A DNA stretch of 64,000 bases from an uncultured bacterium (lineage in GTDB: Bacteria; Patescibacteriota; Microgenomatia; UBA1400; PJMF01). The stretch spans positions 3,166-67,165 of the forward strand of contig CAIMNJ010000011.1 in NCBI GenBank assembly GCA_903842795.1. Reading direction: 5' to 3'. Both the position numbers and the translations under genes were made by a program. This document shows positions 1 to 64,000 of this stretch, piece after piece (the stretch's first letter is position 1; the number at the start of each line of letters is the position of its first letter). The notes beneath the pieces are model-generated. The model was not told the origin of the DNA. It did not search any database and worked only from the letters and a program-made list of their open reading frames with translations.

Positions 1-1115
1 TAAGTCATCCGCCAAAATTATTTTCTCAGTGCTGATTTTAGCGACTTCTATTTTTTTTGCGGCTGCGATACTTGCAGTTTGTTCTTCTGTTTCTTTAAGT
101 AAATCTGGCAATGCGGAAGTGGTGGCTACTCTAAAGTTCTTATCTTCTTCTCGATCGTAGACGTAAATTGCTCCTGGTTCTATTTTTCTAGATTCAGGCT
201 GAGTGTTGGTGGCTGGAACTGGAGGTACAATGTTTTCGGCCAAAAAAGAAGACGCTGTTGCAGTGTAAAGCAGTCTTTTTTTGTCAGGAGAGAGATAGAC
301 ATTTTTGGCAGAATTTTTAACAATATCTAAGATTTCTTTTGGAAATTTAGACAGAGATTGTCTTTCTCTTAGATAAATATCTTCTTCCCATTGTGCCAAA
401 ATCTCTTTTTTTTGGAAGCTAATGTCTTTTTGTTCGGCAAGACTAACTTTTTTGTCGGCGGTAATCAAAAACTCTTTTTTATCAGAAAGAATAATAAATT
501 CAGTGCTGTCTGGAGACCAAATAATTTGTGCAGTTATTAAATTTAGATCTTCAATGTCATCAGTGATTTGTTTTGGTCCACTCTGCATAGAAAGGAAATT
601 ACTATTGAGGTCCAAGACATAAAAACCATTTTTTAGTTTGGAGCTAGCTTGATTGGTAAAGAAAAGTATTTTTTGGCCATCGGCTGAAGGATAAATATTA
701 CCAATGCCAGTAAAAGTTAGAGGAGTAATGCTTGGAGCAATAGGAAAAAGTAGGGCATTGGTTTGAGTAACTAACTCTTTTTGGATAACCAATTTTTTGT
801 TCCATGGAGAATAGCCTTCTTTAACAATTTGGACTTGGTAGGTGTCTGGTTCGAGGTAGACAGTGTCATCAGTGGCAGTGACGAGTTTGTCTTCGATAAA
901 AACTTGTGCTCCTGCAGGAAAGGAATTCACGTTTAGCAATCCTGTGTTGGCCACAATTCCTTTATTTGTCATTCTCCAGCTGCCACGAGCATATTGAATA
1001 GCAAAATAACTTCCCAAAGTAATTACTATAATTGAAACGGAAGTGTAGATAATTCTTGAGCCTAAAATATCCAAAACTCTATCAAGTAGGCTTTTTTTCT
1101 TTTTATTTTTTTCCA
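1..1115 (-). CDS. PEGA-domain / beta-propeller (TolB-like) membrane-anchored protein, 3' end truncated by window edge
   Basis: Minus-strand reading frame runs off the window start, with ATG at 1113-1115 (MEKNKKKKSLLDRVL...). There is an N-terminal TM segment, then a 'NVNSFPAGAQVFIEDKLVTATD...YQVQIVKEGY' PEGA-like motif, followed by beta-propeller-like repeats. It is absent from the ORF track only because no stop codon falls in the window. Confidence 0.5.
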
Positions 1116-1137
1116 TCACTGGTATTATAACAAGCAG

Positions 1138-2187
1138 ATGTTCAAAAGTCTTTCAAGTAAAATTGCCATTGATCTTGGTTCATCCAAGATCAAGATTGTT
1201 GCAATCGATGATCTTAAAAATGAAGTTTGGGAGCTTTCACCAATTGATTTTAGAGCTAAAGTTTTAGAAGAAGATGCTTGTTTAGCCATAAAAAAAGAGG
1301 GCGATATTTTATTGGCAATTGGAAAAGAAGCTTTGGCCATGAAAGGTCGTTTGGATGGCGCAGCTGAAGTGTTTTTTCCATTTCATCAAAGTCGTATTCT
1401 TGATGAAAAAGCAGCTAAAATTTTAATAAAAGAATTACTCAAGAGGGTTTTTAAAAAAATGATTTTAAGTCCAATAGTTATGGTTACCACTACGGCAACT
1501 GCAACTAATTTGGACAAAAAAATTCTTAGTCAATTCTTTTATGATCTTGGTTTTTCTAAGGTTAATTTGATTGCTTCGCCTTTGGCTGCAGCGATTGGTG
1601 CCGGTGTTCCGATAATTGATTCTTCAGGAACTCTGTTTTTACAGATGGGGTCTAGTGGAATGACTTGCAGTGCTATTTCAATGGGTTCTTTACTATTTAA
1701 TGAAGAAAGCGATTTTGGGGGAGACAAAATATCAAAAAAAATAATTGAACACCTAGCCAAAACTGAAAATTTTTCCATTTCTTTAGAAAGCGCAGAGTTA
1801 TTAAAAAAACAAGTTTTTTCTTTAGATGATTCCAACAAAACTTTTCCTGTGGTAGGAAAAACAATCAATGGCTTTAGTCCTTTAGAGTTGAAGATAAAAT
1901 CTTCTGATCTAAAACCGGTTGTCGATCTTTTTAAAATCGAATTAAAATCTTTAGTTGAAGCTATCTTAAAAAAGATTCCTCCTGACCTGATCACTGATGT
2001 TTTGCAAAAAGGTTTGTTGTTGTCTGGTGGACTCGCAAAAATCAATGGTTTAGAAGATTTTCTTGTCGCCACATTCAATTTCCCAATTGCTCTGTTAGAT
2101 GAGCCAGATTTGCTAGCAAGTATGGGCAGTGCGGCTATGTTGAAAAATATGAATATGTTTGCCGAGAGCTTATCTTTTGACGCTTAG
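1138..2187 (+). CDS. mreB: Divergent MreB-like actin homologue (rod-shape protein family)
   Basis: 349 aa. 'IASPLAAAIGAGVPI' matches the MreB 'EEPMAAAIGAGLP' signature. The N-terminal 'IAIDLGSSKIKIV' corresponds to the MreB phosphate-1 motif, and 'LLSGGLAKINGLEDFL' to MreB 'LTGGGALLRNLDRLL'. Confidence 0.6.
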   Translation: MFKSLSSKIAIDLGSSKIKIVAIDDLKNEVWELSPIDFRAKVLEEDACLAIKKEGDILLAIGKEALAMKGRLDGAAEVFFPFHQSRILDEKAAKILIKELLKRVFKKMILSPIVMVTTTATATNLDKKILSQFFYDLGFSKVNLIASPLAAAIGAGVPIIDSSGTLFLQMGSSGMTCSAISMGSLLFNEESDFGGDKISKKIIEHLAKTENFSISLESAELLKKQVFSLDDSNKTFPVVGKTINGFSPLELKIKSSDLKPVVDLFKIELKSLVEAILKKIPPDLITDVLQKGLLLSGGLAKINGLEDFLVATFNFPIALLDEPDLLASMGSAAMLKNMNMFAESLSFDA

Positions 2188-3534
2188 CCACCAATTGCTT
2201 TGGCGACAAAGAATTTTGCCTGCATCTTCTTCGTTTAGCATCATTTGTTTAATTGCTTCCTCCAAAAAAATTGTATTTTGCGAGCCTTTAACTAAAATTA
2301 GGTCATTGGCTTTTAGTAGATTGGCAATTTTTTCTCCAGCAATTTTTGAATTTTCAAAAAATATGGTTTGATTTTTATTATTTACCCTCATGATGGGTAG
2401 AGCATACTTTTTCATTTCTTGTCCAACTAGGAAAATTTGATCAAAGCTTTTTGAAGCTAATAGCGCTATTTCTTCATGCATTGCTTGAGTTTCCTCTCCA
2501 AGTTCCCTCATGTCTCCAAGTAAAGCTAATTTTCTGCCCTGGTTATTTACTTTATTCATTAATTCAATCATGTCCTTCATGGAAGAGGCGTTATACGAGC
2601 TATCTATAATAGTTGAGTTATTTTTTCCTTTGATTGCTGAAGCTCTCCCAAGAGGAATGGAGAAGTTATTCTCTAGGGAATTTTTTATTTCTTCTGTACT
2701 AAGTCCTGCTTTTATTCCAATTAAAATAGCCGGTGCCAGGCTGTAAGCGTAATGTTTTGGTAATAAAAAATTATTAATTTTGATTGTTAATTTTTGATTT
2801 TTGATTTTTAGCTTGCCATAGTGGCTTTGAATTTGAAAATTAAAAGTGGTGTTAATTATTTTGTCCAGAATCTGTGGTTGATGCTCAATTATTTGCAAAT
2901 CACAAAAGCTATCGCTTCCAAAAGAATAGCTTTCTGCTTTTGTATTTTTGCAGCTTTCCTTGACATTCAGATCATCAAAGTTCAAAAAAGCTAAACCATT
3001 TTTTGGCAAAGATAAGATCAACTTGGCTTTTTCTTCAGCAATTTTCTTTATAATTTGTTTTTTTCTTTCTTTTGGTTCTTGCTCAGAAACCAATTGATCA
3101 AAAGCAAAGCTGTGATTTACGTTGGCATTGAGAAAAACTGCCATTTTGGGTTCGATAATGCTAAGCAAAAAATCCATATTCTTAGGTGGATTGGGACTAT
3201 CTATGCCCATTTCTACTAAGTAGTAATCAAACTTTTCAAAATTAGTAAGCAATTTAATTGGAGCCATAAATAAGACTCTTAGCCAATCTAGAACAGAATA
3301 ATTCTTCATTTCTAATCCTAGAATATCCAATGGAATTCCTGACTCAGAATTAGCTTTAAAACTTGCTTTTACCTGATACTTGTTTTTTAGAACGCTGTAT
3401 ATAGCATTGCGGGTGCTGCTTTTGCCGGCACTACCGGTGATTCCAACAATGTTGCAATTCTTATTCTTTTTCAGTTGCAGTTTGGCAAAAAACCTTAAGT
3501 AATAAAGGACAAATAATGCTGCTTTTTGCTTCAT
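2170..3534 (-). CDS. murF: UDP-MurNAc-tripeptide--D-Ala-D-Ala ligase
   Basis: Mur ligase P-loop 'GITGSAGKSST'; MurF-type 'DSSYNASSMKDMIELM' (DDSYNANP motif); 454 aa. Confidence 0.85.
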   Translation of the reverse strand: MKQKAALFVLYYLRFFAKLQLKKNKNCNIVGITGSAGKSSTRNAIYSVLKNKYQVKASFKANSESGIPLDILGLEMKNYSVLDWLRVLFMAPIKLLTNFEKFDYYLVEMGIDSPNPPKNMDFLLSIIEPKMAVFLNANVNHSFAFDQLVSEQEPKERKKQIIKKIAEEKAKLILSLPKNGLAFLNFDDLNVKESCKNTKAESYSFGSDSFCDLQIIEHQPQILDKIINTTFNFQIQSHYGKLKIKNQKLTIKINNFLLPKHYAYSLAPAILIGIKAGLSTEEIKNSLENNFSIPLGRASAIKGKNNSTIIDSSYNASSMKDMIELMNKVNNQGRKLALLGDMRELGEETQAMHEEIALLASKSFDQIFLVGQEMKKYALPIMRVNNKNQTIFFENSKIAGEKIANLLKANDLILVKGSQNTIFLEEAIKQMMLNEEDAGKILCRQSNWWLSVKR

Positions 3535-6236
3535 CTTTGACTTTCTTTTTTTTGTTCATCTTCCTTAATCTTTTTTGCTGCTTCGCAAAAAGCTTTACCT
3601 CTTTCTTCGTAATTAGCAAAGCTATTGAAGCTGGCGCTGGCAGGACTTAATAATACAATGTCCCCAGAGTTGGCTTGCTTGTGAGCTGTGTCCACAGCTT
3701 CAGCAATTGTTTCTACCTTTTGAACTAATTGAGCGGGATTGTTTCCTAGTGTAAATTCAATTAATCTGGCTCCAGTAGTTGGTAGAGCGATTAACAACTT
3801 AACTTTATATTCAGCAATAATTTGAGCCAATTCGCTAAAATCTTGATTTCTTTCATAGCCGCCAGCAATCAGAATAACTGAACCCTTTGCAAAACTTCTG
3901 ATAGCCATCATGGCGGAATGGGGATTTGTAGAAATTGAATCATTAAAATATTTAACTCCATTGATTTCTGTTACAAATTCAATGCGATGTGGTAGACCAC
4001 GGAAATTCTTAATAGTTTTCTCAATTGAGTGATTTGTTGCCTCAAATAACTTCCCAACTAAGATTGCAGGCATAACATTGTAGAGATTGTGTTCTCCAAG
4101 AAGAGGAATGTCTTTGATTGCAATAATCTCTTCATTTTGGTAAAAGATTTTGTCATTTTTTTTGTAGACAAGTATTTCCTCATCTTGTTTTAAGTCGTGT
4201 CTGAGTTTTTTTGCAATACTGAGTTTTGCCATTTGATTGCTACCAGATAGCTTTGGGTTATAAATCAGATAATCATTTTCTTTTTGGTAGCGGGCGATAG
4301 CGGTTTTGGCTTCAAAATAACTTGCAAAGTCTTTGTAGTAATCCAAATGCTCTGACTTTATATCAAGAACTACTCCAACATGTGGACTATCGGTAAGTTC
4401 AGCTAATTGGTGACAAGATAATTCATCAACAATAAGTGTGTCTTTAGAAATTTTATCTAGCTGATTTAATGGAGCATCACCAATATTTCCAAGTAATATG
4501 ACTTTTTTTCCAGCGTCGCGCAAAATTTCATAGGTCAATTTACTAGTGGTACTTTTGCCTTTGGTGCCAGTAATACCGATAATTGTGCCCTGACATAAGG
4601 TAAAAAATATTTGTGTGTTTGATAAAATTTCACTTCCTTTGGCAATTGCTTTGGCAATTTCTTTAGTAGTAATTGGAATACCGGCTGTTTTGATAATGAT
4701 TTCGTATTGGTCAATTTTTTCTAGATAATTTTTGCCGAAGTAAGTTTTAATATTTTGGTCTTTGCTAAACGATTTTTCATGCTCATCTGCGATGGCGATT
4801 TGTTTATTTGGAAATTTTTTTCTCAAGAAATCAAGGGTTGATATCCCTTCGCGTCCCATGCCCAAGATAAGAACTGATTTTTTAGAAAGTTTATCCATCA
4901 ATTCTGTTTCTGCAATTTTTTGTTTGATTTGTTTTAAAAACATTGGTGGTGACTTGCTTTTTTTGTAGGCTAATACCAATGCTTGGCGAACTTCTGCAAA
5001 TGTGCCAACGCATTCAAAGGGTTTTTTATTTCCAAAGCCAGCTAAATCTAAAAAAGTTTGTTTTAGTGATTTTTTGGCAAAGAGATTTTCACTAAAAATT
5101 TTATTGCTTACAATTTCTTCTTCCAAGAACGCTGAAAACATGGTGTAGACGAAAGCACATTTTGGACAATCTTGGCACCAAATTCCTTTTTTTTGTCCGA
5201 CATTGCAACTCCTTAGAACTTCAAGAATTTTTTCAAATCTTTTGTCTTTAGTAGCGAATTGGCATAATCTTTGTGCGATTTCCAGTTCTGACAAAGATCT
5301 TAGTAGGGACAAATATTTTGGAAAATCATTTTTTTCTGAGAAAAGTTGTTCTTGACTATATTGGCTGAACTTTTTTTCAAAATCCAAGCTTTTAGAATAT
5401 TGGTGATTAATTTTTTGTCCCAAATAAATAAGATTTTCTTCCTCACTACTGGCTTCATTGCCAAGTAAAATATTTTCTTGACCATAAAGATAAGCAATAG
5501 ATGAGCCGGCAAAGGCAAGATAAGAGCTAAATGGAGTATGACCATTTAAATATCCTTGTTTATTCATTTCCAATAAGGTTGGATCGATGCTGCGCTCAGC
5601 TTCAATAATATTTTTACAATAACCATTTTTTTGTAAAATTAGAGCAATCTCTTTGGCTGCGGCAGAGTGTGGAGCAAGTAAAAATATATCGTAAGGCAAT
5701 TTCCTTTCTTCTATCATGGCTAAAACTGTAGAAGAGTCTTTTCCTCCGCCAACTGGTACAAGAATAGAGGAATTTTTTGGTGGATTAAATTTTGTTGTTA
5801 ATCCTTCTATTTCTGATGTTTTTTCTAATTTTATTTTAATGAAATCTTCTTTTGTAAAGTCAATTTTGTTTTGATAATAGAATTCACCAAGACCCTTAAT
5901 TAGGAGATCATGCCAAAAACTTTTGTTTTTTTCTGTAATTTGTCCTTGATGTTTAACGACTATTTCTTTTGGGCAAGCAACTTTGAAGTAGCTTGGAATT
6001 TCAGCCATTCCAAGATGAAAGAATAATTTGTTTAATTGCGGGTCTAGGGTTTCTTTGGTGGAAATTTGATTAATTATTTCTTGACTTATATTTTTGATTT
6101 TTAATTTTGGGTAAAATTTTATATTTGGTTCGAGTTCAAGGTCAAAAGTCAAAATCAGATCATTGTTTTCTTTTTTAAAATCAAATCCCCAATAAATCAG
6201 TCTAGGATGTTTTTTTCTTAAACTTTTGATGTCCAT
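3531..6236 (-). CDS. murD: UDP-MurNAc-L-Ala--D-Glu ligase (MurD) carrying an N-terminal ~470-aa PP-loop-like domain
   Basis: The C-terminal half has MurD motifs 'GITGTKGKSTT', 'LLGNIGDAPL' and 'ELSCHQLAEL' (ELSSFQL), plus an N-terminal Rossmann 'ILGMGREGIS'. The N-terminal half has 'VPVGGGKDSSTVL' (an SGGxDS-like PP-loop) and a 'CNVGQKKGIWCQDCPKC' Cys cluster. Start is placed at MDIKSLRK (6236) rather than ORF-track 6320, to avoid overlap with the divergent gene starting at 6297. Confidence 0.75.
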   Translation of the reverse strand: MDIKSLRKKHPRLIYWGFDFKKENNDLILTFDLELEPNIKFYPKLKIKNISQEIINQISTKETLDPQLNKLFFHLGMAEIPSYFKVACPKEIVVKHQGQITEKNKSFWHDLLIKGLGEFYYQNKIDFTKEDFIKIKLEKTSEIEGLTTKFNPPKNSSILVPVGGGKDSSTVLAMIEERKLPYDIFLLAPHSAAAKEIALILQKNGYCKNIIEAERSIDPTLLEMNKQGYLNGHTPFSSYLAFAGSSIAYLYGQENILLGNEASSEEENLIYLGQKINHQYSKSLDFEKKFSQYSQEQLFSEKNDFPKYLSLLRSLSELEIAQRLCQFATKDKRFEKILEVLRSCNVGQKKGIWCQDCPKCAFVYTMFSAFLEEEIVSNKIFSENLFAKKSLKQTFLDLAGFGNKKPFECVGTFAEVRQALVLAYKKSKSPPMFLKQIKQKIAETELMDKLSKKSVLILGMGREGISTLDFLRKKFPNKQIAIADEHEKSFSKDQNIKTYFGKNYLEKIDQYEIIIKTAGIPITTKEIAKAIAKGSEILSNTQIFFTLCQGTIIGITGTKGKSTTSKLTYEILRDAGKKVILLGNIGDAPLNQLDKISKDTLIVDELSCHQLAELTDSPHVGVVLDIKSEHLDYYKDFASYFEAKTAIARYQKENDYLIYNPKLSGSNQMAKLSIAKKLRHDLKQDEEILVYKKNDKIFYQNEEIIAIKDIPLLGEHNLYNVMPAILVGKLFEATNHSIEKTIKNFRGLPHRIEFVTEINGVKYFNDSISTNPHSAMMAIRSFAKGSVILIAGGYERNQDFSELAQIIAEYKVKLLIALPTTGARLIEFTLGNNPAQLVQKVETIAEAVDTAHKQANSGDIVLLSPASASFNSFANYEERGKAFCEAAKKIKEDEQKKESQR

Positions 6237-6296
6237 AAACTCATTATAGCTTATATAACTGCGACTGTTGATGAAAAAACCTGATAAAATCAAACT

Positions 6297-7070
6297 ATGA
6301 AAGTTATGCAAACAAGTCAAATTTTTGGTTTTCCAATCCTTAGTGTTAGGAAACAGGAATTCTTTGATTCTTTGGATAGCTTTTTTTTAGAAAATAGACG
6401 AGACAAATCTCTTACCCTAAAGATTTTTACACCAAATCCCGAACAATTGGTTGTTGCTACAAATGATAAAATTTTTTCTTCAAATTTGTCCAAAGCAAAT
6501 TATCTTTTACCAGATGGGATCGGTTTGGTTTATGCCTCAAAAATTTTGAGTTTTTTTGGCAAAACTAAAGAAAAAATCAAAGAACGCATTGCTGGGGTAG
6601 AGGTGGTAGAGCATTTGCTTGACTTGATTAAAGAGCAAAAACTAAAAGCCTTAATTATCGGTGGGAGAGATTACAGTAATGCTGAAGATGTAGAATTTTC
6701 CTCCAATCTCTTCTGGACAGAGGGATATCAGGATAAATTTGAAATTTTATCTACTGAAGAAGCTGTTTTGACAGAAAAAATTAATGAGCTGAAACCAGAT
6801 TTGGTTTTTATTGCCTTTGGAGCTCCAGATCAGGAAAACTGGATTATTAATCACGAAAAATTATTAGAAGAAAACAAAGTTAGAATTGCCATGGCAGTTG
6901 GAGGCTCATTTGATTTTATTTTCAATAGAGTCAAGAGAGCTCCAGTTTTTGTTCAAAAACTTGGCTTTGAATGGCTTTGGCGCCTCATAAAACAGCCATG
7001 GAGAAGACACAGACAATTACGCCTACTCAGTTTCATTTGGCTGGTTATTAAGGAAATTTTTAAGCGTTAG
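6297..7070 (+). CDS. WecB/TagA/CpsF-family glycosyltransferase (N-acetylmannosaminyltransferase-like)
   Basis: 'FTPNPEQLV', 'LPDGIGLVYASKIL', 'IAFGAPDQENW' and a C-terminal 'WLWRL' are typical of the TagA/WecG family; 257 aa. Confidence 0.75.
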   Translation: MKVMQTSQIFGFPILSVRKQEFFDSLDSFFLENRRDKSLTLKIFTPNPEQLVVATNDKIFSSNLSKANYLLPDGIGLVYASKILSFFGKTKEKIKERIAGVEVVEHLLDLIKEQKLKALIIGGRDYSNAEDVEFSSNLFWTEGYQDKFEILSTEEAVLTEKINELKPDLVFIAFGAPDQENWIINHEKLLEENKVRIAMAVGGSFDFIFNRVKRAPVFVQKLGFEWLWRLIKQPWRRHRQLRLLSFIWLVIKEIFKR

Positions 7071-7072
7071 CT

Positions 7073-7345
7073 CTAGCTCTCTTCAGCTCCGTTTGGATTG
7101 ACACCCAAAAGCCAGAGTACAGCTTCTTTTTTGTAGCGTCTATCACCTCTGGAATTAATGCGAATGGCTGGTAATTTACCTCTTTTACCCCAGCGTTTGA
7201 TTGTGAGAGGGGAAACACGTAATAGATCGGCAACTTCACGGACAGTTAAAAGGTCTGGCAGGTTTTTTATATCTAATTTATTAGCATCATCAGCACGACC
7301 TGTTTTTTTGTCGTCCTCGTTGATCATGTTGACATTGTCGTTCAT
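7073..7345 (-). CDS. Small helix-turn-helix DNA-binding protein (excisionase/MerR-like HTH_17 type)
   Basis: 'LLTVREVADLLRVSPLTIKRWGKRGKLPAIRI' is a classic excisionase-family HTH; 90 aa. Confidence 0.55.
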   Translation of the reverse strand: MNDNVNMINEDDKKTGRADDANKLDIKNLPDLLTVREVADLLRVSPLTIKRWGKRGKLPAIRINSRGDRRYKKEAVLWLLGVNPNGAEES

Positions 7346-7673
7346 TTTTCCTTTCGCTTCAGGCTTTTTATCGCCTTAAATTAATTAGATATCCTATAAC
7401 TTAGACTGTGACGGTGAGGAATGAGTCTTTTTAGATCAAAGTATTATCTTGATCTATATCTAACAGTAACAGATTGAGACTCTATGGGTCAAGAGGGAAA
7501 ATTATCTTTTGTTGTCAAAAGTTTTGCATCTTTTTCCACATAAATGTCCTATAATTTTTTTGAGAATTAGAAAAAGGCGAAACTTATATCCTATAATTTT
7601 TTTAATGTTTGAAATGTGTGAAAAACTGTCAAAATTTGCTCTTTATGGAGCAAAATGAAATAATCAAAGCAAT

Positions 7674-8069
7674 ATGAAACAAAAACTAATTGCGGAAAAT
7701 AAACTTTCCTATTCTGTATCTGTTTTAGCCTTGGTTTTCTTGCTACTTGGTGGTTTTTGTGCTGCTAGAACTCTTGTTAATATGCGTTTTTTTGAAAAGT
7801 ACCCAAACAACGGTGTTTTATCTTTTAGCAATAATTACATGCAGAGAGAAGAGGATTGTACCTCATATCCAATGCAATATTTTGACAGTAAGGGAGAAAC
7901 TAGGCCGGCCACAGCAGACGAGAAAAAAATGAGCGAAGATCAAAAACAGATTTGTTTGAGTTCTGTTGCCAAATCTAGGGAAAATGCCAAGATTAATGAC
8001 ATTAGTATTTCTTTGTTTTACTTATTTCTTGGTACAGGAATTTTTGTTGGCAAGAAATTTTTGAAATAA
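7674..8069 (+). CDS. Hypothetical small membrane protein
   Basis: N-terminal TM 'VLALVFLLLGGFCAA' and C-terminal TM 'ISLFYLFLGTGIFVG'. No recognisable family. Confidence 0.4.
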   Translation: MKQKLIAENKLSYSVSVLALVFLLLGGFCAARTLVNMRFFEKYPNNGVLSFSNNYMQREEDCTSYPMQYFDSKGETRPATADEKKMSEDQKQICLSSVAKSRENAKINDISISLFYLFLGTGIFVGKKFLK

Positions 8070-8145
8070 AAAAGGGACATTCTCTCGCAAAGCTCGGTCT
8101 CGTCCTCCGTCTCCACTTCGGACATTCCTTCACGTAGCTCAGTCA

Positions 8146-8180
8146 CAAAAAACCCCGCTGTTGAAAGCGGGGTTTTTACT
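8146..8180. terminator. Bidirectional rho-independent terminator between convergent genes
   Basis: 'AAAAAACCCCGCTgttgaaAGCGGGGTTTTT': 7-bp GC stem flanked by an A-tract and a T-tract. Confidence 0.7.
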
Positions 8181-8206
8181 ATTTCTTGCTTAAAGAATTG
8201 AAATAA

Positions 8207-8593
8207 TTATTTCAATTCAACGACACAACCAGCTTCTTCCAAAGCTTTTTTGGCTGCTTCAGCATCTTCCTTCTTAGCACCTTCTAAGACTGGCTTAGGA
8301 GCTGATTCGACGAAAGTTTTGGCTTCACCTAAACCTAATTCTGGTTTAAGGGTACGCACAGCTTTGATAGCAGCAATTTTGTTGCTACCGGCTTCTTTGA
8401 GGATGACGTCAAATTCGTCTTTTTCCTCAGCAGCAGCGGCTGGAGCGGCGGCCATAGCACCCATCATCATAGGAGCGGCGGCGGTTACACCAAAGGTGTC
8501 TTCTAAAGCGGTTACGAGTTCTGAGACTTCCATTAAGGAGAGTTCTTTGACTGCGTCAACGAGCTTTTGAACTTTTTCTGAGAGTTCTGCCAT
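8207..8593 (-). CDS. rplL: Ribosomal protein L7/L12
   Basis: '[36 protein letters not shown]...' with an Ala-rich hinge and a C-terminal 'EAGCVVELK'. Confidence 0.95.
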
Positions 8594-8642
8594 ATATTTG
8601 TTCCTTTCTTATTACTTTATTATTAACTTCTAACCTAACTAA

Positions 8643-9146
8643 TTATTTTTTGTCGGCAATTGCCTTCATGACATACACCAAGTTACGGGCGTTGGCCTTA
8701 AGAACATTGACCAAACCTTGACCTGGAGACTTAAGTCTTTGAATCAACATGACGATCATTTCGTTCTTACCTGGCAATTTACTTAGAGCTTTGACTTCTT
8801 CAACAGAGAGGACTTTGCCATCCATGTAACCTTGCTTGATGGTTAAGAGTTCTTTGTCATCGTGGAATTGCACCAAAGCTTTGATAGCGGCGACTGGGTC
8901 GTTGTAAGAAAAAATAGCTGCACTCATGCCTTGGAGTGATTCGCTAAGCTTACCTTTGCCGACGGCAATATCGATTAAAGTGTTCTTGGTGACAAACATT
9001 TCACCACCAGCTTCTACTAGAGCAGCACGGAGTTCAGTTAAGTCTTTGACGTTGGTGCCAGCATAGTCAATAACGACCATGGAAGCAGCTCTGTCCAATT
9101 TTTCTTGGACAATTTTGATTTGTTCTTGATTGTGTTGGTTTGGCAT
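8643..9146 (-). CDS. rplJ: Ribosomal protein L10
   Basis: 167 aa; 'VVIDYAGTNVKDLTELRAAL...FVTKNTL'; sits immediately upstream of rplL. Confidence 0.95.
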   Translation of the reverse strand: MPNQHNQEQIKIVQEKLDRAASMVVIDYAGTNVKDLTELRAALVEAGGEMFVTKNTLIDIAVGKGKLSESLQGMSAAIFSYNDPVAAIKALVQFHDDKELLTIKQGYMDGKVLSVEEVKALSKLPGKNEMIVMLIQRLKSPGQGLVNVLKANARNLVYVMKAIADKK

Positions 9147-9360
9147 AAAATGCTTTCAAATACTACTAAAATTACTATTTTCTAGTTTGTTGCAAAATAA
9201 GTGGGGAAATGCAGGGAAGATAAATAACAAAAAGCTATTTTCCTCGGTGCGATTTTTAACTTCTACTTGGCTTTTGCTTATATAGAAGCCACACTGTCTT
9301 TGGAACAAGACTTGCATTATACAACTATTTGTATTTTTTAGAAAGAGGAAGTCTAGAAGA
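9147..9360 (-). promoter_or_regulatory. rplJ 5' leader (candidate L10(L12)4 autoregulatory leader)
   Basis: ~210-nt untranslated region upstream of rplJ. Bacterial rplJ leaders commonly carry an L10-binding structure. No specific structure was verified here. Confidence 0.3.
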
Positions 9361-9549
9361 CTAACTGTCTAAGACTTTTTGCCAAAGTTGCATACCATGA
9401 ATGCTGAGAGCCCATTGCTGGCCAGATTCGCCAAGCTCCATCCAATGCTCAATGCACCATTTCTCATCGTTCATGTTAGCAACTACAGTTTCGTAACTGT
9501 CTCCAGTTTGTACTTCTTCCTCATCTTCTTTTCTTGCTTTTTCTACCAT
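9361..9549 (-). CDS. Hypothetical small acidic protein
   Basis: 62-aa ORF with no recognisable motifs. Confidence 0.3.
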   Translation of the reverse strand: MVEKARKEDEEEVQTGDSYETVVANMNDEKWCIEHWMELGESGQQWALSIHGMQLWQKVLDS

Positions 9550-9633
9550 ATTGACTAATTATAATCTCTTATTTCTATAAAATAAATATTGCTTCTAGTA
9601 GATATATTTAAATGTGTTTATATTGAGTTTTAT

Positions 9634-10032
9634 ATGAATGAACATATTCGTGTTTCCACCGATGTACAAAAGAAGGGTATTAGACTTTCCTTGAAGTTTA
9701 GGGGGGATCTGGGATCAAATATTATGGATGCCTTCCAAGGAGATAATGACGAGGTGGTTAACGAGTGGTTGGCTGAGGAATTTTATGGTTACGAGAGTCA
9801 GGATCGAGAACCAATCACTATAGAAATGATTGAAAGATTTATTGTCAAAGCGCTTGAGAGTCCAAAAATTAGGCCTTTTTCTTCAATTTTTATAAACATT
9901 ATGGGAAGTTTGGATTTTAGTCATCAGCCAAGAGTAATTTATACAGAAACCCTTGCTAAGCAACCACCAAAGAGACCTCATTATCACGACCATGATAAAA
10001 GAGGACAAAAATATGGAGGGAGAAGAGGTTAG
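9634..10032 (+). CDS. Hypothetical protein
   Basis: ORF 9589..10032. The internal start 'MNEHIRV' at 9634 is preferred because it has a better upstream context. The C-terminal tail is basic, 'KRPHYHDHDKRGQKYGGRRG'. Confidence 0.4.
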   Translation: MNEHIRVSTDVQKKGIRLSLKFRGDLGSNIMDAFQGDNDEVVNEWLAEEFYGYESQDREPITIEMIERFIVKALESPKIRPFSSIFINIMGSLDFSHQPRVIYTETLAKQPPKRPHYHDHDKRGQKYGGRRG

Positions 10033-10130
10033 TAGAATTTGTTTTTCAGCTTGCAATCAAGCAGGGCTCGAAATACAATTGCGCCTGTGCTAAATAATTT
10101 TTCAAAAACTACTACTACCACTGCTTAGAA

Positions 10131-10185
10131 GCGGGGTTTTGTTATAGTTTGAAAAATAAAACCCCGCCAAGAGCGGGATTTTTTG
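10131..10185 (+). terminator. Terminator hairpin plus U-tract, with an upstream alternative 10-bp pairing
   Basis: 'CCCGCcaagaGCGGG' at 10163-10177 is followed by TTTTTT at 10179-10184. Upstream 'GCGGGGTTTT' at 10131-10140 is the exact reverse complement of 'AAAACCCCGC' at 10158-10167. Confidence 0.6.
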
Positions 10186-10268
10186 TATTTGGAAAAGTCT
10201 TGCTGAGCAAATTAATAAAAAAACCATTAAAATAACAATACTAAACTAATCAAACAAGGAAGGGCATT

Positions 10269-12311
10269 ATGCCAAATCATAAACAAATAAACCAAGAAGA
10301 TAAGCTTCTGCCAATGCGCCACAGCAGTGAGCATGTTCTCACCATGGTAATGGAGCGCTTGTATGGTAGTGATGAAAAAAATAATCCAGTAATTATCAAG
10401 GCTATGGGTCCAGCTATTGCTGATGGTTTCTATTTTGACTTCGATATCGCTGATAGCGCTAGAGAAAAAGGTTTAAAGATTACCGAAAAAGATTTTCCCA
10501 AATTGGAAAAAGAAATGAAAAAACTAATCCAGCAAGGGTTGTTGATGGAAAGAGTAGAAGTTTCAATGAAAGTAGCCAGACAAATTTTTGCTGACAATAA
10601 ATACAAGCAAGAACTTTTGGATGGCTTGGCCAATGCTGAGGATTTTGAACTCAGCGAATCAGTTAATGATGGCAAATCTCAAATCAAACATCAAATGCTA
10701 GAGAAAGGTCCGGTCAAACTGACTCTTTATTTGACCGGTCGTGCTGATCAAATTGAGGCAGATAAAAAATTGTTGGCGAGCATGGAAATTGCTTCTGGGA
10801 ACGATGCTGGCAGCATTAAATTGAGTTCTTTTGTTGATCTATGCAAAGGTCCTCATGTGGAAAAAATTTCTGAAATCAAAGCAGTTAAGCTGCTTAGTAT
10901 CGCAGGTGCTTATTGGCGTGGTAGTGAGAAAAACAAAATGCTCACTCGTATTTATGGAACGGCTTTTGGTTCGCAAAAAGACTTGGATGATTATTTGGCA
11001 AAAAAGCAAATGGCTGAAGAGCGTAATCATCGTAAAATTGGTAAGGAAATGGAGCTTTTTGCGATTATTCCTGAAATTGGTCAGGGCTTGCCGATTTGGT
11101 TGCCAAATGGTTATGCCATGCGTCGTGTTCTAGAAGACTACATGATGAAAATGGAGCGTCGCTTCGGGTATGTTCATATTTTGACTCCACATATTAATAG
11201 AAAAGAATTATTTGAAAAATCAGGACATTTAGGCTTTTATGATGAAAGTATGTACCCACCTTTGACCTATGAAGAAAAAAATGATTCGGGTGAATTAATT
11301 GAAGATTCTGCTGAGGTTTATTATCCCAAACCAATGAACTGCCCAGCAGGAATGATGGTTTATAAGCTCAAGAGTCATAGCTACCGCGATTTACCAATTA
11401 AGATGGGCGAGTTCGGTACGGTTTATCGTCGCGAAAAGTCAGGTGAATTGCATGGTTTGCAGCGCGTGCGTGGTTTTACGCAAAATGATGCTCATATTTT
11501 TTGTACGCCAGAGCAACTGAAAGATCAGTTTAAAGAAGTAATGAAGATGCTGGACATTTTCTATAAAGACATGGGTTTTGACAACTATCATTTCCGCTTG
11601 TCGCTTTCTGATCCAGAAAAGGCTAAATTTCAATCTTGTGGCAAGCGTAGTGATTGGGACAAGGCTGAAAATATTTTGCGCGAAATCCTTAATGAAGCCG
11701 GTGTTGAATATGTAGAAGCCAAGGGCGAAGCAGCTTTTTATGGTCCAAAACTCGATGTACAAGCAGTTAACGTGTTTGGCAAAGAAGATAGTATTTCCAC
11801 CATCCAGGTAGATTTCAATCTGCCAGAGCGTTTTGACATTACTTATGTTAATGAAAAAGGCGAAAATCAACGACCATTCGTAATTCATCGTGCTTTGATT
11901 GGCTCTTTTGAGCGCTTTTTCTCATTTTTGATCGAGCATCATGGTGGAAATTTCCCTGTTTGGCTTGCTCCTGTGCAAGTTAAAATTTTACCAATTGCTG
12001 ACCGTCATTTGGATTATGCACGCAAAATATTTAATCAGCTTTTGGATCAAAATGTTCGCGTTGAATTAGATGATCGCTCCGAGCGTTTGCAGGCCAAAAT
12101 ACGTGCTAGTGAGGTGGCTAGAGTGCCAGTGATGCTAATCATTGGTGACAGCGAAATTGAAGCGAATAAAGTTGGTGTGCGCGTGCGCGGCAAAGCTCGT
12201 GAAAGAGCAGAAAAACTCATCAAAAATGGGGAGCTTAAGGCAGAAATTAGCGCCAGCGGTGATCTTGGTGGTTTAGATCTTGAAGCTTTGCAACAATTTT
12301 TGGTTAAATAA
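10269..12311 (+). CDS. thrS: Threonyl-tRNA synthetase
   Basis: 680 aa. N-terminal 'RHSSEHVLTMVMERLYG' is the ThrRS second-additional/editing H-x-x-x-H motif. Class II core motifs include 'FRLSLSDPEK' and 'FYGPKLD', and there is a C-terminal anticodon-binding domain. Confidence 0.95.
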   Translation: MPNHKQINQEDKLLPMRHSSEHVLTMVMERLYGSDEKNNPVIIKAMGPAIADGFYFDFDIADSAREKGLKITEKDFPKLEKEMKKLIQQGLLMERVEVSMKVARQIFADNKYKQELLDGLANAEDFELSESVNDGKSQIKHQMLEKGPVKLTLYLTGRADQIEADKKLLASMEIASGNDAGSIKLSSFVDLCKGPHVEKISEIKAVKLLSIAGAYWRGSEKNKMLTRIYGTAFGSQKDLDDYLAKKQMAEERNHRKIGKEMELFAIIPEIGQGLPIWLPNGYAMRRVLEDYMMKMERRFGYVHILTPHINRKELFEKSGHLGFYDESMYPPLTYEEKNDSGELIEDSAEVYYPKPMNCPAGMMVYKLKSHSYRDLPIKMGEFGTVYRREKSGELHGLQRVRGFTQNDAHIFCTPEQLKDQFKEVMKMLDIFYKDMGFDNYHFRLSLSDPEKAKFQSCGKRSDWDKAENILREILNEAGVEYVEAKGEAAFYGPKLDVQAVNVFGKEDSISTIQVDFNLPERFDITYVNEKGENQRPFVIHRALIGSFERFFSFLIEHHGGNFPVWLAPVQVKILPIADRHLDYARKIFNQLLDQNVRVELDDRSERLQAKIRASEVARVPVMLIIGDSEIEANKVGVRVRGKARERAEKLIKNGELKAEISASGDLGGLDLEALQQFLVK

Positions 12312-12329
12312 ATGGACTGATTTAGTTTT

Positions 12330-12725
12330 ATGGAAAATTTTGCTGCCCAAATTGCCAATCTAACTAAAAAAACCATCGAAGGCCAAAAACCCAGCTGGAA
12401 AAATGCTTTGTCGCGTAAATTGATCGCTGCTTTGGAGGGCAAAAACCCAAATAAAATTGCTGAAACAGTTGAGGAAGAGCCTGAACCAACCAAAGAAACA
12501 ATAGTTCAGCACAAGCAATGGACTTCTGTAGAAAATAATTTGAGCTACGAACGTTTTAATCTTCACCCTGAAACAGGAGTGAAGCAATTTTTCATGGAAG
12601 TCATGGGTCCTTATGGCAATCCATTTATTATTCCTGAACCGGATCTAGCTTTCGATGTTCCAAGTGGTTTGCAATATGTAAATATTAAAGGTGAACAAAA
12701 AGATTTAGAAAAATCTGGTTTTTAA
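12330..12725 (+). CDS. Hypothetical protein (first gene of thrS-linked operon)
   Basis: 131 aa; starts 19 nt after thrS; no motifs recognised. Confidence 0.5.
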   Translation: MENFAAQIANLTKKTIEGQKPSWKNALSRKLIAALEGKNPNKIAETVEEEPEPTKETIVQHKQWTSVENNLSYERFNLHPETGVKQFFMEVMGPYGNPFIIPEPDLAFDVPSGLQYVNIKGEQKDLEKSGF

Positions 12726-12734
12726 TATATTGGC

Positions 12735-13013
12735 ATGGATGGGGCAGAGGTTTGGCAGAAAAATAAAATTTCCGGCATTATTTGTCAAGATGGCGGGACC
12801 GATGTTTATCGCTTTAGTTTTTCTAATCCAAAGGCACCAAAATTTGAGGTCAATGAAGAAGGTGTGATTATTAATGGTGAGCAATGGTATCTCAAGGTGC
12901 TTTTTTCCAAAGATGCTCAGAGAATTGGCAATTTTGATGCCTATTATTCTCGCCAAAAACCAGATGTGGTGCGCGTTATTGAGATGGGAGATATAAATTG
13001 GGACAAGATTTAG
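12735..13013 (+). CDS. Hypothetical protein
   Basis: 92 aa, tightly packed between flanking genes. Confidence 0.5.
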   Translation: MDGAEVWQKNKISGIICQDGGTDVYRFSFSNPKAPKFEVNEEGVIINGEQWYLKVLFSKDAQRIGNFDAYYSRQKPDVVRVIEMGDINWDKI

Positions 13014-13026
13014 ATATAATTAACCT

Positions 13027-16000
13027 ATGAATCAAGAAGCCTCCGCAATCGTTGAAGAATTATTACAAAAAGAACGCAGCCTTAGCGCACTAAAGAATGC
13101 TGAACAACAAGCCGGAACAGGTTCTTTTATTTTTTCCGATGAAGCAAATCTGTTTAAAGGAGAACCGTCTGCCGAACTTATGGATGTGGTTGGTAGACTT
13201 AATGCCAGAGGAATAAATGTTGCAATTTTTACTTCAGACAATCCAGATAATTTAGAAACATCAGCCCTAAGAGATCAACTCACCCAAGCTAATGGTTTGG
13301 GTAGTTATTCTGATGGAACGCTGCAAGTCAATACTTTGGCCTGTGTCTGGAACAATAAAACAACCGATGGAAGAAAAGAATTGGATTGTGTTACCGGCGC
13401 TGGTATAGGCAGATATATTGGAGATTCTCAAGTTAATAGTTTAGTTAATCATGTTGTTGATGAGGGTTATTATGTTGACGATTTCAGTGCAGGATTTACT
13501 AATGGTTTGACTGAAATCGATCAAATCTTGGCAGCCAGGGAAGCTCAGGCTACTCAACAAGCAGCTCAACCAACAGCTACTCCTTATGCTGAAACTGACA
13601 CTACTCCAATAGAAATCCAGCCTTCAGAATCTCGTCCAAACTTTATGGAAACTCATGGCAGAGAAGTTTATGGTGGTGTGACAGCAGTAATTTTAATGGC
13701 TTTGGTTGGGGCTGATCAGATGTTTGCCAAACCAAAGCGTCTTTTTGTTAAGGGTATTGAATCAGACAGAAGGTCGGCTTTGAATGAAGCAACTAAGTTG
13801 AATTTAGATTTTGGAAAGGGTCTTTCTCTTTTTGATGCAATTATTTCAGAGTACGGTGAGTCTTATCCTGAAAAAGCAAATCAAGCCAGAGAAGATCGCT
13901 CTGTTTTTTCGGAAAAAGTAGATGAAGTTAAAGCTGCTGCTGAAGAGCTAAAATTAGCAAAAGTTGGTTTTTTCCGTAAAAAAGAAGACATGGAAGACGT
14001 AAGAGTAGCTGCTAAAAAATTGCGCACTAAAGCGATGGAATTATTGCGCTTAATAGGCGATCAAAGCAACAAGGCAGAAGATCTGCAAGAGAGAAAGAAC
14101 TCTGCCCGCACCAATGCTGCTGCCGCCAAAGAGAAGCTGGCTGAAGTTAAAGATGTTTGGTATGTAGAAAAATTCAAAGTTTTTGGAGAGATCTTGCCAC
14201 CAAAAGATAAGGCCATGGTCGGTATTGAATCTTTGGCAAAAGAAGCTTTTGATAATGCCTACTACAATACAGCCCTAGCCCTCAAAGGTAATGATCAGGC
14301 TGTTGAAGTGCTTGGTTTGTTAGATAAGTTTATGTTGGCAGTTGGTGCTTTGACCAGTGGTTATGAAATTGCTGATGGATTATATAGAGATGCTGGTTCG
14401 GACATTGCGAAGTGGCCAAATAAGGCAATTGATCTCAAGCAATTGGCTAATTCTGGAATACAGTTACTGACTACTGCCAAAGCAGGTATATCGATCACTG
14501 AAAAGCTTGATGAGGTGATTAGGTTATCTAAAGCAGCTGAGGTGGAATTTGCAAATGCTAAGGATTTCTCTAGTGCAACTGCTACTATTTTGAAACAGCA
14601 AGATGAAAATGATGCGGCAATTGCCGAAATTGAAGAAAAAGGTTTTGAAGATAAACATATTAAAAAGTTCCGTGACGCTATGGTTGAAGCTCTTAGTAAA
14701 GCTAATGTTTTTGCTTCTCAAGGCAATTGGAAGGAAGCGCATGCTCAACTTGGTGTTTTAAGAGTGAAAACCAATGAATCTCTTATTGAGATGAAGCGCT
14801 TAGAACAATTACAAAAACAAAATATTATTGATTTGGAAAATCTTGCCAAGGAGGTGGAAAAAGACAAAAAACGCTATGCCGGTGAGACCACTAAAGCTTG
14901 GACTGATTTGAGTGAAAATTTTGTGCCAGCTAACTACGATGAAAAGGACAAAATTTGGAAAGAGTTGAGAGAAGGATCTGGGTCTGGTGAAAAAATAGTA
15001 ATTGCCGACCTCAATCCATATTTTGCAGCAATTGCTTTGACTCTCAAAGAACTAACTGATGATAAGTCAGACGAAAACGATATTGCCAGTAAAGCTTCTA
15101 GTAGAAATTCTTTTGAAGAACAAAAGTTTGATGAATCTGCAACTCTAATTCGAAAAATGGAGAAAAGGTTGGCAGAGTCTCGTCAAATGATGGATGCGCT
15201 ATTAGAGCGTCAAAAATTAGCCAACAAATCAAAGTCCGAATATTCTGCAGCAATTGTTAATTCATCTGCCCGTCTGGAAGCAGCTGAGGAATCAATTGAT
15301 ACGAAAGAAGAAAACCGCTTAGTAGATAAAGAGGTTGATGAGCAGATCAAGAATGCCAGAAAATTTATTGATTTGGCAGAAAGAGCCGGCAAAGCTTCTA
15401 TATACGTTGCTGCTTTGGAAGCAGCCAATAGAGCGACAGATTTAGCAATAAGAGCAAGACAAAGCGCTGAAGCACAGATAAAAGCTCTCAAAGAACTTTA
15501 TTCAAAACTAGAAAGTCATAAAAAGAGTAGTAATGCTGCTGCCAACAAGGCTATTCAGGCTGTAATAGATGAATCAGATGAAGTAATTACCTCTGCTACC
15601 ACAAATATTCAGAATGCTTTGCAAAGAAGTTTGGCAGCTTTGGTTACGGCAGAAAGTGCTTTAGCTGCTAAAGAAGACCATGTCTTGTCTAAGGCAATAG
15701 AAGATCTTTTAGGTGATCTTGATCAGGTTGATGAAAAAACAGAAGAGCTTGAGCAGGCTTTCAAATCTGATCGCAATAGCTATCAAGATTTACTTGATGA
15801 TTTAAAGAGAGCTATTGGTGATGCTGATTCAGCTATTAGTAGAGCTAGTTCAAAGTGTAATGACCCTGATGCCGGTTCTGCCGGAGATGGAGCCCTAGGC
15901 TCAGCCAGGTCTTCTAATCCAGACATGGCAAGTTGGGGGGAGTCTAGATCTAGTATTAAATCAAAAATACAAGCTGCTAAGCGTGCTGAAGATTATGCTG

Positions 16001-16173
16001 ACAGCGCTTATAATCAGGCTAGCAGCGCAATTTTAGCTGCTGAGCAAGCAAGACAAAGAGAACTAGAAAGACAAAGAGAGGCGCAGAGAGCTAGGGAGAG
16101 AGCTGCTGAACAAGCGAGAGAAGCTAGCAGAACCGTTAATTCTGTTGGTGGACATGCTAGTAGGAAAATCTAA
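13027..16173 (+). CDS. Large (1048-aa) coiled-coil-rich hypothetical protein
   Basis: An N-terminal ~230-aa globular region and a hydrophobic segment 'GGVTAVILMALVGADQMF'. This is followed by ~800 aa of heptad-like charged helical sequence (E/K/A/L-rich). The C-terminus is 'RQRELERQREAQRARERAAEQAREASR'. Confidence 0.6.
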   Translation: MNQEASAIVEELLQKERSLSALKNAEQQAGTGSFIFSDEANLFKGEPSAELMDVVGRLNARGINVAIFTSDNPDNLETSALRDQLTQANGLGSYSDGTLQVNTLACVWNNKTTDGRKELDCVTGAGIGRYIGDSQVNSLVNHVVDEGYYVDDFSAGFTNGLTEIDQILAAREAQATQQAAQPTATPYAETDTTPIEIQPSESRPNFMETHGREVYGGVTAVILMALVGADQMFAKPKRLFVKGIESDRRSALNEATKLNLDFGKGLSLFDAIISEYGESYPEKANQAREDRSVFSEKVDEVKAAAEELKLAKVGFFRKKEDMEDVRVAAKKLRTKAMELLRLIGDQSNKAEDLQERKNSARTNAAAAKEKLAEVKDVWYVEKFKVFGEILPPKDKAMVGIESLAKEAFDNAYYNTALALKGNDQAVEVLGLLDKFMLAVGALTSGYEIADGLYRDAGSDIAKWPNKAIDLKQLANSGIQLLTTAKAGISITEKLDEVIRLSKAAEVEFANAKDFSSATATILKQQDENDAAIAEIEEKGFEDKHIKKFRDAMVEALSKANVFASQGNWKEAHAQLGVLRVKTNESLIEMKRLEQLQKQNIIDLENLAKEVEKDKKRYAGETTKAWTDLSENFVPANYDEKDKIWKELREGSGSGEKIVIADLNPYFAAIALTLKELTDDKSDENDIASKASSRNSFEEQKFDESATLIRKMEKRLAESRQMMDALLERQKLANKSKSEYSAAIVNSSARLEAAEESIDTKEENRLVDKEVDEQIKNARKFIDLAERAGKASIYVAALEAANRATDLAIRARQSAEAQIKALKELYSKLESHKKSSNAAANKAIQAVIDESDEVITSATTNIQNALQRSLAALVTAESALAAKEDHVLSKAIEDLLGDLDQVDEKTEELEQAFKSDRNSYQDLLDDLKRAIGDADSAISRASSKCNDPDAGSAGDGALGSARSSNPDMASWGESRSSIKSKIQAAKRAEDYADSAYNQASSAILAAEQARQRELERQREAQRARERAAEQAREASRTVNSVGGHASRKI

Positions 16174-16193
16174 GTTATTTTTTTATAAATATT

Positions 16194-16225
16194 AAAAAAC
16201 CCGCCTTTTTTGAGGCGGGTTTTTA
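16194..16225. terminator. Bidirectional rho-independent terminator
   Basis: 'AAAAAACCCGCCttttttgaGGCGGGTTTTT' lies between convergent genes (the 13027 ORF and rplA). Confidence 0.7.
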
Positions 16226-16248
16226 TTTACATTTAGGATGAGAGGAGA

Positions 16249-16980
16249 TTATTCCTCTTCAGTTTCTTCAATGAGGACCTTGATTCCTGGACCCATACTT
16301 GGAGAAAGACTTAATTTAACAATTTTGCCTTTCAAAGCTTTGGTTAGAGCTTCAACGTTCTCAACCAAATCAGCGCCACTCATATCGGTTTTGCCGATAA
16401 CTAAGTGCATTAAAGGAGCTTTCTTTTCAGTTTTGAGATTGAATTTACCAGCTTCCAACTCTTTTTTCTTGAGTTCTGGATTTGGGGTCAAAGTACCATT
16501 TTTTGGATTTGGCATTAAGCCTTTTGGACCAAGAACTTTGGCAAATCTGGCCAATTTTGGCATAAACTCTGGATGAGCAACCAAAATTTCATAATCAATT
16601 TTGCCAGCTTCGATGTCGCTTAAAACTTGAGCATCAACGATGGTAACCTTGACGGTTTTACCGGTAGAGTGTGGCAAAGCTAAACTGACGTTGTCACCAA
16701 TTTCTTTGACGACGACGTGAGCTTCAACTGAACCAACAAATTTGCTGTAAGAAAGCTTTTTAACTAGTTCGACAGCCTCTTTGCTAGAGTAAAATTTACT
16801 CTTATCCAATTGAGAGCGTACAGCCTGATATTTTTTACCGCGGACTTTTTTGGCTTTGGCTGGTTTTTTTTCAGCTTTTACCTCTACATCATCAGTTTGC
16901 ACTGATTCTTTTATTTCTGTTTCGACAGTTTTGACCTCAACTTCATTTGCAGTCATGTCGACATTTTTTTTGCTTCCCAT
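16249..16980 (-). CDS. rplA: Ribosomal protein L1 with ~45-aa N-terminal extension
   Basis: 'KKYQAVRSQLDKSKFYSSKEAVELVKKL...FDETVEAHV'-type L1 core, 'GKTVKV' and 'AKVLGPKGLMPNPKNGTLT'. It is preceded by a charged extension 'MGSKKNVDMTANEVEVKTVETEIKE...'. Confidence 0.9.
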   Translation of the reverse strand: MGSKKNVDMTANEVEVKTVETEIKESVQTDDVEVKAEKKPAKAKKVRGKKYQAVRSQLDKSKFYSSKEAVELVKKLSYSKFVGSVEAHVVVKEIGDNVSLALPHSTGKTVKVTIVDAQVLSDIEAGKIDYEILVAHPEFMPKLARFAKVLGPKGLMPNPKNGTLTPNPELKKKELEAGKFNLKTEKKAPLMHLVIGKTDMSGADLVENVEALTKALKGKIVKLSLSPSMGPGIKVLIEETEEE

Positions 16981-17046
16981 AATTTACTTTCTGGTGGTGC
17001 AAGCGGCTAGGGTAAAGTTTGAGCCTCCCACCTTATTATTTTATAT
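16981..17046 (-). promoter_or_regulatory. rplK-rplA intergenic region; candidate L1-binding (23S-mimic) element
   Basis: The mRNA-sense sequence 'GGUGGGAGGCUCAAACUUUACCCUAGCCGCUUGCACC' can form a closed hairpin (GGUG...CACC). L1 is known to autoregulate through an rRNA-mimic site in the L11-L1 mRNA. Only the stem closure was observed; the mimicry was not verified. Confidence 0.25.
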
Positions 17047-17469
17047 TTATACGATGTCAACGCCCATAGATTTGGCAGAACCAATGACACTATTCATAGC
17101 AGAATCAATGTTGTTGGTGTTCATATCTGGCATTTTCTTTTCTGCAATGGCTCTGACTTGATCCATGGTTAATTTGGCCTTATTATCTTTGCCTGCAGTA
17201 GCACTACCAGCTTTCATTCTGAGAGTTTGTTTGATCAAATCTGAGACTGGAGGCAACTTCAAAACAAAAGTGAAGGAATTGTTCTCAAAAATAGTAATTT
17301 CTGCTGGGATGATTTGACCTTTTTGGTCAGCTGTAGCAGCATTATATTGTTTAAGAAAATCCATCATGTTGATACCAGCTTGACCCAAAATTGGACCGAC
17401 TGGAGGGGCTGGAGTAGCAGTACCAGCTGGAAGATTTAATTTCAAAATTGACTTAACTTTTTTAGCCAT
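17047..17469 (-). CDS. rplK: Ribosomal protein L11
   Basis: 'KLNLPAGTATPAPPVGPILGQAGINMMDF' carries the canonical L11 motif PAPPVGPxLG. Confidence 0.95.
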   Translation of the reverse strand: MAKKVKSILKLNLPAGTATPAPPVGPILGQAGINMMDFLKQYNAATADQKGQIIPAEITIFENNSFTFVLKLPPVSDLIKQTLRMKAGSATAGKDNKAKLTMDQVRAIAEKKMPDMNTNNIDSAMNSVIGSAKSMGVDIV

Positions 17470-17564
17470 ATTATTTTCTTTCGATTGTTATTTTTTTATT
17501 TAACCATTTTTTGTGGAGAAGCTCGGCATCCCTAATGTCGACCACAAGTGGTTTGTGTCTATTT

Positions 17565-18185
17565 TTATACTTTTTTGACTTGCAAGAAGTCTAATTCCAC
17601 TGGAGTTTCTCTTCCAAAAATATTGAGAAGTACAGTGACTTTACCTTTTTCTTCATCAATTTTATCGACTGTTCCCAAGAAATCATTAAATGGACCGTCA
17701 ACAACTTTGACAGCTTCACCATCAACGAAATCGGCTTTGTAAGAAGCTTCACCAGATTGCTCGGTGTATTTCATGATAGCTTCAACCTCACTTTTTGGTA
17801 GTGGAGTGGGTTTGCTGCTCATACCGACAAAACCAGTAACGCCATCAGTGGTACGAATTGCCAACCAGGCGTCATCGGTCATTTCCAATTTGACCAACAT
17901 GTAACCTGGGAAAATTTTCTCACTAACGGTTTTTCTTTGACCTCTGCGAATTTGAATTTTGTCTTGAGTTGGAATCAAAACTTGAATTATTTTGTCAGTT
18001 AAATGGAGGGTTTGAGCACGTTGGCGCAAAGCCTCAGCAATTTTCTTTTCATGACCAGAATAAACGTGAACAACATACCAACGAGCTTTTTTGTTGTCGA
18101 CATCAGAAATGTTAACCAAGTTGGGAGAAGAGACTCTCACTTCTTGAACTTCTGGGATTTCTGGCACTTGCATTTGATCGGTCAT
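17565..18185 (-). CDS. nusG: Transcription termination/antitermination factor NusG
   Basis: NGN domain 'WYVVHVYSGHEKKIAEAL' and a KOW domain 'GEAVKVVDGPFNDFLGTVDKIDEEKGKVTVLLNIFGRETPVELDF'. Confidence 0.9.
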   Translation of the reverse strand: MTDQMQVPEIPEVQEVRVSSPNLVNISDVDNKKARWYVVHVYSGHEKKIAEALRQRAQTLHLTDKIIQVLIPTQDKIQIRRGQRKTVSEKIFPGYMLVKLEMTDDAWLAIRTTDGVTGFVGMSSKPTPLPKSEVEAIMKYTEQSGEASYKADFVDGEAVKVVDGPFNDFLGTVDKIDEEKGKVTVLLNIFGRETPVELDFLQVKKV

Positions 18186-18224
18186 AATTCCTTTTTTTGG
18201 TGATTCCTTTTACAAAGGAGAATA

Positions 18225-18407
18225 TTATATCAGAATTCCCATGATTTTTTGTAGGAGAAAATCAATGCCTCCAAGATAAGCGGAGAGTAGGGCTGCTACC
18301 AAGACAACTAGCAAGGTCATGTTTTGAGTATTTTTCTTGCTTGGCCAAGTAGTTTGCTTTAGTTCAGTTGTGACTTCTCTAAAGTAGTTTCTGATTTTTG
18401 CTAACAT
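18225..18407 (-). CDS. secE: Preprotein translocase subunit SecE
   Basis: 60 aa with a single C-terminal TM segment; 'REVTTELKQTTWPSKK'; sits directly upstream of nusG. Confidence 0.75.
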   Translation of the reverse strand: MLAKIRNYFREVTTELKQTTWPSKKNTQNMTLLVVLVAALLSAYLGGIDFLLQKIMGILI

Positions 18408-18471
18408 AAAATTATCCGGTTTTCTCTTGGATTTTATCTTTAAACCCTGCTTTTTTCAAGTTAGCTTTAAT

Positions 18472-20439
18472 TTATAACTTTAGTGGTTTGTCTTCAGGAA
18501 TTTTGACTTCTTCTGTTGGTTTTTCCTCGTGACCATTTTGATCGTTATTGCGACCATCATAAGGTACACTCCATGGATCTTTTTTAGCTTTGGCGATGGA
18601 AGAAATGATCAAAGCGATAGCAATGAGTAAGATTAATCCAGCAATTGCTAGCCATTGCCATGAGAAGTTGGCCAACATTTGACCTAAGCTAGTTTGAAAT
18701 GGAGAAGTTTTTTTCTCGACTATAGTTGGTGCGCTAGTTGGCTCTGTCTTGGCACTATTGCTGGCAGATTGTTCTTTGTTGGTGGTAGAGCCAGTCACAC
18801 AAGAAATATCTTCTGGATCATCTGCTAAGCGGCATTTTCCTTTATAGCAGCGCATATCTGCTTCACAATCACGGTTGTTGTTGCAACCTTGGTTACAACT
18901 ATTAGTGGTCAGGTCAGTGGCTTCGCTTGGCAAAAGAATAGTTCTGCCAGAACTGTCTGTGTAGGAATTTATATTGCTGCCACCTTTATTTGAAGACAGT
19001 GAGGAAGATGAATTTATAGCAACCTTCTTCACATCACAGGTGGTGCTTTCCAGATTTTTTGGATCTCTGCAACGATTCCAGAAACAAGTTAGGCCAACTC
19101 CACAGTCATTGTTGCTGGCACAATATTCATTGCAACTACGATCGGAAGTTTGAATTCCTGGAGTAGCAAGACAAGCATTGTTACTTGGATTGGTTGCGTT
19201 TCTACATAAACCTTCAGCAGTACAGACTAGTCCAGGAGCACAGCTCTTGCTTTGATCACTGGTTGGACCACACTGATCATTACAATTCTTATATTTGCTC
19301 TGGTCGCCACTGCAATAGGTGATGTAATAGCGCACTGAGGAGATGTGTTGTCCGCCATTATCAGTGCTAAAAAGACGGAAGAAATATTCTTTATTTGGCT
19401 CAAAACTAATTGGACCCTTGGTGCCAGTGGCATGGGTAAATCCTTTAGCTGTCACCATAATCCAGTTGCCATTTGTTTGGTCAATGTTGCCGGCAACTTT
19501 TTTGTGATAAAAATCTCCAAAGTTTGGACTGGTGCTCACATCAATGTAAGTTACATTTGGATATTTTTTGTTGTCCCAGATTACGTATAGAGAATCTCCC
19601 TCAGTTGGTTGATTGAGACATTTATCGTTTGAAGAAAGGTAGAAGAAGCTACTGTTGGCATTAACAACACTATTGTCGGTACACTTCTGACTCAATTCTT
19701 TTAAGGTTTCGTCCTCATACCATTGACATCTTTCTGGTTGTGTTGAGTATTGTCTAGTTTGCCAGCCATTTTTACATTCTCCCCAAGAGGTATATTCGTA
19801 ATGACATTGAGAACGGTCAATACCATTGGTGGTTACGTAATATTGGAAATCTAAGACAGTTGGTTTTTGCAAAATATCTTCTGAAGTTTCATGTTCAATA
19901 ACGGTACTGTCTTGGCTGATTTTAATTTTGACACTACCTTCTTTTTTTGGAGTGAATTTTAGTTGAGAGATGGTTCTCATCTGGTTGTGGGTAGAAAAGG
20001 TAACGGCAGGATCTTTGGTGTTTAGAAGCAAAGTGACTGTGTAGCAATCTTTTTCACAAATACTTTCGACTACTTCTTGTTTGCTAATCTCTAATTCTGC
20101 TGGATAAGTTTCAGTAAAACTAATTTTGCTTTTATCTAAGAGACCTTTATCGACAATAATCTCAAAAATCAATTCTATTGCGTCTACTGACTTGTCTTTT
20201 GTGTTTAATTGCAAATTGATTTTTTGTTCTTCATCAACTTTGAGAGTACTCTGATCAAAAGGATAAGTATTGAGCTCTGCTAATCCAGAATCAACCATAG
20301 CAGCTTTTCTAGTGTCTAAGCTTAATTCGGAAGCTGGTTTTTTGAGGAACATGACTGCTAGTAGGGCAATCGACATAACTAGGACAATAAAAAATAAGCC
20401 GAAAACGGCCAGACGATTGCTTTTTTTAGTTTGCAGCAT
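18472..20439 (-). CDS. Cys-rich modular cell-surface protein (signal-anchor, FN3-like region, three 6-Cys modules, C-terminal TM)
   Basis: N-terminal TM 'LAVFGLFFIVLVMSIALLAVMFL'. Three tandem modules with spacing near C-x3-C-x5-C-x5-C-x4-C-x10-C: 'NCNDQCGPTSDQSKSCAPGLVCTAEGLCRN...AC', 'SCNEYCASNNDCGVGLTCFWNRCRD...TC' and 'SCNQGCNNNRDCEADMRCYKGKCRL...SC'. C-terminal TM 'WLAIAGLILLIAIALIISSIA' followed by a charged tail. Confidence 0.6.
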   Translation of the reverse strand: MLQTKKSNRLAVFGLFFIVLVMSIALLAVMFLKKPASELSLDTRKAAMVDSGLAELNTYPFDQSTLKVDEEQKINLQLNTKDKSVDAIELIFEIIVDKGLLDKSKISFTETYPAELEISKQEVVESICEKDCYTVTLLLNTKDPAVTFSTHNQMRTISQLKFTPKKEGSVKIKISQDSTVIEHETSEDILQKPTVLDFQYYVTTNGIDRSQCHYEYTSWGECKNGWQTRQYSTQPERCQWYEDETLKELSQKCTDNSVVNANSSFFYLSSNDKCLNQPTEGDSLYVIWDNKKYPNVTYIDVSTSPNFGDFYHKKVAGNIDQTNGNWIMVTAKGFTHATGTKGPISFEPNKEYFFRLFSTDNGGQHISSVRYYITYCSGDQSKYKNCNDQCGPTSDQSKSCAPGLVCTAEGLCRNATNPSNNACLATPGIQTSDRSCNEYCASNNDCGVGLTCFWNRCRDPKNLESTTCDVKKVAINSSSSLSSNKGGSNINSYTDSSGRTILLPSEATDLTTNSCNQGCNNNRDCEADMRCYKGKCRLADDPEDISCVTGSTTNKEQSASNSAKTEPTSAPTIVEKKTSPFQTSLGQMLANFSWQWLAIAGLILLIAIALIISSIAKAKKDPWSVPYDGRNNDQNGHEEKPTEEVKIPEDKPLKL

Positions 20440-20815
20440 TGGTTTCTTTCTCTTTTAAGTTGTTTAGATTGACTATTTTGTTAAATAAAGAGTAATCTTT
20501 GGCATCAATTTTGCCATCTTGATTAAGATCGGCTTTTAATGATTCGCTGTCACTCTTAAAAAATGCTTCTTTTATCAGTTTAGCATCTTTTTCATCAATT
20601 TTGCCATCTTGATTGAGGTCGGCATTCTTCAACAGGGAGGTGTCTGTCTTTTGGTAAACTCTTGAATCTTGAAATTTATTTCTTTTATATCCAATATGCC
20701 AAAAAGTAATAACAGCCATAATCAGAACTAAGGTCAAACCAAAAAGAATTAAATTAGATTCAATTTCTTCTTTTTTGACTCTAGAAATCTTTTTTGATGA
20801 CATCAGATAAAGCAT
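20426..20815 (-). CDS. Membrane-anchored protein with two dockerin-type (EF-hand-like) calcium-binding repeats
   Basis: TM 'LILFGLTLVLIMAVITFW', then 'ADLNQDGKIDEKDAKLI' and 'ADLNQDGKIDAKDYSLF'. These resemble dockerin type I repeats (DxNxDGKVNxxD). Overlaps the upstream gene by 14 nt. Confidence 0.55.
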   Translation of the reverse strand: MLYLMSSKKISRVKKEEIESNLILFGLTLVLIMAVITFWHIGYKRNKFQDSRVYQKTDTSLLKNADLNQDGKIDEKDAKLIKEAFFKSDSESLKADLNQDGKIDAKDYSLFNKIVNLNNLKEKETNAAN

Positions 20816-20897
20816 AGCTGATTTATGACTATTGGGTCAAGGATTAGTCTTCTTATGCTATACTTTTAGAACCTTATATTTAGAAAGGCCAACTTTT

Positions 20898-21785
20898 ATG
20901 TCAGAGAAATTAGTTCGTAAGGCAATTATCACTGATGCAGGTTTTGCAAGTCGTTATTTGCCAATTACTAAAACTATTCCTAAAGCCATGTTGCCAATGG
21001 GCAATCGCCCAATTATGCAGTTTGTGATCGAAGAATGCGTTGAGGCAGGTATAGAAGAAATTATTATTGTAGCTACCCCAGAGGGTAAGCCAATTTACGA
21101 AGATTACTTTAACAATGGTGTTAATCGAATTCGCAAACAGTTGGCAGCTCAGGGCAAAGAAGATCGTTATGAACCAGTTCAACAGGTTCTAGACTATCCA
21201 AAAATTACAGTAATTACTCAAGACCCTAGTTTGCCATATGGCAATGGTTCTCCAGTTGTTTCTGCCAAAGCTTTTGTGGAGGGGGAGAAGGCATTTTTGG
21301 TTATTTATAGTGATGACGTGGTTTTTGGTAATCCTGGTGATGCCAAAATGATGGTTGATGCCTATGAGGCAGATCCTACGGTAGATGGCATTATTATGTC
21401 TCAAGAGGTAGAACCAGAAGTAGTCAATAAATACGGTATCATCTCTTTTAGAACAGGCAGCAACGAATTGCTGGATAATATTATTGAAAAACCAGAAATT
21501 GGTGAAGCTCCATCAAATTTAGCTTCTTATGGTAGATACCTTTTGACTCCAAAAATTTTTGAACATCTTATTCCAAGTAACTCTGGCAAAGATGGTGAGC
21601 TTTGGACGGTTGATGCTATCACCAAAATAGCTAACTTGGGTAGAGTATTGGTAGAAAAAACCAAGGGTCAATGGATGACCACTGGTGATCCAGAAAATTA
21701 CTTCAAAGCTCATCTGAAATTTGTAATCGAAAACGAAAAATATGGCAACAAAATAAAAAATTGGGTGGAGGAACTTTCTAAATAA
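20898..21785 (+). CDS. galU: UTP--glucose-1-phosphate uridylyltransferase-like sugar nucleotidyltransferase
   Basis: 'KAIITDAGFASRYLPITKTIPKAMLPMGNRPIMQFVIEE' matches the GalU '[25 protein letters not shown]...PLIQYVVEE' motif. Start is taken at MSEKLV (20898). Confidence 0.75.
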   Translation: MSEKLVRKAIITDAGFASRYLPITKTIPKAMLPMGNRPIMQFVIEECVEAGIEEIIIVATPEGKPIYEDYFNNGVNRIRKQLAAQGKEDRYEPVQQVLDYPKITVITQDPSLPYGNGSPVVSAKAFVEGEKAFLVIYSDDVVFGNPGDAKMMVDAYEADPTVDGIIMSQEVEPEVVNKYGIISFRTGSNELLDNIIEKPEIGEAPSNLASYGRYLLTPKIFEHLIPSNSGKDGELWTVDAITKIANLGRVLVEKTKGQWMTTGDPENYFKAHLKFVIENEKYGNKIKNWVEELSK

Positions 21786-22203
21786 AAGTAATGTTCTCCA
21801 TTGTAGCAATTTTCTATTTATAACAAAAGATTGTTTTTTGGCTTTGTGGTTTTAAAATTATTATTTAGCACCTTAACTCCACTTTCTTTTGCAGGAAAGT
21901 AAAGCAATGTTTTTCCTCAACAGCTCTTTATAGGGCTTATAGGAGTATTTTGCTTCCGTGGAAGTAAAATCTTCTTGCCCACCTGGTTTTTTCCGGGGAA
22001 AGAGGCTTACTTTCCTGCAAAGGGAGGTGGAGATTGTTTTTTCAAGATGTCCAAAATTCGCTAAAGCATCTTTTGTACCATTTTTACTGCATTGGTCCAA
22101 AATTCGCTAAAGCATCTTTTGTACCAGCTGCTTTTTGCAATGCTGTCTGCATTGCAAAAAGACAGGGTCCAAAATATAATACTCAATGTCTTTCGTCTTA
22201 TTT
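21786..22203 (+). other. Structured noncoding region upstream of the tRNA cluster (candidate ncRNA or leader)
   Basis: Long-range inverted repeat 21887-21905 / 22005-22021 (17/18 bp). Tandem 32-nt direct repeats. Mutually exclusive hairpins at 22132-22165. No convincing ORF. Confidence 0.3.
22049..22126 (+). repeat. Two exact 32-nt direct repeats 'GTCCAAAATTCGCTAAAGCATCTTTTGTACCA' (22049-22080 and 22095-22126), with a partial third copy at 22167-22178
   Basis: Found by direct reading. The spacer between full copies is 14 nt. The third copy matches only 9 nt, and no cas genes are present. Confidence 0.8.
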
Positions 22204-22276
22204 GCCTTTGTAGCTCAGTCGGTAGAGCGCAGTCTTGGTAAGACTGAGGTCTCGGGTCCGATCCCCGACAAAGGCT
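22204..22276 (+). tRNA. tRNA-Thr (anticodon GGU)
   Basis: Cloverleaf by eye: acceptor GCCTTTG/CAAAGGC, D-arm GCTC-AGTCGGTA-GAGC, anticodon stem CAGTC/GACTG with loop TTGGTAA, T-arm TCGGG-TCCGATC-CCCGA. CCA is not encoded. Confidence 0.85.
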
Positions 22277-22313
22277 CACTTGCAAAGGCGCGCTGCGCGC
22301 GCCATCTGCAAAA

Positions 22314-22395
22314 GCCAAGGTACTCAAGCGGTCAACGAGGGCAGTCTGTAAAACTGCTGGCCTAGCCTACGTAGGTTCGAATCCTTCCCTTGGCA
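22314..22395 (+). tRNA. tRNA-Tyr (anticodon GUA), class II with long variable arm
   Basis: Acceptor GCCAAGG/CCTTGGC, anticodon stem GCAGT/ACTGC with loop CTGTAAA, long variable arm, T-loop TTCGAAT. Confidence 0.8.
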
Positions 22396-22424
22396 CAGAT
22401 CTCTAGCTTACAAAGGGAGAATTT

Positions 22425-22498
22425 GCCCCCCTAGCTCAATTGGTTAGAGCACCTGTTTTGTAAACAGGAGGTTCCGGGTTCGATTCCCGGGGGTGGCT
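22425..22498 (+). tRNA. tRNA-Thr (anticodon UGU)
   Basis: D-arm GCTC-AATTGGTTA-GAGC, anticodon stem CCTGT/ACAGG with loop TTTGTAA, T-arm CCGGG-TTCGATT-CCCGG. The acceptor stem has one C:U mismatch. Confidence 0.8.
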
Positions 22499-22548
22499 CA
22501 AGAGATGACTCTTAAAATATAAAAAAGTTGTGATAAAATATCAAATCT

Positions 22549-22752
22549 ATGGCAAGCAAGAAAAAAGGTCCAAGACAATCAATCGGTTTACAATGTAGTG
22601 TTTGTAATGCTTTCGGTTACGTAAGCGAATACAACAAAAACAATGAGATTCTCAAGAAACAAACCTCAGGTGAGGGTAGTTTTCCTCTGAACAAATACTG
22701 TAGCGTTTGTCGCAAGCATACTGCTCACAAATTGATGAAAAAATTAAAATAA
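22549..22752 (+). CDS. rpmG: Ribosomal protein L33 (zinc-ribbon type)
   Basis: 67 aa with 'CSVCN...KYCSVCRKHTAHKLMKK', a CxxC...CxxC ribbon matching the Bacillus-type L33 'KYCSxCxxHTxH'. Confidence 0.9.
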   Translation: MASKKKGPRQSIGLQCSVCNAFGYVSEYNKNNEILKKQTSGEGSFPLNKYCSVCRKHTAHKLMKKLK

Positions 22753-22756
22753 GTTT

Positions 22757-22782
22757 AATCAATCCATTTTTTTTGGATTGAT
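22757..22782. terminator. Hairpin terminator between convergent rpmG and the glycosyltransferase gene
   Basis: 8-bp stem 'ATCAATCC' (22758-22765) pairs with 'GGATTGAT' (22775-22782), with a T-rich loop between them. Confidence 0.5.
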
Positions 22783-22787
22783 GTTGC

Positions 22788-24260
22788 TTAGTTTAGTTTT
22801 ACTATTTTCAGAATATTTTCCGCTCCGTGATAGAAGTCATGATCAAGCTGTCTACTGTTTTTCATGGCTTGTCCAATCCAGGATCGCTGTTCATTTGCTT
22901 TTAATTTAGGTACAGGCCTGGTCCCGCCAGCTGGAATTGCGCTTTCGGAAGTATGCTCATTGGTCTGAGCGAGTTCAGTTAATTGTTTAGCAATATTGTT
23001 TGTTTGAGCTTGTATTGCTGTGCCATTTTTTTCAAAAACTGCACGTACGTTATATTCCCACTCACCCCATTCCTTGAGAGTGAGTAGAGCAGCTCCAGAA
23101 GCGACTGCGTCGTAGGCCATGTCTCCAGAAGGCTTGCTGATAAAAACATCGGCCCAAGAAAAGCCTTTTTGAATCAATAATTCATTAGCATCAACAATTT
23201 GTGGATGATAGATAATTCTAAAGCGATGCTTATTTTCTTCGTTTTTACTGGTTTTGATCTTGTTATTAATGCCAAAATTGGCAGGGTCATTTGGGCTAAT
23301 GATTTGATAAGCAAGGTCATTAGCTTGAGCAATTTCAATGGCCATATTTTTATGATCTTCATGGGTGCCGGCATAAAAAACCAATTGGGTCTCGACTAAA
23401 TCAGTTTTTTGTCCCAAGGCTTGTTGCTTTAGTATTGGCAACATTTGCTCCAAAATGCTTTTTATTTCTGGTTTATTAGTGCCAAGGCCACCGGTAGTTA
23501 AGCAAATTCTAAGTGGTCTTTCGTCTGTCCAAATTGTTTTTTCTTTGTGGCAATCGACTATTCTTGGGTCAATTGGTGGGCCAGTGACAATGACTTTGTC
23601 TTTTATTTGGTCCTTTGGTATTTTTTTGCCAATTTGTTTGGCAACTTCAAAAAATGATTCTTTGGTGGCTTCATCAAAGACCAAAAATTTCATATTTGGC
23701 AAATGTGCATTTTGCAAATAATCGCTACGCACGTGTGGATCTGTGATCATTTGCACAACTTTTTTACCCTCTGCAGCTAGAATATTGCCCGTCACAATGT
23801 GAAAGGAAAGAATGGTTTTTTTGATTCCAGAACCAAGATAAAGAGTGGGAGGAGTGACATTATCTAAAATTGGCATTTTGGAACGGCCGAATTTATCGAC
23901 GATATCTTTTAACATTTTTAAAATTGGCCAGCGAGCAATAGTTCTGCCAATTAAATCTGTTATTTGTACGCTTTTAAAAGCGGCGTTGCTGACGTAATTA
24001 GTGCTATCTACAAGCCAAGCTTTTTTAGGATCAATGCTATTTCCCCAGGCTTGTATTGCTATGCCGAGAGCCATGGAGTAGTGAGCGCGTGAAAGCACAA
24101 TGTCGGTACTATTGTCTTTTTCTTTTTGATGATGAAGACCCTTGAGGTCTTCTCGAAAGGAAGCGGAAACAGTGATAATGGGAATTTTGGTTTGTTCGAG
24201 GAGTTTTTTGTCTGCTTGGTAAATCTTTTTTAATTCTTTGGCGATTTCATTATCTTGCAT
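22788..24260 (-). CDS. GT-B glycosyltransferase, family-28-like (MGDG synthase/UgtP/MurG-like C-terminal domain)
   Basis: 'WADVFISKPSGDMAYDAVASGAALLTL' resembles the GT28 C-terminal donor-binding motif. The ORF-track start at 24401 would read through tRNA-Trp, so the start is moved to MQDNEIAK at 24260. Confidence 0.6.
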   Translation of the reverse strand: MQDNEIAKELKKIYQADKKLLEQTKIPIITVSASFREDLKGLHHQKEKDNSTDIVLSRAHYSMALGIAIQAWGNSIDPKKAWLVDSTNYVSNAAFKSVQITDLIGRTIARWPILKMLKDIVDKFGRSKMPILDNVTPPTLYLGSGIKKTILSFHIVTGNILAAEGKKVVQMITDPHVRSDYLQNAHLPNMKFLVFDEATKESFFEVAKQIGKKIPKDQIKDKVIVTGPPIDPRIVDCHKEKTIWTDERPLRICLTTGGLGTNKPEIKSILEQMLPILKQQALGQKTDLVETQLVFYAGTHEDHKNMAIEIAQANDLAYQIISPNDPANFGINNKIKTSKNEENKHRFRIIYHPQIVDANELLIQKGFSWADVFISKPSGDMAYDAVASGAALLTLKEWGEWEYNVRAVFEKNGTAIQAQTNNIAKQLTELAQTNEHTSESAIPAGGTRPVPKLKANEQRSWIGQAMKNSRQLDHDFYHGAENILKIVKLN

Positions 24261-24365
24261 GCTTTTTAGTGTAGCAGTTTTTTGGTGGTGGAGGAAATGA
24301 TGATGCGTTAGCTCTGGCTTTATTGAGCAATGATTATTATAATTGGGCTCTAAGAAATTTAACAA

Positions 24366-24436
24366 AGGGCGGTATTTCAATGGCAGAATAGGGGTCTCCA
24401 AAACCTTTGATGAGGGTTCGATTCCTTCCCGCCCTG
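24366..24436 (+). tRNA. tRNA-Trp (anticodon CCA)
   Basis: Acceptor AGGGCGG/CCGCCCT, anticodon stem GGGGT/ACCTT (two G:U pairs) with loop CTCCAAA, T-arm GAGGG-TTCGATT-CCTTC. Confidence 0.75.
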
Positions 24437-24462
24437 CAAAAAAATATTCAAATTGTAAAACG

Positions 24463-24762
24463 ATGGAAAATAATCCCGAAAACTCTTTTCCTTTTAATCC
24501 AGCTTCTTATGATGGTGTGGATATTTCTACTTTGCCTTTGGAAGAATTAAAGATGATTGTTAATTCCTACAAAGAGATTCAAAAATTGCCAGATCAAAAA
24601 TCAAAAGCAATTTTGGAAGGTCTTATTCAAGCCGTCAGCCACTACCTTTCTTTTGCTAGCAGTTCAGAAGAAAGAAAAAAAACCTTACTCTCAATGTATT
24701 CTCCTGATTTTGTTTTTCATGCTAGTGAATACTCAGCCAGAGAATACAAGGCTTACAAATAA
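24463..24762 (+). CDS. Hypothetical protein (~99 aa)
   Basis: Start is moved to MENNPENSF (24463), because ORF-track 24343 overlaps tRNA-Trp. Confidence 0.4.
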   Translation: MENNPENSFPFNPASYDGVDISTLPLEELKMIVNSYKEIQKLPDQKSKAILEGLIQAVSHYLSFASSSEERKKTLLSMYSPDFVFHASEYSAREYKAYK

Positions 24763-24838
24763 CTTGTCTTTTCAGCTTAATCTCAGTTGCTTGTTTTAGA
24801 CTTCCAGCTATTAATAGTTAAAGGAAAGGTTTTTACTG

Positions 24839-25345
24839 ATGAAAGTCAATAAAAAAATCATTATCCCTTTGTTAACAATTACAGTGGCTGGAGCAGCAGC
24901 TTATTCTGGATCGAAAGTTTTTGCAGCTACTACGCAGACAAATTATCCACCAATGGTAGAAAGGTTTGCGGAGCATTTTGGCTTAAAAGTTGATGATGTT
25001 AAGACTTTTTTTGATGAAGAAAGACAGCAACGTCAGCAAGATATGCTGAGTGATTATGCTGACTTCTTAGAAGAAGCTGTCAACTCTGGAGATCTCACTG
25101 AGAATCAAAAAGATCTGCTGATTTCTAAGAAGGAAGAGCAACAAAAAGAGATGGCTAATTTTCAACCAGGAAGTGAAAATAGGGAAGACAGATTTGAAAA
25201 AAAGCAGGCTAGAAGAGATGAACTTATTCAATGGGCCAAAGATAATAATATAGATCAAAAATACCTTTTCTTTCACGGTGGTGAGAGAGGAGAAGGTGGT
25301 GAGGGAGGTAGAGGCTTTGGTATGGGTAGAATGATGAGGGAATAA
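24839..25345 (+). CDS. Secreted hypothetical protein with a Gly/Glu-rich C-terminus
   Basis: Signal peptide 'IIIPLLTITVAGAAAYSGSKVFAATT'; C-terminal 'GGERGEGGEGGRGFGMGRMMRE'. Confidence 0.5.
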   Translation: MKVNKKIIIPLLTITVAGAAAYSGSKVFAATTQTNYPPMVERFAEHFGLKVDDVKTFFDEERQQRQQDMLSDYADFLEEAVNSGDLTENQKDLLISKKEEQQKEMANFQPGSENREDRFEKKQARRDELIQWAKDNNIDQKYLFFHGGERGEGGEGGRGFGMGRMMRE

Positions 25346-25381
25346 TTGAGAGTCAATCTTTGAAATAGCACTTTTTCCTGC

Positions 25382-25416
25382 AAAAAATCCTAGCTTAAAA
25401 ACTAGGATTTTTTTGT
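25382..25416. terminator. Bidirectional rho-independent terminator
   Basis: 'AAAAAATCCTAGcttaaaaaCTAGGATTTTTTT'. Confidence 0.7.
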
Positions 25417-25432
25417 TTTTTTAGTCAAAATT

Positions 25433-26050
25433 TTAGATAAAAATTCTCATCATGAGGTTGATGATTGGACTAAGTAGAGCACTGACAGCAGACTGTCCGC
25501 CAACCCATGGAAAAATCATCATGATCAAAATCATGGTTCCATAACGATCCATAATGTCTTCATATTCCAAGCTTGCTTGATAGGGAAGTACAGCACGCAT
25601 GATTTTGCCACCATCAAGAGGATAAACGGGAATTAGATTAAAGAGGGCTAACGAAAGGTTGATAAAGATTAACTGGCCAGCAAATAAGGCCAAAAAATCT
25701 CCACCAATTCCTAATTTAATAAGTGCTGATAGGATAGTTGCAATTAATATGTTACTGGCTGGTCCTGCAACTGTAATGAGAGCAGCATCTCTGGTAGGCT
25801 CTTTGAGATTATATGGATCGTATGGAGCAGCTTTGCCCCAGCCAAAACCAGTTAAAACAATTGCTAGAGTGCCAATTGGATCGAGATGGGCTAGTGGGTT
25901 TAGAGTGAGGCGGCCCTTGATGCGAGGAGTTGGGTCTCCCAATCTATCTGTTACGAAACAATGAGCATATTCATGGATTGCGATAGAAAGTAGTAAGCCA
26001 GCTAAAAAAATAATAAAAGCGAGAGGATTCTGGAGTAAAAGAGTTAGCAT
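25433..26050 (-). CDS. M50 / site-2 protease family zinc metalloprotease
   Basis: 'HEYAHCF' (HExxH within a TM segment) and 'NLIPVYPLDGG', the LDG motif of S2P/SpoIVFB-like proteases. Confidence 0.8.
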   Translation of the reverse strand: MLTLLLQNPLAFIIFLAGLLLSIAIHEYAHCFVTDRLGDPTPRIKGRLTLNPLAHLDPIGTLAIVLTGFGWGKAAPYDPYNLKEPTRDAALITVAGPASNILIATILSALIKLGIGGDFLALFAGQLIFINLSLALFNLIPVYPLDGGKIMRAVLPYQASLEYEDIMDRYGTMILIMMIFPWVGGQSAVSALLSPIINLMMRIFI

Positions 26051-26059
26051 GATTAAAGA

Positions 26060-28060
26060 TTATAATGCCCTTTCTTCCATTTTTTTCTTCAATTCTCTAA
26101 TTTTATCACCAAAGAAGCTTCTCATGTACCAAATAGATTGTTTTGGATGTTTTAAACAATACTCAATATTTCTTTTACAGTCTGGAGCGAAATAAATATT
26201 CAGATTTTCTTCCCAACCATCTTTTTCAATCCTAATCTTGCTAGAAATTGGTTTGCTACTAATAAAGTCTAAAAAAACCATTCCGTTCTGGCCACTTTGT
26301 GTTTTAATTTCAACCTTTTCAACTTCAGGTTCACTGGATATGTTTGGTTTAGAATTAATGCTTATGGGGTACCCATATTCATCTTTTGGAAACAAAACAA
26401 GTCTCACTGGGTTGCGGTTAGCTACAGCATAAACATTATTTTTGTATATATATGTTTTTTCTAAGCTTATTTTATGCTCGCTTAATTCTGGAAATAATAT
26501 TGGATAGTGTCTAATTCTTGCATTTTCAATTAAATTTTCTTGATTTTTTTTACTAAAAATATATTTTTTTAAATCATTTTTTTCATCAACTTCCTTTATT
26601 TCCCACAAATTGTCTTTTTTAATATTTTCTAATAATTTGTTTTGAGTCTGATCTATAAAATTTTTAGTTATTGAAAAGCTTTCACGATCAAGTTTCGCGA
26701 TAATTGAATTTTTTAATGAAAAAACAATTTCATTATTAATTTCATTAACCAACAGGTCATCTGAATTGATGTTTTTTGTCAAAAGTATTCTTGTTGGTTC
26801 TAAAGTTGTATTTTTTGTTTTTACTAAGGAGTCATTGAATAAAAAATCAAAGTTTTGACTTTGATCATTAAAGCCATAACGTGATCCATCAATGATAAAT
26901 GGCACTATCCACCATCCCATTTTTTTTGCCGAGCTATTGTTGTATGGGTCAGTAAAATCTTCATCATAAAATCTCAAATCACTAATGAATAATTCTTTTC
27001 CACTCAATCTAATTCTTATTTGGTATTTTGGAGTGGTTATCCACCATGCTTTTTCATTTGGATTTTCTTGATCTTGGCCGCTATATACTAAAACATCTTT
27101 ATTTTTTGGATTTTTTGATTTAAAACTTTCCGCAAATTCAGATGCTGTTAATACTTGATGCTCAGTTTTTTCACTTTGCCATTTTTTAACAAATTTTAGT
27201 TGATTTAAAAACTCATCTTGAATTTCCGTAGGCATTGAGTTTTCTAATCCAATGAGAGAAAAAGTATCCTGATTATTTATTTGCGAATGGGCTTGTAAAA
27301 AAAGATGCTGAAAATAATCAAATTTAGCTTTTCTACGAATGTAGTCATTCGGTTGAGAAGTAAATGAGCTTGTTTTATCTCCATAGTTGTAAACTGGGTC
27401 AGTTATTGTTTGTCTGACAATAATGAGGGAGTCGTTGTCATTACTGGGAATCATTGCCCATTGTTTGCTTGGATAATATGGATAATGCACAGGTCCACCA
27501 TAAAGCGTATAAGAGTCTACGCCCATTTGTTCTCTTGTAATTTGTTGCACGTTAATATGATATTTTGTTTTAAGTAGGTTTAATGATGCTGAGTCAATCA
27601 TCCACGCAGTATTTGTTTTAGGAAAAAAATCAAATGTTTTTTTAAAAAGTTCCATGTAAGTGTCTATAATTTTTTCTCTTTCTTCTTGATCATATCCGAT
27701 TAGGTAGACATATTGAGCTTCATACCAATTAGAAGTGCTACCACTGTAAATTACTCCAGCGTCTTTTGCTAATTCTGGAGTAATTTCCAAAAATGAACCA
27801 ATTTCTATTAATTTGTTGTTTTGGTATTTTTTAATTAAATTAGTAAAATCTTTATTTTTTAGTACGTCATATCTTAAAGAGAATGTGGTTGGTAGTTGAA
27901 GTTTTATCGCTGACTCTATTTGTAGTTTTAAACTTTTTATATTTCCAACATCACAGCATTCGGTTCCACGTACTTGATTAATAATAATTGTTGAATTTGT
28001 TTGAGCAGATATAATCTCTTTAGAGCTAAAGAACAATAATATAAAAAATAGAAAGAGCAT
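26060..28060 (-). CDS. Large secreted hypothetical protein (666 aa)
   Basis: N-terminal signal peptide 'MLFLFFILLFFSSKEIISAQT'. Rich in Asn/Lys/Tyr, with no recognisable catalytic motif. Confidence 0.5.
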   Translation of the reverse strand: MLFLFFILLFFSSKEIISAQTNSTIIINQVRGTECCDVGNIKSLKLQIESAIKLQLPTTFSLRYDVLKNKDFTNLIKKYQNNKLIEIGSFLEITPELAKDAGVIYSGSTSNWYEAQYVYLIGYDQEEREKIIDTYMELFKKTFDFFPKTNTAWMIDSASLNLLKTKYHINVQQITREQMGVDSYTLYGGPVHYPYYPSKQWAMIPSNDNDSLIIVRQTITDPVYNYGDKTSSFTSQPNDYIRRKAKFDYFQHLFLQAHSQINNQDTFSLIGLENSMPTEIQDEFLNQLKFVKKWQSEKTEHQVLTASEFAESFKSKNPKNKDVLVYSGQDQENPNEKAWWITTPKYQIRIRLSGKELFISDLRFYDEDFTDPYNNSSAKKMGWWIVPFIIDGSRYGFNDQSQNFDFLFNDSLVKTKNTTLEPTRILLTKNINSDDLLVNEINNEIVFSLKNSIIAKLDRESFSITKNFIDQTQNKLLENIKKDNLWEIKEVDEKNDLKKYIFSKKNQENLIENARIRHYPILFPELSEHKISLEKTYIYKNNVYAVANRNPVRLVLFPKDEYGYPISINSKPNISSEPEVEKVEIKTQSGQNGMVFLDFISSKPISSKIRIEKDGWEENLNIYFAPDCKRNIEYCLKHPKQSIWYMRSFFGDKIRELKKKMEERAL

Positions 28061-28165
28061 AATTAATTGCTTTTTATTTTATCAAATTGATTTTTCTTTA
28101 CGAGTTTATTTTTTTAAATCCCACTCTCCACACTTTTTAGTTTTATGGTAAAATAACCCTCTGTT

Positions 28166-28378
28166 ATGAAAATCAATTTGCACAACTATTCTAAAATTGC
28201 CAGTTTTGGCCACAATGTTTCTCATGCCAAAAACCGTACCAGAAGAGGTTTCAAGTATAACTTGCATTCAGTAACCATTTTGGTCAATGGTCTTAAGAAA
28301 AAAGTTCAGGTTCCAACTAGAGTTCTCAAGCAACTCAAAAAATTGGGCATAACCACCCACTTCAAGAAAGCTGCTTAA
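28166..28378 (+). CDS. rpmB: Ribosomal protein L28
   Basis: 'SFGHNVSHAKNRTRRGFKYNLHSVTILVNG...KVQVPTRVLKQL' matches the L28 'GNNVSHSNRRTKRRF.PNLQ.V...G' pattern. Confidence 0.85.
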   Translation: MKINLHNYSKIASFGHNVSHAKNRTRRGFKYNLHSVTILVNGLKKKVQVPTRVLKQLKKLGITTHFKKAA

Positions 28379-28389
28379 TAGCTTTCTCT

Positions 28390-29385
28390 TTAGGATTTAA
28401 GGATATTTTTGCACTCGTTCCAAGTGCATAGGTTTTTGCCTTCTATTTGCACTTGGTCCAAAATCAAAACCTCATTTTCTTTGTGGCAGGCCAAAATTTT
28501 CATTCTTTTTTCGCCATTTGTAGTTGGGATGATGGTCCACAAATTTGGCCAAGGAGAAAAGGCAAGACTAGCATTTTTGATAAGAGTAATTTGCTTTGAT
28601 TTGTTTTCGCAAATGTTTTGATTATTTAGTAAATCAGTTAGAAGTCCGGGATTGTTTTCTTCAGTCTCTTCAATTTTGGTCTTTTGTTGCTCATTCATTA
28701 GTCTGAGTAGATTGGTCCAAGAAACGAAACTATCTTCTTTGCTTAGACGACGCGCGACCATAGTTGGGCTATTGTCTGGTTGAATAATTGGTTGGATTTT
28801 TTTGTTGGCAAAGTCATTGATTAAGTCAGCCAGTTTTTCTTTTATCAAAGCAAAGGCTGCCTGGTAATATTCGTTTTGAGTCCAATTCTGTTTTAAAGTA
28901 AATGGCAATTGTGTCAAAATTGGTCCCTGATCCAGAGAAGAATTCATTATCATTAGGGTAATTGCTGACTCTAGACTATTTTGATCTAAATCCTGAAAAA
29001 GAATGCAAAACTGACCAGGAGAACTGCCTCGCCATTTGGGTAGAAGAGAAGGATGAATATTAAGTGGAGCAATTTTTGGTAATTTTAATAGCCAATTTGG
29101 AATAAAATAACCAAAATCAACCACTAATAAGAAGTCAATTTCTCCATTTTGCTCAAATTCTTTGAGTAAACTACGATTAATTTTTTGTTCCACCAAAAAT
29201 GTTTTAATCTTGTTTTCTTGTGACCAGACATGTAAAGGATTTTGAATCAACTCTTTTTTTCTACCGACTGTTTTTGGTGTGGGCGAGAGAGTCCAAGTAA
29301 TTTCAAAACGGTCATCTTTTGCCAAAGCTTTGGCCATTGAGACGGTATTGTTGGTTGAGCCGGCAATAGCGATTCTGTATTTCAT
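28390..29385 (-). CDS. fmt: Methionyl-tRNA formyltransferase
   Basis: 'NIHPSLLPKWRGSSP' matches the Fmt 'HASLLPRWRGAAPI' signature; immediately downstream of def. Confidence 0.9.
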   Translation of the reverse strand: MKYRIAIAGSTNNTVSMAKALAKDDRFEITWTLSPTPKTVGRKKELIQNPLHVWSQENKIKTFLVEQKINRSLLKEFEQNGEIDFLLVVDFGYFIPNWLLKLPKIAPLNIHPSLLPKWRGSSPGQFCILFQDLDQNSLESAITLMIMNSSLDQGPILTQLPFTLKQNWTQNEYYQAAFALIKEKLADLINDFANKKIQPIIQPDNSPTMVARRLSKEDSFVSWTNLLRLMNEQQKTKIEETEENNPGLLTDLLNNQNICENKSKQITLIKNASLAFSPWPNLWTIIPTTNGEKRMKILACHKENEVLILDQVQIEGKNLCTWNECKNILKS

Positions 29386-29389
29386 TGGA

Positions 29390-29983
29390 TTAAAGTAGAC
29401 TCAAAATTTCTTTTTTGTTTTTTATTTCCACCCATTGTCCATCCTCATCAATATAAACTGGCAATTTATTTTTCAAAATCAAATCAGTAAAGAGAATTCC
29501 ATTGAGGTGGTCATATTCGTGTTGAATAACTCTAGCATCAAAATCTTTGAAAAGTGCTTTTTTAAGACTTGGTTGAGTTTGCTTTTTTAAGTCTAAAGTA
29601 TTGAGACTTAGATATTCAATTTCCACCCATTCATAACGTGGAACTGGTCCGTAGAGTAAAGGAATTGACAGACATCCTTCGAATCTTTCTGAGCCATCAG
29701 CTGCTCCAAGAATTTTATTGGTGCTATTTTTGGTGATTTTTGGATTAATAAAAAATTCCACGACTGGTTTTTTACTATCTTGGTTTTTTTCACCTAAAAT
29801 AGCAGCAAAAACTCGCACAGATTTATTGACTTGAGGTGCAGCTAAACCAACACCTTTTGGATGTTCTTTTTTGATCAGAGTTTGTGCTAAATCTTCAAGA
29901 AATTTAAAGAATTTTTTATCAAAAACAGTTACCTCTTTGGCAATTTGACGCAGTGTTGGATGTGGAGCAGTAATAATTTTCAT
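29390..29983 (-). CDS. def: Peptide deformylase
   Basis: 'GVGLAAPQV' (motif II), 'EGCLSIP' (motif I) and 'QHEYDHLNG' (HExxH motif III). Confidence 0.9.
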   Translation of the reverse strand: MKIITAPHPTLRQIAKEVTVFDKKFFKFLEDLAQTLIKKEHPKGVGLAAPQVNKSVRVFAAILGEKNQDSKKPVVEFFINPKITKNSTNKILGAADGSERFEGCLSIPLLYGPVPRYEWVEIEYLSLNTLDLKKQTQPSLKKALFKDFDARVIQHEYDHLNGILFTDLILKNKLPVYIDEDGQWVEIKNKKEILSLL

Positions 29984-30039
29984 TTCTTATAAGCCTATTA
30001 TATAACAAGATGTGTTTTGAGTGACGGTTGGGTATGATT

Positions 30040-30864
30040 TTAAAGAAAATTTTGTGATAAATTTTCTTCAATTAACTTAATCAGCTCTGGATTGCTATTG
30101 AGCACAAGCAGGTGATTGGCTTGCTTAATTGTCTCTAGCCTTGAATTTTTTAGGTTTTTTTGCAATTCTTTGGCTATTTTAATAGGGAAGACATTATCTT
30201 TTTCTCCATGAATCAATAAAACTGGTTGTTTGATTGTTGGAATTTGTTTAGAAAAGTTGATACTAACTACTTCTCTAGAAATATACAGATAACTTTTTGG
30301 TGAAGTGTGAAAAACATCAGAGCAAATTCTTATTGGGTTGAAATCTCCAGATTTTTTGTATTTAGCATAAGATGGGTATTTTTTTAGATAAAAATGAGGA
30401 AGAAAATCCACGATTTTTAAAATAAAAGCTTTGAAAGGGAAGTATTTGTAAAATATGCGAGATAAATTTGGAGCTTTATATGAAACGCTCATTAATACCA
30501 AGGATTTTATTAGTTTTTGGTGTTCGGTAGCGAGTTTAAGAGAAATAATGCCACCAAAACAATGACCGAGGAGAGTCACATTCTTGGCTTTTTCTTTTTC
30601 AATAACTGCCACAATATCTTCTATAAAAACATTCAAATCGTGTTGGAAGGCTTTTTTTGGTCTAGTTGATTTGCCATGAGCTCGGAGATCAATGTTGATT
30701 ATTTTAAAATTTTTCTTTTGAAAATGGGCGACTAGAGGATCGAAAGCACGCAAGCAACCGCCAAAGCCATGTACAAAAACAAATGTTCTTGTTGGCTTAT
30801 TCCCCTCAAAAACTTCATAATGAATTTTGACACCGTCTTTACTTTGAATATCTTTTTGGATCAT
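30040..30864 (-). CDS. Alpha/beta-hydrolase fold protein (Cys at the nucleophile-elbow position)
   Basis: 'FVFVHGFGG' oxyanion region; nucleophile elbow 'LLGHCFGG' (G-H-C-F-G); a downstream 'IHGEKD' is typical of this fold. Confidence 0.7.
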   Translation of the reverse strand: MIQKDIQSKDGVKIHYEVFEGNKPTRTFVFVHGFGGCLRAFDPLVAHFQKKNFKIINIDLRAHGKSTRPKKAFQHDLNVFIEDIVAVIEKEKAKNVTLLGHCFGGIISLKLATEHQKLIKSLVLMSVSYKAPNLSRIFYKYFPFKAFILKIVDFLPHFYLKKYPSYAKYKKSGDFNPIRICSDVFHTSPKSYLYISREVVSINFSKQIPTIKQPVLLIHGEKDNVFPIKIAKELQKNLKNSRLETIKQANHLLVLNSNPELIKLIEENLSQNFL

Positions 30865-30878
30865 TACTCAGTATTTTA

Positions 30879-33068
30879 CTACTTTGTCTTAGAGCTGATG
30901 CTTGCTTCAACAATTTTTAATTTTTCTTTGACAAGCTCATCGTTTGGCGCAATTTTTTCTAGGCTGTAAACATATTGTTCTTTGGCTTTAGTAAGTTCAC
31001 CAAGATTAAAATACATACGTGCCAATTCACCTCTAGCTTGCAAATAATTGCTCTTAATCGCCACAGCATATTCCATTTTTTGTAAAGCTTTTTGTTTTTC
31101 TCCCATGATTTCTAAAACCAGAGCAAGATTGTAATAAAGCTTGGCATCTGTAGGCGAAAGACTAATGGCTTTTTCTAGAGATTGCTCTGCATAGGAGTAG
31201 AGTCTGGGATCTAGCTGTCCAAGTCTAATGTATATGCGAGCTTGGCTTTTATAAAAATTTAAGTGCACAGGATTTAGTTCAATGGCAATGCGATTGCTCT
31301 CAATTGCGCTTTGTGCTAGTTGAGTGCTAACGGTTGCTTGTTTTTCATTGGCAAAAGCAACGCTGAGTTGAGAGTAATCTCCGCCCAATTCATCGTAAAA
31401 AAAAGCTTCTTTGGGTGCTTTTTGAATAGCTTTTTGAATGGCTGGCAAACCACTTTGATAATTTCCTTTTTCAAACGCATTTTGGCCCAAAGTAAATAAA
31501 TAATCAGCTTGCCAAATTAACCAAACTTTGTTGATTAAAATAAGAGCAAAAAGCAAAACTCCTGCATAAATATAGTATTCGTTGTTTGGTAATTTTTCCT
31601 GTAATTCAATTTTTTTACTTTCATTTATATCCGCATCTTTATTTGTTTTTTCTTCCAAAATTATGATTCCAAAAAAGCCGAATAAGAGTAAATTGGTAAC
31701 TACCGTAGAAAAACCAAAAAAATTAGAAACAAACATTGCTAAAATGCCACCCAACATTGCAATTAGTTCACTCTGATCTTTTTTGTTAAAAAAATGTTTT
31801 ATGCCGAGATAAAAGGTGGCTACAAATAATGATAAGTAGGTCAAAAGTCCAAAAGCTCCAGAGTTAGCTAAAAAATTTAATAATTCATTGTGTGCTTTGT
31901 TGTATAAAAAATCCCATTCAGAAACTAAATTATGTTCTACTGGGCGGTCTAGATAGTAACTATAGGCAAAAGTTTCCACTCCAGAACCAAAGATTGGGTA
32001 ACGCTGCCAAACTTTAATAGCTCCACTCCATACTATTTTTCTAATCTCTTCTGATGGGGTACCTCCCACTTGAATCTCCTGTTTGCTTTCTTGAACATTG
32101 ACTGTTGGATGATTTTTATTAAATAAGTCAGCGATTTTTGGAGTATATGGAGTGCCAAAAATCGCAGTTAAGACCAACATAATCAAGCCAATGCTGCCAA
32201 TTTTAATTAGATTGGCAGCGCGATCTTTTTGGTTGGCGAAGATTTTAAGTAAGACATAAAAACCAAAACCAATTCCAAGTCCTAGTAAGCCTGATCTAGA
32301 CTTAGTGAACAAGAGAACAGTGACGCTAACAATTAGAACTAGAAACAAGTAAAATTTGCTCCACGTTTTTTTCTCTTTTAGAATTTTGTCGACATTAAGT
32401 GGAATGATGGTGATCAAAAAAGCAGCAAGCCAATTTGGTTGGCCAAAAGTGGCAAAAACCCTGTTTTGCACATCTTGAACCCAGCAACTCACATCAGTTT
32501 TTTTGGCTACAAGATAGCAGCTAGGTGAGTGACCAAAATGCTCTGGAATAGCATAGAGTCCAACCATTAGAGCGGATAGAAACAAGCTATTATAGATAGC
32601 TCCAACTTGTTTTTTCTTAATATTAGAGACAAAGGCATAGTATAAGGTGATGTAAGTAATAGTTGAGAGTAATCCGCCATTAAATCTAGTGTAATAACCA
32701 AACCAAGAGGTGCGAGTGTGCAAAGAAAAAACAGTAGAAATGACTTGTGAGGCCAAAAAGGCCAATAAAAAATAATCAAATTTGCTTCTTTTGAAAATAA
32801 TCCTTTTTTCTACAATCATTCTAATAATCCACAAGCTTCCCAGAATGATGGTTATCAAGTAAACGAAAAGCATTTTGCTAAATTCAAATAACTCTTGGTT
32901 CATCCAGGTGAAGATAAAAGGAGTTAGAAAGAAAAGTAGATTAAAATTTACCAGAATCAATCTTTGTAGGATTTGGGAGAACTTTTGACGATTAACTTGC
33001 ATAATTAATTGTGCTAAATTGAGATTGTACAGTATTTTTGTTTTTTGTGTCTTTATTTTATTAGTCAA
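30879..33068 (-). CDS. O-antigen-ligase-like polytopic membrane protein with C-terminal TPR repeats
   Basis: ~12 predicted TM segments, including a Wzy_C-like 'KSRSGLLGLGIGFGFYVL'. The C-terminal ~200 aa hold TPR-like helical repeats such as 'YYNLALVLEIMGEKQKALQKMEYAVAIKSNYLQARGELARMYFNLGE'. Confidence 0.65.
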   Translation of the reverse strand: MTNKIKTQKTKILYNLNLAQLIMQVNRQKFSQILQRLILVNFNLLFFLTPFIFTWMNQELFEFSKMLFVYLITIILGSLWIIRMIVEKRIIFKRSKFDYFLLAFLASQVISTVFSLHTRTSWFGYYTRFNGGLLSTITYITLYYAFVSNIKKKQVGAIYNSLFLSALMVGLYAIPEHFGHSPSCYLVAKKTDVSCWVQDVQNRVFATFGQPNWLAAFLITIIPLNVDKILKEKKTWSKFYLFLVLIVSVTVLLFTKSRSGLLGLGIGFGFYVLLKIFANQKDRAANLIKIGSIGLIMLVLTAIFGTPYTPKIADLFNKNHPTVNVQESKQEIQVGGTPSEEIRKIVWSGAIKVWQRYPIFGSGVETFAYSYYLDRPVEHNLVSEWDFLYNKAHNELLNFLANSGAFGLLTYLSLFVATFYLGIKHFFNKKDQSELIAMLGGILAMFVSNFFGFSTVVTNLLLFGFFGIIILEEKTNKDADINESKKIELQEKLPNNEYYIYAGVLLFALILINKVWLIWQADYLFTLGQNAFEKGNYQSGLPAIQKAIQKAPKEAFFYDELGGDYSQLSVAFANEKQATVSTQLAQSAIESNRIAIELNPVHLNFYKSQARIYIRLGQLDPRLYSYAEQSLEKAISLSPTDAKLYYNLALVLEIMGEKQKALQKMEYAVAIKSNYLQARGELARMYFNLGELTKAKEQYVYSLEKIAPNDELVKEKLKIVEASISSKTK

Positions 33069-33087
33069 AAATACATGGAGCCTGCCT

Positions 33088-34056
33088 ATGATCCAAATTC
33101 AAGACGATTCCGTCAATCAAACTGTTGCATCAGCACCAACTGATCCTGTTGTTCCCAGTGTTCAGCCTGTTCAATCAACTCAATCAACTCAGCCAACTGA
33201 AACAGTGGATTCTTCTGTCAAAGATCAAAGAACTGCAGAGATAGATCAGCTTTTAGCTGAATTGGACAAGCTCTCAAAGAATTTGGAGGACAAGCCAAAG
33301 TCATCTGAGCCAGTTAGACAAGAAGTTTCAGCTGAATCAAAAACTGAAGTGGTGGAGAAAGCAGCTCCGGTTGTTGATGCGGCTTCATCCGACACTTCTT
33401 CTGGTGAAGAAGAGAAATTTGATTTTGACTCTTTCCTTACAGATCTTGAGAAAAAAATTGATGCTGAAAGTAAGAAAAACCAATCCAATGCACAGGAATC
33501 TCAAATAGAAGACTTTAGGAAGAATCGTCCAGTTCCAGAAATTCAAAATGATGATAAGCCTGAAGAGCTTGTTTTCAAAAAAGCTGAGACTGTGGATTTA
33601 AATGCTAAAGATGATGAATTTGAGACTTCAGAAGAACTAAAAGCTCAAAATGTTTTTGATATGCTTGGTTTGATGAGTATTAGTGACGCAGACAAAAATC
33701 AATTCTTAGATGAGCTTGAAGACATGATTTGGGATGATTTTATTTTGCATGATTTAGAGCTTTTGCTTACAAGTGAAGAGTACGTCAAGGCGCGCCAAAT
33801 TTTAGACGATTCCGCTAAAGATGAAGCAGCCAAAAAAGAAGCCCTTATTGTTTATTTGGAAGGTTTTGTTCCAGATTTAGATGAGGTTTTATATGAAAAA
33901 GCCTTGGAACTAAAATCAGAGATGATGGGAGAGCGTCTCAATAAGATGAAAGAGGGTGCCAGCGAAGAAGTCTTGGCCAAGATTAAAGAAGCTGAGGAGT
34001 TGATAAGTCAAAATCTTTGGAGATCTGCTTCAGCTTTGTTAAATAAATTGTCTTAG
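33088..34056 (+). CDS. Acidic hypothetical protein
   Basis: Start is taken at MIQIQDD to avoid overlap with the convergent gene. Highly D/E-rich, with no motifs recognised. Confidence 0.45.
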   Translation: MIQIQDDSVNQTVASAPTDPVVPSVQPVQSTQSTQPTETVDSSVKDQRTAEIDQLLAELDKLSKNLEDKPKSSEPVRQEVSAESKTEVVEKAAPVVDAASSDTSSGEEEKFDFDSFLTDLEKKIDAESKKNQSNAQESQIEDFRKNRPVPEIQNDDKPEELVFKKAETVDLNAKDDEFETSEELKAQNVFDMLGLMSISDADKNQFLDELEDMIWDDFILHDLELLLTSEEYVKARQILDDSAKDEAAKKEALIVYLEGFVPDLDEVLYEKALELKSEMMGERLNKMKEGASEEVLAKIKEAEELISQNLWRSASALLNKLS

Positions 34057-34095
34057 TCTTTAAGTTTGCTATCAAAAATGTAGTAGAATCTATTC

Positions 34096-34767
34096 TTGAT
34101 GAGCCTATTTTCTGTTCCAAAAAAACTGAGTTTTCTTGATTTTAAACACCTATTATTAGTTGATTTAAATAGTAGTGGACTATTTTTTTATTTAGCCAAA
34201 GATGTAAAAGACTTGGCTTCAATTGATTTCTCCAATTTAACTTTATTAAAAGCTGTCTCAACAAATGAAGCTTGTAAATCAAATTTATTGGCAGATGATA
34301 AGGTTTTTGCCAAATTATTGGATGTTAATTTAAAGTCTTTTGATTTAGATCATTATGCTATGGTTTTTTTAGTTGCTCATGATTTTAGCCAATTAGAAAA
34401 GAAATTTATTAAAGAAGCAGTCCCTTTTTTGGTGAAAAATCTTTTTGTTGGTCGTCACTTTTTTTATAATTTTTATCTCATGCAAAAAAGAAACTTTTCC
34501 AAAGTCAAGTTTATTATTAGTTTATTTGACGATTGCGCTGAACTCAGTCTTTTTGATCAAGATAAATTACTGGCTAGCGATAGAGTTTTTTTGCGTAATT
34601 TGGCACTGGAGAGCAAAGATTTCTACAACAGTGCAAAAGAGAAGTTTGCTTTTGATAATCCAGATTGTTTTTACTTTTTTACCAACAACTTGGCAAAAAA
34701 ACCAAAAGCAGGGGATTTAGCCAAGTACTTAAAACTTGAAGCAGTAGAAGTTAAAGAATTATGTTAA
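34096..34767 (+). CDS. Hypothetical protein upstream of mreC
   Basis: 223 aa, no motifs; overlaps the mreC start by 7 nt, which suggests an operon. Confidence 0.45.
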   Translation: MMSLFSVPKKLSFLDFKHLLLVDLNSSGLFFYLAKDVKDLASIDFSNLTLLKAVSTNEACKSNLLADDKVFAKLLDVNLKSFDLDHYAMVFLVAHDFSQLEKKFIKEAVPFLVKNLFVGRHFFYNFYLMQKRNFSKVKFIISLFDDCAELSLFDQDKLLASDRVFLRNLALESKDFYNSAKEKFAFDNPDCFYFFTNNLAKKPKAGDLAKYLKLEAVEVKELC

Positions 34768-35522
34768 ATGAAAAAAATAAACAGTACTTTATTGCTGTCT
34801 TATTTGTGTTTTTCTTATTTTTTTTACAATTTTTAAATTTTCTCAATTTGTCATTTTTCGATAATCTTGCCAATTTGTGGAAGGAAAAAAATTTTGTTTT
34901 TTTACAGAAGATTGCCTATCCATTTAATCGATTTGCCAAGCTTTGGAAGTTAACTGCCAAGTTGGAAGATTTGCAATATAGGTACAGTGAGGCTGCTGCT
35001 CAGGCAATTAGAGTCAAAGAGTTGGAAAAAGAAAATCAGGAACTACACAAAATTTTAGAAAACAGTGATCGAACTTATAGTCAAGTTGTAATTGCTGCGC
35101 CAGTTATTTCTTTTGCTCAAAGTTTTGTAGCGACTGGCTCGCAATCAGGAATTAAGTCCGGATCCGCTGTTTTATATAAAGGAACATTGCTTGGTTTAAT
35201 TGATGAGGTAGAAGAGAGGCAGGCTTCTGTCATTTTGCTTTCACAAATGTTTGATAGGAGTTTGCTAGCAGAAACAAACACAGGAATAAAAGGTCTGGTC
35301 AAGGGAAATGGTAGGGAAGTGATCCTCACAGAGATTGCTAATGATGCTAATTTAGAAGTTGGTCAATTGGTTTTTACTTCTGCTCAAATTGGATTAGAAA
35401 ATGGCTTGTTGATTGGTAGGGTTAGCAAAATAAACAGCGTCAATCCTGCTTTGGCTACCAAAACTGCCACTATTGAACAAATGATTAATTTTTATGAAGT
35501 TAATTTGGTGGAAATCAAATGA
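34761..35522 (+). CDS. mreC: Rod-shape-determining protein MreC
   Basis: N-terminal TM, coiled coil 'LEDLQYRYSEAAAQAIRVKELEKENQELHKIL', then beta-rich repeats 'GLVKGNG...VGQLVFTS...GLLIGRV'. Confidence 0.75.
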   Translation: MLNEKNKQYFIAVLFVFFLFFLQFLNFLNLSFFDNLANLWKEKNFVFLQKIAYPFNRFAKLWKLTAKLEDLQYRYSEAAAQAIRVKELEKENQELHKILENSDRTYSQVVIAAPVISFAQSFVATGSQSGIKSGSAVLYKGTLLGLIDEVEERQASVILLSQMFDRSLLAETNTGIKGLVKGNGREVILTEIANDANLEVGQLVFTSAQIGLENGLLIGRVSKINSVNPALATKTATIEQMINFYEVNLVEIK

Positions 35523-35902
35523 AAGCTAAATTATTTTTATTACTACTAATTCTTGGCTTAGAGTCTAGTTTTGGTTTGCCTTTATTTTTTCTTTATTTGA
35601 GTTATTCTTTTATACATAAATATAGTGAAAAATATTTGCTGCTTTCTGTTTTTGTAACTTCTTTTCTTTTGGCAATTTTTTATTCTTTATCTTGGCCTAT
35701 ATTAGCCGCTTTGCTGCTTTTTTGTTTTTTTATTCACAAAAAAATAAAAGAAAAAATTGTCTGGCAGCTAATCTTATTTGTTTTAATCAATGCAGTAATT
35801 TTTATTTTGGCTGAGTTGAGGTTTAACTATTTTTATTTGTTCCATTTGCCAGTTTTTATGTTTTATCTGTATAAAGCCAACTTTAAAAAATATGCGGCTT
35901 AA
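35519..35902 (+). CDS. mreD: Rod-shape-determining protein MreD (small polytopic membrane protein)
   Basis: 127 aa, 4-5 TM segments; positioned between mreC and PBP2 and overlapping both. Confidence 0.5.
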   Translation: MKAKLFLLLLILGLESSFGLPLFFLYLSYSFIHKYSEKYLLLSVFVTSFLLAIFYSLSWPILAALLLFCFFIHKKIKEKIVWQLILFVLINAVIFILAELRFNYFYLFHLPVFMFYLYKANFKKYAA

Positions 35903-37673
35903 ATTTTTGTTACTTTTCGTGCTTTTTTTATCTATTTTTAGTTTTCTTTTGGCGCGTTTGATTGATGTGGAAATTATTAAAGGAAATTATTTCTTTGACT
36001 TGGCAGAAAATAATCGTTATTTTACAAAAAAAAGTCCCACAGAAAGAGCAGTTTTTTTGGATCGATATGGACAAGCTTTGGTCAAAAATCAAAAACAATA
36101 CTTCAAATATTTAAAAAAAGACCAGCTATATAGTGAAAAAGAATTCTTAAATCAAGAAGAAGCTTTGAATTTATTGGCCACTGATAGTGCTAGCGTTGGT
36201 TATGAATTTAGTAGGACTTATCCTTATAAAGAAGCCCTTTCTTCAGTTCTCGGCTATTTATCTCCAGTTACAGAAGATGATTTAATCAAGGATTCTAGCT
36301 TGGTTGTTTTTTCTAGAATTGGCAGGATGGGACTAGAACAATTTTTTGACAAAAATTTACAATCCAAAAGTTCTATAGCCAAATTTGAAATTAATGCTCT
36401 TGGCCAAACTCAACGTTTGGTATCAACAAATGAATCAGTTTATGGAGAGAATATTAGAACGACCATTGATCCTTATCTAAGTGAACTTGCTTATAAGGCA
36501 ATGGGTGAGAAAAAAGGTGCAGTGATTATTATGGATGCTTCCAATGGGGAGATTCTCACTTTGCTTAGTACTCCCAGCTTTGATGCTAATGTTTTTGAAG
36601 ATAGTTTTTTGAATAATTTATACAAAAGAAATGCCAAAGATAGTTTGGATAAAATAAAAAGCTATTTAAGTGATGAGGGGCAGGTGTTCTTTAATAGAAG
36701 CACTAGCGGAGTTTATCCTCCAGGATCAGTTTTTAAATTGGTGACAGCATTAGCTGCTTTGCAGGAAGGTGTTTTAGATGAAGACACAGTTGTTGATGAT
36801 CAAGGAATTCTTAAGGTTGGTGATTTTGAATATGCTAATTGGTATTTTACTCAATATGGAAGAGTTGAAGGAGCTGTTGATGTAAAAAAAGCTCTAATTC
36901 GTAGCAATGATATTTTTTTCTACAAAGCAGCAGAATGGCTTGGACCAGAAAAACTTGCCAAATATGCTCGTCTATTTGGTTTTGGCAAAACAACTGGTCT
37001 ACAAGCCAAAGAATCACTCGGTTTGGTGCCTGATCCAGAATGGAAGGAGGTGGAAAGGGGAGAAAATTGGTATCTTGGAAACACTTATCATTTTGGCATT
37101 GGTCAGGGTGACTTGTTGGTGACTCCAATCCAAGTTGCAGCTATGACTCAAGCAATTGCTAATCATGGACATCTCTGTCAGAGCTCTTTTTTACCAGCAT
37201 TGACTCAAAACTGTCGAGATTTAGTGATTGATGAAAAAAATTTAGAGTTAGTTTTGTCTGGGATGATAGGAGCTTGTAGTCAGGGTGGAACCGCTTATCC
37301 ACTTTTTCCCTATAATCAGAATTTAGCCAGCACCATTAATGAGCAAGATCTTTTATCTAGTGAGAAAATAAATCGTGGTATGGTTGCTTGCAAAACTGGT
37401 ACTGCTGAGTTTGGTGCTGCTGATGAAAAAGGTTATAGAAAAACACATGCTTGGACTACAGCTATAGTTGGCGTTGATCAGGCTAGAATGAAAAATCATG
37501 ATAACGTTGAATATCCAGATAAAAATGAATGGCTGAAGTTGATTAAAACTAACAATTTTCCAAACAAATTAGTAATTACTGTTTTGGTTGAGAGTGATGC
37601 TAATAAGATTTATAGCGAAGGATCTCAAGATGCAGCTCCAGTGATTGCTGAAATTTTAAATTGGATTTTTTGA
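35892..37673 (+). CDS. mrdA: Penicillin-binding protein 2 (class B transpeptidase)
   Basis: 'PPGSVFKLVTALAAL' (SxxK), 'IRSNDIFFY' (SxN) and 'CKTGTAEF' (KTG), with an N-terminal TM anchor. Confidence 0.85.
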   Translation: MRLKFLLLFVLFLSIFSFLLARLIDVEIIKGNYFFDLAENNRYFTKKSPTERAVFLDRYGQALVKNQKQYFKYLKKDQLYSEKEFLNQEEALNLLATDSASVGYEFSRTYPYKEALSSVLGYLSPVTEDDLIKDSSLVVFSRIGRMGLEQFFDKNLQSKSSIAKFEINALGQTQRLVSTNESVYGENIRTTIDPYLSELAYKAMGEKKGAVIIMDASNGEILTLLSTPSFDANVFEDSFLNNLYKRNAKDSLDKIKSYLSDEGQVFFNRSTSGVYPPGSVFKLVTALAALQEGVLDEDTVVDDQGILKVGDFEYANWYFTQYGRVEGAVDVKKALIRSNDIFFYKAAEWLGPEKLAKYARLFGFGKTTGLQAKESLGLVPDPEWKEVERGENWYLGNTYHFGIGQGDLLVTPIQVAAMTQAIANHGHLCQSSFLPALTQNCRDLVIDEKNLELVLSGMIGACSQGGTAYPLFPYNQNLASTINEQDLLSSEKINRGMVACKTGTAEFGAADEKGYRKTHAWTTAIVGVDQARMKNHDNVEYPDKNEWLKLIKTNNFPNKLVITVLVESDANKIYSEGSQDAAPVIAEILNWIF

Positions 37674-37747
37674 TTTTTTGTAATTTCCCAATCAGTTCCT
37701 TAGTTATTACGCTTTTTGCAACCTTGCTAATAGATACTTATTAATAA

Positions 37748-38905
37748 ATGCAAAACTTAAGCAAAAAATTGACTAGTGAACAGATTGCACATAAAGCTTT
37801 TTTAGTTACTTTAAATGCGATTAATGGTTTTGGCCAAAAAACTATTTTAAAAATTCTAAATTATTGCCAAGAAAGACATTTAGAACCAAAGGAATTTTTG
37901 GATAATAAATATAATGTTTGGAATGAAATTTCTTTATCAGAAAGATCTGTGGAATCAATCAAAAATTTCAAAAAAGCACACAATTTTATAGACTACTTGT
38001 CTAGCCTAGAGGATTCGGGTATTCAGGTGCTCACTTTTGAAGAAAAATCATACCCAAAATTACTTTTAGAAACTAATGATTTTCCACCAGTTTTACTTGT
38101 CAAAAGTTTGGTCAAGGTGGGGAGTTCAGCTTGGAAAATTGCTTTTGCAAACACAATTTCTGTAGTTGGAGCTAGAAAAATGACTTCTTATGGGCAATTG
38201 GTTCTTAAAAAAATGGTTCCTCCATTAGTTGCAGCCGGCAAAGTGGTTGTTTCTGGATTTATGTATGGCATCGATTTAACTGCTGCCAGAGTTGCTTTGG
38301 AAAATCATGGTCAAACGGTTGCGGTACTTGGATTTGGATTCAATCACTGCTTTCCATCAAGTCAGAAAAAAGTTATGGCTGATTTTCTTGAAAGAGGAGC
38401 AATTTTCCTGAGCGAATTTTCTCCAGAAGTTGTTGCTAAGGCCGCTAATTTTGTTATTCGCAACCGCATTGTGGCAGGTTTATCCAAAGCAACCCTGGTA
38501 GTTGAGGCAGCCAGACGTAGTGGTTCGCATATTACTGCAGGTTATGCCAATGATTACGGACGCTTAGTTATGGCTGTTCCAGGTCCAATTACCAATCCTT
38601 TTAGTGATGGTACAAAGGCTTTAATTACTCAGGGGGCAGTGTTGGTCAATAGCGCAATGGATATTCTGGATGAAATTAAGGAGGACTATCATTTAAATTT
38701 TTTCAACTCTAGTGAAGATAATATGGATGGAAATCAGCAGGTTAAGGTTTTGCTGGAGAACTTAAGTTTTTTTCCAGAAATCAGTTTCGATGACCTTTTA
38801 AAGAGCACTAAATTAACTTCTGAGCAGTTAAATCAACTCTTATTTGATTTGGAATTACAAGGTAAAATTATCAAAAAATGGGGTAAGTATTGCTTAGTGA
38901 GCTAG
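37748..38905 (+). CDS. dprA: DNA-processing protein DprA (Smf)
   Basis: Rossmann-like DprA core 'VVSGFMYGIDLTAARVALENHGQTVAVLGFGFNHCFP...SEFSPEVVAKAANFVIRNRIVAGLSKATLVVEAARRSGSHITA...GRLVMAVPGPI'. Confidence 0.85.
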   Translation: MQNLSKKLTSEQIAHKAFLVTLNAINGFGQKTILKILNYCQERHLEPKEFLDNKYNVWNEISLSERSVESIKNFKKAHNFIDYLSSLEDSGIQVLTFEEKSYPKLLLETNDFPPVLLVKSLVKVGSSAWKIAFANTISVVGARKMTSYGQLVLKKMVPPLVAAGKVVVSGFMYGIDLTAARVALENHGQTVAVLGFGFNHCFPSSQKKVMADFLERGAIFLSEFSPEVVAKAANFVIRNRIVAGLSKATLVVEAARRSGSHITAGYANDYGRLVMAVPGPITNPFSDGTKALITQGAVLVNSAMDILDEIKEDYHLNFFNSSEDNMDGNQQVKVLLENLSFFPEISFDDLLKSTKLTSEQLNQLLFDLELQGKIIKKWGKYCLVS

Positions 38906-38990
38906 AATACAGCTAGAATGGGCAACTGTTGCATCTTTTTGATAAGAGGGTTTGCTTAGAACTACTAAACAAACCAAGAAAGTTTTTATT

Positions 38991-41228
38991 ATGGACTTAG
39001 TTGTAGTCGAATCACCTACAAAAGCAAGAAAACTCAAAGATTATTTGGGTGGTAAATATGCTATAGAAGCTTCTGTTGGTCACGTGAGAGATTTACCAAA
39101 AAAAACTTTAGGAATTGATTTAGAAAAAAACTATCAGCCAGTCTATGAGGTTAGTGCAGATAAAAAGAAAGTAGTTTCCAATCTTCGTAAATTAGCTAAG
39201 AGTGCAGATAAAATTTATTTAGCAACTGACCCTGATCGCGAAGGGGAAGCAATTGCCTGGCATATAAAATTTCTTTTGCAGGATGCCAAAAATGAAGATA
39301 AGTTTTATCGTTCCACTTTTCATGAAATTACCAAAGAAGCCGTCAAAAAAGCAATAGATAAGCCAAGTAAGCTTAATTTGGACTTGGTTAATGCACAGCA
39401 AGCCCGTCGTGTTTTAGATAGATTAGTTGGATATCAAGTTTCTCCTGTTCTTTGGAAAAAAATTCGTCGCGGTTTATCTGCGGGTCGTGTGCAGTCAGTC
39501 GCTCTGCGCTTAATTGTTGAGAGGGAAAAAGAAATCACCGCTTTTAAACCAGAAGAATTCTGGGAATTGTCGGTGGCTTTATCAAAAGCTGGAATATTGG
39601 AGGAACAGAAAGTTTTCGATCAAGATGGCAAACCAAAAACAGATCTAGATCAAAATATTTTTGTAGCGGTTTTAGATAAAATAAATGATAAAAAAGCCAA
39701 AATTGACAATGGAGAGATGGCCAAAATGGTTTCTCAAGATTTACTTATTGGCAGCTATACTGTTGATAAGGTTGAGAAAACAGAACGTAGTCGTCAGAGT
39801 TTGCCTCCGTTTACAACTTCATTAATTCAACAGGCAGCGGCCACCAGTTTTGGTTTTTCTGCCAAGCAAACCATGAGTTTGGCCCAAAGACTTTATGAAG
39901 AAGGTTTAATTACTTACCATCGTACCGATTCTTTTAATTTGGCTTCTTCGGCAATTGAAAAAGCAAGAGAATATATTAGTGCTCAGTTTGGTAAGGAATA
40001 TTTGCCAGCTAAAGCAAGAGTTTTTGCTAAAAAATCTAAGAATGCTCAGGAGGCTCATGAAGCAATCCGTGTCACTGATTTAACAATTGATAAAAATAAT
40101 ATTTTACAAAAAGCACCATCTTTGACTGATCAACATATTAAGTTATATGACTTGGTATGGAGAAGATTTTTAGCTTCTCAGATGAATGCTGCCATTTATG
40201 ATCAAACCACCATTCTGGTGCAAGCTGTTGCTAAGGAAAAAAAGAATAAATATTTGTTGCGAAGCAGTGGTTCAGTCGTTAGATTTGATGGCTGGAGAAG
40301 GTTGTTCACTGTGGCGGAAGATCAAATTCTTCCAGAACTCAAAGATGGCGAAGCTCTTACTTATCTTGACTTATCTTCCATCCAAAAATTTACTCAAGCT
40401 CCACCCAGATATAATGACGCTTCTTTGGTCAAAGAACTGGAAAAAAGAGGGATTGGAAGACCAAGTACCTATGCATCTATAATTTCTGTAATTGTTGACC
40501 GAGCCTATGTAGAAAGAACCCAAAAGAAGTTTTTTGCTACACCAATTGGCATAACAGTGTGTGACTTCTTAATTCAACATTTCGCCAACTTCATGGATTA
40601 TGATTTTACCGCTTCAATGGAAGAGGATTTAGACTTAATTGCTCTTGGTCAAAAAGATTGGGTCAACGTTATAGATTTGTTTTATAAACCACTTTCTGCA
40701 AAAATTAGCGACGTAACCAAAGAAGCTGATCGTGTGCAAGTTCCAGTAGAGCAAACAGGAGAAAAGTGTCCAGAGTGCGGTGAAGGCGAAGTAGTTATTC
40801 GTACTGGTCGATTTGGAAAATTTAGAAGTTGCAGTCGCTTTCCTGATTGCAAATATACAAAAAATATTGTCGAAACATTGCCTGATCAACATTGTCCTCT
40901 TTGCGGTGAAGGAGAAGTAGTTGTCAAGAATACCAGATGGGGAAAACCATTTTATGGTTGTTCTCTTTACCCAAAGTGCGATTTTGCTTCTTGGAAAAAG
41001 CCAGATCCAAACTATAAATTAACTCAAGAAGAATGGGCAGATCTGAAAAGAAAAAGAGAAGAGTGGAAAGAAAGAATGGGCAAAAACAAGAAAACAGCTT
41101 CAGGTGAAAAACCCCAAGCCGCAGTTAAGAAAAAATCAGCAATCAAAAAAACTGCAAAAAATACTGTAAAAAAAACATCCAAAAAGTCCACTAAGAAATC
41201 TGCTCCAAAAACCAAATCTAAATCTTAA
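38991..41228 (+). CDS. topA: DNA topoisomerase I
   Basis: Toprim 'LVVVESPTKARKLKDYLG...ASVGHVRDLP'. C-terminal zinc ribbons 'CPECGEGEVVIRTGRFGKFRSCSRFPDC' and 'CPLCGEGEVVVKNTRWGKPFYGC', followed by a Lys-rich tail. Start is taken at MDLVVV (38991). Confidence 0.95.
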   Translation: MDLVVVESPTKARKLKDYLGGKYAIEASVGHVRDLPKKTLGIDLEKNYQPVYEVSADKKKVVSNLRKLAKSADKIYLATDPDREGEAIAWHIKFLLQDAKNEDKFYRSTFHEITKEAVKKAIDKPSKLNLDLVNAQQARRVLDRLVGYQVSPVLWKKIRRGLSAGRVQSVALRLIVEREKEITAFKPEEFWELSVALSKAGILEEQKVFDQDGKPKTDLDQNIFVAVLDKINDKKAKIDNGEMAKMVSQDLLIGSYTVDKVEKTERSRQSLPPFTTSLIQQAAATSFGFSAKQTMSLAQRLYEEGLITYHRTDSFNLASSAIEKAREYISAQFGKEYLPAKARVFAKKSKNAQEAHEAIRVTDLTIDKNNILQKAPSLTDQHIKLYDLVWRRFLASQMNAAIYDQTTILVQAVAKEKKNKYLLRSSGSVVRFDGWRRLFTVAEDQILPELKDGEALTYLDLSSIQKFTQAPPRYNDASLVKELEKRGIGRPSTYASIISVIVDRAYVERTQKKFFATPIGITVCDFLIQHFANFMDYDFTASMEEDLDLIALGQKDWVNVIDLFYKPLSAKISDVTKEADRVQVPVEQTGEKCPECGEGEVVIRTGRFGKFRSCSRFPDCKYTKNIVETLPDQHCPLCGEGEVVVKNTRWGKPFYGCSLYPKCDFASWKKPDPNYKLTQEEWADLKRKREEWKERMGKNKKTASGEKPQAAVKKKSAIKKTAKNTVKKTSKKSTKKSAPKTKSKS

Positions 41229-41232
41229 ATCT

Positions 41233-41841
41233 ATGAAAATTCTTGTTTTTGGAGGGACTTTTAATCCACCGCATTTGGGACACCAATTGATGGTCGAACA
41301 GGTTTTGCTCAATTCGCTAAATGATGGAACAGTTTTTGATCAAGTTTGGTTGTTGCCAGTTGGAAAACATAGCTTTCTAAAGAATTTTATTGATAAAAAT
41401 CATCGTTTAGCAATGCTGCAATTAATGATAGAAAGCATTTGTGAAAAACATGAGGAATTAAGGGGAAAAATTCGTATTGAAACATATGAGCTAGAGCACA
41501 GTGAAGAAAGCCAGACATTTAACACTTTGGAAGCTCTTGCACAAAAGTATCCAGAAAATAAGTTTTCTTTTTTGATTGGTTCGGATAATTTGTCCAAATT
41601 TAGCCTTTGGCATAATTATCTGCTAATGCTAGAAAAGTTTAAATTTTATGTTTATCCTAGAGTTTCCTTTCCTTTTTCACCAATGTTGCAAGGGATGGTC
41701 GCTCTAAATGATTTTCCACAGATGGAAGTATCATCTAGCAAAGTAAGATTGGCTTTGGCAAATAATACTAGTCTAAAAGATCTTTTAAACATTAAAATAA
41801 TTAACTATATAAAAGAAAAAAAATTATATGGCAAAAACTAA
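41233..41841 (+). CDS. nadD: Nicotinate-nucleotide adenylyltransferase
   Basis: 'ILVFGGTFNPPHLGHQLM' (the (H/T)xGH motif) and 'FLIGSDNLSKFSLW'. Confidence 0.85.
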   Translation: MKILVFGGTFNPPHLGHQLMVEQVLLNSLNDGTVFDQVWLLPVGKHSFLKNFIDKNHRLAMLQLMIESICEKHEELRGKIRIETYELEHSEESQTFNTLEALAQKYPENKFSFLIGSDNLSKFSLWHNYLLMLEKFKFYVYPRVSFPFSPMLQGMVALNDFPQMEVSSSKVRLALANNTSLKDLLNIKIINYIKEKKLYGKN

Positions 41842-42136
41842 ATACCAAGAATATTACCAAAAAATGGTTACAGAGAATCGTCAACTTTTTGATGAATTTT
41901 TAAAGATTAATGATCTTTTTAAGGCAGATCCACAATCAAATGCAGAGCAATTTCATTTGGTTGGACAAAAGGTTCTAGACAAAGTCAGAGATTTTGATCG
42001 TCGTCTTTGCAGTGCTATGGGTAGAGGTGTTTTTAGCACTTATTCACAAAAACTTTCAGAGAAGTTCTGGGATTTAGTTAGAAAAGATTTTGATCAAATT
42101 GATATGGTGGGAGTCAAGGTTAAAACCATTAAATAA
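41828..42136 (+). CDS. Hypothetical protein
   Basis: 102 aa; overlaps the nadD 3' end by 14 nt. Confidence 0.4.
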   Translation: MAKTKYQEYYQKMVTENRQLFDEFLKINDLFKADPQSNAEQFHLVGQKVLDKVRDFDRRLCSAMGRGVFSTYSQKLSEKFWDLVRKDFDQIDMVGVKVKTIK

Positions 42137-42176
42137 AATTTGTGCGAACATTTTTATAGTGTGCTAGAATGGAATT

Positions 42177-42452
42177 ATGTTTAGAAATCCTTACGCCCCA
42201 GACTTTTTTCCATTTTTTTCTTGTTTCATGGTTTTTATGATTATTGTTTTTGTTGCGGACGCTATTCTTAGGGGTATTGCTCTTTGGCGCGCTGCGCGCG
42301 CCAACCAAGTGCCTTGGTTTATTGCTCTAATGGTTCTAAATACGATGGGTATTTTGCCAATTATTTACTTGAGTTTCTTTGCAGAAAAACCACTATACAA
42401 AACCAATTCAAAACAAACTACCAAAAAGCCTGCCAGGCGTAAATCACGCTAA
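42177..42452 (+). CDS. Small hypothetical membrane protein
   Basis: Two TM segments and a C-terminal basic tail 'TTKKPARRKSR'. Confidence 0.4.
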   Translation: MFRNPYAPDFFPFFSCFMVFMIIVFVADAILRGIALWRAARANQVPWFIALMVLNTMGILPIIYLSFFAEKPLYKTNSKQTTKKPARRKSR

Positions 42453-42463
42453 AGAAAATTTCT

Positions 42464-43240
42464 ATGAATGAGATAGCGTTTGATGCTTCAGAGCAAATTA
42501 AAACGATTGTTTCTTTTTTACAAAAAACTTTTGCCGCAACTGAAAAAAAACAGGCAGTAATTGCTGTTTCTGGAGGAATTGATAGTGCTTTGTCTTTATC
42601 TCTATTAGTTAAGGCGTTGCCAAAAGAACAAATTTGGCCAATTCTCTTGCCATATGATCGCCAGGATATGAGTGATGCTCAAAAGATTTTGGATTTTTGG
42701 CAGATTCCGGCGGAAAACAGAAAAATTCTCAACATTGCCTCTATGGTGGATGCTGCTTGTAAATCTTTACAAATAGAACCTTCAGATAAGCTTAGAAAAG
42801 GCAATGTCATGGCTAGAGTTCGTATGATTGCCATTTTTGATTATGCTAAGTTTAAGAATGCTTTGGTGGTGGGAACAGAAAATAAGTCTGAGTACTATTT
42901 GGGTTATTTTACAAGATTTGGTGATGAAGCTTCCGATCTTGAGCCTTTATCAACTTTATACAAGACGCAAGTGCGAGAGTTGGTTATTGAATTGGGTTTG
43001 CCAGCAGTTTTTTTAAACAAAGCTCCTTCAGCTGATTTATGGAAAGATCAAAGTGATGAGATTGAATTTGGTTTTGATTATGCTTTGGCAGATCAAGTTT
43101 TAAATTATTTATTTGATCAAAAAAAAGAAGCAGCTGAAATTCCGTTAATGTTTCCTGAACAACAGCGACTTTTAGCAAAAAAAGTTTTAGAAAGAGTGGA
43201 GCAAATGGCATTCAAGCATCTGGTGCCTTATCATCTATAA
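42464..43240 (+). CDS. nadE: NH3-dependent NAD+ synthetase
   Basis: PP-loop 'AVIAVSGGIDSALS', 'MARVRMIAIFDYA' and 'GTENKSEYYLGYFTRFGD'. Confidence 0.9.
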   Translation: MNEIAFDASEQIKTIVSFLQKTFAATEKKQAVIAVSGGIDSALSLSLLVKALPKEQIWPILLPYDRQDMSDAQKILDFWQIPAENRKILNIASMVDAACKSLQIEPSDKLRKGNVMARVRMIAIFDYAKFKNALVVGTENKSEYYLGYFTRFGDEASDLEPLSTLYKTQVRELVIELGLPAVFLNKAPSADLWKDQSDEIEFGFDYALADQVLNYLFDQKKEAAEIPLMFPEQQRLLAKKVLERVEQMAFKHLVPYHL

Positions 43241-43248
43241 AATAAACT

Positions 43249-43812
43249 ATGAACAATTGCAGCGCACGCATCATTTTAAAAGCATCAGACATTGAGCCAG
43301 TAGTCAAAAAACTCCATCAAGAGAATAAAAAGATTGTTTTGACACAGGGTTCTTTTGATTTGGTTCATATTGGTCATGCTCGTTATTGTGATGCTGCTCG
43401 TGATTTTGGTGATGTTCTAATTGTTGGTGTAGATAGTGATGAAAAAGTGCGTCAACGCAAAGGCCCAAATCGTCCTATTGTTCCTGAAGATGAGCGTATG
43501 GAGATGCTAACTCACCTTCGTAGTGTTGATTATGTCATTCTCAAAGAAGCCGGTGAGGAAAAATTTAATTTGATTAAGTTGATTAAACCAGATGTATTAA
43601 TTGCTACAGCTGCCACTTACGATGCTAGAACAATCAAAAAGTTAGAAAAAATTTGCGGCAAAGTAGTCGTGTTGGATCCTATGGCTACAACCTCTACAAC
43701 CGCAAAAATTCGTTTGATGCAAATGAGTACGGCTCGTAAGATTGAAGATCGTATGAAAACCAAAATTATCAAGAGCATTGAGGAAGTTTTGGAAGAGTTG
43801 CGTACTTCTTAA
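43249..43812 (+). CDS. Cytidylyltransferase-like nucleotidyltransferase (HldE/RfaE domain-II-like)
   Basis: 'TQGSFDLVHIGHARY...LIVGVDSDEKVRQRKGPNRPIVPEDERMEMLTHLRSVDYVI' closely parallels the heptose-1-P adenylyltransferase 'NGCFDILHAGH...LIVAVNSD.S..RLKG..RP.NP..QRM.VL.AL..VDWVV'. Confidence 0.7.
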   Translation: MNNCSARIILKASDIEPVVKKLHQENKKIVLTQGSFDLVHIGHARYCDAARDFGDVLIVGVDSDEKVRQRKGPNRPIVPEDERMEMLTHLRSVDYVILKEAGEEKFNLIKLIKPDVLIATAATYDARTIKKLEKICGKVVVLDPMATTSTTAKIRLMQMSTARKIEDRMKTKIIKSIEEVLEELRTS

Positions 43813-43817
43813 AGTTT

Positions 43818-44741
43818 ATGAAACAAATCATTATTGCTTACATTCCAGTTTTACATCGTGGCTATCAGGAATTTTTGACTAAGTATCCTGGGGCTGATCT
43901 TTATTTGTTGGACAAAGAAGAGTTATTGGATTTTGAAGAATTAGAATATTTAAAGAAAGATATTCGGGTTTTGGACTTATCTTTGGCTGTAAGATCAATT
44001 GATTCATGGGAGATATTTAAGATTGTAAAATCAATTAAATTAAAGGAATTAGAGAAAATTAATTACCCAAGTGATAAAACCAAATTTATTTTTACCAATG
44101 ATGATATTGGACAATTTGTTGCTGCTAAATTCTTTTCTAAAAACAAGAATAAATTATTTGAACCAATTTTTTTACGTTGGGACAAAAATTTAATCAATTC
44201 ACAAAATGAAGTGCCTAATGATATTGTGATAAGTAGGGAAGAATTTGAACAGCAACATATGAAACAAGCTTTTATGGAAGCTGGCAAAAGTAGCGATTGG
44301 TGGAGACATGTGGGAAGTTTAATTGTTAAGGATGGAGAAGTTGTTTTGGCTGGCTACAATCATCATTTGCCAAATAATGATCAGCAATACAAGAATGGTG
44401 ATCCGCGTACCTCTTTTATTTCTGGCATTGGAACTGATTTTACAAGTTCCATTCATGCTGAAGCGAATTTAATTGCTTTGGCTGCTAAAAAAGGCGTTTC
44501 TCTTGAGGGAGCAGCGATTTTTGCCACCACTTTTCCTTGTCCGGTTTGTGCCAAGCAAATTGCTATTTCAGGAATAAAAAAAGTTTACTATGCCAAGGGC
44601 TATGCTGTGTTAGATGGTATGGAAATTTTTAAGAGTTTTGGAGTTGAGGTGATTTTAGTTAAATTCTCTAAGGAAGAATTTTTGGAAATTGAAAAATTAG
44701 AACAAGAAAGATCAATTGTTAAAGATTGTTATAGTCTTTAG
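43818..44741 (+). CDS. dCMP/cytidine deaminase-family protein with an N-terminal ~150-aa extra domain
   Basis: Zinc-binding 'HAEANLI' and 'PCPVCAKQI' (H-A-E / PCxxC of CDA-fold deaminases); the N-terminal domain is unassigned. Confidence 0.7.
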   Translation: MKQIIIAYIPVLHRGYQEFLTKYPGADLYLLDKEELLDFEELEYLKKDIRVLDLSLAVRSIDSWEIFKIVKSIKLKELEKINYPSDKTKFIFTNDDIGQFVAAKFFSKNKNKLFEPIFLRWDKNLINSQNEVPNDIVISREEFEQQHMKQAFMEAGKSSDWWRHVGSLIVKDGEVVLAGYNHHLPNNDQQYKNGDPRTSFISGIGTDFTSSIHAEANLIALAAKKGVSLEGAAIFATTFPCPVCAKQIAISGIKKVYYAKGYAVLDGMEIFKSFGVEVILVKFSKEEFLEIEKLEQERSIVKDCYSL

Positions 44742-45212
44742 CTAAACTCTTTTTTCCCACTGTAATCCGAGCTTAATTTTGACTGGTTCAAAGTCTTCTG
44801 ACATGGCATCAGGAACGACCAGCTGAACATGGAGGTGATTTACAGTGCCGGCAGAAAAGTCGGTATCACCAAAACGCATGGCAAATCCACCTCCTTCAAA
44901 AGCAAAATTTTGCTCCAATTCTTTAATTAAATCAAACATTTCAGTGCCAGCAGCAGAATCCAATTCAGTTAATTTGACGGCATGTTGTTTGTAGATTAAG
45001 AGTAAATGATGTTTTGTATGTTTATATGGCCACTGATTTTTGGTAACTAGCCAATATTTGCCTTCTCTTAAGATGGGATTTTTATGATAAAGACGCAGAT
45101 TTTTTTCGCAAAATGGGCAATGAGCTCTGTCGGCGATTTTTTTCATCACTTCAATTTGATCGTCTTCTCTAGAATTATTGATATTGATGAAACTGTTTTT
45201 ATTTTTAGTCAT
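44742..45212 (-). CDS. HIT-family (histidine triad) hydrolase/transferase
   Basis: 'VNHLHVQLVVP' (HxHxHxx) and 'CPFC' at the N-terminus. Confidence 0.8.
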   Translation of the reverse strand: MTKNKNSFININNSREDDQIEVMKKIADRAHCPFCEKNLRLYHKNPILREGKYWLVTKNQWPYKHTKHHLLLIYKQHAVKLTELDSAAGTEMFDLIKELEQNFAFEGGGFAMRFGDTDFSAGTVNHLHVQLVVPDAMSEDFEPVKIKLGLQWEKRV

Positions 45213-45239
45213 GTGGCTTTCGCAGATGTGTAAAGATTT

Positions 45240-46112
45240 TTAGACAGCAACGGGGATATCCCACATACCTTTATGTGGATTGTAATCGACCAGTTCAAAA
45301 TCTTCGACTCTATAGTCGAAAAGATTTTTCTTTTTGTTTTTCAAAATCATTTTTGGTAGAGGACGAGTCTCTCTTTTAATCAATTCTTTGACATGGTCAA
45401 TTTGATCCACAAAGATGTGAGCATCTGAAAAACTGTGTATATATTCATAAGCTTCATAGCCAGTTACTTCAGCCAACATCATGGTTAGGGCAGCGTATTG
45501 AGCGAGATTGGCAGGAAGTCCAATTGGAACATCACTTGATCTTTGAAACATATGTAAAGTGAGCTTGTTGTCGATGACGCGGATATGAATCCATCCGTGA
45601 CATGGGCAGACCACCACTTTTTGCGTTTTACCTTTACCGCGAATAGTGTATTGAGGGATCCATGGACTAATAAAATGTGTTTTAAGATGAGGTAGCTCTT
45701 TGATTTGTTCGATAATTTCTTTAAACTGATTAAAAGTTCCGCCTTCAGCTGTTGGAAAATCATGAAATGCTGCTCCATAAGATCCTGGACCCAAATCTCC
45801 AGTTTCTAGACCACGTTTTTTGCATTTTTCTTCCGTAACCCATGATTTCCACCAATTACAACCATATTTTTCTAGTTCTGTTTGTGTGCGTGCTCCATTG
45901 ATAAATCCAATTATTTCTCCAATTGCGCCTTTCCACATTTTTTCACTGATTTTTCTCTCAGTAATAATGGGAAATCCTTCACTTAATTTGAAATGTAATG
46001 GAGCGGGAGCAATTTTGCTGATTGTGTCAACTTCTTGTTGTGTTTTTCCCTGAGTTCCTTCGTCTAAAATTTCTTTAAGCAGGCGTTGGTAAGGAGAAAG
46101 TTGCTTTGACAT
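45240..46112 (-). CDS. thyA: Thymidylate synthase (ThyA family)
   Basis: 'VVCPCHGWIHIRV' (catalytic Cys, cf. LPPCH..QFYV) and 'FQRSSDVPIGLPANLAQYAALT' (cf. QRS.D..LG.PFNIASYALLT). Confidence 0.85.
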   Translation of the reverse strand: MSKQLSPYQRLLKEILDEGTQGKTQQEVDTISKIAPAPLHFKLSEGFPIITERKISEKMWKGAIGEIIGFINGARTQTELEKYGCNWWKSWVTEEKCKKRGLETGDLGPGSYGAAFHDFPTAEGGTFNQFKEIIEQIKELPHLKTHFISPWIPQYTIRGKGKTQKVVVCPCHGWIHIRVIDNKLTLHMFQRSSDVPIGLPANLAQYAALTMMLAEVTGYEAYEYIHSFSDAHIFVDQIDHVKELIKRETRPLPKMILKNKKKNLFDYRVEDFELVDYNPHKGMWDIPVAV

Positions 46113-46196
46113 GATAAAAACAATATATGGCAGTTTGCCTTATGACGCAATAGGGCGGTAGTCAATGTGGTCAACATGGTATAAGCTATATCAGAT

Positions 46197-47006
46197 ATGC
46201 AAGCTACACCACTAAAATCCCGTATTGTTCGACCAAATGATGACTTATTGATGGTTATTGATGAAACGATTGCTAATGAGTTGGGTGGTAGTTTGCCGGA
46301 AAACTCTGTTTTAGCAATTAGTACTAAAATTATTAGTTATTGCCAGGGCAGATTAGTCCCAAAAACTATAAATCAAGAAAATGGTAATAAAGAAGAATTG
46401 AGAGAGGAAAAACATAATTTGGTCAAAAAAGAAACCGAATTATATATTGACCCTCACTCTTCTAAATATGACATGATGCTTACCATTAGAAATTCAACGC
46501 TCGCTGTTAATGCGGGGATTGATGAATCAAATGCCTCTTTAGATGGTAAAGAGTGCTTTGTGCTTTGGCCAGAAAAAATTCAAGAAACAATCAATCAAGT
46601 TTGGCAATACTTGCGCCATAAACACGGCTTAAAAAATTTTGGAGTAATTACGACTGACAGCCGTTCTTTTCCTTTACGTTGGGGTGTAGTAGGTACGACT
46701 ATCGCTAGTTGTGGATTTAAGGCACTTAATAATCGAATTGGTGAAACAGATATTTTTGGCCGCACTATTCATATGGTGCAGGTTAATGTGGCTGAGGCTT
46801 TGGGAGTAGCAGCAACATTTGAAATGGGTGAGGTTGCTGAAGTTACGCCACTTGCCTTATTAACCGATCTAAAAAAAGTACAGTTCGTAGACCATGAACC
46901 AACAGAACAAGAATTGGAAGATAATAAGATTGAAATAGAAGATGATGCTTATGCGCCTTTATTAACCAACGCTAATTGGCAAAAAGGAGAAAAATATCAT
47001 GAGTAA
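46197..47006 (+). CDS. CofE-like (F420-0:gamma-glutamyl ligase family) protein
   Basis: 'IVRPNDDLL...VLAISTKIISYCQGRLV' and 'NAGIDESNASLDG...VITTDSRSFPLRWG' parallel CofE motifs ('I.PGDDL...IVSKAEGR', 'GIDASN...VIISDT'). Confidence 0.55.
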   Translation: MQATPLKSRIVRPNDDLLMVIDETIANELGGSLPENSVLAISTKIISYCQGRLVPKTINQENGNKEELREEKHNLVKKETELYIDPHSSKYDMMLTIRNSTLAVNAGIDESNASLDGKECFVLWPEKIQETINQVWQYLRHKHGLKNFGVITTDSRSFPLRWGVVGTTIASCGFKALNNRIGETDIFGRTIHMVQVNVAEALGVAATFEMGEVAEVTPLALLTDLKKVQFVDHEPTEQELEDNKIEIEDDAYAPLLTNANWQKGEKYHE

Positions 47007-47526
47007 ACCAGAAGTAATTTTAATTGCAGCCATGAGCATTGATGGCTTTATTGCTCCAAAAGATCAGGAAAAATTGCCTTCAACTGTTTGGACGAGTAAA
47101 GAGGATTGGCGTTTTTTTACCAAAAAAAGTAAAGAAATTGGCACCATGATCATGGGTTCCAAAACTTTTGAAACAATCAAAAGAGCTTTGCCGGATAGAC
47201 GTACAATTGTTATGACCAGCAAACCAGAAAAATATAATAAGTATATTGATTCAAATTTGGAATTCACAACTTCTAATCCAGAAGATATTCTGAATAACTT
47301 AGCTCAGCAGGGTTTGGAAAAGGTAGCACTTTGTGGTGGGGCTCATATTTATAGTTTGTTTTTACAAAAAGGTTTAATTGATCGTATGTTTTTGACAGTT
47401 GAGCCATATGTTTTCGGTGAGGGAGTTAAGCTTTTTTCTATATCAGCAGAAGAAAAATTCATTTTGATTGGACAAGAAAGATTAAATGAGCAGGGGACAC
47501 TGCTCTTGGAATTTCAAAGGAAATAA
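46999..47526 (+). CDS. Dihydrofolate reductase-like (RibD C-terminal/DHFR family) protein
   Basis: 'VILIAAMSIDGFIA' and 'VALCGGAHIYSLFLQKGLIDRMFLTVEPYVFGEG', typical of the DHFR/RibD_C fold; 8-nt overlap with the upstream CofE-like gene. Confidence 0.65.
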   Translation: MSKPEVILIAAMSIDGFIAPKDQEKLPSTVWTSKEDWRFFTKKSKEIGTMIMGSKTFETIKRALPDRRTIVMTSKPEKYNKYIDSNLEFTTSNPEDILNNLAQQGLEKVALCGGAHIYSLFLQKGLIDRMFLTVEPYVFGEGVKLFSISAEEKFILIGQERLNEQGTLLLEFQRK

Positions 47527-48128
47527 CTTTCTCCATGTCCAGGATAAACTTGACCGTAGTAGCCTTGCTGGTTTAATTCCTTGAGTTTCTCTAAACTCTT
47601 ACTCATTTTTTTACCATCAGAGTAGGCAAAATCAGTGCGGCCAATATTGCCATTGGCAAAAATAGTGTCGCCACTAAACAAAATTTTTTCTTTTTTGTTT
47701 AGTAAGCAAATACTGCCAGGAGTGTGCCCTGGAGTTTGAATAATTTCGATCTCTTCACCTAAGATGTCTAGATTCTTTGTTTTGGCTAGATCAAAATCAG
47801 CCGGAGGAATTGGGTCGCTTTTTGTGCCTAGCCAATGAGCGGCGCTAGCTTGGGCTTTTTCTAATAAAAATTGATCAGCAAAATTCATCATTATTGGTGT
47901 TCCCCAAGCACTTTTGAGACTCAGTAATCCAAGGCAGTGGTCAAAATGGCCATGAGTGAGAATGATGTTCTGTAATTTTAATCCACGATGGAGTAGTTCA
48001 TCGTTGAGAAAGTCGCCGTCGTCAGCTGGATCAATAATAATAGCGCTATTTTCAAACCCAGCTGCATTGCTGGTAAGAAGATAACAGTTGGTTTGTAAAT
48101 CACCCAAAACAAAAGTTTCTATTTGCAT
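47514..48128 (-). CDS. Metallo-beta-lactamase-fold hydrolase (glyoxalase II-like)
   Basis: 'ILTHGHFDHC' (HxHxDH) and 'TPGHTPGS'; 204 aa. Confidence 0.8.
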   Translation of the reverse strand: MQIETFVLGDLQTNCYLLTSNAAGFENSAIIIDPADDGDFLNDELLHRGLKLQNIILTHGHFDHCLGLLSLKSAWGTPIMMNFADQFLLEKAQASAAHWLGTKSDPIPPADFDLAKTKNLDILGEEIEIIQTPGHTPGSICLLNKKEKILFSGDTIFANGNIGRTDFAYSDGKKMSKSLEKLKELNQQGYYGQVYPGHGESYFL

Positions 48129-48150
48129 TGGCTTATGTTAGCATCAAAAC

Positions 48151-48582
48151 ATGCAAGTGAAAATTAAGCTTTTTGATCAGACTTTACCGCTTCCAGAATA
48201 CAAAAGTAGTGGGGCCGCAGCGCTAGATCTTTATAGCCGCATAGAGATGGAAATTAAACCTGGAGAAGTGGCTTACGTGCCTCTTAATATCGCTTTGCAG
48301 GTGCCAGAAGATTACTTCGTTTTATTGTCTGCTCGCAGTTCATTACATAAAAAAGGTTTGATGATGGCCAATGGAATTGGTGTTGGTGATTATGACTATC
48401 GTGGGGATGGAGATGAATATAAGGCTGCTCTTTATAATTTTGGTAAAGAAGTAGCCAAAATTGAAAAAAGCGAACGTCTGGTGCAAATGATTGTCTTAAA
48501 AAGAGAAAAGGTAGCTTTAGAGCAACTGGAAGTTTTTGAAACACAAGATCGCGGTGGCTTTGGGAGTACTGGTAAAAAATAA
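48151..48582 (+). CDS. dut: dUTP diphosphatase
   Basis: 'LPEYKSSGAAALDLY' (motif I-II), 'GVGDYDYRG' and a C-terminal 'RGGFGSTG'. Confidence 0.9.
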   Translation: MQVKIKLFDQTLPLPEYKSSGAAALDLYSRIEMEIKPGEVAYVPLNIALQVPEDYFVLLSARSSLHKKGLMMANGIGVGDYDYRGDGDEYKAALYNFGKEVAKIEKSERLVQMIVLKREKVALEQLEVFETQDRGGFGSTGKK

Positions 48583-48586
48583 AACT

Positions 48587-49486
48587 ATGCGCGACCAAAT
48601 GGCTATACTTTTTGATCGAGCTGGTTATACAAGAGATAGTCATCCTGCCATCATTGCTGCCAACGATGTCTCATCATTGGAGTCTTTACTGATTTATACA
48701 CTTGGCGAGTTAATCGAGTTGAGTGCTGAGCATGAATGTTTATTGATTGCCAGCGATGCGGCTGGTGAAAAATTACAGCCGTCTAAACAATGGTGGTTGG
48801 AGTTTGCTGACTTCATTGTGATGCTCAAGATTATTAACGACAGGACCGGCTCAAAATTTTCTGTAGAAGAAACAAGTTTCTCTGTAAATGGTCAATTTAA
48901 GGGAAGTTTTGATTCTCTAGCTGAGCAAACAGTTAATCTTGCTGAAGGAGATGTTGGAAGGAATTTTGATTTTCTTTTTACAGAATTAATGTCTTTGGTT
49001 AGGCATTTGAATGTGGATTTACAAGGTGAACTTTATGCTAGGTTAATTAATGCTAAATTGTTTTTAAATCGTGAAATGCGTTTTTTTAAAATTGAAAAAG
49101 GCATGAATGAACTAGATGTAATCAATAAAAACAATCATGTTTTTAAAGCACTTCGTCTATTAAGAAGTTTTTTGTTGGAAGCAACTGGAGAGGAAATGAC
49201 TTTGCAGCCGTGGATTACTGATTTTTTTCAGGATGAAATTTCTGATTGGCGAAATAGTGATTTTGCTCTTGAAAGCCTAAGGAAAAAAATTGCTATTTTT
49301 AAAATAAAAATTAAGGATGAGCTGGCATGGAGTTTGACTGGTCGCAATACTGGAGATGAGTTTTTGGAAATGAAAATGATGATTGCTGGAGCAAAATTGA
49401 TTGCAGTAAATACAAGTGATGAGCAATCGACTTTACAAAGCAGGTCCGCTAATGCTACTCTGGGGACAACTGTTTTTTGGACTTAA
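48587..49486 (+). CDS. Hypothetical protein (~299 aa)
   Basis: Start is moved to MRDQMAI (48587) to remove the overlap with dut; no motifs recognised. Confidence 0.45.
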   Translation: MRDQMAILFDRAGYTRDSHPAIIAANDVSSLESLLIYTLGELIELSAEHECLLIASDAAGEKLQPSKQWWLEFADFIVMLKIINDRTGSKFSVEETSFSVNGQFKGSFDSLAEQTVNLAEGDVGRNFDFLFTELMSLVRHLNVDLQGELYARLINAKLFLNREMRFFKIEKGMNELDVINKNNHVFKALRLLRSFLLEATGEEMTLQPWITDFFQDEISDWRNSDFALESLRKKIAIFKIKIKDELAWSLTGRNTGDEFLEMKMMIAGAKLIAVNTSDEQSTLQSRSANATLGTTVFWT

Positions 49487-49520
49487 TTTTTAGAATTTGC
49501 AAAAAAATAGCAAAGGAAAA

Positions 49521-50228
49521 ATGAAAAAAAAGGGCTTATTGATTACGTTAGAAGGTGGAGAAGGTGTTGGTAAAACAACTCAAGTGGTTAGACTCAAAGA
49601 AAGGCTAATTCAAGAAGGCAAAGATGTGGTTGTTTTACGTGAGCCAGGTGGCACAGCCATAAGTGAGCAAATTCGTGAAGTTGTTTTGTCCAATAAGAAT
49701 GTTGGTATGGCTTACACGACTGAGGTGTTGCTTTTTCAAGCTGCCAGAGCACAAATTTATCGCGAAATTGTTTTGCCATCTCTAGAGTTAGGCAAAGTGG
49801 TAGTTATGGATCGTTCTCGTGATAGCAGTGTGGTTTATCAGGGCATGGTGCGTGGTTTTGGAGTAGAAATCATTGAGCAGTTAAACGATATTTCTACCAA
49901 AAAAATTTATCCAGATATTACTTTTTTGCTTGACGCTCCTGTTGAAATTGGCTTAGGCAGACGTATGGCTGTAGAAGGTGCTAATCGTATTGATTATGAA
50001 GCCAAAGATTTCCATGAAAAAGTTCGTCAAGCCTATTTGCAGGTCGCCAAAGCAGATTTGAAGAAATTAGGTACACATTCTCGTTGGCAAATTATTGATG
50101 CTAGTGCAGACGCAGAGGTGGTGGAAAGACAAATGTGGGATTTGACCAAAAGCTTTTTAGATAAGAACAAAACCAAAGATTGGGAGAATCAATTGGAGGA
50201 TGCTTCCGTTGACTATGTTGAGGAGTAA
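49521..50228 (+). CDS. tmk: Thymidylate kinase
   Basis: P-loop 'ITLEGGEGVGKTTQ'; 'DRSRDSSVVYQG' (DRY-like); LID 'GRRMAVEGANRIDYE'. Confidence 0.9.
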   Translation: MKKKGLLITLEGGEGVGKTTQVVRLKERLIQEGKDVVVLREPGGTAISEQIREVVLSNKNVGMAYTTEVLLFQAARAQIYREIVLPSLELGKVVVMDRSRDSSVVYQGMVRGFGVEIIEQLNDISTKKIYPDITFLLDAPVEIGLGRRMAVEGANRIDYEAKDFHEKVRQAYLQVAKADLKKLGTHSRWQIIDASADAEVVERQMWDLTKSFLDKNKTKDWENQLEDASVDYVEE

Positions 50229-50231
50229 ATA

Positions 50232-50843
50232 ATGCAGAAATTACCAAAAGCAGTTCGTCAGCTGGTGGAAAAATTTGAGCGCTTGCCTGGCATTGGTCCA
50301 AGATCGGCCCAACGCTTGGTTTTTTATTTACTGCATAATCCAGCCAGTGAGCTAGAAGATTTTGCTGATAAATTGTTAGCTCTCAAAAAAGAGACGGTAA
50401 TGTGTGCTAGTTGTCACAATATAGCTGAAAGCAATCCTTGCTCAATTTGTAGTGACCAAAATCGAAACTCTTCTTTTTTATGTGTAGTTGAACAGCCACT
50501 AGATTTGTTGGCTTTGGAAAAATCTGAAAAGTATCATGGTCTTTACCATGTTTTGCATGGTTGTATTGCGCCACTTAATAATATTGGTCCAGATCAATTG
50601 TATTTACGTGATTTACTCAAGCGTTTAGATGGTGTGACTGAGTTGATTTTGGCCACCAATCCAACCATGGAAGGTGAAGCCACTGCTCTCTATATAAATG
50701 AAATGATTGCTACTTCCAGCTTAAAAAATAAAGATCAAATCACCATTACTAGAATTGGTCATGGTTTACCAATTGGGGCAGACATCGAATATGCTGATGG
50801 CGTCACTTTAGCGCGCGCACTAGAGGGAAGAAGAAAGATTTAG
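50232..50843 (+). CDS. recR: Recombination protein RecR
   Basis: HhH 'LPGIGPRSAQRLVFYLL'; C4 zinc finger 'CASCHNIAESNPCSICSD'; Toprim 'LCVVEQPLDLLALEKS'. Confidence 0.95.
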   Translation: MQKLPKAVRQLVEKFERLPGIGPRSAQRLVFYLLHNPASELEDFADKLLALKKETVMCASCHNIAESNPCSICSDQNRNSSFLCVVEQPLDLLALEKSEKYHGLYHVLHGCIAPLNNIGPDQLYLRDLLKRLDGVTELILATNPTMEGEATALYINEMIATSSLKNKDQITITRIGHGLPIGADIEYADGVTLARALEGRRKI

Positions 50844-50944
50844 TCTTTTTAAATTTGTGCTTGTTTATTTTTTTCTAAAAATATAGAATAGCCTTTTGGT
50901 GTCAAACAAAAAACAACCAAAAATTCCAGTTATAGAATTTTCTT

Positions 50945-50976
50945 AAAAGCGAGGTCGAGACCTCGCTTTTTTTTTG
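50945..50976 (+). terminator. Rho-independent terminator after recR
   Basis: 'AAAAGCGAGGTCGAGACCTCGCTTTTTTTTT'. Confidence 0.75.
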
Positions 50977-51037
50977 CTTGCTACCAAAAAATATATTAGC
51001 TAGGCAAGAACTGCCCAAAACAGAAGGATTTCCGGTC

Positions 51038-52672
51038 ATGCAACAAGATTCCACTTACACAAAAGTGTCTTCTTACGAGGGAAGAAAAGGCACAGTCAAG
51101 AAAGTAGTACTGCTTTATTCTGGTGGTTTGGATACTTCAGTGATGCTGAAGTGGATTCAAGAAACCTATGAAGCACAAGTGATTGCTTTAACTATTGATA
51201 TTGGACAACAAGCTGATGATTTGGACGAAATTAAAAAGAAAGCTCTCAAAATGGGGGCAATTAAGGCAATTGTGGTAGATGCCAAAAATGAATTTGCTTA
51301 TCACTACTTAGCTAAAGGCATCAAAGCCAACGCTAGTTATCAGGGAAAATATCACATGAGCACACCAATGGGTCGTCCACTTTTGGCTAAAATTGCTGTT
51401 GATGTTGCTAGAGAATATGGTGCAGACACTATTGCTCATGGTTGCACTGGAAAAGGCAATGATCAAGTCAGAATTGAAGGCTCAATTTTGACTTTAGCAC
51501 CAGAAATGAAAATTATTGCTCCAGTACGCGAGTGGAGTATGGGCCGTGATGAGGAAATTGTTTACGCCAAAAAACATGGTATTCCAGTTAAGCAAACTGT
51601 AGCTTCGCCATATTCTTATGATGACAATATGTGGGGTGTAACTGGCGAGAGTGGAGAGATTGAAAATCCAGCTCTTATTCCACCACTAGATAAAATTTTG
51701 CAAGTTTGCAACATCGTCGAAAAAACTCCAGCTAAACCTCAGTATGTAAAATTACGTTTTATTAAAGGTTTGCCAGTAGAAGTGGACGGTAAGCCCATGC
51801 GCTTAGCAGAACTAATTATGCATCTTAATCATGTTGGAGCTAAGCATGGAGTTGGTGTAACTCATCACATTGAGGATCGTTTAGTGGGTTTAAAAGTTCG
51901 CGGATTATATGAAGCTCCAGCTGCGGAAATTATTATCAGTGCGCACTTTAATCTGGAAAAATATGTTTCTACTCGTCAGGAGAATGAATTCAAATCGATC
52001 ATTGATACTAAATGGGCATACATGTGTTACGGTGCTCTTTGGTATGAGCCATTAATGGATGATCTCAATGCTTATTTGGACAAAGTCAATCAAAAAGTGA
52101 CTGGCTTGGTGACGGTTAAATTATTCAAAGGTCAGGCTGAAGTGGTGGCTGTTGAGACGGCTAACAGTATTTTCGATGAGAAGCTGGCTACTTTTATGAA
52201 GAACGACACCTTTAATCAAAATGCTTCGGCTGGTTTTATTGAGATTTACACTTTGCAAATGCGTTTAGCTCAAGACACGGAACACTTTGCCTTATTGACT
52301 ATAGGTGAAGAAAAAAATAAGAAAAAGTTTTTGCCAATTGCTCATAAGCTCAAAGATTTGGGTTTCCAATTTTATGCCACGGAAAACACTCATCTTTTCT
52401 TAAAGAAAAATGACATTAATTCAATTATGGTGCACAAAATGTACAATAAAACTTTCCCAAGTTTGGAAGATGTTTTGCGCCAAGATGTTTTTGATTTAAT
52501 CATCAATGTTCCTCAGGATGAGCCAAGCAAAGAGGCCAAAGTTGATGAAAAGGTAATTAAGACCTGGGCCATCAAGAACGGCATTACTTTGATTAAAGAT
52601 TTTGAAACTGCTGATGGTTTTGTTAAGAAATTAGAAAAGAGATTGATTATCAGAAAGCGTAAAGAGAAATAA
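51038..52672 (+). CDS. argG: Argininosuccinate synthase fused to a C-terminal MGS-like domain
   Basis: N-terminal ArgG motifs: 'KVVLLYSGGLDTSVMLKWIQE', 'AHGCTGKGNDQVRIE' and 'IAPVREW'. The C-terminal ~135 aa are 'ALLTIGEEKNKKKFLPIAHKLKDLGFQFYATENTHLFLKKNDINSIMVHKM...DLIINVPQD'. These resemble the MGS-like domain of CPSase large subunit and PurH. Start is taken at MQQDST (51038). Confidence 0.85.
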   Translation: MQQDSTYTKVSSYEGRKGTVKKVVLLYSGGLDTSVMLKWIQETYEAQVIALTIDIGQQADDLDEIKKKALKMGAIKAIVVDAKNEFAYHYLAKGIKANASYQGKYHMSTPMGRPLLAKIAVDVAREYGADTIAHGCTGKGNDQVRIEGSILTLAPEMKIIAPVREWSMGRDEEIVYAKKHGIPVKQTVASPYSYDDNMWGVTGESGEIENPALIPPLDKILQVCNIVEKTPAKPQYVKLRFIKGLPVEVDGKPMRLAELIMHLNHVGAKHGVGVTHHIEDRLVGLKVRGLYEAPAAEIIISAHFNLEKYVSTRQENEFKSIIDTKWAYMCYGALWYEPLMDDLNAYLDKVNQKVTGLVTVKLFKGQAEVVAVETANSIFDEKLATFMKNDTFNQNASAGFIEIYTLQMRLAQDTEHFALLTIGEEKNKKKFLPIAHKLKDLGFQFYATENTHLFLKKNDINSIMVHKMYNKTFPSLEDVLRQDVFDLIINVPQDEPSKEAKVDEKVIKTWAIKNGITLIKDFETADGFVKKLEKRLIIRKRKEK

Positions 52673-52673
52673 A

Positions 52674-53645
52674 ATGAATAAAGACTGGGATTTGAAGTCA
52701 TATTTATTAAAAAAAATTAAAAAACAAGGTGGTTGGGTGAGCGCACACAACCACCTTGACAAGGCCTATCTTGTAAAACCTGGAGATTTATCTTTGGCTT
52801 ATTTATCTTTGCAAAAAAAATGGGATTTAATTGATGAGCTCAAAAAAACTCAAACTGTCCAGCAAATCTATGATCGCATGGCTTATGGGCTTGAACAGCA
52901 ACTCGCTCAAGGTGTGACTGCTCTTGGCACTTTTATTGATGTTGATCCATTGATAAAAGATAAGGCAATGAAAGCTGCTGATAAGGTAAGAGAACGATAC
53001 AAATCTCAAATTGATTTGGTTTTTATTAACCAGACTGTCAAAGGGGTTATGGATCAAGAAGCGCGTAAATGGTTTGATGAGGCTGCGCAATTTGTTGACA
53101 TTATTGGTGGTTTACCTGGCAAAGATAAAGGCAGAGAAGCAGAACATTTGGATATTTTATTAAGTACTGCCAAAAGGCGTCAGCAAATGATTCATGTTCA
53201 TGTTGATCAGTTTAATGATCCAAATGAAGAGGAAACAGCTCTTTTGGTGCGCAAAACTATCGAGCACAATATGCAAGGTAAGGTAGTGGGAGTACATGGC
53301 ATTTCTATTGCAGCGCATTCACTTGAGTACCGCCAAAAACTTTATAAAGATATGGTGGAAGCCAAAGTTATGATGGTGGCTTGTCCAACAGCTTGGATTG
53401 ATCATAGACGTCGTGAAGATTTGGTTCCATCTCACAATGCTGTGACTCCGGTGGATGAGATGGTGCCAGCAGGAATAACGGTGGCCATCGGTCCAGATAA
53501 TATTGCCGATTATTACAAGCCTTTTACTGATGGAGATATGTGGACAGAATTACGCTTTTTGTTGGAAGCTTGTCATTATTACGATTTGGAAGAATTAGTA
53601 AAAATAGCTACGATTAATGGTAGAAAGGTTTTAGGTTTAATTTAA
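52674..53645 (+). CDS. Amidohydrolase-superfamily protein, dihydroorotase-like (candidate PyrC)
   Basis: 'VSAHNHLD' (HxH metal site), 'IHVHVDQFND' and 'AIGPDNIADYY' parallel E. coli PyrC 'WHLHLRDG', 'VHGEV...D.F' and 'GTDSAPH'. Its position directly upstream of pyrD-pyrE-pyrF supports this. Confidence 0.5.
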   Translation: MNKDWDLKSYLLKKIKKQGGWVSAHNHLDKAYLVKPGDLSLAYLSLQKKWDLIDELKKTQTVQQIYDRMAYGLEQQLAQGVTALGTFIDVDPLIKDKAMKAADKVRERYKSQIDLVFINQTVKGVMDQEARKWFDEAAQFVDIIGGLPGKDKGREAEHLDILLSTAKRRQQMIHVHVDQFNDPNEEETALLVRKTIEHNMQGKVVGVHGISIAAHSLEYRQKLYKDMVEAKVMMVACPTAWIDHRRREDLVPSHNAVTPVDEMVPAGITVAIGPDNIADYYKPFTDGDMWTELRFLLEACHYYDLEELVKIATINGRKVLGLI

Positions 53646-53658
53646 CAAGGCCAAATAT

Positions 53659-54732
53659 ATGTTGCAAACTCCTTTTTACGATCCGAGCAAAAGTTACGAA
53701 GAAAATTTTGATCAAGGGCCATTTGGTGATTTTGCAGATGACAAATTGATCATGCGCGATGCAGAACCAACAAAAACTTTTTTAGGTCAATCAATTTATC
53801 TGCCTTTTGGGATTCCAGCTGGTCCATTATTGAATAGTAAATTTACAACCGCAGCTTTTAAAAAAGGTTTTGATTTATGTGTTTATAAGACTGTTCGTAC
53901 GAGAGCTTATCCTTGTCATCCGTGGCCAAATGTTTTGGGGGTCAAGGTTGCTGGAGATTTAACCTTGCAAAAGGCCGAATTGCCTTTGCGAGCTGAGACA
54001 AATTACAGCGAACCACTTTCCATCACCAATTCTTTTGGCGTGCCATCAATGAATCCTGATTTTTGGCAAATTGATATGGCCAAGGCAGTTGAGAATACAG
54101 GAATTGGACAAGTAATGATTGGCAGTTTTCAGGGGACCAAAAAACCTGGAGGGACCGCCCAGGATCTAATTGATGATTATGTTTTGGCCGCCAAACTGGT
54201 CAAAGAAACTGGTGCCAAAATTCTGGAGGCCAATCTAAGTTGTCCAAATGAAGGAACTGCAGATTTACTTTGTTTTGATACAGATAGAGTGTATTTAATT
54301 GCAGAAAAAATCAAAAATGAAATTGGTAATACGCCACTAATTCTTAAGCTGGCTTATTTTAAAGATCAGGCTCACTTGCAAGCTTATGTTCAAAAAATTG
54401 GTTCTATTGTCGATGGCTTAAGTGTAATTAATACCATCGCTGCTCCTATTATCAATCAAGCTGGAGAGCAAGCTTTACCTGGAGAAGGTAGACTGCGTAG
54501 CGGTGTTTGTGGAGCTGCCATCAAATGGGCTGGTTTAGAAATGGTTGATCGTTTAGTGAAATTGCGTCAAGAAAATCAACAAAAATTTGCAATTATCGGT
54601 GTGGGTGGCGTCACTGTGGCAGATGATTATTTGGCTTATGTTAAATCTGGCGCCGATGCGGTAATGAGTGCAACTGGCGCCATGTGGAATCCAAACTTGG
54701 CCAAAGAAATTTTAGCGAAAGTAAATAAATAA
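53659..54732 (+). CDS. pyrD: Dihydroorotate dehydrogenase family protein
   Basis: 'YLPFGIPAGPL', 'LEANLSCPNE' and 'FAIIGVGGV' are DHODH hallmarks. Confidence 0.8.
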   Translation: MLQTPFYDPSKSYEENFDQGPFGDFADDKLIMRDAEPTKTFLGQSIYLPFGIPAGPLLNSKFTTAAFKKGFDLCVYKTVRTRAYPCHPWPNVLGVKVAGDLTLQKAELPLRAETNYSEPLSITNSFGVPSMNPDFWQIDMAKAVENTGIGQVMIGSFQGTKKPGGTAQDLIDDYVLAAKLVKETGAKILEANLSCPNEGTADLLCFDTDRVYLIAEKIKNEIGNTPLILKLAYFKDQAHLQAYVQKIGSIVDGLSVINTIAAPIINQAGEQALPGEGRLRSGVCGAAIKWAGLEMVDRLVKLRQENQQKFAIIGVGGVTVADDYLAYVKSGADAVMSATGAMWNPNLAKEILAKVNK

Positions 54733-54743
54733 AAGGAGAAAAC

Positions 54744-55409
54744 ATGTCAGTTTCAAAAACTAACTTAGAAACAAGGATTGCTCAAGCCTTAATTAGAATT
54801 GGGGCAGTGGGTTTCAAGCCAGAAAATCCCATTACTTTTAAGTCTGGAATTATTTCTCCAGTATATGTTGATAATCGTCGCTTCCCATTTTATTCTGCTG
54901 AATGGAAATTAGTGGTGGAAGGCTTTAGAGAATTAATTATAAAAGATGAGATTGATTTTGATGTTTTGGCAGGAATTGAAACTGCTGGCATTCCTCACAG
55001 CGCTGCTCTTGGGTATGCCATGGACAAGCCATCCGTTTTTGTGCGCAAAAAAGTCAAAGATCATGGTACCAAAAGTCGTATTGAAGGCGGACAAGTCAAA
55101 GATAAAAAAGTGTTGTTGATTGAGGATCTGGTGACGACTGGTGGGAGTAGTTTGGCTGGAGTTGAAGCCTTGCGTGCTGATGGGGCAATCGTTAATGATT
55201 GCTTAATTATTGTGGGTTATGGTTTTGAAGAAGCAACTAGTGCTTTTGCTGCTGCTAAAGTTAAGCTTCACGCTTTGACAAATTTTTCGATAATTCTAGA
55301 AGAAGCCCTCAAACAAAAATTATTTACTGCTGAGCAAAAGTTAATTTTAGAAAACTGGTTTCAAGATCCTTGGGGCTGGGGAAAGCGCTATGGCCATGAC
55401 GTTTCTTGA
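54744..55409 (+). CDS. pyrE: Orotate phosphoribosyltransferase
   Basis: PRPP-binding 'VLLIEDLVTTGGS'; 221 aa. Confidence 0.85.
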   Translation: MSVSKTNLETRIAQALIRIGAVGFKPENPITFKSGIISPVYVDNRRFPFYSAEWKLVVEGFRELIIKDEIDFDVLAGIETAGIPHSAALGYAMDKPSVFVRKKVKDHGTKSRIEGGQVKDKKVLLIEDLVTTGGSSLAGVEALRADGAIVNDCLIIVGYGFEEATSAFAAAKVKLHALTNFSIILEEALKQKLFTAEQKLILENWFQDPWGWGKRYGHDVS

Positions 55410-56199
55410 AAAATATAACGAACGCGTCGATAAAGTTAATTCGCTATTGTGTGTTGGATTGGATGCTGATTTTTCACAAATTCCAGCTCGTTTTCAAAAA
55501 TTAGAGCATCCTCAATTCACCTTTAATAAGTGGGTTATCGAGCAAACTCATCAACATGTGAGTGCCTATAAACCGAACTCGGCTTTCTATGAAGCTAGGG
55601 GAGAAAATGGTTGGCAAGATTTATCATTAACAGTGCAGTATTTAAGAGAAAATCACCCAGAAATTGCAATTATTCTCGATGCTAAGCGTGCCGACATCGG
55701 CAACACTAATCAGGGGTATGTTGGTGCTTTTTTTGATCAGCTTGGAGTAGATGCTGTGACGCTACATCCATATTTAGGTCAGCAAGCCCTGCAGCCTTTT
55801 TTGGACAGAGTAGATAAAGGTTTGATTATCTTATGTAAAACTTCCAATCCTAACTCTGGCGAATTTCAAGATCTTGAAACCACTGCTGGCAAAAAACTTT
55901 GGCAAATAATAGCAACGCAGGTTGCAGAGAAATGGAACATTAATAATAATTGTTTATTGGTGGTTGGAGCCACCTATCCAGAAGAGATTAAAGAAGTTAG
56001 GAAGCTTGTTGGTGAAATGACCCTGTTGGTGCCGGGAATTGGTGCTCAGGGTGGAGAAGTCAAAGACACTGTTCAGGCTGGTCTCAATTCTGACCAAAAA
56101 GGCTTGATTATTAATTCGGCGCGAGGAATTATTTTTGCAGAAAATCCGTCCTTAGAAGCGCAAAAACTACGAGACGAAATTAATCTATACAGGAAATGA
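55390..56199 (+). CDS. pyrF: Orotidine-5'-phosphate decarboxylase (type 2)
   Basis: 'ILDAKRADIGNT' (cf. DxKRGDIGNT); overlaps the pyrE 3' end by 20 nt. Confidence 0.85.
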   Translation: MAMTFLEKYNERVDKVNSLLCVGLDADFSQIPARFQKLEHPQFTFNKWVIEQTHQHVSAYKPNSAFYEARGENGWQDLSLTVQYLRENHPEIAIILDAKRADIGNTNQGYVGAFFDQLGVDAVTLHPYLGQQALQPFLDRVDKGLIILCKTSNPNSGEFQDLETTAGKKLWQIIATQVAEKWNINNNCLLVVGATYPEEIKEVRKLVGEMTLLVPGIGAQGGEVKDTVQAGLNSDQKGLIINSARGIIFAENPSLEAQKLRDEINLYRK

Positions 56200-56208
56200 T
56201 TTTTTGAT

Positions 56209-56415
56209 CTAAGCAGCTTTTTTCTCTGGCTGGTGAATGTAAAAAGTTTGATCTGCATCCACATCAGGTATGATGACTTTTATAGCATCTGAACCAGTGT
56301 GTTCTACGACGATTGCCTCCAATGGTTTTTGAGCGATCATGGCGTCATCATCTTCATGGCGACTAGTATTAATCATTGTCCCTGGTTCAATGGTGATTTT
56401 TGGTGCTTCTACCAT
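56209..56415 (-). CDS. Hypothetical small acidic protein
   Basis: 68-aa ORF convergent with pyrF; no motifs. Confidence 0.3.
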   Translation of the reverse strand: MVEAPKITIEPGTMINTSRHEDDDAMIAQKPLEAIVVEHTGSDAIKVIIPDVDADQTFYIHQPEKKAA

Positions 56416-56599
56416 AATAAGATGTATTATACTCTTTTTGACTTTTAGCTACTTTTTTGCTAAGCTATTTCGTAGATGAGATTAACGATCACACAATTAG
56501 ACATAAGCTAATTGAGGGTCGTTTTTTTTGTATCTAGCTCTTTCTAACTAATATTAATTACGGCTTTCATGCTAAGCATGGGAGTTGAAAGGAGAAATT

Positions 56600-56947
56600 A
56601 TGACAAATGTCATCGTTCAAGCCAAAAGTCTCAAGGTGACCAGGGCTCTTCGCGAATTTATCCAAAGACAAAGCCGAAAACTTAATAAATTGAAAGATCT
56701 TAAAGTTACTAAAGTGACTGTTTATTTAGAGCAGGACACTAAAAAATCCACCAACAGTAAAAAAGTCAGTGTCAAATATAGCATTGAAGTGCCAGGCAAG
56801 GCTCTGTGGGTGGAAATCAATGGTTACGACTTTTACGATGCTATTGTTGATGCTACCAATGCGGCTTTGCGCAAAATGCGTCAAACCAAAGAAAAAAAAA
56901 CTGACCACAGACATTTTGTTAGGCATCAAGAGCTAGGTTTGGCTTAA
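56600..56947 (+). CDS. hpf: Ribosome hibernation-promoting factor (short HPF/RaiA, S30AE family)
   Basis: 'MTNVIVQAKSLKVTRALREFIQRQSRKLNKL' matches HPF 'MNIQITGKNIEITDAIREYVEEKLSKL'. RBS GGAG at 56591; start moved to 56600. Confidence 0.8.
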   Translation: MTNVIVQAKSLKVTRALREFIQRQSRKLNKLKDLKVTKVTVYLEQDTKKSTNSKKVSVKYSIEVPGKALWVEINGYDFYDAIVDATNAALRKMRQTKEKKTDHRHFVRHQELGLA

Positions 56948-57008
56948 TTTAGCTTTGGGCAATTGTAAAGTCTTGCGCTTGTAGAGTTTTTTCTGTTACC
57001 ATGACTAC

Positions 57009-57392
57009 ATGGCAGATAATCAAGATCCATTAGCAGCATTGCAACAGTTGCTTGATGATCAAAAGAAACAGGGTGGGTTGGCTGATTTGCCAGCTGTTGG
57101 TGCGGATGGAGTTGCCTCAAGCAGCTCTGGTGAAGCGCCAGTTGCTCCTGCGGATCCTCCAGTGCCAGCTGGTCCTACAGCAGAAGAAATTGCTGCTTTG
57201 CAAAAAGAAAAAGAAGCTGAAGATCAACTCAAGATTGAGGAACAGCTTGGTAGAATGAATACTGAACTAAAGGATACACCTCAATATCAAGCGCGAATGA
57301 CTCAAAAAGCGGCTAATGACTCTTTAAATGAACAAAAACAGCTGGAAGAAAGAAGCAGACGTATTTTTCAAATAAAGCATCTCGATCCATAA
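57009..57392 (+). CDS. Hypothetical low-complexity protein (Ala/Pro/Gln-rich)
   Basis: 127 aa with 'APVAPADPPVPAGPT'; predicted disordered. Confidence 0.45.
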   Translation: MADNQDPLAALQQLLDDQKKQGGLADLPAVGADGVASSSSGEAPVAPADPPVPAGPTAEEIAALQKEKEAEDQLKIEEQLGRMNTELKDTPQYQARMTQKAANDSLNEQKQLEERSRRIFQIKHLDP

Positions 57393-57409
57393 GTTAGATA
57401 AGGATTTTT

Positions 57410-58075
57410 ATGTCAGGTTTCGGTAGTTTCGGTGGAGGAGCTAAGTCTCAAGCTAGACCAGGGGGAGGTTTTCGTCAAACTTTTGGTTCTTTTACTGATG
57501 AGCATGAAAATGCTAATGCTAATTCATCTGCAGCTGCGCAAAAGCAGTTGTCACAGCAGGCTTCAGTGTTAGGTCAGCAGGGTTTGGCCAAACAACAAGC
57601 AGCTTCAGCTGGAGCAAATCAAACTCCTCTAGCTTCACATGATTCTTCCAATCAAGTTTCAGAACCAAGGACAGTTTCCAATCTAAGTGAAGAGTTGATA
57701 GCTAGACCAGCTAAGGATATTTTTAATACTTTTAAGTCATTCTTTGACCTCAATGCTTTATTGGGCATAAATCCAGGAGATACTCCTGAAAAAAAAGCCA
57801 AAAAACAAAAAATTGCGCAGAATTGGCAAAAATTGACTGGCGAAGAACAAACTTACGTGCAACAAAAGTACCAAGAAGAAATGCAGAAAAAGCAAAGAGA
57901 GCAACAGGAAGAGCAACAGAAAAAAGAGGAAGAGGCTCGTCAGGCAGAGGAGCAGAGTATTGCACCACCAAGCAGTCCCAAAAAAGGCCCAGCAGACCCA
58001 AGCGGTAGTAAAAAAGCTCAAACTACCCAACTAATGCAAAATAAGCGTACACAAATGAGCCAAGCCGATGGCTAA
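57410..58075 (+). CDS. Hypothetical low-complexity protein (Gly/Gln/Ala/Ser-rich, with an EQQKKEEE helical C-terminus)
   Basis: 221 aa, starting 'MSGFGSFGGGAKSQARPGGGFRQTFGSF...'. Confidence 0.45.
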   Translation: MSGFGSFGGGAKSQARPGGGFRQTFGSFTDEHENANANSSAAAQKQLSQQASVLGQQGLAKQQAASAGANQTPLASHDSSNQVSEPRTVSNLSEELIARPAKDIFNTFKSFFDLNALLGINPGDTPEKKAKKQKIAQNWQKLTGEEQTYVQQKYQEEMQKKQREQQEEQQKKEEEARQAEEQSIAPPSSPKKGPADPSGSKKAQTTQLMQNKRTQMSQADG

Positions 58076-58118
58076 ATTGGCTAGCTAAACCCAGTTTCTC
58101 AAGTTACAATAAGGCAAG

Positions 58119-59591
58119 ATGAAACTTTATAACACGCTCTCCAAAAAAGTCGAAGATTTTAAGCCAATTCATGCTGATTCCAATCAAGTTAATATGTATG
58201 CCTGCGGTGTGACTGTTTACGATTACACGCACATTGGTCATTTACGAAAATACGTAATGGATGACATTTTAGTGCGTGTTTTGCGTCATGCTGGTTATGA
58301 CGTGAGGCATGTGCAAAATGTAACTGATGTGGGACATTTGGTTTCTGATGATGATGAGGGCGAAGACAAGATGGAAAAGGGTGCGCGTAAATATGGCCAG
58401 AGTGCCTGGGATGTGGCAAAAAAGTTTGAAGATTATTTTTTCTACAGCATGGATTTAATGGGAGTTTTACGTCCCACCTTGAGCTGCAGAGCTACTGAGC
58501 ACATTCAAAGCCAATTGGAGATGGTCTTAGATTTAGAGAAAAAAGGTTATACATATGTGATAGAGGGCGATGGTGTTTATTTCGATACCTCCAAGTTGGA
58601 AACTTATGGCGAATTAAGCGGTCATGATCCTCGTAAAGCTCATCGTGAAACTCGCCTCGGTGAAATTGAAGGGAAGAAAAATCCGAGTGATTTCGCCTTG
58701 TGGAAATTTGAAAAACCAGGTGAGAGTCGTCAGATGGTTTGGCCAAGTCCTTGGCATCCACGTAGTTTTCCGGGTTGGCACATTGAATGTAGTGCTATGA
58801 GTATTGAGCATCTTAGCCCACAATTAGACATCCACACAGGAGGAATTGATCATGTAGCAGTGCATCATGCTAATGAAATTGCTCAATCAGAAGCATTTAC
58901 TGGCAAAAAACCATTTGCAAAATTCTGGGTGCACCATAATTTTTTGCGAGTTGATGGTGAAAAAATGAGCAAATCTCTTGGTAATTTCTATACCATTGAT
59001 GACATTTTGCAGAAAGGTTTTAAGCCAGCTGCCTTGCGCTTGTTGTTTTTGAGTAGTCATTATCGTAGTGAACAGAATTTCACCATACAAAGTTTAGAGG
59101 CGAGCCAAATTGCTTGGTACAAGTTATTGCAATCTTATTTAATTATCAAGCAAAAACACGAAAATGAATCAAAAAATAGTTCATCATCTCAGCTAGCAGA
59201 GCAAGATGACAGCGAAATGAAAAAGCTTGATCGTGAATTTTTCTCCTTGGTTGAAAATGACCTTAATACTCCAGAAGCTTTGGCAGTTTTATGGAAAGTT
59301 CTCAAAAGCGATTTGAGTGATACGCAGAAATATCGCTTGTTGCTGGAATTTGATCGTGTGCTTGGCTTAGGTCTGGTTTCTATGACAGAAAATGATTTGC
59401 CAGCTGTTGCTGCAAAAGAATTGGCTGTAGTAAATTTACCAATTGATTTGCAGACACTTTTTGCAGAAAGAGAAACCGCTCGCTCAAATAAAGATTTTGC
59501 TAAATCTGATGAAATTCGTTTAATTTTTGAAAAAGCTGGTTATCAGCTGGTTGATAAAGCGAATCAGACTGTTATTAAACAGTTAAATTAG
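58119..59591 (+). CDS. cysS: Cysteinyl-tRNA synthetase
   Basis: 'MYACGVTVYDYTHIGHLRKY' (HIGH), 'KMSKSLGN' (KMSKS) and zinc-site residues; 490 aa. Confidence 0.95.
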   Translation: MKLYNTLSKKVEDFKPIHADSNQVNMYACGVTVYDYTHIGHLRKYVMDDILVRVLRHAGYDVRHVQNVTDVGHLVSDDDEGEDKMEKGARKYGQSAWDVAKKFEDYFFYSMDLMGVLRPTLSCRATEHIQSQLEMVLDLEKKGYTYVIEGDGVYFDTSKLETYGELSGHDPRKAHRETRLGEIEGKKNPSDFALWKFEKPGESRQMVWPSPWHPRSFPGWHIECSAMSIEHLSPQLDIHTGGIDHVAVHHANEIAQSEAFTGKKPFAKFWVHHNFLRVDGEKMSKSLGNFYTIDDILQKGFKPAALRLLFLSSHYRSEQNFTIQSLEASQIAWYKLLQSYLIIKQKHENESKNSSSSQLAEQDDSEMKKLDREFFSLVENDLNTPEALAVLWKVLKSDLSDTQKYRLLLEFDRVLGLGLVSMTENDLPAVAAKELAVVNLPIDLQTLFAERETARSNKDFAKSDEIRLIFEKAGYQLVDKANQTVIKQLN

Positions 59592-60257
59592 TAATTCAGC
59601 GAAATGTTCTTTGATGGAGAAGAAACCATTTTTGGTGATGATGATGTGATCCAACAATTTAACTCCCAATAAATCAGAGATTTTGGCAATTTTTTCTGTT
59701 AGGGCGAGATCCTCATTTGATGGATGGCAATTTCCAGATGGATGATTATGTACCAAGATGAAACTGCCAGCTCCTAAAGAAAAAGCAGGCTCAAAAATAT
59801 CTCTCGGTTCCAAATAATTATAATTTAAACCGCCAATGGCAATAGTTTTCTTGCTCAGGAGCTCCTGCCGACCATTGAGGTAGAAGGCCAAACAATACTC
59901 CTGTTTTTTGTGCATAAGTTCCCTTGAGAGCTGAAATATTTTGACAGGTTGATCAATTTGAGTTTGTTTGTTTTGAGCGGCTAAGCGCTTGCCAAATTCT
60001 AAACTAGCCAGAATTCTTATGGCCAAAATTTCACCAATACCACTGATCTTTACAAGATCCTTAATGGAATTGGTTTTTTTCTCAATTTCTTTACCAGCTT
60101 TTTTGGCTAATTCCAAAGCATTGCAATTTTTTTGGCCGCTACCAATAATCAGAGCCAGTAATTCATTATTGTTTAAAAATTGAAATCCGTGTTTTTTTGC
60201 TTTTTCTCTTGGTCTGTAACGAGTAGCCAAGCATTTAATTGCGCGCTTTTCATTCAT
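59583..60257 (-). CDS. radC: RadC-family JAB/MPN-domain protein
   Basis: 'FILVHNHPSGNCHPSNED' (JAMM-like H-x-H-P-S-G) and an N-terminal HhH 'ISGIGEILAIRIL'. Confidence 0.85.
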   Translation of the reverse strand: MNEKRAIKCLATRYRPREKAKKHGFQFLNNNELLALIIGSGQKNCNALELAKKAGKEIEKKTNSIKDLVKISGIGEILAIRILASLEFGKRLAAQNKQTQIDQPVKIFQLSRELMHKKQEYCLAFYLNGRQELLSKKTIAIGGLNYNYLEPRDIFEPAFSLGAGSFILVHNHPSGNCHPSNEDLALTEKIAKISDLLGVKLLDHIIITKNGFFSIKEHFAELLI

Positions 60258-60275
60258 TCAAAATAATCTTAGCAA

Positions 60276-60300
60276 TGCAAGTTTGCAACAAGGTTGCAAA
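60276..60300. promoter_or_regulatory. Perfect 11-3-11 inverted repeat 'AAGTTTGCAAC aag GTTGCAAACTT' (operator-like, or a tgt terminator stem)
   Basis: Seen directly. It lies between the tgt stop (60309) and the radC start (60257), both on the minus strand. Confidence 0.4.
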
Positions 60301-60308
60301 CTTATAAC

Positions 60309-61466
60309 TTATTGCTGATCTTCAGATTTTCTAAGTGCTTCAATTACTTGAACGTAGGTACGTAAATTGTGCAAGCTTGCCAAACGAAAAGCACTACCAT
60401 CTCCAATTTTGAAAAGATGATGTAGATAAGCTTTACTTACTTGAGGAATATTTGCAGTTTTCTTGCAGATTGGACAATCACAAAAATCACTTACTGCTGT
60501 TTTATCGGTGGCAAATTTTCCTTTACCAATATAAATATAATCAAAAATTTCTCCAAGTTTGTTTTCTTTAACTAACTCATGAAGCTTTTTGCGATCTAAA
60601 GTTTTTGGATTTACTTTAAAAGTATATAGTCTTTGATGTCTAGCATCTCTTGTTGGCAAAACGCAGTCAAAAAACTGGTAACCCATAAAGAAAAGCTTGA
60701 CAATGTTTTCAGGAGTGCCAACGCCAAGAGCAAAGCGATAGCTGTCTTTTGCTGTTAATTCAGCATTTTTTTCACAAAAAGAGTAATCAAATTTGCCATC
60801 TTTTTGGAATGGCCACCCACCCAAACCATAGAGATCGAAACCAATTTTTTGTAGCTCCACAGCGCAAAAATTGCGCCATTCTACACTGTCATGACCTTGA
60901 ATGGGAGCAAGTAATAATGGGCGATTATCTGCTGTAAAACCATGTTTTTTGAGCAATCGATTGAATTCTGCTTTAGCTCTTTTGGCCCAAGCAATTGTTC
61001 TTTTCACGCTTTCTTCAGTACGTTTTTCATTGGCTTCAGGTGGAGTGAAGTCATCTAGACAAATCATCACATCACTGCCAAGAGCAAATTGCATGCGAAT
61101 GGAATCTTCTGGAGTAAAAAGCGTTTTTTTCTGCTTTTTGGCTCCATTGTAAAGAACAATTCCTTCATCAGTAATCTTGCCAAGATTTGGATTTTTACGA
61201 ATCAAAGAAAATAATTGAAAACCGCCAGAATCTGAAGATACAAATCCTGTCCAATTCATCATTTTTTTAATGCCACCCACACTTTTAAGAATTTCTTCTC
61301 CTGGTTTTTGAATTAGGTGATAGGTGTTCACCATCACACCCTCTAGACCAACATTTGCTAGATCTAGGCTATCTAAATTTCGAGCTACTCCAAGAGTGGC
61401 GTCTGGCAAATAGATGGGTAGACGATATGTTTTATTTTTGATCTTAATATCTTTAATTTCTTGCAC
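60309..61466 (-). CDS. tgt: Queuine/archaeosine tRNA-ribosyltransferase family protein
   Basis: 'SSDSGGFQLFSL' (DSGGFQ), 'LGVGTPENIVKLFFMGYQFFDCVLPTRDARH' and the zinc site 'CDCPICKK...H'. Confidence 0.85.
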   Translation of the reverse strand: MQEIKDIKIKNKTYRLPIYLPDATLGVARNLDSLDLANVGLEGVMVNTYHLIQKPGEEILKSVGGIKKMMNWTGFVSSDSGGFQLFSLIRKNPNLGKITDEGIVLYNGAKKQKKTLFTPEDSIRMQFALGSDVMICLDDFTPPEANEKRTEESVKRTIAWAKRAKAEFNRLLKKHGFTADNRPLLLAPIQGHDSVEWRNFCAVELQKIGFDLYGLGGWPFQKDGKFDYSFCEKNAELTAKDSYRFALGVGTPENIVKLFFMGYQFFDCVLPTRDARHQRLYTFKVNPKTLDRKKLHELVKENKLGEIFDYIYIGKGKFATDKTAVSDFCDCPICKKTANIPQVSKAYLHHLFKIGDGSAFRLASLHNLRTYVQVIEALRKSEDQQ

Positions 61467-61500
61467 ACTAGTATTATACCTTGAGTATTAGCGCTATAAT

Positions 61501-62103
61501 TTGGCAGTTATGTTGCAAAAAATTGATGAAAATAATGAAGTCTTAATTGTTCAAAGAGCTAAGCCTAAATTACAAAGAGGTGGGCAAGCAAAAGAAGTTT
61601 TTGTGGGCAAATTATTCCATGTTTGGCAGTGGCCACAAAAACTCTATGATGGCAGTGAAACAATTTTTGAAGGTCTTTCTAGAGTTGATACTGTAACTGC
61701 TTTAGCTACCACTCCAGATGGTCAAGTTATTATCACTAAACAAAGTCAGCCTGGCTTAGACGAATTTTGGAGCATGCCTGGAGGCCTAATGGATGAAGGG
61801 GAAACTGTTTTGACTGCAGCCAAAAGAGAACTTTTAGAAGAAACTGGCTATTCGAGTCAAGATTGGTATTTTTTGTTTAGCAGTCAGATGAGTGGCAAAA
61901 TTGATTGGGCCAATTTTTATCTGGTGGCCAAAAATTGCTTGCCAACTGCCGTAAGAAAACCAGATCCAGGGGAGAAAATCGAACTTGAATTATTGAGTTT
62001 GGAGCAATTTGAACAATTAACCAAAAGAGAAGATTTCAGGCAAAACGACTTTGCTTTATGGATGTTCAGAAACGAAGTGAATTTGGATGAATTGCTTAGA
62101 TAA
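61501..62103 (+). CDS. NUDIX hydrolase
   Basis: Nudix box 'GGLMDEGETVLTAAKRELLEETG'. Confidence 0.85.
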   Translation: MAVMLQKIDENNEVLIVQRAKPKLQRGGQAKEVFVGKLFHVWQWPQKLYDGSETIFEGLSRVDTVTALATTPDGQVIITKQSQPGLDEFWSMPGGLMDEGETVLTAAKRELLEETGYSSQDWYFLFSSQMSGKIDWANFYLVAKNCLPTAVRKPDPGEKIELELLSLEQFEQLTKREDFRQNDFALWMFRNEVNLDELLR

Positions 62104-62123
62104 TTAGGCAAAAGGCTATTTCA

Positions 62124-62420
62124 CTATCTCCACATGGATGTATCTTCCATCAGATCTTGGCCAATTTCTCTTAGCTCTTGTTCATCTGGCTTGTAGGCTT
62201 TTATGGCATGTTCTAGAACCAAACAAGCAATGGTGGCAGTTTCTGCTCCAGCTTGACCGCGGTATTTGGAGGCCTCTGCAAAGATTTTTTGCATATCTTT
62301 TTTTGTGTCTTTTCCATTAAAGCCATCTTCATCCATAAGTAAATATGCTATAACCTTATCTACATCGAGATTGTATGGTTCCTTTAGAAAGTTGCGTAAT
62401 TTTTGAGAAATTTTTGCCAT
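62124..62420 (-). CDS. Hypothetical protein (~99 aa)
   Basis: Start is taken at MAKISQKL (62420). The ORF-track N-terminal extension would overlap the divergent pspC-like gene. Confidence 0.4.
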   Translation of the reverse strand: MAKISQKLRNFLKEPYNLDVDKVIAYLLMDEDGFNGKDTKKDMQKIFAEASKYRGQAGAETATIACLVLEHAIKAYKPDEQELREIGQDLMEDTSMWR

Positions 62421-62451
62421 ATACTTTCGATTATTGTAAGATAGAGTTATT

Positions 62452-62682
62452 ATGTCAAGTTCAAGCAAAAAATCTGCTCCAAAAGCAAAAAAAACCATCA
62501 AAAAATTAATTAGACCACTTGAAGGACGTAAAGTTGCTGGTGTAGCCGTTGGTTTGGCCAATTACTTTGAAGTTGATGTGACTTTAATCAGAGTACTGAT
62601 GGTTCTAACTTTTATTCCTGGAGGAGCTCCTGGATTATTTATTTATCTACTTTGTTGGCTCTTAATTCCAACAGAAGAATAA
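62452..62682 (+). CDS. PspC-domain membrane protein
   Basis: 'RKVAGVAVGLANYFEVDVTLIRVLMVL' matches the PspC domain '[27 protein letters not shown]', followed by a TM segment. Confidence 0.7.
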   Translation: MSSSSKKSAPKAKKTIKKLIRPLEGRKVAGVAVGLANYFEVDVTLIRVLMVLTFIPGGAPGLFIYLLCWLLIPTEE

Positions 62683-62708
62683 TTTTTTAGTAAAACTTCT
62701 GTAAAAAG

Positions 62709-62742
62709 AAAAACTCCTGCCTTTTTTAGGCAGGAGTTTTGT
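62709..62742 (+). terminator. Rho-independent terminator
   Basis: 'AAAAACTCCTGCCttttttaGGCAGGAGTTTTG'. Confidence 0.75.
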
Positions 62743-62760
62743 AGTGGAGGGAAGATCCTC

Positions 62761-63048
62761 CTATGGTGTAACAGTCGAAGTGGAAGTGGGAACGGGAGTT
62801 GGCGTAACCTGCAAAGAGGCTTCGTAGTCCGCCTTTGCAGAGATCGCTGTTTCTTGAGCGTTTTTCAGGTTGACCATTGCGTTGAAGTACACGCAGGCCG
62901 CCTGATTGCCCAAAAGACATTTTTCTGCCACCACCTGTTGTTCCGTTGGTCCTTGAGTGCCGCCGCCGCCACATGACGTCAGCAAGAGAGCAAGGATCAC
63001 GACCAAAAAAACTGTTATTACCGGTGCGAAAGCGAATTTCTTTTTCAT
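62761..63048 (-). CDS. Putative lipoprotein (in a GC-rich segment)
   Basis: Signal peptide plus lipobox 'LALLLTSC', followed by GGGG; codon usage is GC-rich, unlike the rest of the window. Confidence 0.5.
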   Translation of the reverse strand: MKKKFAFAPVITVFLVVILALLLTSCGGGGTQGPTEQQVVAEKCLLGNQAACVYFNAMVNLKNAQETAISAKADYEASLQVTPTPVPTSTSTVTP

Positions 63049-63368
63049 CGCTTCCTCCTTCAGCTATCTTTACCGTTGGATTACTGCAATCGCAATGACC
63101 GCAGCGAGGTAAAGCCTCACTACATCATATTATATCACTAGAGGTAAAAATTATTTAAAAAAGACCGCCAATTCTGGACAAAATAGACTAAATATGATAT
63201 ATTATAGGATAGTTTTGTCCTGTTGCGATGTGGCCGTTGCGGCTGCATTTGGGGACCCACTTGGGTCGTCCTAGCAACGTGGACGATCTTTAACAACCTT
63301 AATTAGACGAAAGCTTCAATGCCTGACAGGACATTGAAGAGATTAGAAAACTATGAGAGGAGACCAAC

Positions 63369-64000
63369 ATGACAACTGGTCTAAAAATCATAGGGGGAGC
63401 CGTCATTCTTTTGGCGGTTTCGATCGGAATCTCGATATACTTTCACTGGAAGTTTGTCGAGTTTATGGCAATGTTGGCGGTTCTAGTTATGATCGCTACT
63501 GCCGCTCTGGTTGCTTACGCGAGGAAACCAGACAACAAAATGAGCGTGGGCTGGATCTTTATGGGTACTTTCGTGGCTGGTTTTTTGATGTATGTAGGCT
63601 GGAGCATGAACTTTGCTCCCAAGCAGTACACCTACCAAAGCTGTGCGCAGTTTTACCAAATCGTACAGTTGCCACAACCGTCGGAAGGCGGTTGTACCAA
63701 AGAAGATATGTCAAGCGTTCTAAATGCTCGTCAATATATCGTTGCAGGGGAGAACTTCTCTCCTGAGATGAATAAAGGTCTCACCAGTGATTTTGAAGAG
63801 ACTTGGCGCGCAGAGCGAGAAGGCAATATTGTAAGCCCTGCTTTCCCACGCTTCCAACAGGCTTGGGGTAGATATCAGGCGGCTCTGGCTAATGAGGCTA
63901 GTGACCGCTTGACTCTTAACCCAGCACAACAGAAAACTTCCTGGGCATTTTTATACGGGATTATTTTGTTGGGTTTCTTGATCAATGGAGCGGCAAGCTA
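63369..64000 (+). CDS. Hypothetical membrane protein, 3' end truncated by window edge
   Basis: My own translation from the ATG at 63369 gives 'MTTGLKIIGGAVILLAVSIGISIYFHWKFVEFMAMLAVLVMIATAALVAYA...'. This has 3-4 TM segments and no stop codon before the window ends. An RBS-like 'GAGAGGAGA' lies upstream. It is not in the ORF track, which lists a different frame. Confidence 0.45.
   Translation, partial: MTTGLKIIGGAVILLAVSIGISIYFHWKFVEFMAMLAVLVMIATAALVAYARKPDNKMSVGWIFMGTFVAGFLMYVGWSMNFAPKQYTYQSCAQFYQIVQLPQPSEGGCTKEDMSSVLNARQYIVAGENFSPEMNKGLTSDFEETWRAEREGNIVSPAFPRFQQAWGRYQAALANEASDRLTLNPAQQKTSWAFLYGIILLGFLINGAAS

Follow-up and report, generated by a model that had tools for sequence, protein, structure and literature searches.

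This locus raises two questions: whether a MurD-family ligase is really joined in one gene to an N-terminal non-Mur domain, and which reaction on the peptidoglycan precursor the two halves catalyze together. The gene lies on the reverse strand at positions 3531..6236 of the window (the whole 64-kb stretch of DNA that was analysed) and encodes a complete protein of 901 residues, with the stop codon at 3531–3533. The single uninterrupted open reading frame extends over 3531..6320 (-) and gives 929 residues from an upstream TTG. The ATG at 6236 is the likely start, because homologs of 886–904 residues, which share 62–99% identity with the fused protein over its full length, align from residue 1–3 of the ATG version. 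The frame and the motifs quoted in the sequence-only reading were all found where it had placed them, whereas the non-Mur part measures about 450 residues (nt 4881–6236) rather than the approximately 470 estimated there. Downstream, a MurF-like Mur ligase gene (2170..3534, (-); TIGR01143 murF, E = 7.6e-51, below the model cutoff) overlaps the fused gene by 4 nt, and the same neighbour exists in three related loci (L001, L002 and L004). The two genes are probably in the same operon.

A fused frame of this kind could be produced by a frameshift or a mis-assembly that merged two neighbouring genes. Consistent with this, the closest stand-alone MurL homologs have about 452 residues, murL and murD are separate, overlapping genes in a syntenic relative, and the gene is split into two overlapping frames in one reference MAG (L011). 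However, a full-length protein with 99% identity is known from independent data, about 30 more clusters with 54–74% identity show the same 886–904-residue architecture in NCBI, JGI, ENA and Logan assemblies, and the complete 853-kb genome CP011212.1 has the fusion in the same synteny. All of the best 120 matches to the full-length protein contain MurL and Mur-ligase domains in one chain, with identities from 99% to 33% and from many independent assemblies. The fusion is therefore genuine, neither a frameshift nor an assembly artefact. Since the architecture recurs, the artefact explanation is already refuted and its probability is practically nil; the sequence-only reading was right to treat the locus as one gene.

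The N-terminal half belongs to the MurL family. In the profile scan it matched the Xanthomonadales MurL model NF041275 over residues 68–424 with E = 4.3e-55, and its 99%-identical homolog (P0121), as well as all other fused homologs, contains Pfam PF26299 (MurL_N) and PF26298 (MurL_epimerase_C) together with the Mur-ligase domains. Other fusions match NF041275 with E-values up to 1e-92. The score of 187 bits is far under the 700-bit NCBIfam equivalog cutoff and reflects a large divergence from X. oryzae MurL. This threshold seems to mark out the Xanthomonadales clade rather than the function, because every non-Xanthomonadales MurL tested scores only 226–311 bits. Kinship to the Xanthomonas MurD2/MurL route, which had been raised earlier as a possibility, is thus established at the level of homology by the NF041275 match and by the Pfam MurL models on the homologs. 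The MurL half has two parts. The β-rich N-terminal subdomain (about residues 1–150, 5787..6236, (-), boundary approximate) corresponds to MurL_N on the homologs and has the invariant residues E79, Y83, K85 and N123. The catalytic part (about residues 151–430, 4947..5786, (-)) corresponds to MurL_epimerase_C on the homologs and consists of a QueC-like PP-loop core, a cysteine knuckle and a helical tail.

The core has the hallmarks of PP-loop ATP pyrophosphatases. The motif GGGKDS (residues 163–168, 5733..5750, (-)), located in VPVGGGKDSSTVL (residues 160–172, nt 5721–5759, (-)), is predicted to form the loop that binds the β/γ-phosphates of ATP. The pattern [G/S]GGKDS is conserved in 82/82 MurLs, with the canonical SGGKDS in 8 of them. 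In the AlphaFold model of this half (pLDDT 94.4, pTM 0.93) the motif follows strand 158–161, and the MurL family profile matches the PP-loop of TtuA (E = 1.2e-4) with GGGKDS aligned to SGGKDS. Fold comparison showed that the MurL core is similar to solved PP-loop ATP pyrophosphatases, with QueC, NAD/NMN synthetases, asparagine-synthetase-like proteins and nitrile synthetase among the nearest folds. An adenylating active site is predicted in the MurL half as a feature of sequence and fold only. The second element is the four-cysteine cluster CNVGQKKGIWCQDCPKC (residues 344–360, 5157..5207, (-)), whose pattern C344-x9-C354-x2-C357-x2-C360 matches C332/C352/C355/C358 of QatC and the motif of QueC. 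The four cysteines are invariant (82/82 family members, 51/51 fusions). Because the four-Cys motif C...CxxCxxC binds zinc in QueC and QatC (PMC13376578), the knuckle in MurL is predicted to be a structural zinc site as well. Both resemblances that had been noticed from the letters, to the SGGxDS loop and to the QueC-type cysteine site, are thereby upheld. Cys409 in the KPFECVG motif (5010..5012, (-)) is likewise kept in 82/82 family members and 51/51 fusions and is a speculative candidate for the catalytic acid/base in Cα inversion.

MurL shares with QueC (7-cyano-7-deazaguanine synthase), Cap9 and QatC the Rossmann-like PP-loop core, the cysteine motif and, by prediction, an initial adenylation of a carboxylate. 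However, the identity is only about 17%, and no Pfam QueC match was found in the Pfam scan of the fused protein. MurL also has an additional N-terminal domain of about 150 residues and is extended by helices at the C-terminus. It acts on a UDP-muramyl dipeptide with epimerisation and hydrolysis as the outcome, in contrast to the amide/nitrile formation or protein conjugation by QueC, Cap9 and QatC.

The ligase half (residues 453–901, 3534..4880, (-)) contains the three Mur-ligase domains (Pfam MurD-like_N, Mur_ligase_M and Mur_ligase_C) and matches TIGR01087 murD with E = 4.9e-103 (345.6 bits, where the cutoff is 211.95). Its best PDB match is the MurD structure 3lk7 (E = 4.9e-63), and the PDB MurD matches span E = 1e-63 to 1e-42. 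The ATP-binding P-loop GITGTKGKSTT (residues 554–564, 4545..4577, (-)) contains the GxTGTKGKS pattern, which is invariant in 51 fusions, and the motifs GNIGDAPL (residues 583–590) and ELSCHQL (residues 605–611) are also present. Alignment to MurD structures, including 2jff_A, placed Glu, Ile, Arg and Phe at the positions of Asp182, Lys319, Lys348 and Leu416 of E. coli MurD. Glu629 (4350..4352, (-)) and Arg796 (3849..3851, (-)) are equivalent to the L-Glu specificity determinants Glu197 and Arg358 of X. oryzae MurD2, and Ile768 (3933..3935, (-)) replaces Lys319. In X. oryzae MurD2 the double mutation E197D/R358K switched the specificity to D-Glu, and K319T allowed E. coli MurD to accept L-Glu (PMC8788868, PMC5808125).

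These residues are strongly conserved, although they are not absolute markers. Among 51 fusions, Arg is found at the Lys348 position in 51, Ile/Leu at the Lys319 position in 51, and Glu at the Asp182 position in 44, the other 7 having Asp. Among 75 MurL-linked MurDs from many phyla, the corresponding numbers are 74, 74 and 71, and Lys at the 319 position is absent from all 75. The canonical MurD structures from E. coli, S. agalactiae, A. baumannii and P. aeruginosa retain Lys319; Arg at the Lys348 position also occurs in canonical streptococcal MurD. Ala868 is MurD-like (E. coli Ala414) and Phe870 is MurD2-like (E. coli Leu416), where X. oryzae MurD2 has Pro433 and Phe435; these two positions are weak markers, because P433A and F435L leave the stereospecificity unchanged (PMC8788868). 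Judged by its specificity residues, the Glu/Arg pair at 182/348 and the missing Lys319, the ligase half is MurD2 and not canonical MurD. It had been called an unambiguous MurD; membership in the MurD family stands, and MurD2 is the better label.

The junction suggests how the fusion arose. The linker (residues 431–452, 4881..4946, (-)) is predicted as one continuous helix, with high pLDDT for helix 432–452, and the full-length AlphaFold model is compact (pLDDT 93.9, pTM 0.87). The syntenic ortholog L001 is unfused; its murD begins at the corresponding point, in a different frame from murL, and the two genes share 14 nt. By this comparison, Met447 in the linker (nt 4896–4898, (-)) looks like a remnant of the start codon of the ancestral murD, and the fusion would have originated when overlapping murL and murD2 genes were brought into one frame. 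The linker in other fusions varies from 0 to about 100 residues. A total of about 199 fused clusters was found, of which 193 are MurL-MurD and 6 are MurD-MurL. The fusion arose independently more than once, since both domain orders exist.

The analysis shows the continuous frame, the homology of both halves, the fold, the residue conservation, the synteny and how often the fusion recurs. These results support, with a probability of about 0.85, one bifunctional enzyme that puts D-glutamate into the stem peptide of peptidoglycan and does not need the free D-amino acid. In the known alternative route, MurD2 adds L-glutamate and MurL then flips it to D-glutamate with ATP (PMC8788868, PMC5808125). 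Judging from homology and from the marker residues, the MurD2 half at the C-terminus would ligate L-glutamate to UDP-MurNAc-L-Ala, converting ATP to ADP and Pi. The QueC-like PP-loop core of MurL would then adenylate the α-carboxylate of the terminal L-Glu, converting ATP to AMP and PPi. This activation would acidify the Cα proton and thus allow the configuration to be inverted, either by direct removal and return of the proton or via an oxazolone formed with the preceding amide. Candidates for the acid/base residues are the invariant Cys409, His233, His278 and Lys282. We infer the catalytic activities, the stereochemistry, the metal content and the roles of single residues, and the activity assignment for this lineage is a homology transfer at roughly 30–40% identity. 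Neither a glutamate racemase nor a D-amino-acid aminotransferase was found among the open reading frames scanned in the 64-kb window.

It is also conceivable that the ligase half adds D-Glu like any ordinary MurD and that the PP-loop half performs another adenylation-dependent modification of the stem glutamate, such as ammonia-dependent amidation of the α-carboxylate to iso-glutamine, which MurT/GatD catalyzes in Gram-positives. Adenylation of a carboxylate followed by ammonia attack is common in PP-loop enzymes, several of which are among the nearest folds listed above; the mechanism of the family is to AMPylate the first substrate before attack by a nucleophile (PMC13376578), and the MurL score does not reach the equivalog cutoff. 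However, the N-terminal half falls into the family of a biochemically defined epimerase (NF041275, E = 4e-55; Pfam MurL_N and MurL_epimerase_C), and the L-Glu-specifying Glu/Arg pair without Lys319 makes sense only with an epimerase following. Moreover, no glutaminase domain is present in the protein or adjacent to it, and the characterised MurL requires only ATP and Mg2+ and gives a D-Glu product (PMC8788868, PMC5808125). Amidation is therefore improbable. Of the two reactions on the stem glutamate that the sequence-only reading had put forward, the evidence favours epimerisation and lends no support to amidation. Another possibility accepts the frame as real but assumes that two proteins are made from it, by internal initiation at Met447 or by proteolysis, with co-expression as the only consequence. 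The ancestral murD start codon is indeed kept in frame, the closest fused relatives share the ELM/LM junction, and the unfused state functions in relatives. Against this, no Shine-Dalgarno-like sequence was seen upstream of the internal ATG, more distant fusions have no junction Met or no linker at all, fusions in both orders persist to about 33% identity, and the linker is a confident continuous helix in a compact model (pTM 0.87). We give separate proteins as small a chance as amidation.

The bifunctional MurL-MurD2 enzyme is best compared with the alternative D-Glu route of X. oryzae, MurL (XOO_1319) and MurD2 (XOO_1320) (Feng et al. 2017; PMC8788868, PMC5808125). Both systems comprise the same two families, with murL before murD2 in most loci examined, and the PP-loop fold of MurL explains the ATP-to-AMP stoichiometry reported for the X. 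oryzae route. The X. oryzae pair consists of two proteins, whereas here a short helical linker joins them in one polypeptide, and the characterised hosts are a proteobacterium or an actinomycete, whereas the present one is an uncultivated small-genome bacterium. Canonical MurD, which works with MurI or a D-amino-acid aminotransferase, has the same three-domain fold; it uses free D-Glu and carries Asp182 (Thr in streptococci), Lys319 and Lys348 instead of Glu, Ile and Arg. Because of these three residues and the physical joining to an epimerase, inversion is predicted to occur after ligation and to cost a second ATP. The MurT/GatD lipid II amidotransferase of Gram-positives also changes the α-carboxylate of the stem glutamate with ATP and a Mur-ligase-like protein. 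However, MurT is itself the Mur-ligase homolog, acts on lipid II with the glutaminase GatD and has no PP-loop domain, while the fused protein has no glutaminase.

Fusions of a Mur ligase to an enzyme that supplies or processes a D-amino acid, or to the next ligase, have precedents in MurF/alanine racemase (NF008897), MurC/Ddl (NF011171) and MurE/MurF (NF008896). These models give weaker matches to the fused protein and contain different partner domains. The profile scans of the fused proteins, which NCBI annotates simply as MurD, brought up no NCBIfam model for a bifunctional MurL/MurD2 protein. Although the pathway itself has been described, neither the fusion nor the QueC-like ATP-pyrophosphatase fold of MurL nor the wide spread of the family was found in the searchable literature. 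Of 80 loci from reference genomes, 74 have a murD-type gene that is either fused to murL or follows it on the same strand. MurL is present in at least 591 reference species of many phyla, and its spread is far wider than reviews state. In the fused form, the ratio of the two activities would be fixed at 1:1, and the L-Glu intermediate can probably pass more easily from one half straight to the other; the fusion and the predicted compact model suggest substrate channelling between the two halves.

The fused gene is a single unbroken reading frame on the minus strand (3531..6320), which would encode 929 aa if translated from a TTG and 901 aa if translation begins at the ATG at 6236. The ATG version aligns from its residue 1-3 with homologs of 886-904 aa, so this ATG is the likely start and 3531-6236 is the likely coding sequence, as the sequence-only reading had proposed. 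All the motifs quoted by that reading were found in the 901-aa protein. VPVGGGKDSSTVL (aa 160-172, PP-loop region) and CNVGQKKGIWCQDCPKC (aa 344-360, cysteine cluster) are located in the N-terminal half, and GITGTKGKSTT (aa 554-564), GNIGDAPL (aa 583-590) and ELSCHQL (aa 605-611) in the ligase half. The N-terminal part outside the Mur ligase is also present, but it spans about 450 aa (nt 4881-6236) and not the ~470 aa claimed. The base composition is even along the whole gene. A promoter/terminator scan around it gave no excess of matches (13 versus 17 expected from shuffled sequence).

The best 120 matches to the full-length protein, from NCBI, JGI, ENA and Logan assemblies, all carry MurL and Mur-ligase domains in one chain (99% to 33% identity). 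HMMER, run exhaustively against 1.84 billion representatives, again returned MurL-MurD fusions, plus proteins with MurD first and MurL second, an order confirmed in three homologs (P0257, P0312 and P0230). The 120/120 fused best matches from these sources and the two domain orders rule out an assembly artefact, which had been raised as a possible source of the joined gene. The 368 proteins retrieved comprised 193 MurL-MurD, 6 MurD-MurL, 122 MurL alone and 47 MurD alone, and the linker at the junction varied from 0 to ~100 residues among the fusions. The hosts include Patescibacteria-type genomes and also MAGs of Bacteroidales and Marinilabiliales (loci L075 and L079). Because of the many independent assemblies, both domain orders, varied linkers and varied hosts, the fusion is taken to have arisen repeatedly and persisted. 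No description of a MurL-MurD2 fusion was found in the accessible literature.

In relatives of 1,000-1,250 aa, the extra length is mostly linkers or insertions, with one M20 peptidase and one DUF362 domain. The homolog P0267 (1247 aa) has a C-terminal Peptidase_M20 (aa 962-1244) after MurL-MurD, possibly a triple fusion. In a Muribaculaceae MAG (L035, 3122-5329, plus strand), the MurD2-type gene after murL encodes 736 aa with a C-terminal DUF362 (E = 2e-49). A 68%-identical ortholog (L011, 4856-7822 of contig CAZBVY010000011.1) is split inside the MurL part into two overlapping ORFs, which is either an assembly frameshift error or a pseudogene.

The origin of this fusion was examined by comparison with related loci. 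The gene order of the window recurs on an 865-kb contig (L001), namely L10, L12, HTH regulator, WecG-type glycosyltransferase, murL, murD, MurF-like ligase, MreB and PEGA protein; the order in another related locus, L005, is also as in the window. In L001, murL (452 aa) and murD (470 aa) are unfused and lie in different frames with a 14-nt overlap. The fused form is found in L002/L003 (74% identical) and in the complete 853-kb genome CP011212.1 (L004), in which the syntenic genes are 70-85% identical. The junction in the window reads ...AETEL-M447-DKLSKKSVLILGMGREG, and comparison with L001 places Met447 (nt 4896-4898) at the site of the ancestral murD start. The simplest origin of the fusion would be a small frame-restoring change in such an overlapping gene pair.

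In the Pfam scan of the whole protein, aa 453-866 matched MurD-like_N, Mur_ligase_M and Mur_ligase_C. The NCBIfam model TIGR01087 (murD) matched aa 455-888 above its cutoff (E = 4.9e-103), and solved MurD structures matched the ligase half with E = 1e-63 to 1e-42. MurD2 of Xanthomonas oryzae adds L-Glu rather than D-Glu; its Glu specificity is set by Glu197 and Arg358 (Asp182 and Lys348 in E. coli MurD), the E197D/R358K double mutant returns to D-Glu, and K319T in E. coli MurD allows L-Glu to be accepted (PMC8788868). Residues were mapped by alignment to E. coli MurD in chain 2jff_A, which is numbered one higher than the native protein. In the fused protein, D182, K319, K348, A414 and L416 of E. 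coli MurD correspond to Glu629, Ile768, Arg796, Ala868 and Phe870, respectively.

Among 51 diverse fusions, the K348 position was Arg in all 51, the D182 position was Glu in 44 and Asp in 7, and the K319 position was Leu in 29 and Ile in 22. A second sample contained 75 MurDs fused or adjacent to MurL from 80 reference genomes, with Arg at the K348 position in 74/75, Glu at the D182 position in 71/75, and Ile (48), Leu (26) or Ala (1) at the K319 position. The marker residues of the unfused MurD of L001 follow the same pattern. All four canonical MurD structures aligned keep Lys319, and three of them have Asp182/Lys348, the streptococcal one having Thr/Arg. Because the marker residues match the MurD2 pattern and Lys319 is absent, the ligase half is assigned to the MurD2 type at the level of sequence, and the loss of Lys319 looks like a robust extra marker for MurL-linked ligases.

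The N-terminal half scored 187 bits on the MurL model NF041275, under its 700-bit equivalog cutoff. MurLs of Actinomycetota, Proteobacteria, Acidobacteria and Firmicutes and the reverse-order fusions reach only 226-311 bits, and the proteobacterial, actinobacterial and acidobacterial loci fetched all score only 226-281 bits on this Xanthomonadales model, so the 700-bit cutoff is lineage-specific. According to reviews, MurL 'lacks known conserved domains' (PMC8788868, PMC5808125). A Pfam scan of the N-terminal half with a copy without PF26298 and PF26299 found nothing significant, a DUF6395 match being below significance. In precomputed annotations, its homologs bear these two dedicated families, PF26299 (MurL_N) and PF26298 (MurL_epimerase_C). 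Homology to the Xanthomonas MurL route, which the sequence-only reading had left open, is established by the model match and by these families.

The AlphaFold2 model of the N-terminal half, built from a 62-sequence alignment, is confident (pLDDT 94.4, pTM 0.93). Its top Foldseek match in the PDB is QueC (3bl5, E = 3.5e-5, target TM 0.67), followed by QatC, Cap9, TtuA, NMN synthetase, GMP synthetase, MnmA and argininosuccinate synthetase. Single-sequence phmmer against PDB sequences gave no meaningful match (BaiE, E = 0.056; UspF, 0.78). Only the family profile reached TtuA (E = 1.2e-4), and the match falls precisely on the TtuA PP-loop ('LvpvgGGKDSavt' versus 'LVAVSGGKDSAVT'). The loop reads [G/S]GGKDS in 82 MurLs drawn from many phyla, eight of which have the canonical SGGKDS, including members of Actinomycetota, Proteobacteria and Acidobacteria. 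C344, C354, C357 and C360 are kept in 82/82, and so is a fifth cysteine, C409, within KPFECVG. A four-Cys zinc motif, thought to be structural, is common to QueC and QatC (PMC13376578). The C...CxxCxxC layout is the same in MurL, whereas zinc is bound in QueC/QatC and predicted for MurL. The fold, the profile match and the conserved loop thus bear out the proposed PP-loop, and the invariant cysteines fit a QueC-like cluster, with zinc as a prediction. No MurL structure was found in the PDB by sequence or by fold, and no link between MurL and the PP-loop/QueC fold was found in the accessible literature.

A search with the N-terminal half alone gave over 6,000 relatives at E <= 1e-3 among the candidates scored. 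In a pattern scan that covered one genome for each GTDB species, MurL was encoded by at least 591 species. Their lineages include Gottesman-, Roizman-, Beckwith-, Kerfeld- and Nealsonbacteria, Paceibacterota and Microgenomates, together with Bacteroidales, Oscillospiraceae, Lachnospiraceae, Bacilli, Acidobacteria, Rokubacteria, Bdellovibrionota and Proteobacteria. In 74 of 80 reference-genome loci, murL is either fused to a murD-type gene or has one 3' of it on the same strand. The pathway was described in 2021 as present in 'relatively few genera' (PMC8788868), and the spread observed here is much broader. One cultured carrier is the rumen Firmicute Pseudobutyrivibrio xylanivorans DSM 14809, in which murL is directly followed by murD (L057, 5001-7644; markers Asp/Ile/Arg/Tyr), and which is a tractable host for studying the pathway beyond Proteobacteria and Actinobacteria. 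The taxonomic labels of the MAG loci look unreliable. The closest complete genome, CP011212.1, is labelled 'candidate division TM6' and a similarly close protein Woesebacteria, and among the most window-like loci (L005-L007, L011 and L030) several MAG contigs are tagged 'uncultured Pseudomonadales' or 'Enterobacteriaceae'.

Besides MreB and MreC, the window encodes a MurF-like ligase and a class-B PBP, and the organism therefore makes peptidoglycan. The window ORFs scanned included no glutamate racemase and no class-IV aminotransferase, which carries little weight for 64 kb. The MurF-like ligase (2170-3534, minus strand, 454 aa), whose gene shares 4 nt with the fused one, is kept in L001, L002 and L004. 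It scores 173 bits on TIGR01143 (murF; cutoff 288.6), and the usual MurF N-terminal domain is apparently absent because the match starts at profile position 116. A second, conventional PP-loop enzyme unrelated to the fusion is the NAD synthase at 42464-43240 (plus strand; PF02540, E = 3.6e-58). In the ORF at 13027-16173 (plus strand, 1048 aa), the one feature recognised is a TPM-phosphatase domain at the N-terminus (aa 37-166, E = 4.5e-5); Pfam matches nothing in the other ~880 aa. On the plus strand, a cluster of tRNAs (Thr-GGT, Tyr-GTA and Thr-TGT) and a tRNA-Trp are located at 22204-22499 and 24366-24437. Because the tRNA-Trp runs into the 5' end of the ORF listed mechanically at 22788-24401 (minus strand), the true start of this ORF is probably further downstream.

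The catalytic steps proposed for the fused protein all derive from homology. The PP-loop of the MurL half would bind ATP and adenylate the alpha-carboxylate of Glu, releasing AMP and PPi, which matches the reported 1:1 ATP-to-AMP stoichiometry of MurL; the consumption of ATP would explain the reported one-way L-to-D reaction. Candidates for removing and returning the C-alpha proton are the invariant C409, H233, H278, K282 and E261, and an oxazolone intermediate is possible, judging from peptide chemistry. A coupled second reaction on the stem glutamate had been suggested, as amidation or epimerisation; the homology points to epimerisation by MurL and not to amidation. For the full-length protein, the predicted model is likewise confident (pLDDT 93.9, pTM 0.87) and compact, with one helix (aa 432-452) as the linker. 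It is compatible with the two active sites being fixed relative to each other, without proving this.

Natural fusions of either domain order provide independent genomic evidence, of the 'Rosetta stone' kind, for MurD2 and MurL acting as one functional unit. A joint reading, to which we give a probability of about 0.4, is that MurD2/MurL is a major and ancient D-Glu route across much of bacterial diversity, that glutamate racemase is dispensable there, that the repeatedly evolved single-chain MurL-MurD2 proteins are channelling machines, and that MurL is a QueC-derived carboxylate-adenylating enzyme which inverts C-alpha by an invariant Cys409/His/Lys set. The pathway itself is already known; what goes beyond the accessible literature is the single-chain architecture, the fold assigned to MurL and the breadth of the phyletic distribution.

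The fusion is a handy single-protein system for the hand-off of the L-Glu intermediate, and the QueC-like fold, [G/S]GGKDS, the four-Cys knuckle and the invariant H233, H278, K282, C409, E261 and R215 provide specific targets for mutagenesis and structural study. Public pipelines name these ~900-aa proteins simply 'D-glutamate ligase' MurD, a label that is probably wrong on the substrate and misses half of the protein. Reviews restrict the pathway to a few genera and recommend it as a target for narrow-spectrum antibiotics; this selectivity argument changes with its presence in at least 591 reference species, many gut Bacteroidales and Clostridia and much of Patescibacteria among them. The same spread affects metabolic reconstructions, which may read 'no murI' as an incomplete peptidoglycan pathway. 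If the joint reading is true, the route, rather than being rare and limited to Xanthomonas and a few actinomycetes, would operate in many Patescibacteria/CPR lineages, Bacteroidales, Oscillospiraceae, other Clostridia, Acidobacteria and more.

Follow-up and report, generated by a model that had tools for sequence, protein, structure and literature searches.

The window analyzed here, a stretch of 64,000 nucleotides from a genome of the Patescibacteria (CPR), carries two accessory genes directly after thrS, namely a small gene that is split and a giant gene coding for 1048 residues. The threonyl-tRNA synthetase encoded by thrS (10269..12311, + strand; 680 aa) is identified by the Pfam domains tRNA-synt_2b (1.1e-44), HGTP_anticodon (8.2e-19) and tRNA_SAD (4.7e-13), and its upstream region shows no leader or T-box match in Rfam. 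The small gene (12330..13013, +), which is broken by an in-frame stop, belongs to a Patescibacteria-specific all-beta family, and the giant (13027..16173, +) to an unnamed family of Chloroflexota and Patescibacteria that combines a TPM domain, a transmembrane (TM) helix and a long helical part. Only two terminators were found in the thrS unit: a hairpin upstream of thrS resembling a bidirectional terminator (10158..10182; 11 pairs, 5 of them G-C, with T-runs on both sides) and a strong, bidirectional intrinsic terminator after the giant (16195..16224; 13 pairs, 6 G-C) that is common to the convergent rplA. These hairpins thus delimit a transcription unit of about 6 kb. The second is the sole strong terminator on the + strand 3' of thrS, as had been noticed in an earlier, sequence-only reading of this DNA; that reading also correctly listed ORFs of 131, 92 and 1048 aa after thrS on the same strand (12330-12725, 12735-13013 and 13027-16173) and their tight spacing, even if its spacers of 19, 10 and 14 nt are each one too high, the true values from thrS through ORF1, ORF2 and the giant being 18, 9 and 13 nt. 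Given the same direction, the tight spacing and one terminator for all, co-transcription of thrS with the small gene and the giant is plausible. In dN/dS computed against L002, a strain that is 95% identical, thrS has 0.011, the giant 0.054, and the ORF1 and ORF2 parts 0.084 and 0.006, respectively; the low values of the last three indicate real genes.

ORF1 and ORF2, previously counted as two of three genes, are one gene split by a nonsense codon. They lie in the identical frame (12735 - 12330 = 405), with TAA and three codons between them; L002 carries AAA in place of TAA and hence a single ORF of 224 aa, and homologues P0004-P0007 cover both parts in one chain. The N-terminal fragment (12330..12725, +; 131 aa) comprises the first five beta-strands and a helical extension, ~55 aa long and specific to the clade, with the motifs KQWT, GPYGNP and EPDLAF, while the C-terminal fragment (12735..13013, +; 92 aa) comprises the last seven beta-strands, with the motifs KIxGIICQ, RFSFSNPKAPKFE, LFSKD and FDAYY. 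The nonsense codon (12723..12725, +), which replaces a lysine of the sister strain, falls inside a loop insertion, ~17 aa long, that is peculiar to the clade, and TAA is also the main genuine stop in the window (34 of 49 genes). It is found in at least six independent assemblies: the 131-aa fragment is identical to P0003, present in 11 contigs from at least six assemblies, and the same 92-aa product (P0037) occurs in 9 contigs. The ORF2 part differs from L002 by 25 synonymous changes and one non-synonymous change, a comparison that is blind to selection after the nonsense mutation because the stop-carrying contigs are all ~100% identical. Conversion of the lysine codon to TAA would leave fragments of 131 and 92 aa as the product; since the ATG of ORF2 is a pre-existing methionine three codons past the stop, termination-reinitiation could yield the latter fragment, and reassembly of the halves is conceivable. 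A very recent pseudogene is equally possible. Such a clean in-frame split constitutes a natural test of fragment complementation.

Both halves are encoded as one protein in 45 other Patescibacteria clusters, and the resulting family of 46 clusters has no Pfam domain. The AF2 model of one member (P0005) is of high confidence (pLDDT 94.8) and all-beta, with 12 strands, and this fold finds no structural neighbour, solved or viral, in PDB or BFVD; for comparison, the protein was set beside beta-hairpin-repeat and single-layer beta-sheet proteins, namely MORN repeats, the Rhs/teneurin YD shell and OspA. The small protein lacks any hydrophobic segment (maximum KD19 0.58). The intact gene is best explained as coding for an all-beta protein of ~225 aa that resides in the cytoplasm and whose family is confined to Patescibacteria.

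The giant's relatives were collected by exhaustive HMMER profile search, which returned 115 cluster representatives, 94 of them at E<=1e-10; they are colinear and mostly 985-1130 aa long, and the named members are Chloroflexota. Earlier, no family had been recognized for any of the three ORFs, an assessment that is wrong for the N-terminus of the giant: residues 37-166 (13135..13524, +) form a TPM domain, an alpha-beta-alpha sandwich. This region matches Pfam PF04536 with 23.9 bits versus a cutoff of 22.1, over profile positions 2-124 of 125; P0001 scores 25.2 bits, and 11 of 47 relatives match the same model, the best at 3.2e-12. The AF2 model of residues 45-170 has moderate confidence (pLDDT 55-81) and shows helices alternating with strands, and its best four Foldseek matches in PDB apart from design artefacts, 5anp, 7tbr, 2kw7 and 3ptj, are all TPM structures (probability 1.0, TMt 0.5-0.6). 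The family profile also matches 7tbr and 5anp, as well as Tll0404 (9i83) at 9.5e-10, in a match that runs from the signal peptide over TPM domain and linker into the TM helix. A pair of cysteines, C106 (13342-13344) and C121 (13387-13389), is conserved in the subfamily. TPM domains are biochemically diverse and often non-catalytic, their phosphatase/nucleotidase or metal-binding sites not being conserved even among solved structures (PMC13456599), and they have been proposed to be chaperone-like assembly factors (PMC11237479).

The TPM domain is followed by a linker rich in Q, A, T and P (aa 167-212; 13525..13662, +), which has a conserved QPTAT motif and, in the AF2 model, low pLDDT without regular structure, and then by a single predicted TM helix at about aa 213-233 (13663..13725, +; AF2 helix 211-228), after which comes the K/R-rich flank KPKRLFVKGIESDRR. 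The hydrophobic segment of the window giant is moderate, with a KD19 maximum of 1.56 and an Asp within it; homologues reach KD19 values up to 3.2 at this position, with a mean C-flank charge of +3.3 to +3.5. The helical part of about 800 residues, ending in the RQRELERQREAQRARERA tail, begins with a variable, coiled-coil-like membrane-proximal region (aa 240-560; 13744..14706, +) that is all helix by DSSP of the AF2 model, has lower conservation and matches only profiles of generic coiled coils (SMC6, MCP, keratin, EzrA). The C-terminal helical core (aa 561-1040; 14707..16146, +) is the most conserved part of the family and carries the motifs LKELTDDKSDENDIAS (aa 673-688) and GSAGDGALGSARSSNP (aa 950-965) and the basic RQRELERQRE tail; it has no Pfam or PDB match and contains weak internal repeats of ~90 aa (hhalign probability 60-82%). 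The layout seen by the sequence-only reading (globular N-terminus, one hydrophobic stretch, some 800 helical residues and the terminal tail) is thus sound except for the continuous heptad-like helix: the AF2 model, of low confidence overall (mean pLDDT 48.7), has ~20 helices with breaks rather than one heptad rod.

About 60 of the 77 full-length representatives combine a classic signal peptide with a TM helix at ~aa 170-250 and a positive C-flank. The signal peptide is absent in the window giant and in the 16 closest cluster representatives, and its absence is genuine because in-frame stops lie just upstream of the start in the Patescibacteria subfamily (1-11 codons; in the window giant, one codon before the ATG). 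This subfamily, the window giant included, has thus truly lost the signal peptide. In the homologues that have one, the signal peptide puts the TPM domain on the outer side, and by the positive-inside rule the helical part is assigned to the cytoplasm, a topology that we infer for the family. With the signal peptide lost, export of the ~215-aa N-terminal domain would need unusual N-tail translocation. Export of more than 200 residues in this way, by Sec/YidC insertion without a signal peptide, is rare.

Known proteins with TPM domains provide partial parallels. Psb32/TLP18.3 proteins (Tll0404, 9i83; AtTLP18.3, 3ptj) share the fold, and the family profile aligns with them, at the E-value given above, from the signal peptide through TPM domain and linker to the single TM helix, but they stop soon after the TM helix and serve photosystem II, whereas the giant family adds ~800 cytoplasmic residues and occurs in non-phototrophic Patescibacteria, the window copy being without a signal peptide. 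Compared with the canonical YgcG/Psb32-type set of features, the window giant retains the TM helix after the TPM domain and lacks the signal peptide, while homologues of the Chloroflexota type have both. YdjH-type proteins, represented by the ydjFGHL operon of B. subtilis, also carry a long coiled coil behind a TPM domain (PMC11237479); the giant differs by the length of its helical region (~800 aa), whose conserved core of ~480 aa no Pfam model covers, by the absence of conserved adjoining pspA, band-7 and zinc-ribbon genes, and by its lack of a signal peptide. AscF, of the mycobacterial CIII-CIV supercomplex, is a known cytoplasmic TPM domain without a signal peptide that acts as a non-catalytic membrane-complex adapter; it is a small split domain completed by AscG and has no long helical region (PMC13456599), and no sequence relationship to the giant was detected. 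EzrA likewise has one TM helix ahead of a long helical region in the cytoplasm, and the weak ~90-aa repeats may recall its spectrin-like repeats of three-helix bundles, as may a weak profile match to 4uxv (E = 0.007), in a part for which the AF2 tertiary structure is unreliable; EzrA, however, has ~560 aa and no ectodomain, and in the absence of significant homology the likeness is architectural only.

On these grounds we slightly favor an interpretation in which the locus consists of thrS, a split all-beta gene and a bitopic, TPM-anchored submembrane scaffold or assembly factor, the two accessory genes filling a slot of variable content that is flanked by thrS and the convergent rplA. The giant would expose an acidic TPM domain of ~210 aa on the outer face, cross the membrane once and extend ~800 helical residues into the cytoplasm. 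By analogy with the characterized TPM proteins Psb32/TLP18.3, AscF, MOLO-1 and YdjH, the TPM domain would most likely serve a complex of the envelope or membrane as adapter or chaperone, and the helical part would form an elongated, probably oligomeric submembrane scaffold coupling it to cytoplasmic partners. Were this correct, two uncharacterized families would be defined; the bitopic TPM-TM-helical protein of ~1000 aa would be a further trait linking Chloroflexota with Patescibacteria and a candidate envelope-to-cytoplasm scaffold where many canonical division and envelope organizers are missing, and the small protein would stand for an all-beta family confined to Patescibacteria, confidently modeled and without known structural relatives. 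The most far-reaching version is rather unlikely: a hitherto unrecognized spectrin- or EzrA-like submembrane cytoskeletal scaffold common to Chloroflexota and Patescibacteria, whose TPM ectodomain would read or assemble an envelope complex, together with an acidic, disulfide-bonded N-domain of ~215 aa that Patescibacteria export without a signal peptide, and a split small gene that may function as two pieces through termination-reinitiation. Current understanding is unchanged on present evidence, and what is gained in practice is an annotation amended to two genes, one of them split, together with a domain assignment and the definition of a family.

Loss of the signal peptide, genuine in all eight loci examined, may have moved the TPM domain into the cytoplasm, either with a re-entrant or peripheral anchor making the giant a wholly cytoplasmic, membrane-associated scaffold, or with an inverted topology. 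The rarity of long N-tail export and the weak, Asp-containing hydrophobic segment of the window protein speak for this possibility, as does the existence of membrane-attached cytoplasmic TPM domains such as AscF (PMC13456599). It is nevertheless unlikely, though deserving consideration, given that the positive C-flank is kept (+1 to +5), that most subfamily members have a stronger TM helix (KD up to 2.6), that the very acidic N-domain (-16 to -32) favors translocation, that the cysteine pair on adjacent strands fits an extracytoplasmic disulfide and that the protein is colinear overall with homologues bearing signal peptides. The signal-peptide-less subfamily is, in any case, a natural test of whether long N-terminal domains cross the membrane without one. 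It is much less probable that three genes form a dedicated operon and that the giant either is secreted as an effector or stands outside the cell as a coiled-coil fibril or adhesin. Large surface proteins are frequent in CPR episymbionts, and the long helical region with its single hydrophobic anchor, together with weak generic profile matches to an M-protein chimera and to coiled-coil fragments of trimeric autotransporters, could be taken in this sense; the genes are two rather than three, however, their arrangement is not conserved, no signal peptide is present or possible upstream, Pfam finds no wall-anchor or secretion domain, the homologues' signal peptides and the positive cluster after the TM helix place the helical part inside, and sharing of the family with Chloroflexota counts against a symbiosis effector. 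An M-protein-type fibril or trimeric autotransporter was rejected specifically for want of a signal peptide, LPXTG or anchor domain, the C-terminus being a basic helix followed by SRTVNSVGGHASRKI. Among the roles suggested earlier, then, a fibril or effector is unlikely, and a cytoskeletal or scaffold protein is still a candidate. The probability is close to nil that the giant works as a nucleotide-driven coiled-coil machine, whether SMC-like, MukB-like or of another type, or that it belongs to the flagellar or hook-associated proteins. Its matches to SMC6 and SMC1A (E 1.7e-15 summed, best domain 3e-4) are limited to low-complexity coiled-coil arms and have large gaps; the FlgK_D1 match, found only in P0002 and not in the window protein, is sub-threshold (16 bits versus a cutoff of 28.6). 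In none of 47 proteins, the window protein and 46 relatives, does Pfam detect a Walker A/B ABC-type ATPase head, a hinge or a flagellar domain, and the N-terminus is instead a TPM domain followed by a TM helix. The trio thus stays outside the SMC-like and flagellar families, assignment to which would have counted against the sequence-only reading.

Whether the two accessory genes belong together is a separate question, on which gene neighborhoods are informative. The giant's relatives have unrelated neighborhoods that contain neither thrS nor the small gene, those of the small gene mostly lack thrS and any giant, and neither has a conserved neighbor or partner complex among the relatives' loci. 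Co-occurrence of the trio across related genomes, suggested earlier as a check, was not found: only the frame thrS-small gene-rplA recurs, in four lineages with different cargo (also L005, L012 and L022-24), and the giant occupies it in the window's lineage only. Co-transcription with thrS is plausible, but the idea of a conserved operon fails at the level of a functional unit, the genes being found in unrelated arrangements. It is quite conceivable, if somewhat short of an even chance, that the small gene is a fresh pseudogene and the giant an unrelated neighbor, brought together without joint function in a recombination-prone accessory slot. A single clonal population, its contigs ~100% identical, has the nonsense codon fixed, the neighbors of both families vary, AbiE or BrnT/CopG cassettes or other cargo fill the slot in relatives, and divergence is mosaic, with a peak over the small gene (73-80% nucleotide identity versus 97-100% in the flanks). 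Conversely, the stop sits in a dispensable clade-specific loop with an in-frame methionine directly after it, the strain persists over at least six samples and the linkage of thrS with the small gene recurs in four lineages. This alternative is largely compatible with the submembrane scaffold interpretation, from which it differs only on whether the fragments work.

A defence reading of the locus is not supported: neither the fragments nor their intact 224-aa counterpart matched any PADLOC model, nor did the giant or the alternative cargo pairs, the sole match being the 211-aa AbiEi protein of L022. The pspA, band-7 and zinc-ribbon neighborhood is not conserved beside the giant, whose neighbors in the window are thrS, the small gene and rplA. 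A 229-aa neighbor in L026 that looked PspA-like by eye was rejected, matching neither PspA_IM30 nor PspA/Vipp1 in PDB. (Zinc-ribbon proteins do lie beside the giant's relative in one locus, L025 only.)

The thrS gene (10269-12311, + strand; identity confirmed by Pfam) is followed in the ORF listing by ORF1 (131 aa, 12330-12725), ORF2 (92 aa, 12735-13013) and a giant protein of 1048 aa (13027-16173), in the layout and on the shared + strand given by the sequence-only reading, with rplA, rplK, nusG and secE lying downstream in convergent orientation on the - strand. The tight spacing of these ORFs is confirmed, but the spacers proposed as 19, 10 and 14 nt measure 18, 9 and 13 nt. It also holds true that a strong terminator follows the last gene only, since the bidirectional hairpin at 16195-16224 is the sole strong + strand terminator 3' of thrS. 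The terminator scan places another strong hairpin upstream of thrS (10158-10182). Given that strong terminator hairpins are found only 5' of thrS and 3' of the giant, and that Rfam detects no T-box or other leader RNA before thrS, a single transcription unit of ~6 kb from thrS to the giant is plausible. The + strand block comprising ORFs at 9589-10032, thrS, the small gene and the giant is located between rplJ (8643-9146, - strand) and rplA-rplK-nusG-secE (16249-18407, - strand), so that the rplKA-rplJL ribosomal-protein cluster, which is usually contiguous, is interrupted here. The two small ORFs between rplJ and thrS (62 aa on the - strand and 147 aa on the + strand, 9361-10032) match no family and are annotated as genes in the matching ENA/NCBI contig.

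The proposed trio of genes downstream of thrS is really a pair, for ORF1 and ORF2 are one gene broken by an in-frame stop. The two ORFs share the same frame and are separated by a TAA codon (12723-12725) plus three codons. A contig from a sister strain (L002), which is 95% identical to the window and carries a giant 98% identical to that studied here, has AAA (Lys) at the position of this TAA and consequently a single gene of 224 aa. Four homologues (P0004-P0007, 156-166 aa) are also single polypeptides, matching ORF2 in full and ORF1 over its C-terminal part; the stop sits within an insertion of ~17 aa found only in this clade. The shortened product of 131 aa (P0003) and that of 92 aa (P0037) recur in at least six assemblies, on 9-11 contigs that all show ~100% identity to the window, and this recurrence rules out a sequencing error: the stop is real and fixed in this strain. 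Reassignment of the stop codon is ruled out too, because TAA is the dominant stop codon of the window and ends 34 of its 49 genes, thrS included.

Two explanations for the fate of the interrupted gene appear about equally likely. The two fragments may possibly be made by termination-reinitiation, considering that the start Met of ORF2 is already present in the intact gene (KYIGMDG); alternatively, the small gene is a recent pseudogene. The nonsense codon parts strands 1-5 from strands 6-12 of the predicted fold. The missing Shine-Dalgarno motif before ORF2 says nothing in this respect, since such motifs are scarce throughout the window, with even a loose match in only 14 of the 49 genes. With respect to L002, the ORF2 part has 25 synonymous differences and 1 non-synonymous difference (dN/dS 0.006) and the ORF1 part a dN/dS of 0.084, values that cannot speak to selection after the nonsense mutation because the stop-carrying contigs are clonal. 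Nucleotide identity to L002 is 97-100% in thrS and rplA, drops to 73-80% in the 5' part of the small gene (12299-12698), dips again to 83% at 14299-14498 and is otherwise 92-100% in the region around these dips. Synonymous divergence is 0-0.09 in the flanks (thrS, rplA) but reaches 0.7-1.1 in the small gene. These local drops and the high synonymous divergence point to recombination with divergent alleles and suggest a recombination mosaic.

The family of the small protein, which is uncharacterised and restricted to Patescibacteria, comprises 46 clusters in profile searches, all unannotated and without a Pfam domain. Its named members are all Patescibacteria (Peregrinibacteria, Magasanikbacteria and "Patescibacteria group"), and a scan of species-representative genomes finds the protein in 10 species (Pacebacteria, Gracilibacteria, Peregrinibacteria, Magasanikbacteria, Peribacteria and others). 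The AF2 model of one representative (P0005, 45-sequence alignment) is of very high confidence (pLDDT 94.8, pTM 0.87) and has 12 beta-strands and no helices. When compared with viral models by Foldseek, this structure produces weak matches to MORN repeats only; the family profile has no match among PDB sequences and the protein contains no hydrophobic segment. On these grounds, the small protein is predicted to be cytoplasmic and all-beta, without a characterised relative. No informative match came from scanning the window proteins against NCBIfam, PHROGs and PADLOC, and a match of ORF2 to PHROG_32566 (E = 8.8e-4) was treated as chance, being seen in one of 45 family members.

The giant might be taken for an orphan from a word-indexed homology search, which gave only two relatives, but exhaustive HMMER with a three-sequence profile raised the count to 115 cluster representatives, 94 of which at E <= 1e-10 and 39 at E <= 1e-30. 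Full-length members of the family (918-1129 aa, median 1033) show colinear alignment and are most conserved at aa 560-1040. The prevailing architecture, shared by about 60 of the 77 representatives of full length, starts with a classic signal peptide and continues with a domain of ~170 aa and a strongly hydrophobic helix at ~aa 170-250; after this helix come a positive cluster (mean +3.5) and ~800 helical residues. The signal peptide is missing from the window giant and its 16 closest cluster representatives, an absence that is no artefact of gene calling, because an in-frame stop lies 1-11 codons 5' of the giant start in all eight loci examined. Where the sources name organisms, members without signal peptide come from Patescibacteria (P0051, P0055) and those with it from Chloroflexota/Anaerolineae (P0124, P0160).

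Four lines of evidence identify the N-terminal domain of the giant as a TPM domain (Pfam PF04536, TPM_phosphatase). The window protein matches this Pfam family with 23.9 bits, just over the gathering cutoff of 22.1, and clear matches are present in 11 of 47 relatives (best 3.2e-12). Foldseek searches with the AF2 model of the giant retrieve solved TPM domains as best matches, namely those of BA41 (5anp), Rhom172_1776 (7tbr), PG_0361 (2kw7) and TLP18.3 (3ptj). Moreover, the 47-sequence profile of the family matches the Psb32-type protein Tll0404 (PDB 9i83, E = 9.5e-10) along its signal peptide, TPM domain, linker and TM helix. PDB sequence searches with the single giant sequence found no match, and those with the three-sequence profile only noise (S100-A13 and vimentin). 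The giant is a variant of the TPM membrane-protein theme, belonging to an unnamed family of about 115 clusters.

Past the TM helix the giant is all helical, with ~20 helices of up to ~70 residues, in an AF2 model of low confidence (mean pLDDT 48.7 for the whole protein). Its aa 220-580 have generic coiled-coil matches only (SMC arms, MCP, keratin, EzrA), and the conserved core at aa 640-1040 has no match in Pfam or PDB. Segment-to-segment hhalign probabilities of 60-82% are at most suggestive of ~90-aa repeats. The Pfam domain content of the window giant and its relatives does not support SMC or flagellar readings, nor does PADLOC support a defence reading; a link with LemA was equally discarded, for no LemA domain was found anywhere, as was one with DUF2207, which adjoins the small gene in a single locus. 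The surface fibril or effector initially envisaged is unsupported, as the protein has no signal peptide and none is possible upstream.

A predicted bitopic topology, in which the TPM domain faces outward and the helical region is cytoplasmic, finds support in three observations combined: homologues that bear a signal peptide, the positive-inside rule and the family's colinearity. Characterised TPM proteins (Psb32/TLP18.3, AscF, MOLO-1) mostly serve membrane complexes in an auxiliary or assembly role. YdjH-type proteins, in which the TPM domain precedes a long coiled coil, have been proposed to be chaperone-like (PMC11237479; PMC13456599). In view of this topology and these roles, the proposed reading is that the giant functions as a TPM-anchored submembrane scaffold or assembly factor. 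Its most uncertain step is the export of a TPM domain of ~215 aa by the Patescibacteria proteins without signal peptide, and the chief rival explanation is that their TPM domain is cytoplasmic, as in AscF. The TM helix and the positive flank are retained in these proteins. Their N-domains are strongly acidic, with charges of -16 to -32, and carry on adjacent predicted strands a Cys pair conserved among them (C106 and C121 in the window).

The frame thrS(+) ... small gene(+) ... rplA(-) was found in four lineages; in other settings the neighbours of the small gene are unrelated. In the window and L002, the giant fills the space between the small gene and rplA. It is absent from three other loci (L022, 1248-3244; L023; L024), in which the interval between thrS and the small gene contains a BrnT/CopG toxin-antitoxin pair and a complete pair of AbiEi/AbiEii genes; the thrS of this relative is 86% identical, and the behaviour of the slot is that of a small islet for accessory or defence genes. 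In L005 the order is thrS, Ldh_2, small gene, 538-aa gene, 537-aa gene and rplA, and in L012 (Pacebacteria) DUF2207, small gene, thrS ... rplA-rplK-nusG. Relatives of the giant reside in a polysaccharide cluster, flanked by a Polysacc_synt flippase and a Wzy_C protein (L001), beside MscL, NUDIX and zinc-ribbon proteins (L025), beside a histidine phosphatase (L029-L032) or, for Chloroflexota-type members, among unannotated genes (L026, L028), with neither thrS nor the small gene nearby. From these contexts, the giant is cargo that one lineage carries in a variable slot, and no conserved functional unit is formed by the trio; the operon interpretation thus falters on co-occurrence, the arrangement not being conserved across genomes.

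Some of these loci have additional features. Two lineages possess a conserved pair of ~520-570-aa genes directly 3' of the small gene (L004, 3268-6532; L005, 1950-5181), whose 573-aa and 537-aa proteins share 29% identity (E = 4e-57); the pair proteins have no Pfam or PADLOC match and no detectable kinship to the giant. The summed length of the 516/573-aa and 538/537-aa pairs approximates that of the giant, but BLASTP finds no relation to it. In L012 (5777-8537, Pacebacteria CG2_30_36_39) the small-gene homologue is directly 3' of a 683-aa DUF2207 protein and 5' of thrS, the neighbouring position being filled by a large membrane protein different from that of the window. P0002, a distant giant homologue (L001, 8591-16360), has the flippase on one side and the Wzy_C protein, of 1076 aa, on the other, within a glycosyltransferase cluster, a context that, at this one locus, may hint at a link with envelope glycans. 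A 229-aa all-helical protein just 3' of a Chloroflexota-type giant (L026, 5539-6228) looks PspA-like by eye but matches neither Pfam PspA_IM30 nor PDB PspA/Vipp1. The genes 3' of P0049, another giant relative (L025, 8638-10286), encode a zinc-ribbon protein of 195 aa, in which GSSN/GSS motifs are repeated, and a protein of 349 aa that has its zinc ribbon at the C-terminus; they recall, at this locus only, the zinc-ribbon partners of ydjFGHL-type operons.

Elsewhere in the window, a 655-aa protein encoded beside secE (18472-20439, - strand) has N- and C-terminal TM helices, the former with an OppC_N-like match, together with Ser/Thr-rich linkers and several repeats rich in Cys (C..C..C motifs), and is probably a surface protein. 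In a 929-aa protein (3531-6320, - strand), a MurD-like Mur ligase makes up the C-terminal 450 aa and follows an N-terminal extension of ~480 aa without Pfam match. A cluster of three tRNAs is present at 22204-22498 and a fourth tRNA nearby (24366-24436) overlaps the 5' end of a 537-aa ORF (22788-24401, - strand), the true start of which therefore probably lies further downstream.

Follow-up and report, generated by a model that had tools for sequence, protein, structure and literature searches.

Gene pair and genomic neighborhood

The DNA analysed here, a 64-kb stretch that we call the window, comes from a Patescibacterium with a tiny genome, whose nearest relatives carry the labels Pacebacteria or Microgenomates. 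Two overlapping open reading frames lie on its minus strand and encode proteins of 655 and 129 aa, the larger one a Cys-rich membrane anchor and the smaller one a mini membrane-dockerin. A preliminary description of the sequence had called both frames, and their coordinates and 14-nt overlap bear this out; the 129-aa gene, which it had placed downstream, is in fact upstream (5') of the 655-aa gene. The locus consists of the following features:

16249-18407, minus strand: secE, nusG, rplK and rplA, directly downstream of the anchor gene (ORFs; Pfam labels of orthologous loci)
18472-20439, minus strand: gene for the 655-aa Cys-rich membrane anchor, predicted to bear a cohesin (ORF; 43 homologues; alignment A1; AlphaFold model)
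20426-20439, minus strand: 14-nt overlap of the dockerin-gene stop with the anchor-gene ATG (ORF coordinates)
20426-20815, minus strand: gene for the 129-aa mini membrane-dockerin (ORF; Pfam Dockerin_1; 22 homologue clusters; dN/dS)
20832-21785, plus strand: divergent NTP_transferase (sugar-nucleotidyl transferase) gene, whose conserved position marks the left edge of the locus (Pfam E 7.5e-30; synteny)

The order NTP-transferase, dockerin gene, cohesin anchor and secE-nusG-rplK-rplA recurs across Patescibacteria, and an identical 14-nt overlap is found in loci L005, L006, L007 and L008. This overlap suggests that the dockerin and anchor genes are translationally coupled. The pair may also be co-transcribed with secE-nusG. 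A terminator scan revealed nothing convincing before 16195-16224, and promoter and terminator scans gave counts near or modestly above those of shuffled sequences, with no strong site between the two genes.

The small protein is a type I dockerin with a predicted membrane anchor

The 129-aa protein had been proposed to cross the membrane once and to carry two calcium-binding repeats of dockerin type I. Hydropathy reveals one helix (residues ~22-43), in agreement with the first proposal, and the second is upheld by the profile match described below.

20687-20752, minus strand: single TM helix, residues 22-43 (hydropathy; alignment A3)
20462-20626, minus strand: dockerin module, residues 64-118, with two F-hand repeats, each a calcium loop and a predicted helix (Pfam Dockerin_1)
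20585-20620, minus strand: calcium loop 1, DLNQDGKIDEKD, residues 66-77
20495-20530, minus strand: calcium loop 2, DLNQDGKIDAKD, residues 96-107

The helix is preceded by a basic cytoplasmic N-terminus and has a conserved W-H at its outer end (alignment A3), an arrangement also seen in distant mini-dockerins, and a linker of ~20 residues separates it from the dockerin. The true start of the protein may be Met5 (nt 20803), as in most homologues.

Pfam Dockerin_1 (PF00404) is the best match to the module, hitting two stretches with 40.0 bits against a cutoff of 22.9 (E 4.6e-10), and it is present in 22 of 22 homologues. The two F-hand repeats place Asp/Asn ligands at loop positions 1, 3, 5, 9 and 12, as expected of type I dockerin repeats, which are ~22 residues long. 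In alignment A3 the ligand sets D66-N68-D70-D74-D77 and D96-N98-D100-D104-D107 are invariant or nearly so, with D66, D70, D74, D77, D96, N98, D100, D104 and D107 identical in all 22 homologues. Could the repeats be only generic EF-hand-like sequence? EF-hand_5 does pass its cutoff (29.2 vs 25.9), but Dockerin_1 scores higher than every EF-hand model, and EF-hand_1, _6, _7 and _8 fall below their cutoffs. With a dN/dS of 0.13-0.21, the gene evolves under purifying selection. At least 8 clusters at 50% identity contain mini membrane-dockerins 126-147 aa long, and no other dockerin motif or profile match occurs within the 64-kb window.

Architecture of the 655-aa anchor

From N- to C-terminus, the anchor comprises a hydrophobic helix, a predicted cohesin fold, a 4-Cys module, an FN3-like domain, three 6-Cys modules and a membrane helix:

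20344-20412, minus strand: N-terminal hydrophobic helix, residues 10-32 (hydropathy; modelled helix 9-32)
20299-20319, minus strand: juxtamembrane motif L-D-T-R-K-A-A, family consensus Q-D-x-R-x-x-A (alignment A1)
19828-20283, minus strand: predicted cohesin-fold domain, residues 53-204, including the conserved pair C128-x3-C132
19675-19827, minus strand: small 4-Cys module, residues 205-255, 'YTSWGECKNGWQTRQY...C' (alignment A1)
19312-19674, minus strand: FN3-like beta-sandwich domain, residues 256-376
19171-19284, minus strand: 6-Cys module 1, residues 386-423 (conserved cysteines, alignment A1)
19036-19134, minus strand: 6-Cys module 2, residues 436-468
18799-18897, minus strand: 6-Cys module 3, residues 515-547 (alignment A1)
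18589-18675, minus strand: C-terminal TM helix, residues 589-617 (hydropathy; modelled helix 594-618)
18475-18588, minus strand: cytoplasmic tail, residues 618-655, ending in a conserved K-I-P-E-D-K-P-L-x-L (alignment A1)

The preliminary description had anticipated much of this layout. Its two membrane segments are recovered by hydropathy (residues ~10-32 and ~589-617). Its "FN3-like beta region" does hold an FN3-like domain (256-376), but the same region also contains the cohesin-fold domain (53-204) and the 4-Cys module (205-255). Its three 6-Cys modules are present, but not strictly in tandem, as gaps of 12 and 46 residues separate them, and the proposed spacing C-x3-C-x5-C-x5-C-x4-C-x10-C fits modules 2 and 3 but not module 1, which reads C-x3-C-x9-C-x5-C-x5-C-x10-C.

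The N-terminal helix, conserved to the same degree as the C-terminal one, may be a signal-anchor or else a long signal peptide. In the juxtamembrane motif, D42, R44 and A47 are invariant (alignment A1), and among the loci the motif is confined to proteins of this gene cluster. At the other end of the protein, P648 and P652 of the cytoplasmic tail are nearly invariant (alignment A1). The 4-Cys module, which is duplicated in P0043, looks like a thrombospondin type-1 repeat, a likeness that serves as a lead only, with no family cutoff passed: its best Pfam match is PTN_MK_C (E 0.3, 11.9 bits vs 25.3), and we assign it to neither TSP1 nor PTN-MK.

Across 37 homologues the cysteines of the 6-Cys modules vary hardly or not at all, and thus the modules are not a chance pattern; in module 3, six of six are invariant (alignment A1). 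We regard the modules as knottin-like and carried on Ser/Thr-rich linkers. No known disulfide-rich family reached its gathering cutoff, whether Dumpy DPY (Dumpy_DPY, 22.8 vs 27) or the carboxypeptidase-A-inhibitor knottin (CarbpepA_inh, 18.4 vs 25) on module 2, DUF7107 on module 3 (17.1 vs 24.6), or Dickkopf_N in a paralogue (12 vs 25). Pfam and NCBIfam scans of the whole protein found no cohesin, their sole match being OppC_N, an artefact of a membrane helix, and separate Pfam scans of its domains placed no Cohesin, FN3, TSP1 or Cys-module family above cutoff.

A cohesin fold revealed by structure prediction

The preliminary description had suggested a cohesin-dockerin-like system and proposed scanning for cohesin-like folds, without recognizing that a predicted cohesin fold lies inside the 655-aa protein itself. 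The domain model (pLDDT 89.5, pTM 0.82) is a beta-sandwich of nine strands, and the solved structures nearest to it are cohesins. Cohesins were the top Foldseek matches (2w1n, cohesin plus FN3, E 3e-7), and all of the 19 best structural matches were cohesins, with a clear gap before other folds. Profile searches of PDB sequences, using the orthologue alignment (A2) and a broader alignment (A5) as queries, ranked R. flavefaciens cohesins first, at weak E values (0.2-0.5 and 0.03) that are not significant alone. With E allowed up to 10, Pfam Cohesin (PF00963) still matched neither the full protein nor the domain taken alone.

Paralogous anchors in L004 and L024 have FN3-like and Cys modules in common with the window anchor, and their N-terminal domains pass Pfam Cohesin (~41 bits vs 24.1). 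BLASTP relates the window anchor to the L004 paralogue at 5e-40. When the window-type domain was compared by hhalign with the two Pfam-positive paralogue cohesins, they aligned in register at E 0.042, too weak to claim sequence homology between these domains. The structural model points to a cohesin fold for the N-terminal beta domain of the window anchor. The suggested cohesin-dockerin-like system is therefore supported, as neither of the two outcomes named in advance as fatal to it, generic EF-hand-like repeats and the lack of a cohesin-like partner, was obtained.

Gene pairing is conserved and cargo is variable

Across the window and 46 loci, 20 of 3212 ORFs match a dockerin profile; 20 of 20 lie inside these clusters, and 19 of them directly precede an anchor-family ORF. 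Conservation of the two-gene arrangement, which the preliminary description had proposed to check, is thus evident, with many Patescibacteria neighborhoods pairing a dockerin-bearing gene with a cohesin anchor. In distant relatives the dockerin clients include Peptidase_C1 (papain-like protease) fused to a dockerin and, in one relative, a pectate-lyase-like protein; most clients identified are papain-like proteases or lack a known function. The L004 protease dockerin has two neighboring cohesins. Adaptors that join a cohesin-like domain to a C-terminal dockerin stand directly upstream of the anchor in L023 (343 aa) and L029 (475 aa), and a distant mini-dockerin, P0070, occupies the equivalent position. 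In the source genome the client has shrunk to a membrane helix plus dockerin, without cargo. We take the identities of the domains, the conserved pairing, the variability of the cargo and the purifying selection on the small gene as shown.

A candidate non-cellulosomal docking pair on the envelope

We think it probable that the two gene products match each other as a non-cellulosomal cohesin-dockerin pair on the Patescibacterium envelope, formed by a single-cohesin membrane-anchored scaffoldin and a cargo-less dockerin partner. We infer physical binding of dockerin to cohesin, its calcium dependence, the membrane topology and the biological role. In the mechanism that we propose, the 14-nt overlap would couple translation of both genes, and Sec would insert both products. 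Outside the cell the dockerin would take up calcium and then engage the cohesin to form a heteromeric membrane complex. Dockerin-tagged enzymes or cohesin-plus-dockerin adaptors precede the anchor across the wider family, which suggests a single-cohesin anchoring scaffoldin that keeps proteins with a dockerin tag on the cell surface. The mini-dockerin would be a cargo-less client, useful but dispensable, perhaps serving as a tether, cap or place-holder. Because cohesin and dockerin each lie ~20 residues from an N-terminal membrane helix, binding in cis is predicted to be possible. Should cleavage at the conserved motif remove the anchor's N-terminal helix, the cohesin would lie far from the membrane and binding in cis would be less natural.

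Alternatively, the anchor cohesin could serve mainly dockerin proteins encoded elsewhere in the genome. The mini-dockerin would then be no structural partner but the decaying remnant of a former enzyme client, or else a protein that fills the socket as competitor or regulator. Enzyme-bearing clients in relatives are consistent with this, as is the pattern of loss: the mini-dockerin gene is missing from 9 of 14 close orthologous loci, has been lost at least 3 times among close orthologues, and persists in L001 as a fresh deletion remnant. Among genomes with the anchor, CP011212.1 is an example that keeps the gene, and the 751-kb contig JAHIUB010000002.1 one that lacks it. Moreover, cohesin-domain identity is the same in lineages with and without the gene (0.73 vs 0.73), and a search for cohesin residues that separate the two groups found none. 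Given this equal conservation, the mini-dockerin cannot be the cohesin's sole reason to exist. However, where the gene is kept, its low dN/dS, invariant calcium ligands and conserved overlap speak against this reading, as do the several clusters of mini membrane-dockerins and the lack of any further dockerin match in the window, and we consider that the cohesin is unlikely to be devoted mainly to clients from elsewhere.

A second possibility is that the two proteins do not interact as cohesin and dockerin at all: the small one would be an EF-hand-like calcium-binding membrane protein, and the large one an adhesin that uses its N-terminal beta-sandwich to bind a ligand on a host or in a matrix. 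The superior score of Dockerin_1, the exclusively cohesin nature of the best structural matches, and the occurrence of dockerin genes, among the loci, only beside these anchors, in distant lineages and with differing cargo, make this quite improbable. Least probable is a true cellulosome, a polysaccharide-degrading multi-enzyme complex, which we reject since the anchor has one cohesin-fold domain, Pfam scans found no CBM, the 64-kb window holds no dockerin-bearing glycoside hydrolase and its sole dockerin is on the cargo-less 129-aa protein, and clients in relatives are mostly proteases or of unknown function, even though one of them is pectate-lyase-like and a metaproteome study interpreted the cohesin and dockerin proteins expressed by Ca. 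Shapirobacterales, a Microgenomates relative, as a cellulosome (Bell et al., bioRxiv 10.1101/2021.08.21.457207).

Comparison with known cohesin-dockerin systems

The favored pairing of a membrane-anchored cohesin with a cargo-less dockerin can be set against several known systems. Non-cellulosomal cohesin-dockerin modules occur in Clostridium perfringens glycoside hydrolases (NanJ GH33 cohesin, 2vo8; NagJ GH84C cohesin-FN3, 2w1n, 2o4e), to whose cohesins sequence identity is only 6-13%. There, the modules are on secreted, mutually associating enzymes, whereas here the cohesin is on a membrane-anchored Cys-rich stalk and the dockerin on a cargo-less membrane protein. The anchoring scaffoldins of cellulosomes and their type I pairs (C. 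thermocellum OlpA, OlpC, 3ul4, 4dh2; CipA-Xyn10B, 1ohz) are also close, but anchoring here relies on membrane helices rather than SLH domains or sortase, the protein also carries knottin-like Cys modules, CBM and glycoside hydrolase are missing, and the cohesin is too divergent for PF00963. Stand-alone or non-cellulosomal cohesins (Archaeoglobus fulgidus, 2xdh; R. flavefaciens autonomous cohesin, 4n2o) are set apart by their PDB descriptions, which name no membrane anchor or Cys modules. Adaptor scaffoldins with cohesin plus dockerin (A. cellulolyticus ScaB, 3l8q) resemble the L023 and L029 proteins, whereas the window has no adaptor, only the mini-dockerin; the L004 paralogue has marginal sequence similarity to 3l8q (E 0.004).

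A dockerin-domain envelope protein was essential in the one Patescibacterium examined by transposon sequencing (Wang et al., 2023; PMC10633639); it differs from the window's protein, yet shows that dockerin modules can matter in Patescibacteria. That essential protein, SEML1_0315 of Southlakia, has 927 aa and Ig domains, and its gene neighborhood is another one, so it is not the same system. We searched the literature and came upon no account of the pair in Patescibacteria.

Implications for Patescibacteria

Patescibacteria account for a large fraction of uncultured bacteria, and to our knowledge little has been established about how their surface is assembled. The few that have been cultivated grow attached to host cells (PMC10633639). 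The locus looks like a minimal, non-cellulose form of a docking system best known from cellulosomes. More speculatively, and with real doubt on our part, cohesin-dockerin docking could, in these very small bacteria, have been turned into a general route for surface display and membrane-complex assembly, fixed beside secE, in which a Cys-rich single-cohesin anchor takes interchangeable dockerin-tagged clients (protease, lyase, adaptor or bare membrane helix), all routed by a shared, undescribed N-terminal signal consisting of a membrane helix and then Q-D-x-R-x-x-A. Here, the pair would form an extracellular clasp between two membrane proteins, possibly part of a host-contact apparatus; if true, such a clasp is a use not described for a cohesin-dockerin pair.

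A conserved syntenic module beside secE-nusG, consisting of a cohesin anchor and exchangeable dockerin-tagged clients, proteases included, provides a testable model of envelope display. It would extend cohesin-dockerin biology to anchoring by membrane helices, to a dockerin client without cargo, and to a cohesin that is missed by sequence models and revealed only by structure prediction, and thus present annotation may undercount such systems.

Layout of the gene pair and its neighbours

Two overlapping genes encode a 655-aa Cys-rich membrane protein with a predicted cohesin fold (the anchor) and a 129-aa protein with a membrane helix and a dockerin (the mini-dockerin). They lie among the following genes:

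16249-16980, minus strand, rplA, after rplK
17047-17469, minus strand, rplK, after nusG
17565-18185, minus strand, nusG, after secE
18225-18407, minus strand, secE, 3' of the anchor gene
18472-20439, minus strand, anchor gene, ORF of 655 aa
20426-20815, minus strand, mini-dockerin gene, ORF of 129 aa
20832-21785, plus strand, sugar-nucleotidyl transferase gene (Pfam NTP_transferase), divergent to the pair

The coordinates and 14-nt overlap of the two ORFs match the preliminary description; the small gene, placed there downstream of the large one, instead lies upstream (5'), as both are on the minus strand. On the strand opposite secE, with the pair and the NTP-transferase gene in between, are tRNA-Thr(GGU), tRNA-Tyr, tRNA-Thr(UGU) and then rpmG (L33) at 22204-22752 (+), and beyond them tRNA-Trp at 24366-24437 (+); tRNA genes and rpmG are the usual companions of secE-nusG. 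A 537-aa protein encoded at 22788-24401 (-) has a near-threshold match to DUF6938 (26.4 vs 27), and belongs to the conserved neighbourhood, since counterparts of ~500 aa occur near the locus in L001, L005, L007 and L048 (L numbers denote orthologous or related loci). Between thrS and rplA, 13027-16173 (+) encodes a protein of 1048 aa that combines a TPM domain at its N-terminus (23.9 bits vs 22.1) with a long, Ala/Glu/Lys-rich, apparently coiled-coil body; because thrS directly abuts rplA in related loci, or is separated from it by one small gene, the 1048-aa gene looks like a lineage-specific insertion. Two unusual fusions were also seen: a 929-aa protein (3531-6320, -) whose Mur-ligase domains begin only at residue 481, with no Pfam match to residues 1-480, and an argininosuccinate synthase with a C-terminal MGS-like domain (50978-52672, +).

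A dockerin in the small protein

The mini-dockerin has one membrane helix (~residues 22-43, by hydropathy) and two calcium loops, DLNQDGKIDEKD at residues 66-77 and DLNQDGKIDAKD at 96-107. That these are dockerin repeats, as first proposed from the sequence, is borne out by Pfam, where Dockerin_1 is the top match (40.0 bits vs a curated cutoff of 22.9, E 4.6e-10); EF-hand_5 also passes its cutoff (29.2 vs 25.9), and all EF-hand models score below Dockerin_1. Homologues form 22 clusters, all with PF00404; aligned, they are invariant at the calcium-ligand positions of the two loops, over much of both helices and at a W-H where the membrane helix ends on the outer side. Where present, the gene is under purifying selection (dN/dS 0.13-0.21, with dS at or near saturation), which marks it as a real gene. 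Among 1.8 billion representative proteins searched with a profile, at least 8 clusters at 50% identity share this mini architecture (126-147 aa). The cytoplasmic N-terminus is conserved as MPSKKISKxKKEEIESN (20753-20815, -).

A cohesin fold and Cys modules in the anchor

Searched in full against the Pfam and NCBIfam sequence libraries, the anchor returned only a membrane-helix artefact. With 37 homologues (whole-anchor alignment A1) as input, AlphaFold modelled two beta domains with confidence, residues 55-203 and ~260-375. Foldseek matches in the PDB are almost all cohesins, and the best of them is the double module, cohesin plus FN3, from C. perfringens NagJ (2w1n, E 3.3e-7). Pfam Cohesin does not match the anchor domain, PDB profile searches ranked R. 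flavefaciens cohesins first but weakly (E 0.03-0.5), and hhalign against Pfam-positive relatives was also weak (E 0.042). On the model, then, this is a cohesin-fold domain, but by sequence not a member of PF00963. Two related loci, L004 and L024, contain a second, paralogous anchor within the same cluster; that of L004 has the FN3-like and Cys modules in common with the window anchor (BLASTP 5e-40). The N-terminal domains of both paralogues pass Pfam Cohesin (~41 bits vs 24.1), which puts canonical cohesins at the corresponding place in this family of proteins. Within the cohesin-fold domain of the window anchor, the turn between two strands holds a conserved C-x3-C pair (C128, C132; 20044-20058, -), probably a disulfide, which is missing from distant family members in the broader cohesin-domain alignment (A5).

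Hydropathy places two helices in the anchor, at ~residues 10-32 and 589-617. Among its 26 cysteines are three 6-Cys modules (residues 386-423, 436-468 and 515-547, separated by 12 and 46 residues). The spacing first reported for these is exact in modules 2 and 3, whereas module 1 has x9, x5 instead of x5, x4. They narrowly miss the cutoffs of several small disulfide-rich families: Dumpy_DPY (22.8 vs 27), carboxypeptidase-A-inhibitor (18.4 vs 25) and DUF7107 (17.1 vs 24.6). Residues 205-255 (19675-19827, -) form a conserved small 4-Cys unit, YTSWGECKNGWQTRQY...C, with the pattern C-x-Y-x-Y-T-x-W-x-x-C-x-N-G-W-Q-T-R...C...C. It resembles thrombospondin type-1 or midkine repeats, and no family model matched it (best PTN_MK_C, E 0.3). 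The unit is duplicated in P0043, a distant anchor homologue from L004, and probably also in L023 and L024. The last 10 residues of the anchor, at its cytoplasmic end, are conserved as KIPEDKPLxL (18475-18504, -); together with the conserved N-terminus of the mini-dockerin, they hint at cytoplasmic contacts of some kind.

A conserved locus with variable clients

We collected 48 loci, from look-ups of exact proteins and a single scan of species-representative genomes. One gene order recurs, namely NTP_transferase (opposite strand), dockerin gene, anchor, secE, nusG, rplK, rplA; the records concerned bear the titles Pacebacteria, Microgenomatus, Paceibacterota, Woesebacteria and 'Patescibacteria group'. 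We searched 3212 stop-to-stop ORFs from the window and 46 of the 48 loci with HMMs of the small protein (alignment A3), the cohesin domain (A2) and the whole anchor (A1). The dockerin profile matched 20 ORFs, 19 of them directly upstream of an anchor-family ORF and the last before another dockerin gene of the same cluster; none lay outside these clusters. The 64-kb window has one dockerin, one cohesin-like domain and no more.

Dockerin-bearing proteins encoded upstream of the anchor at related loci
L004, L024: papain-family protease plus dockerin
L026: pectate-lyase-like protein
L024, L031, L040: dockerin on proteins of unknown function
L030: DUF11 protein, weak C-terminal dockerin
L023 (2577-3605), L029 (4908-6332): N-terminal cohesin-like domain and C-terminal dockerin, adaptor type
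L032, L037, L048: small membrane-dockerin proteins like that of the window

The adaptor-scaffoldin layout of L023 and L029 implies two-tier assemblies in some Patescibacteria.

A juxtamembrane motif and the topology of the anchor

Between the N-terminal helix and the cohesin-fold domain, the anchor has an invariant D42-x-R44-x-x-A47. The wider motif is [QL][DE]-x-R-x-x-A (anchor residues 41-47; 20299-20319, -). It follows an N-terminal hydrophobic helix at a distance of 1-10 residues in 49 of the 3212 ORFs, every one within the cohesin/dockerin clusters; besides anchors and dockerin clients, these include a few more of the neighbours. Examples are:

L004, 1623-4211
L024, 4083-4940
L030, 2233-4251
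L032, 4243-4770
L038, 2258-3985

No Pfam or NCBIfam model matched the motif; it may be a signal for sorting or processing that has not been described.

In each protein, ~20 residues separate the dockerin or cohesin from an N-terminal membrane helix. With the first helix of the anchor retained, the two modules would be adjacent at the membrane and could bind in cis. Alternatively, the motif, which the L004 protease-dockerin client also carries, may be a processing site common to these proteins; were the helix cleaved there, the cohesin would stand at the far end of a stalk anchored by its C-terminus, the classical scaffoldin geometry. The first helix is conserved like the second (identity 0.56-0.61 and 0.64-0.69), with only 0.24 in the stalk, and this sequence conservation favours retention.

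Proposed working and loss of the mini-dockerin

The structures nearest to the anchor cohesin fold are non-cellulosomal cohesins of C. perfringens glycoside hydrolases, followed by type I cohesins of cellulosomal anchoring scaffoldins, and with its one socket the window system would work like an anchoring scaffoldin. For a Microgenomates genome, cohesin and dockerin proteins have been described and also detected in a metaproteome, where they were interpreted as a cellulosome (bioRxiv 10.1101/2021.08.21.457207). We rejected a cellulosome for the window, where we see a single cohesin, no CBM and no glycoside hydrolase with a dockerin. The dockerin-domain envelope protein that is essential in Southlakia (PMC10633639) is not the same protein, and its gene has other neighbours. 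Our literature search, incomplete in coverage, found no description of the conserved gene pair, the Cys-module anchor or mini membrane-dockerins, which is absence of evidence only.

The cohesin-dockerin-like system first proposed is supported and sharpened, with the cohesin inside the finding itself. The anchor would act as a single-cohesin, membrane-anchored scaffoldin, and the gene in front of it would supply a dockerin-tagged client, here a cargo-less membrane protein whose translation the conserved 14-nt overlap may couple to that of the anchor. We consider it reasonably probable that the two proteins form a complex, and are surer of the domain identities; we infer binding, its calcium dependence, co-transcription with secE-nusG and any host-contact role.

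The mini-dockerin is dispensable. Its gene is present in 5 of 14 close orthologous loci from species-representative genomes (L009, L010, L014, L017, L021); in the other nine, the anchor directly follows the NTP-transferase gene. In a neighbour-joining tree of anchors the outgroups have dockerin genes, and absences fall in at least three places. The loss in L001 is very recent: compared with near-identical L017 (4616-5011), two internal deletions (~208 and ~52 nt) destroy the gene at L001 ~5895-6000, while its start, its end and the overlap with the anchor start are still intact, and all three assemblies of that contig have these deletions. The mean identity of the cohesin domain is 0.73 both with and without the small gene, and no position of the domain separates the two sets of lineages. 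Given this equal conservation, the cohesin must have some role beyond this one partner, involving either other dockerin proteins encoded elsewhere or another ligand.
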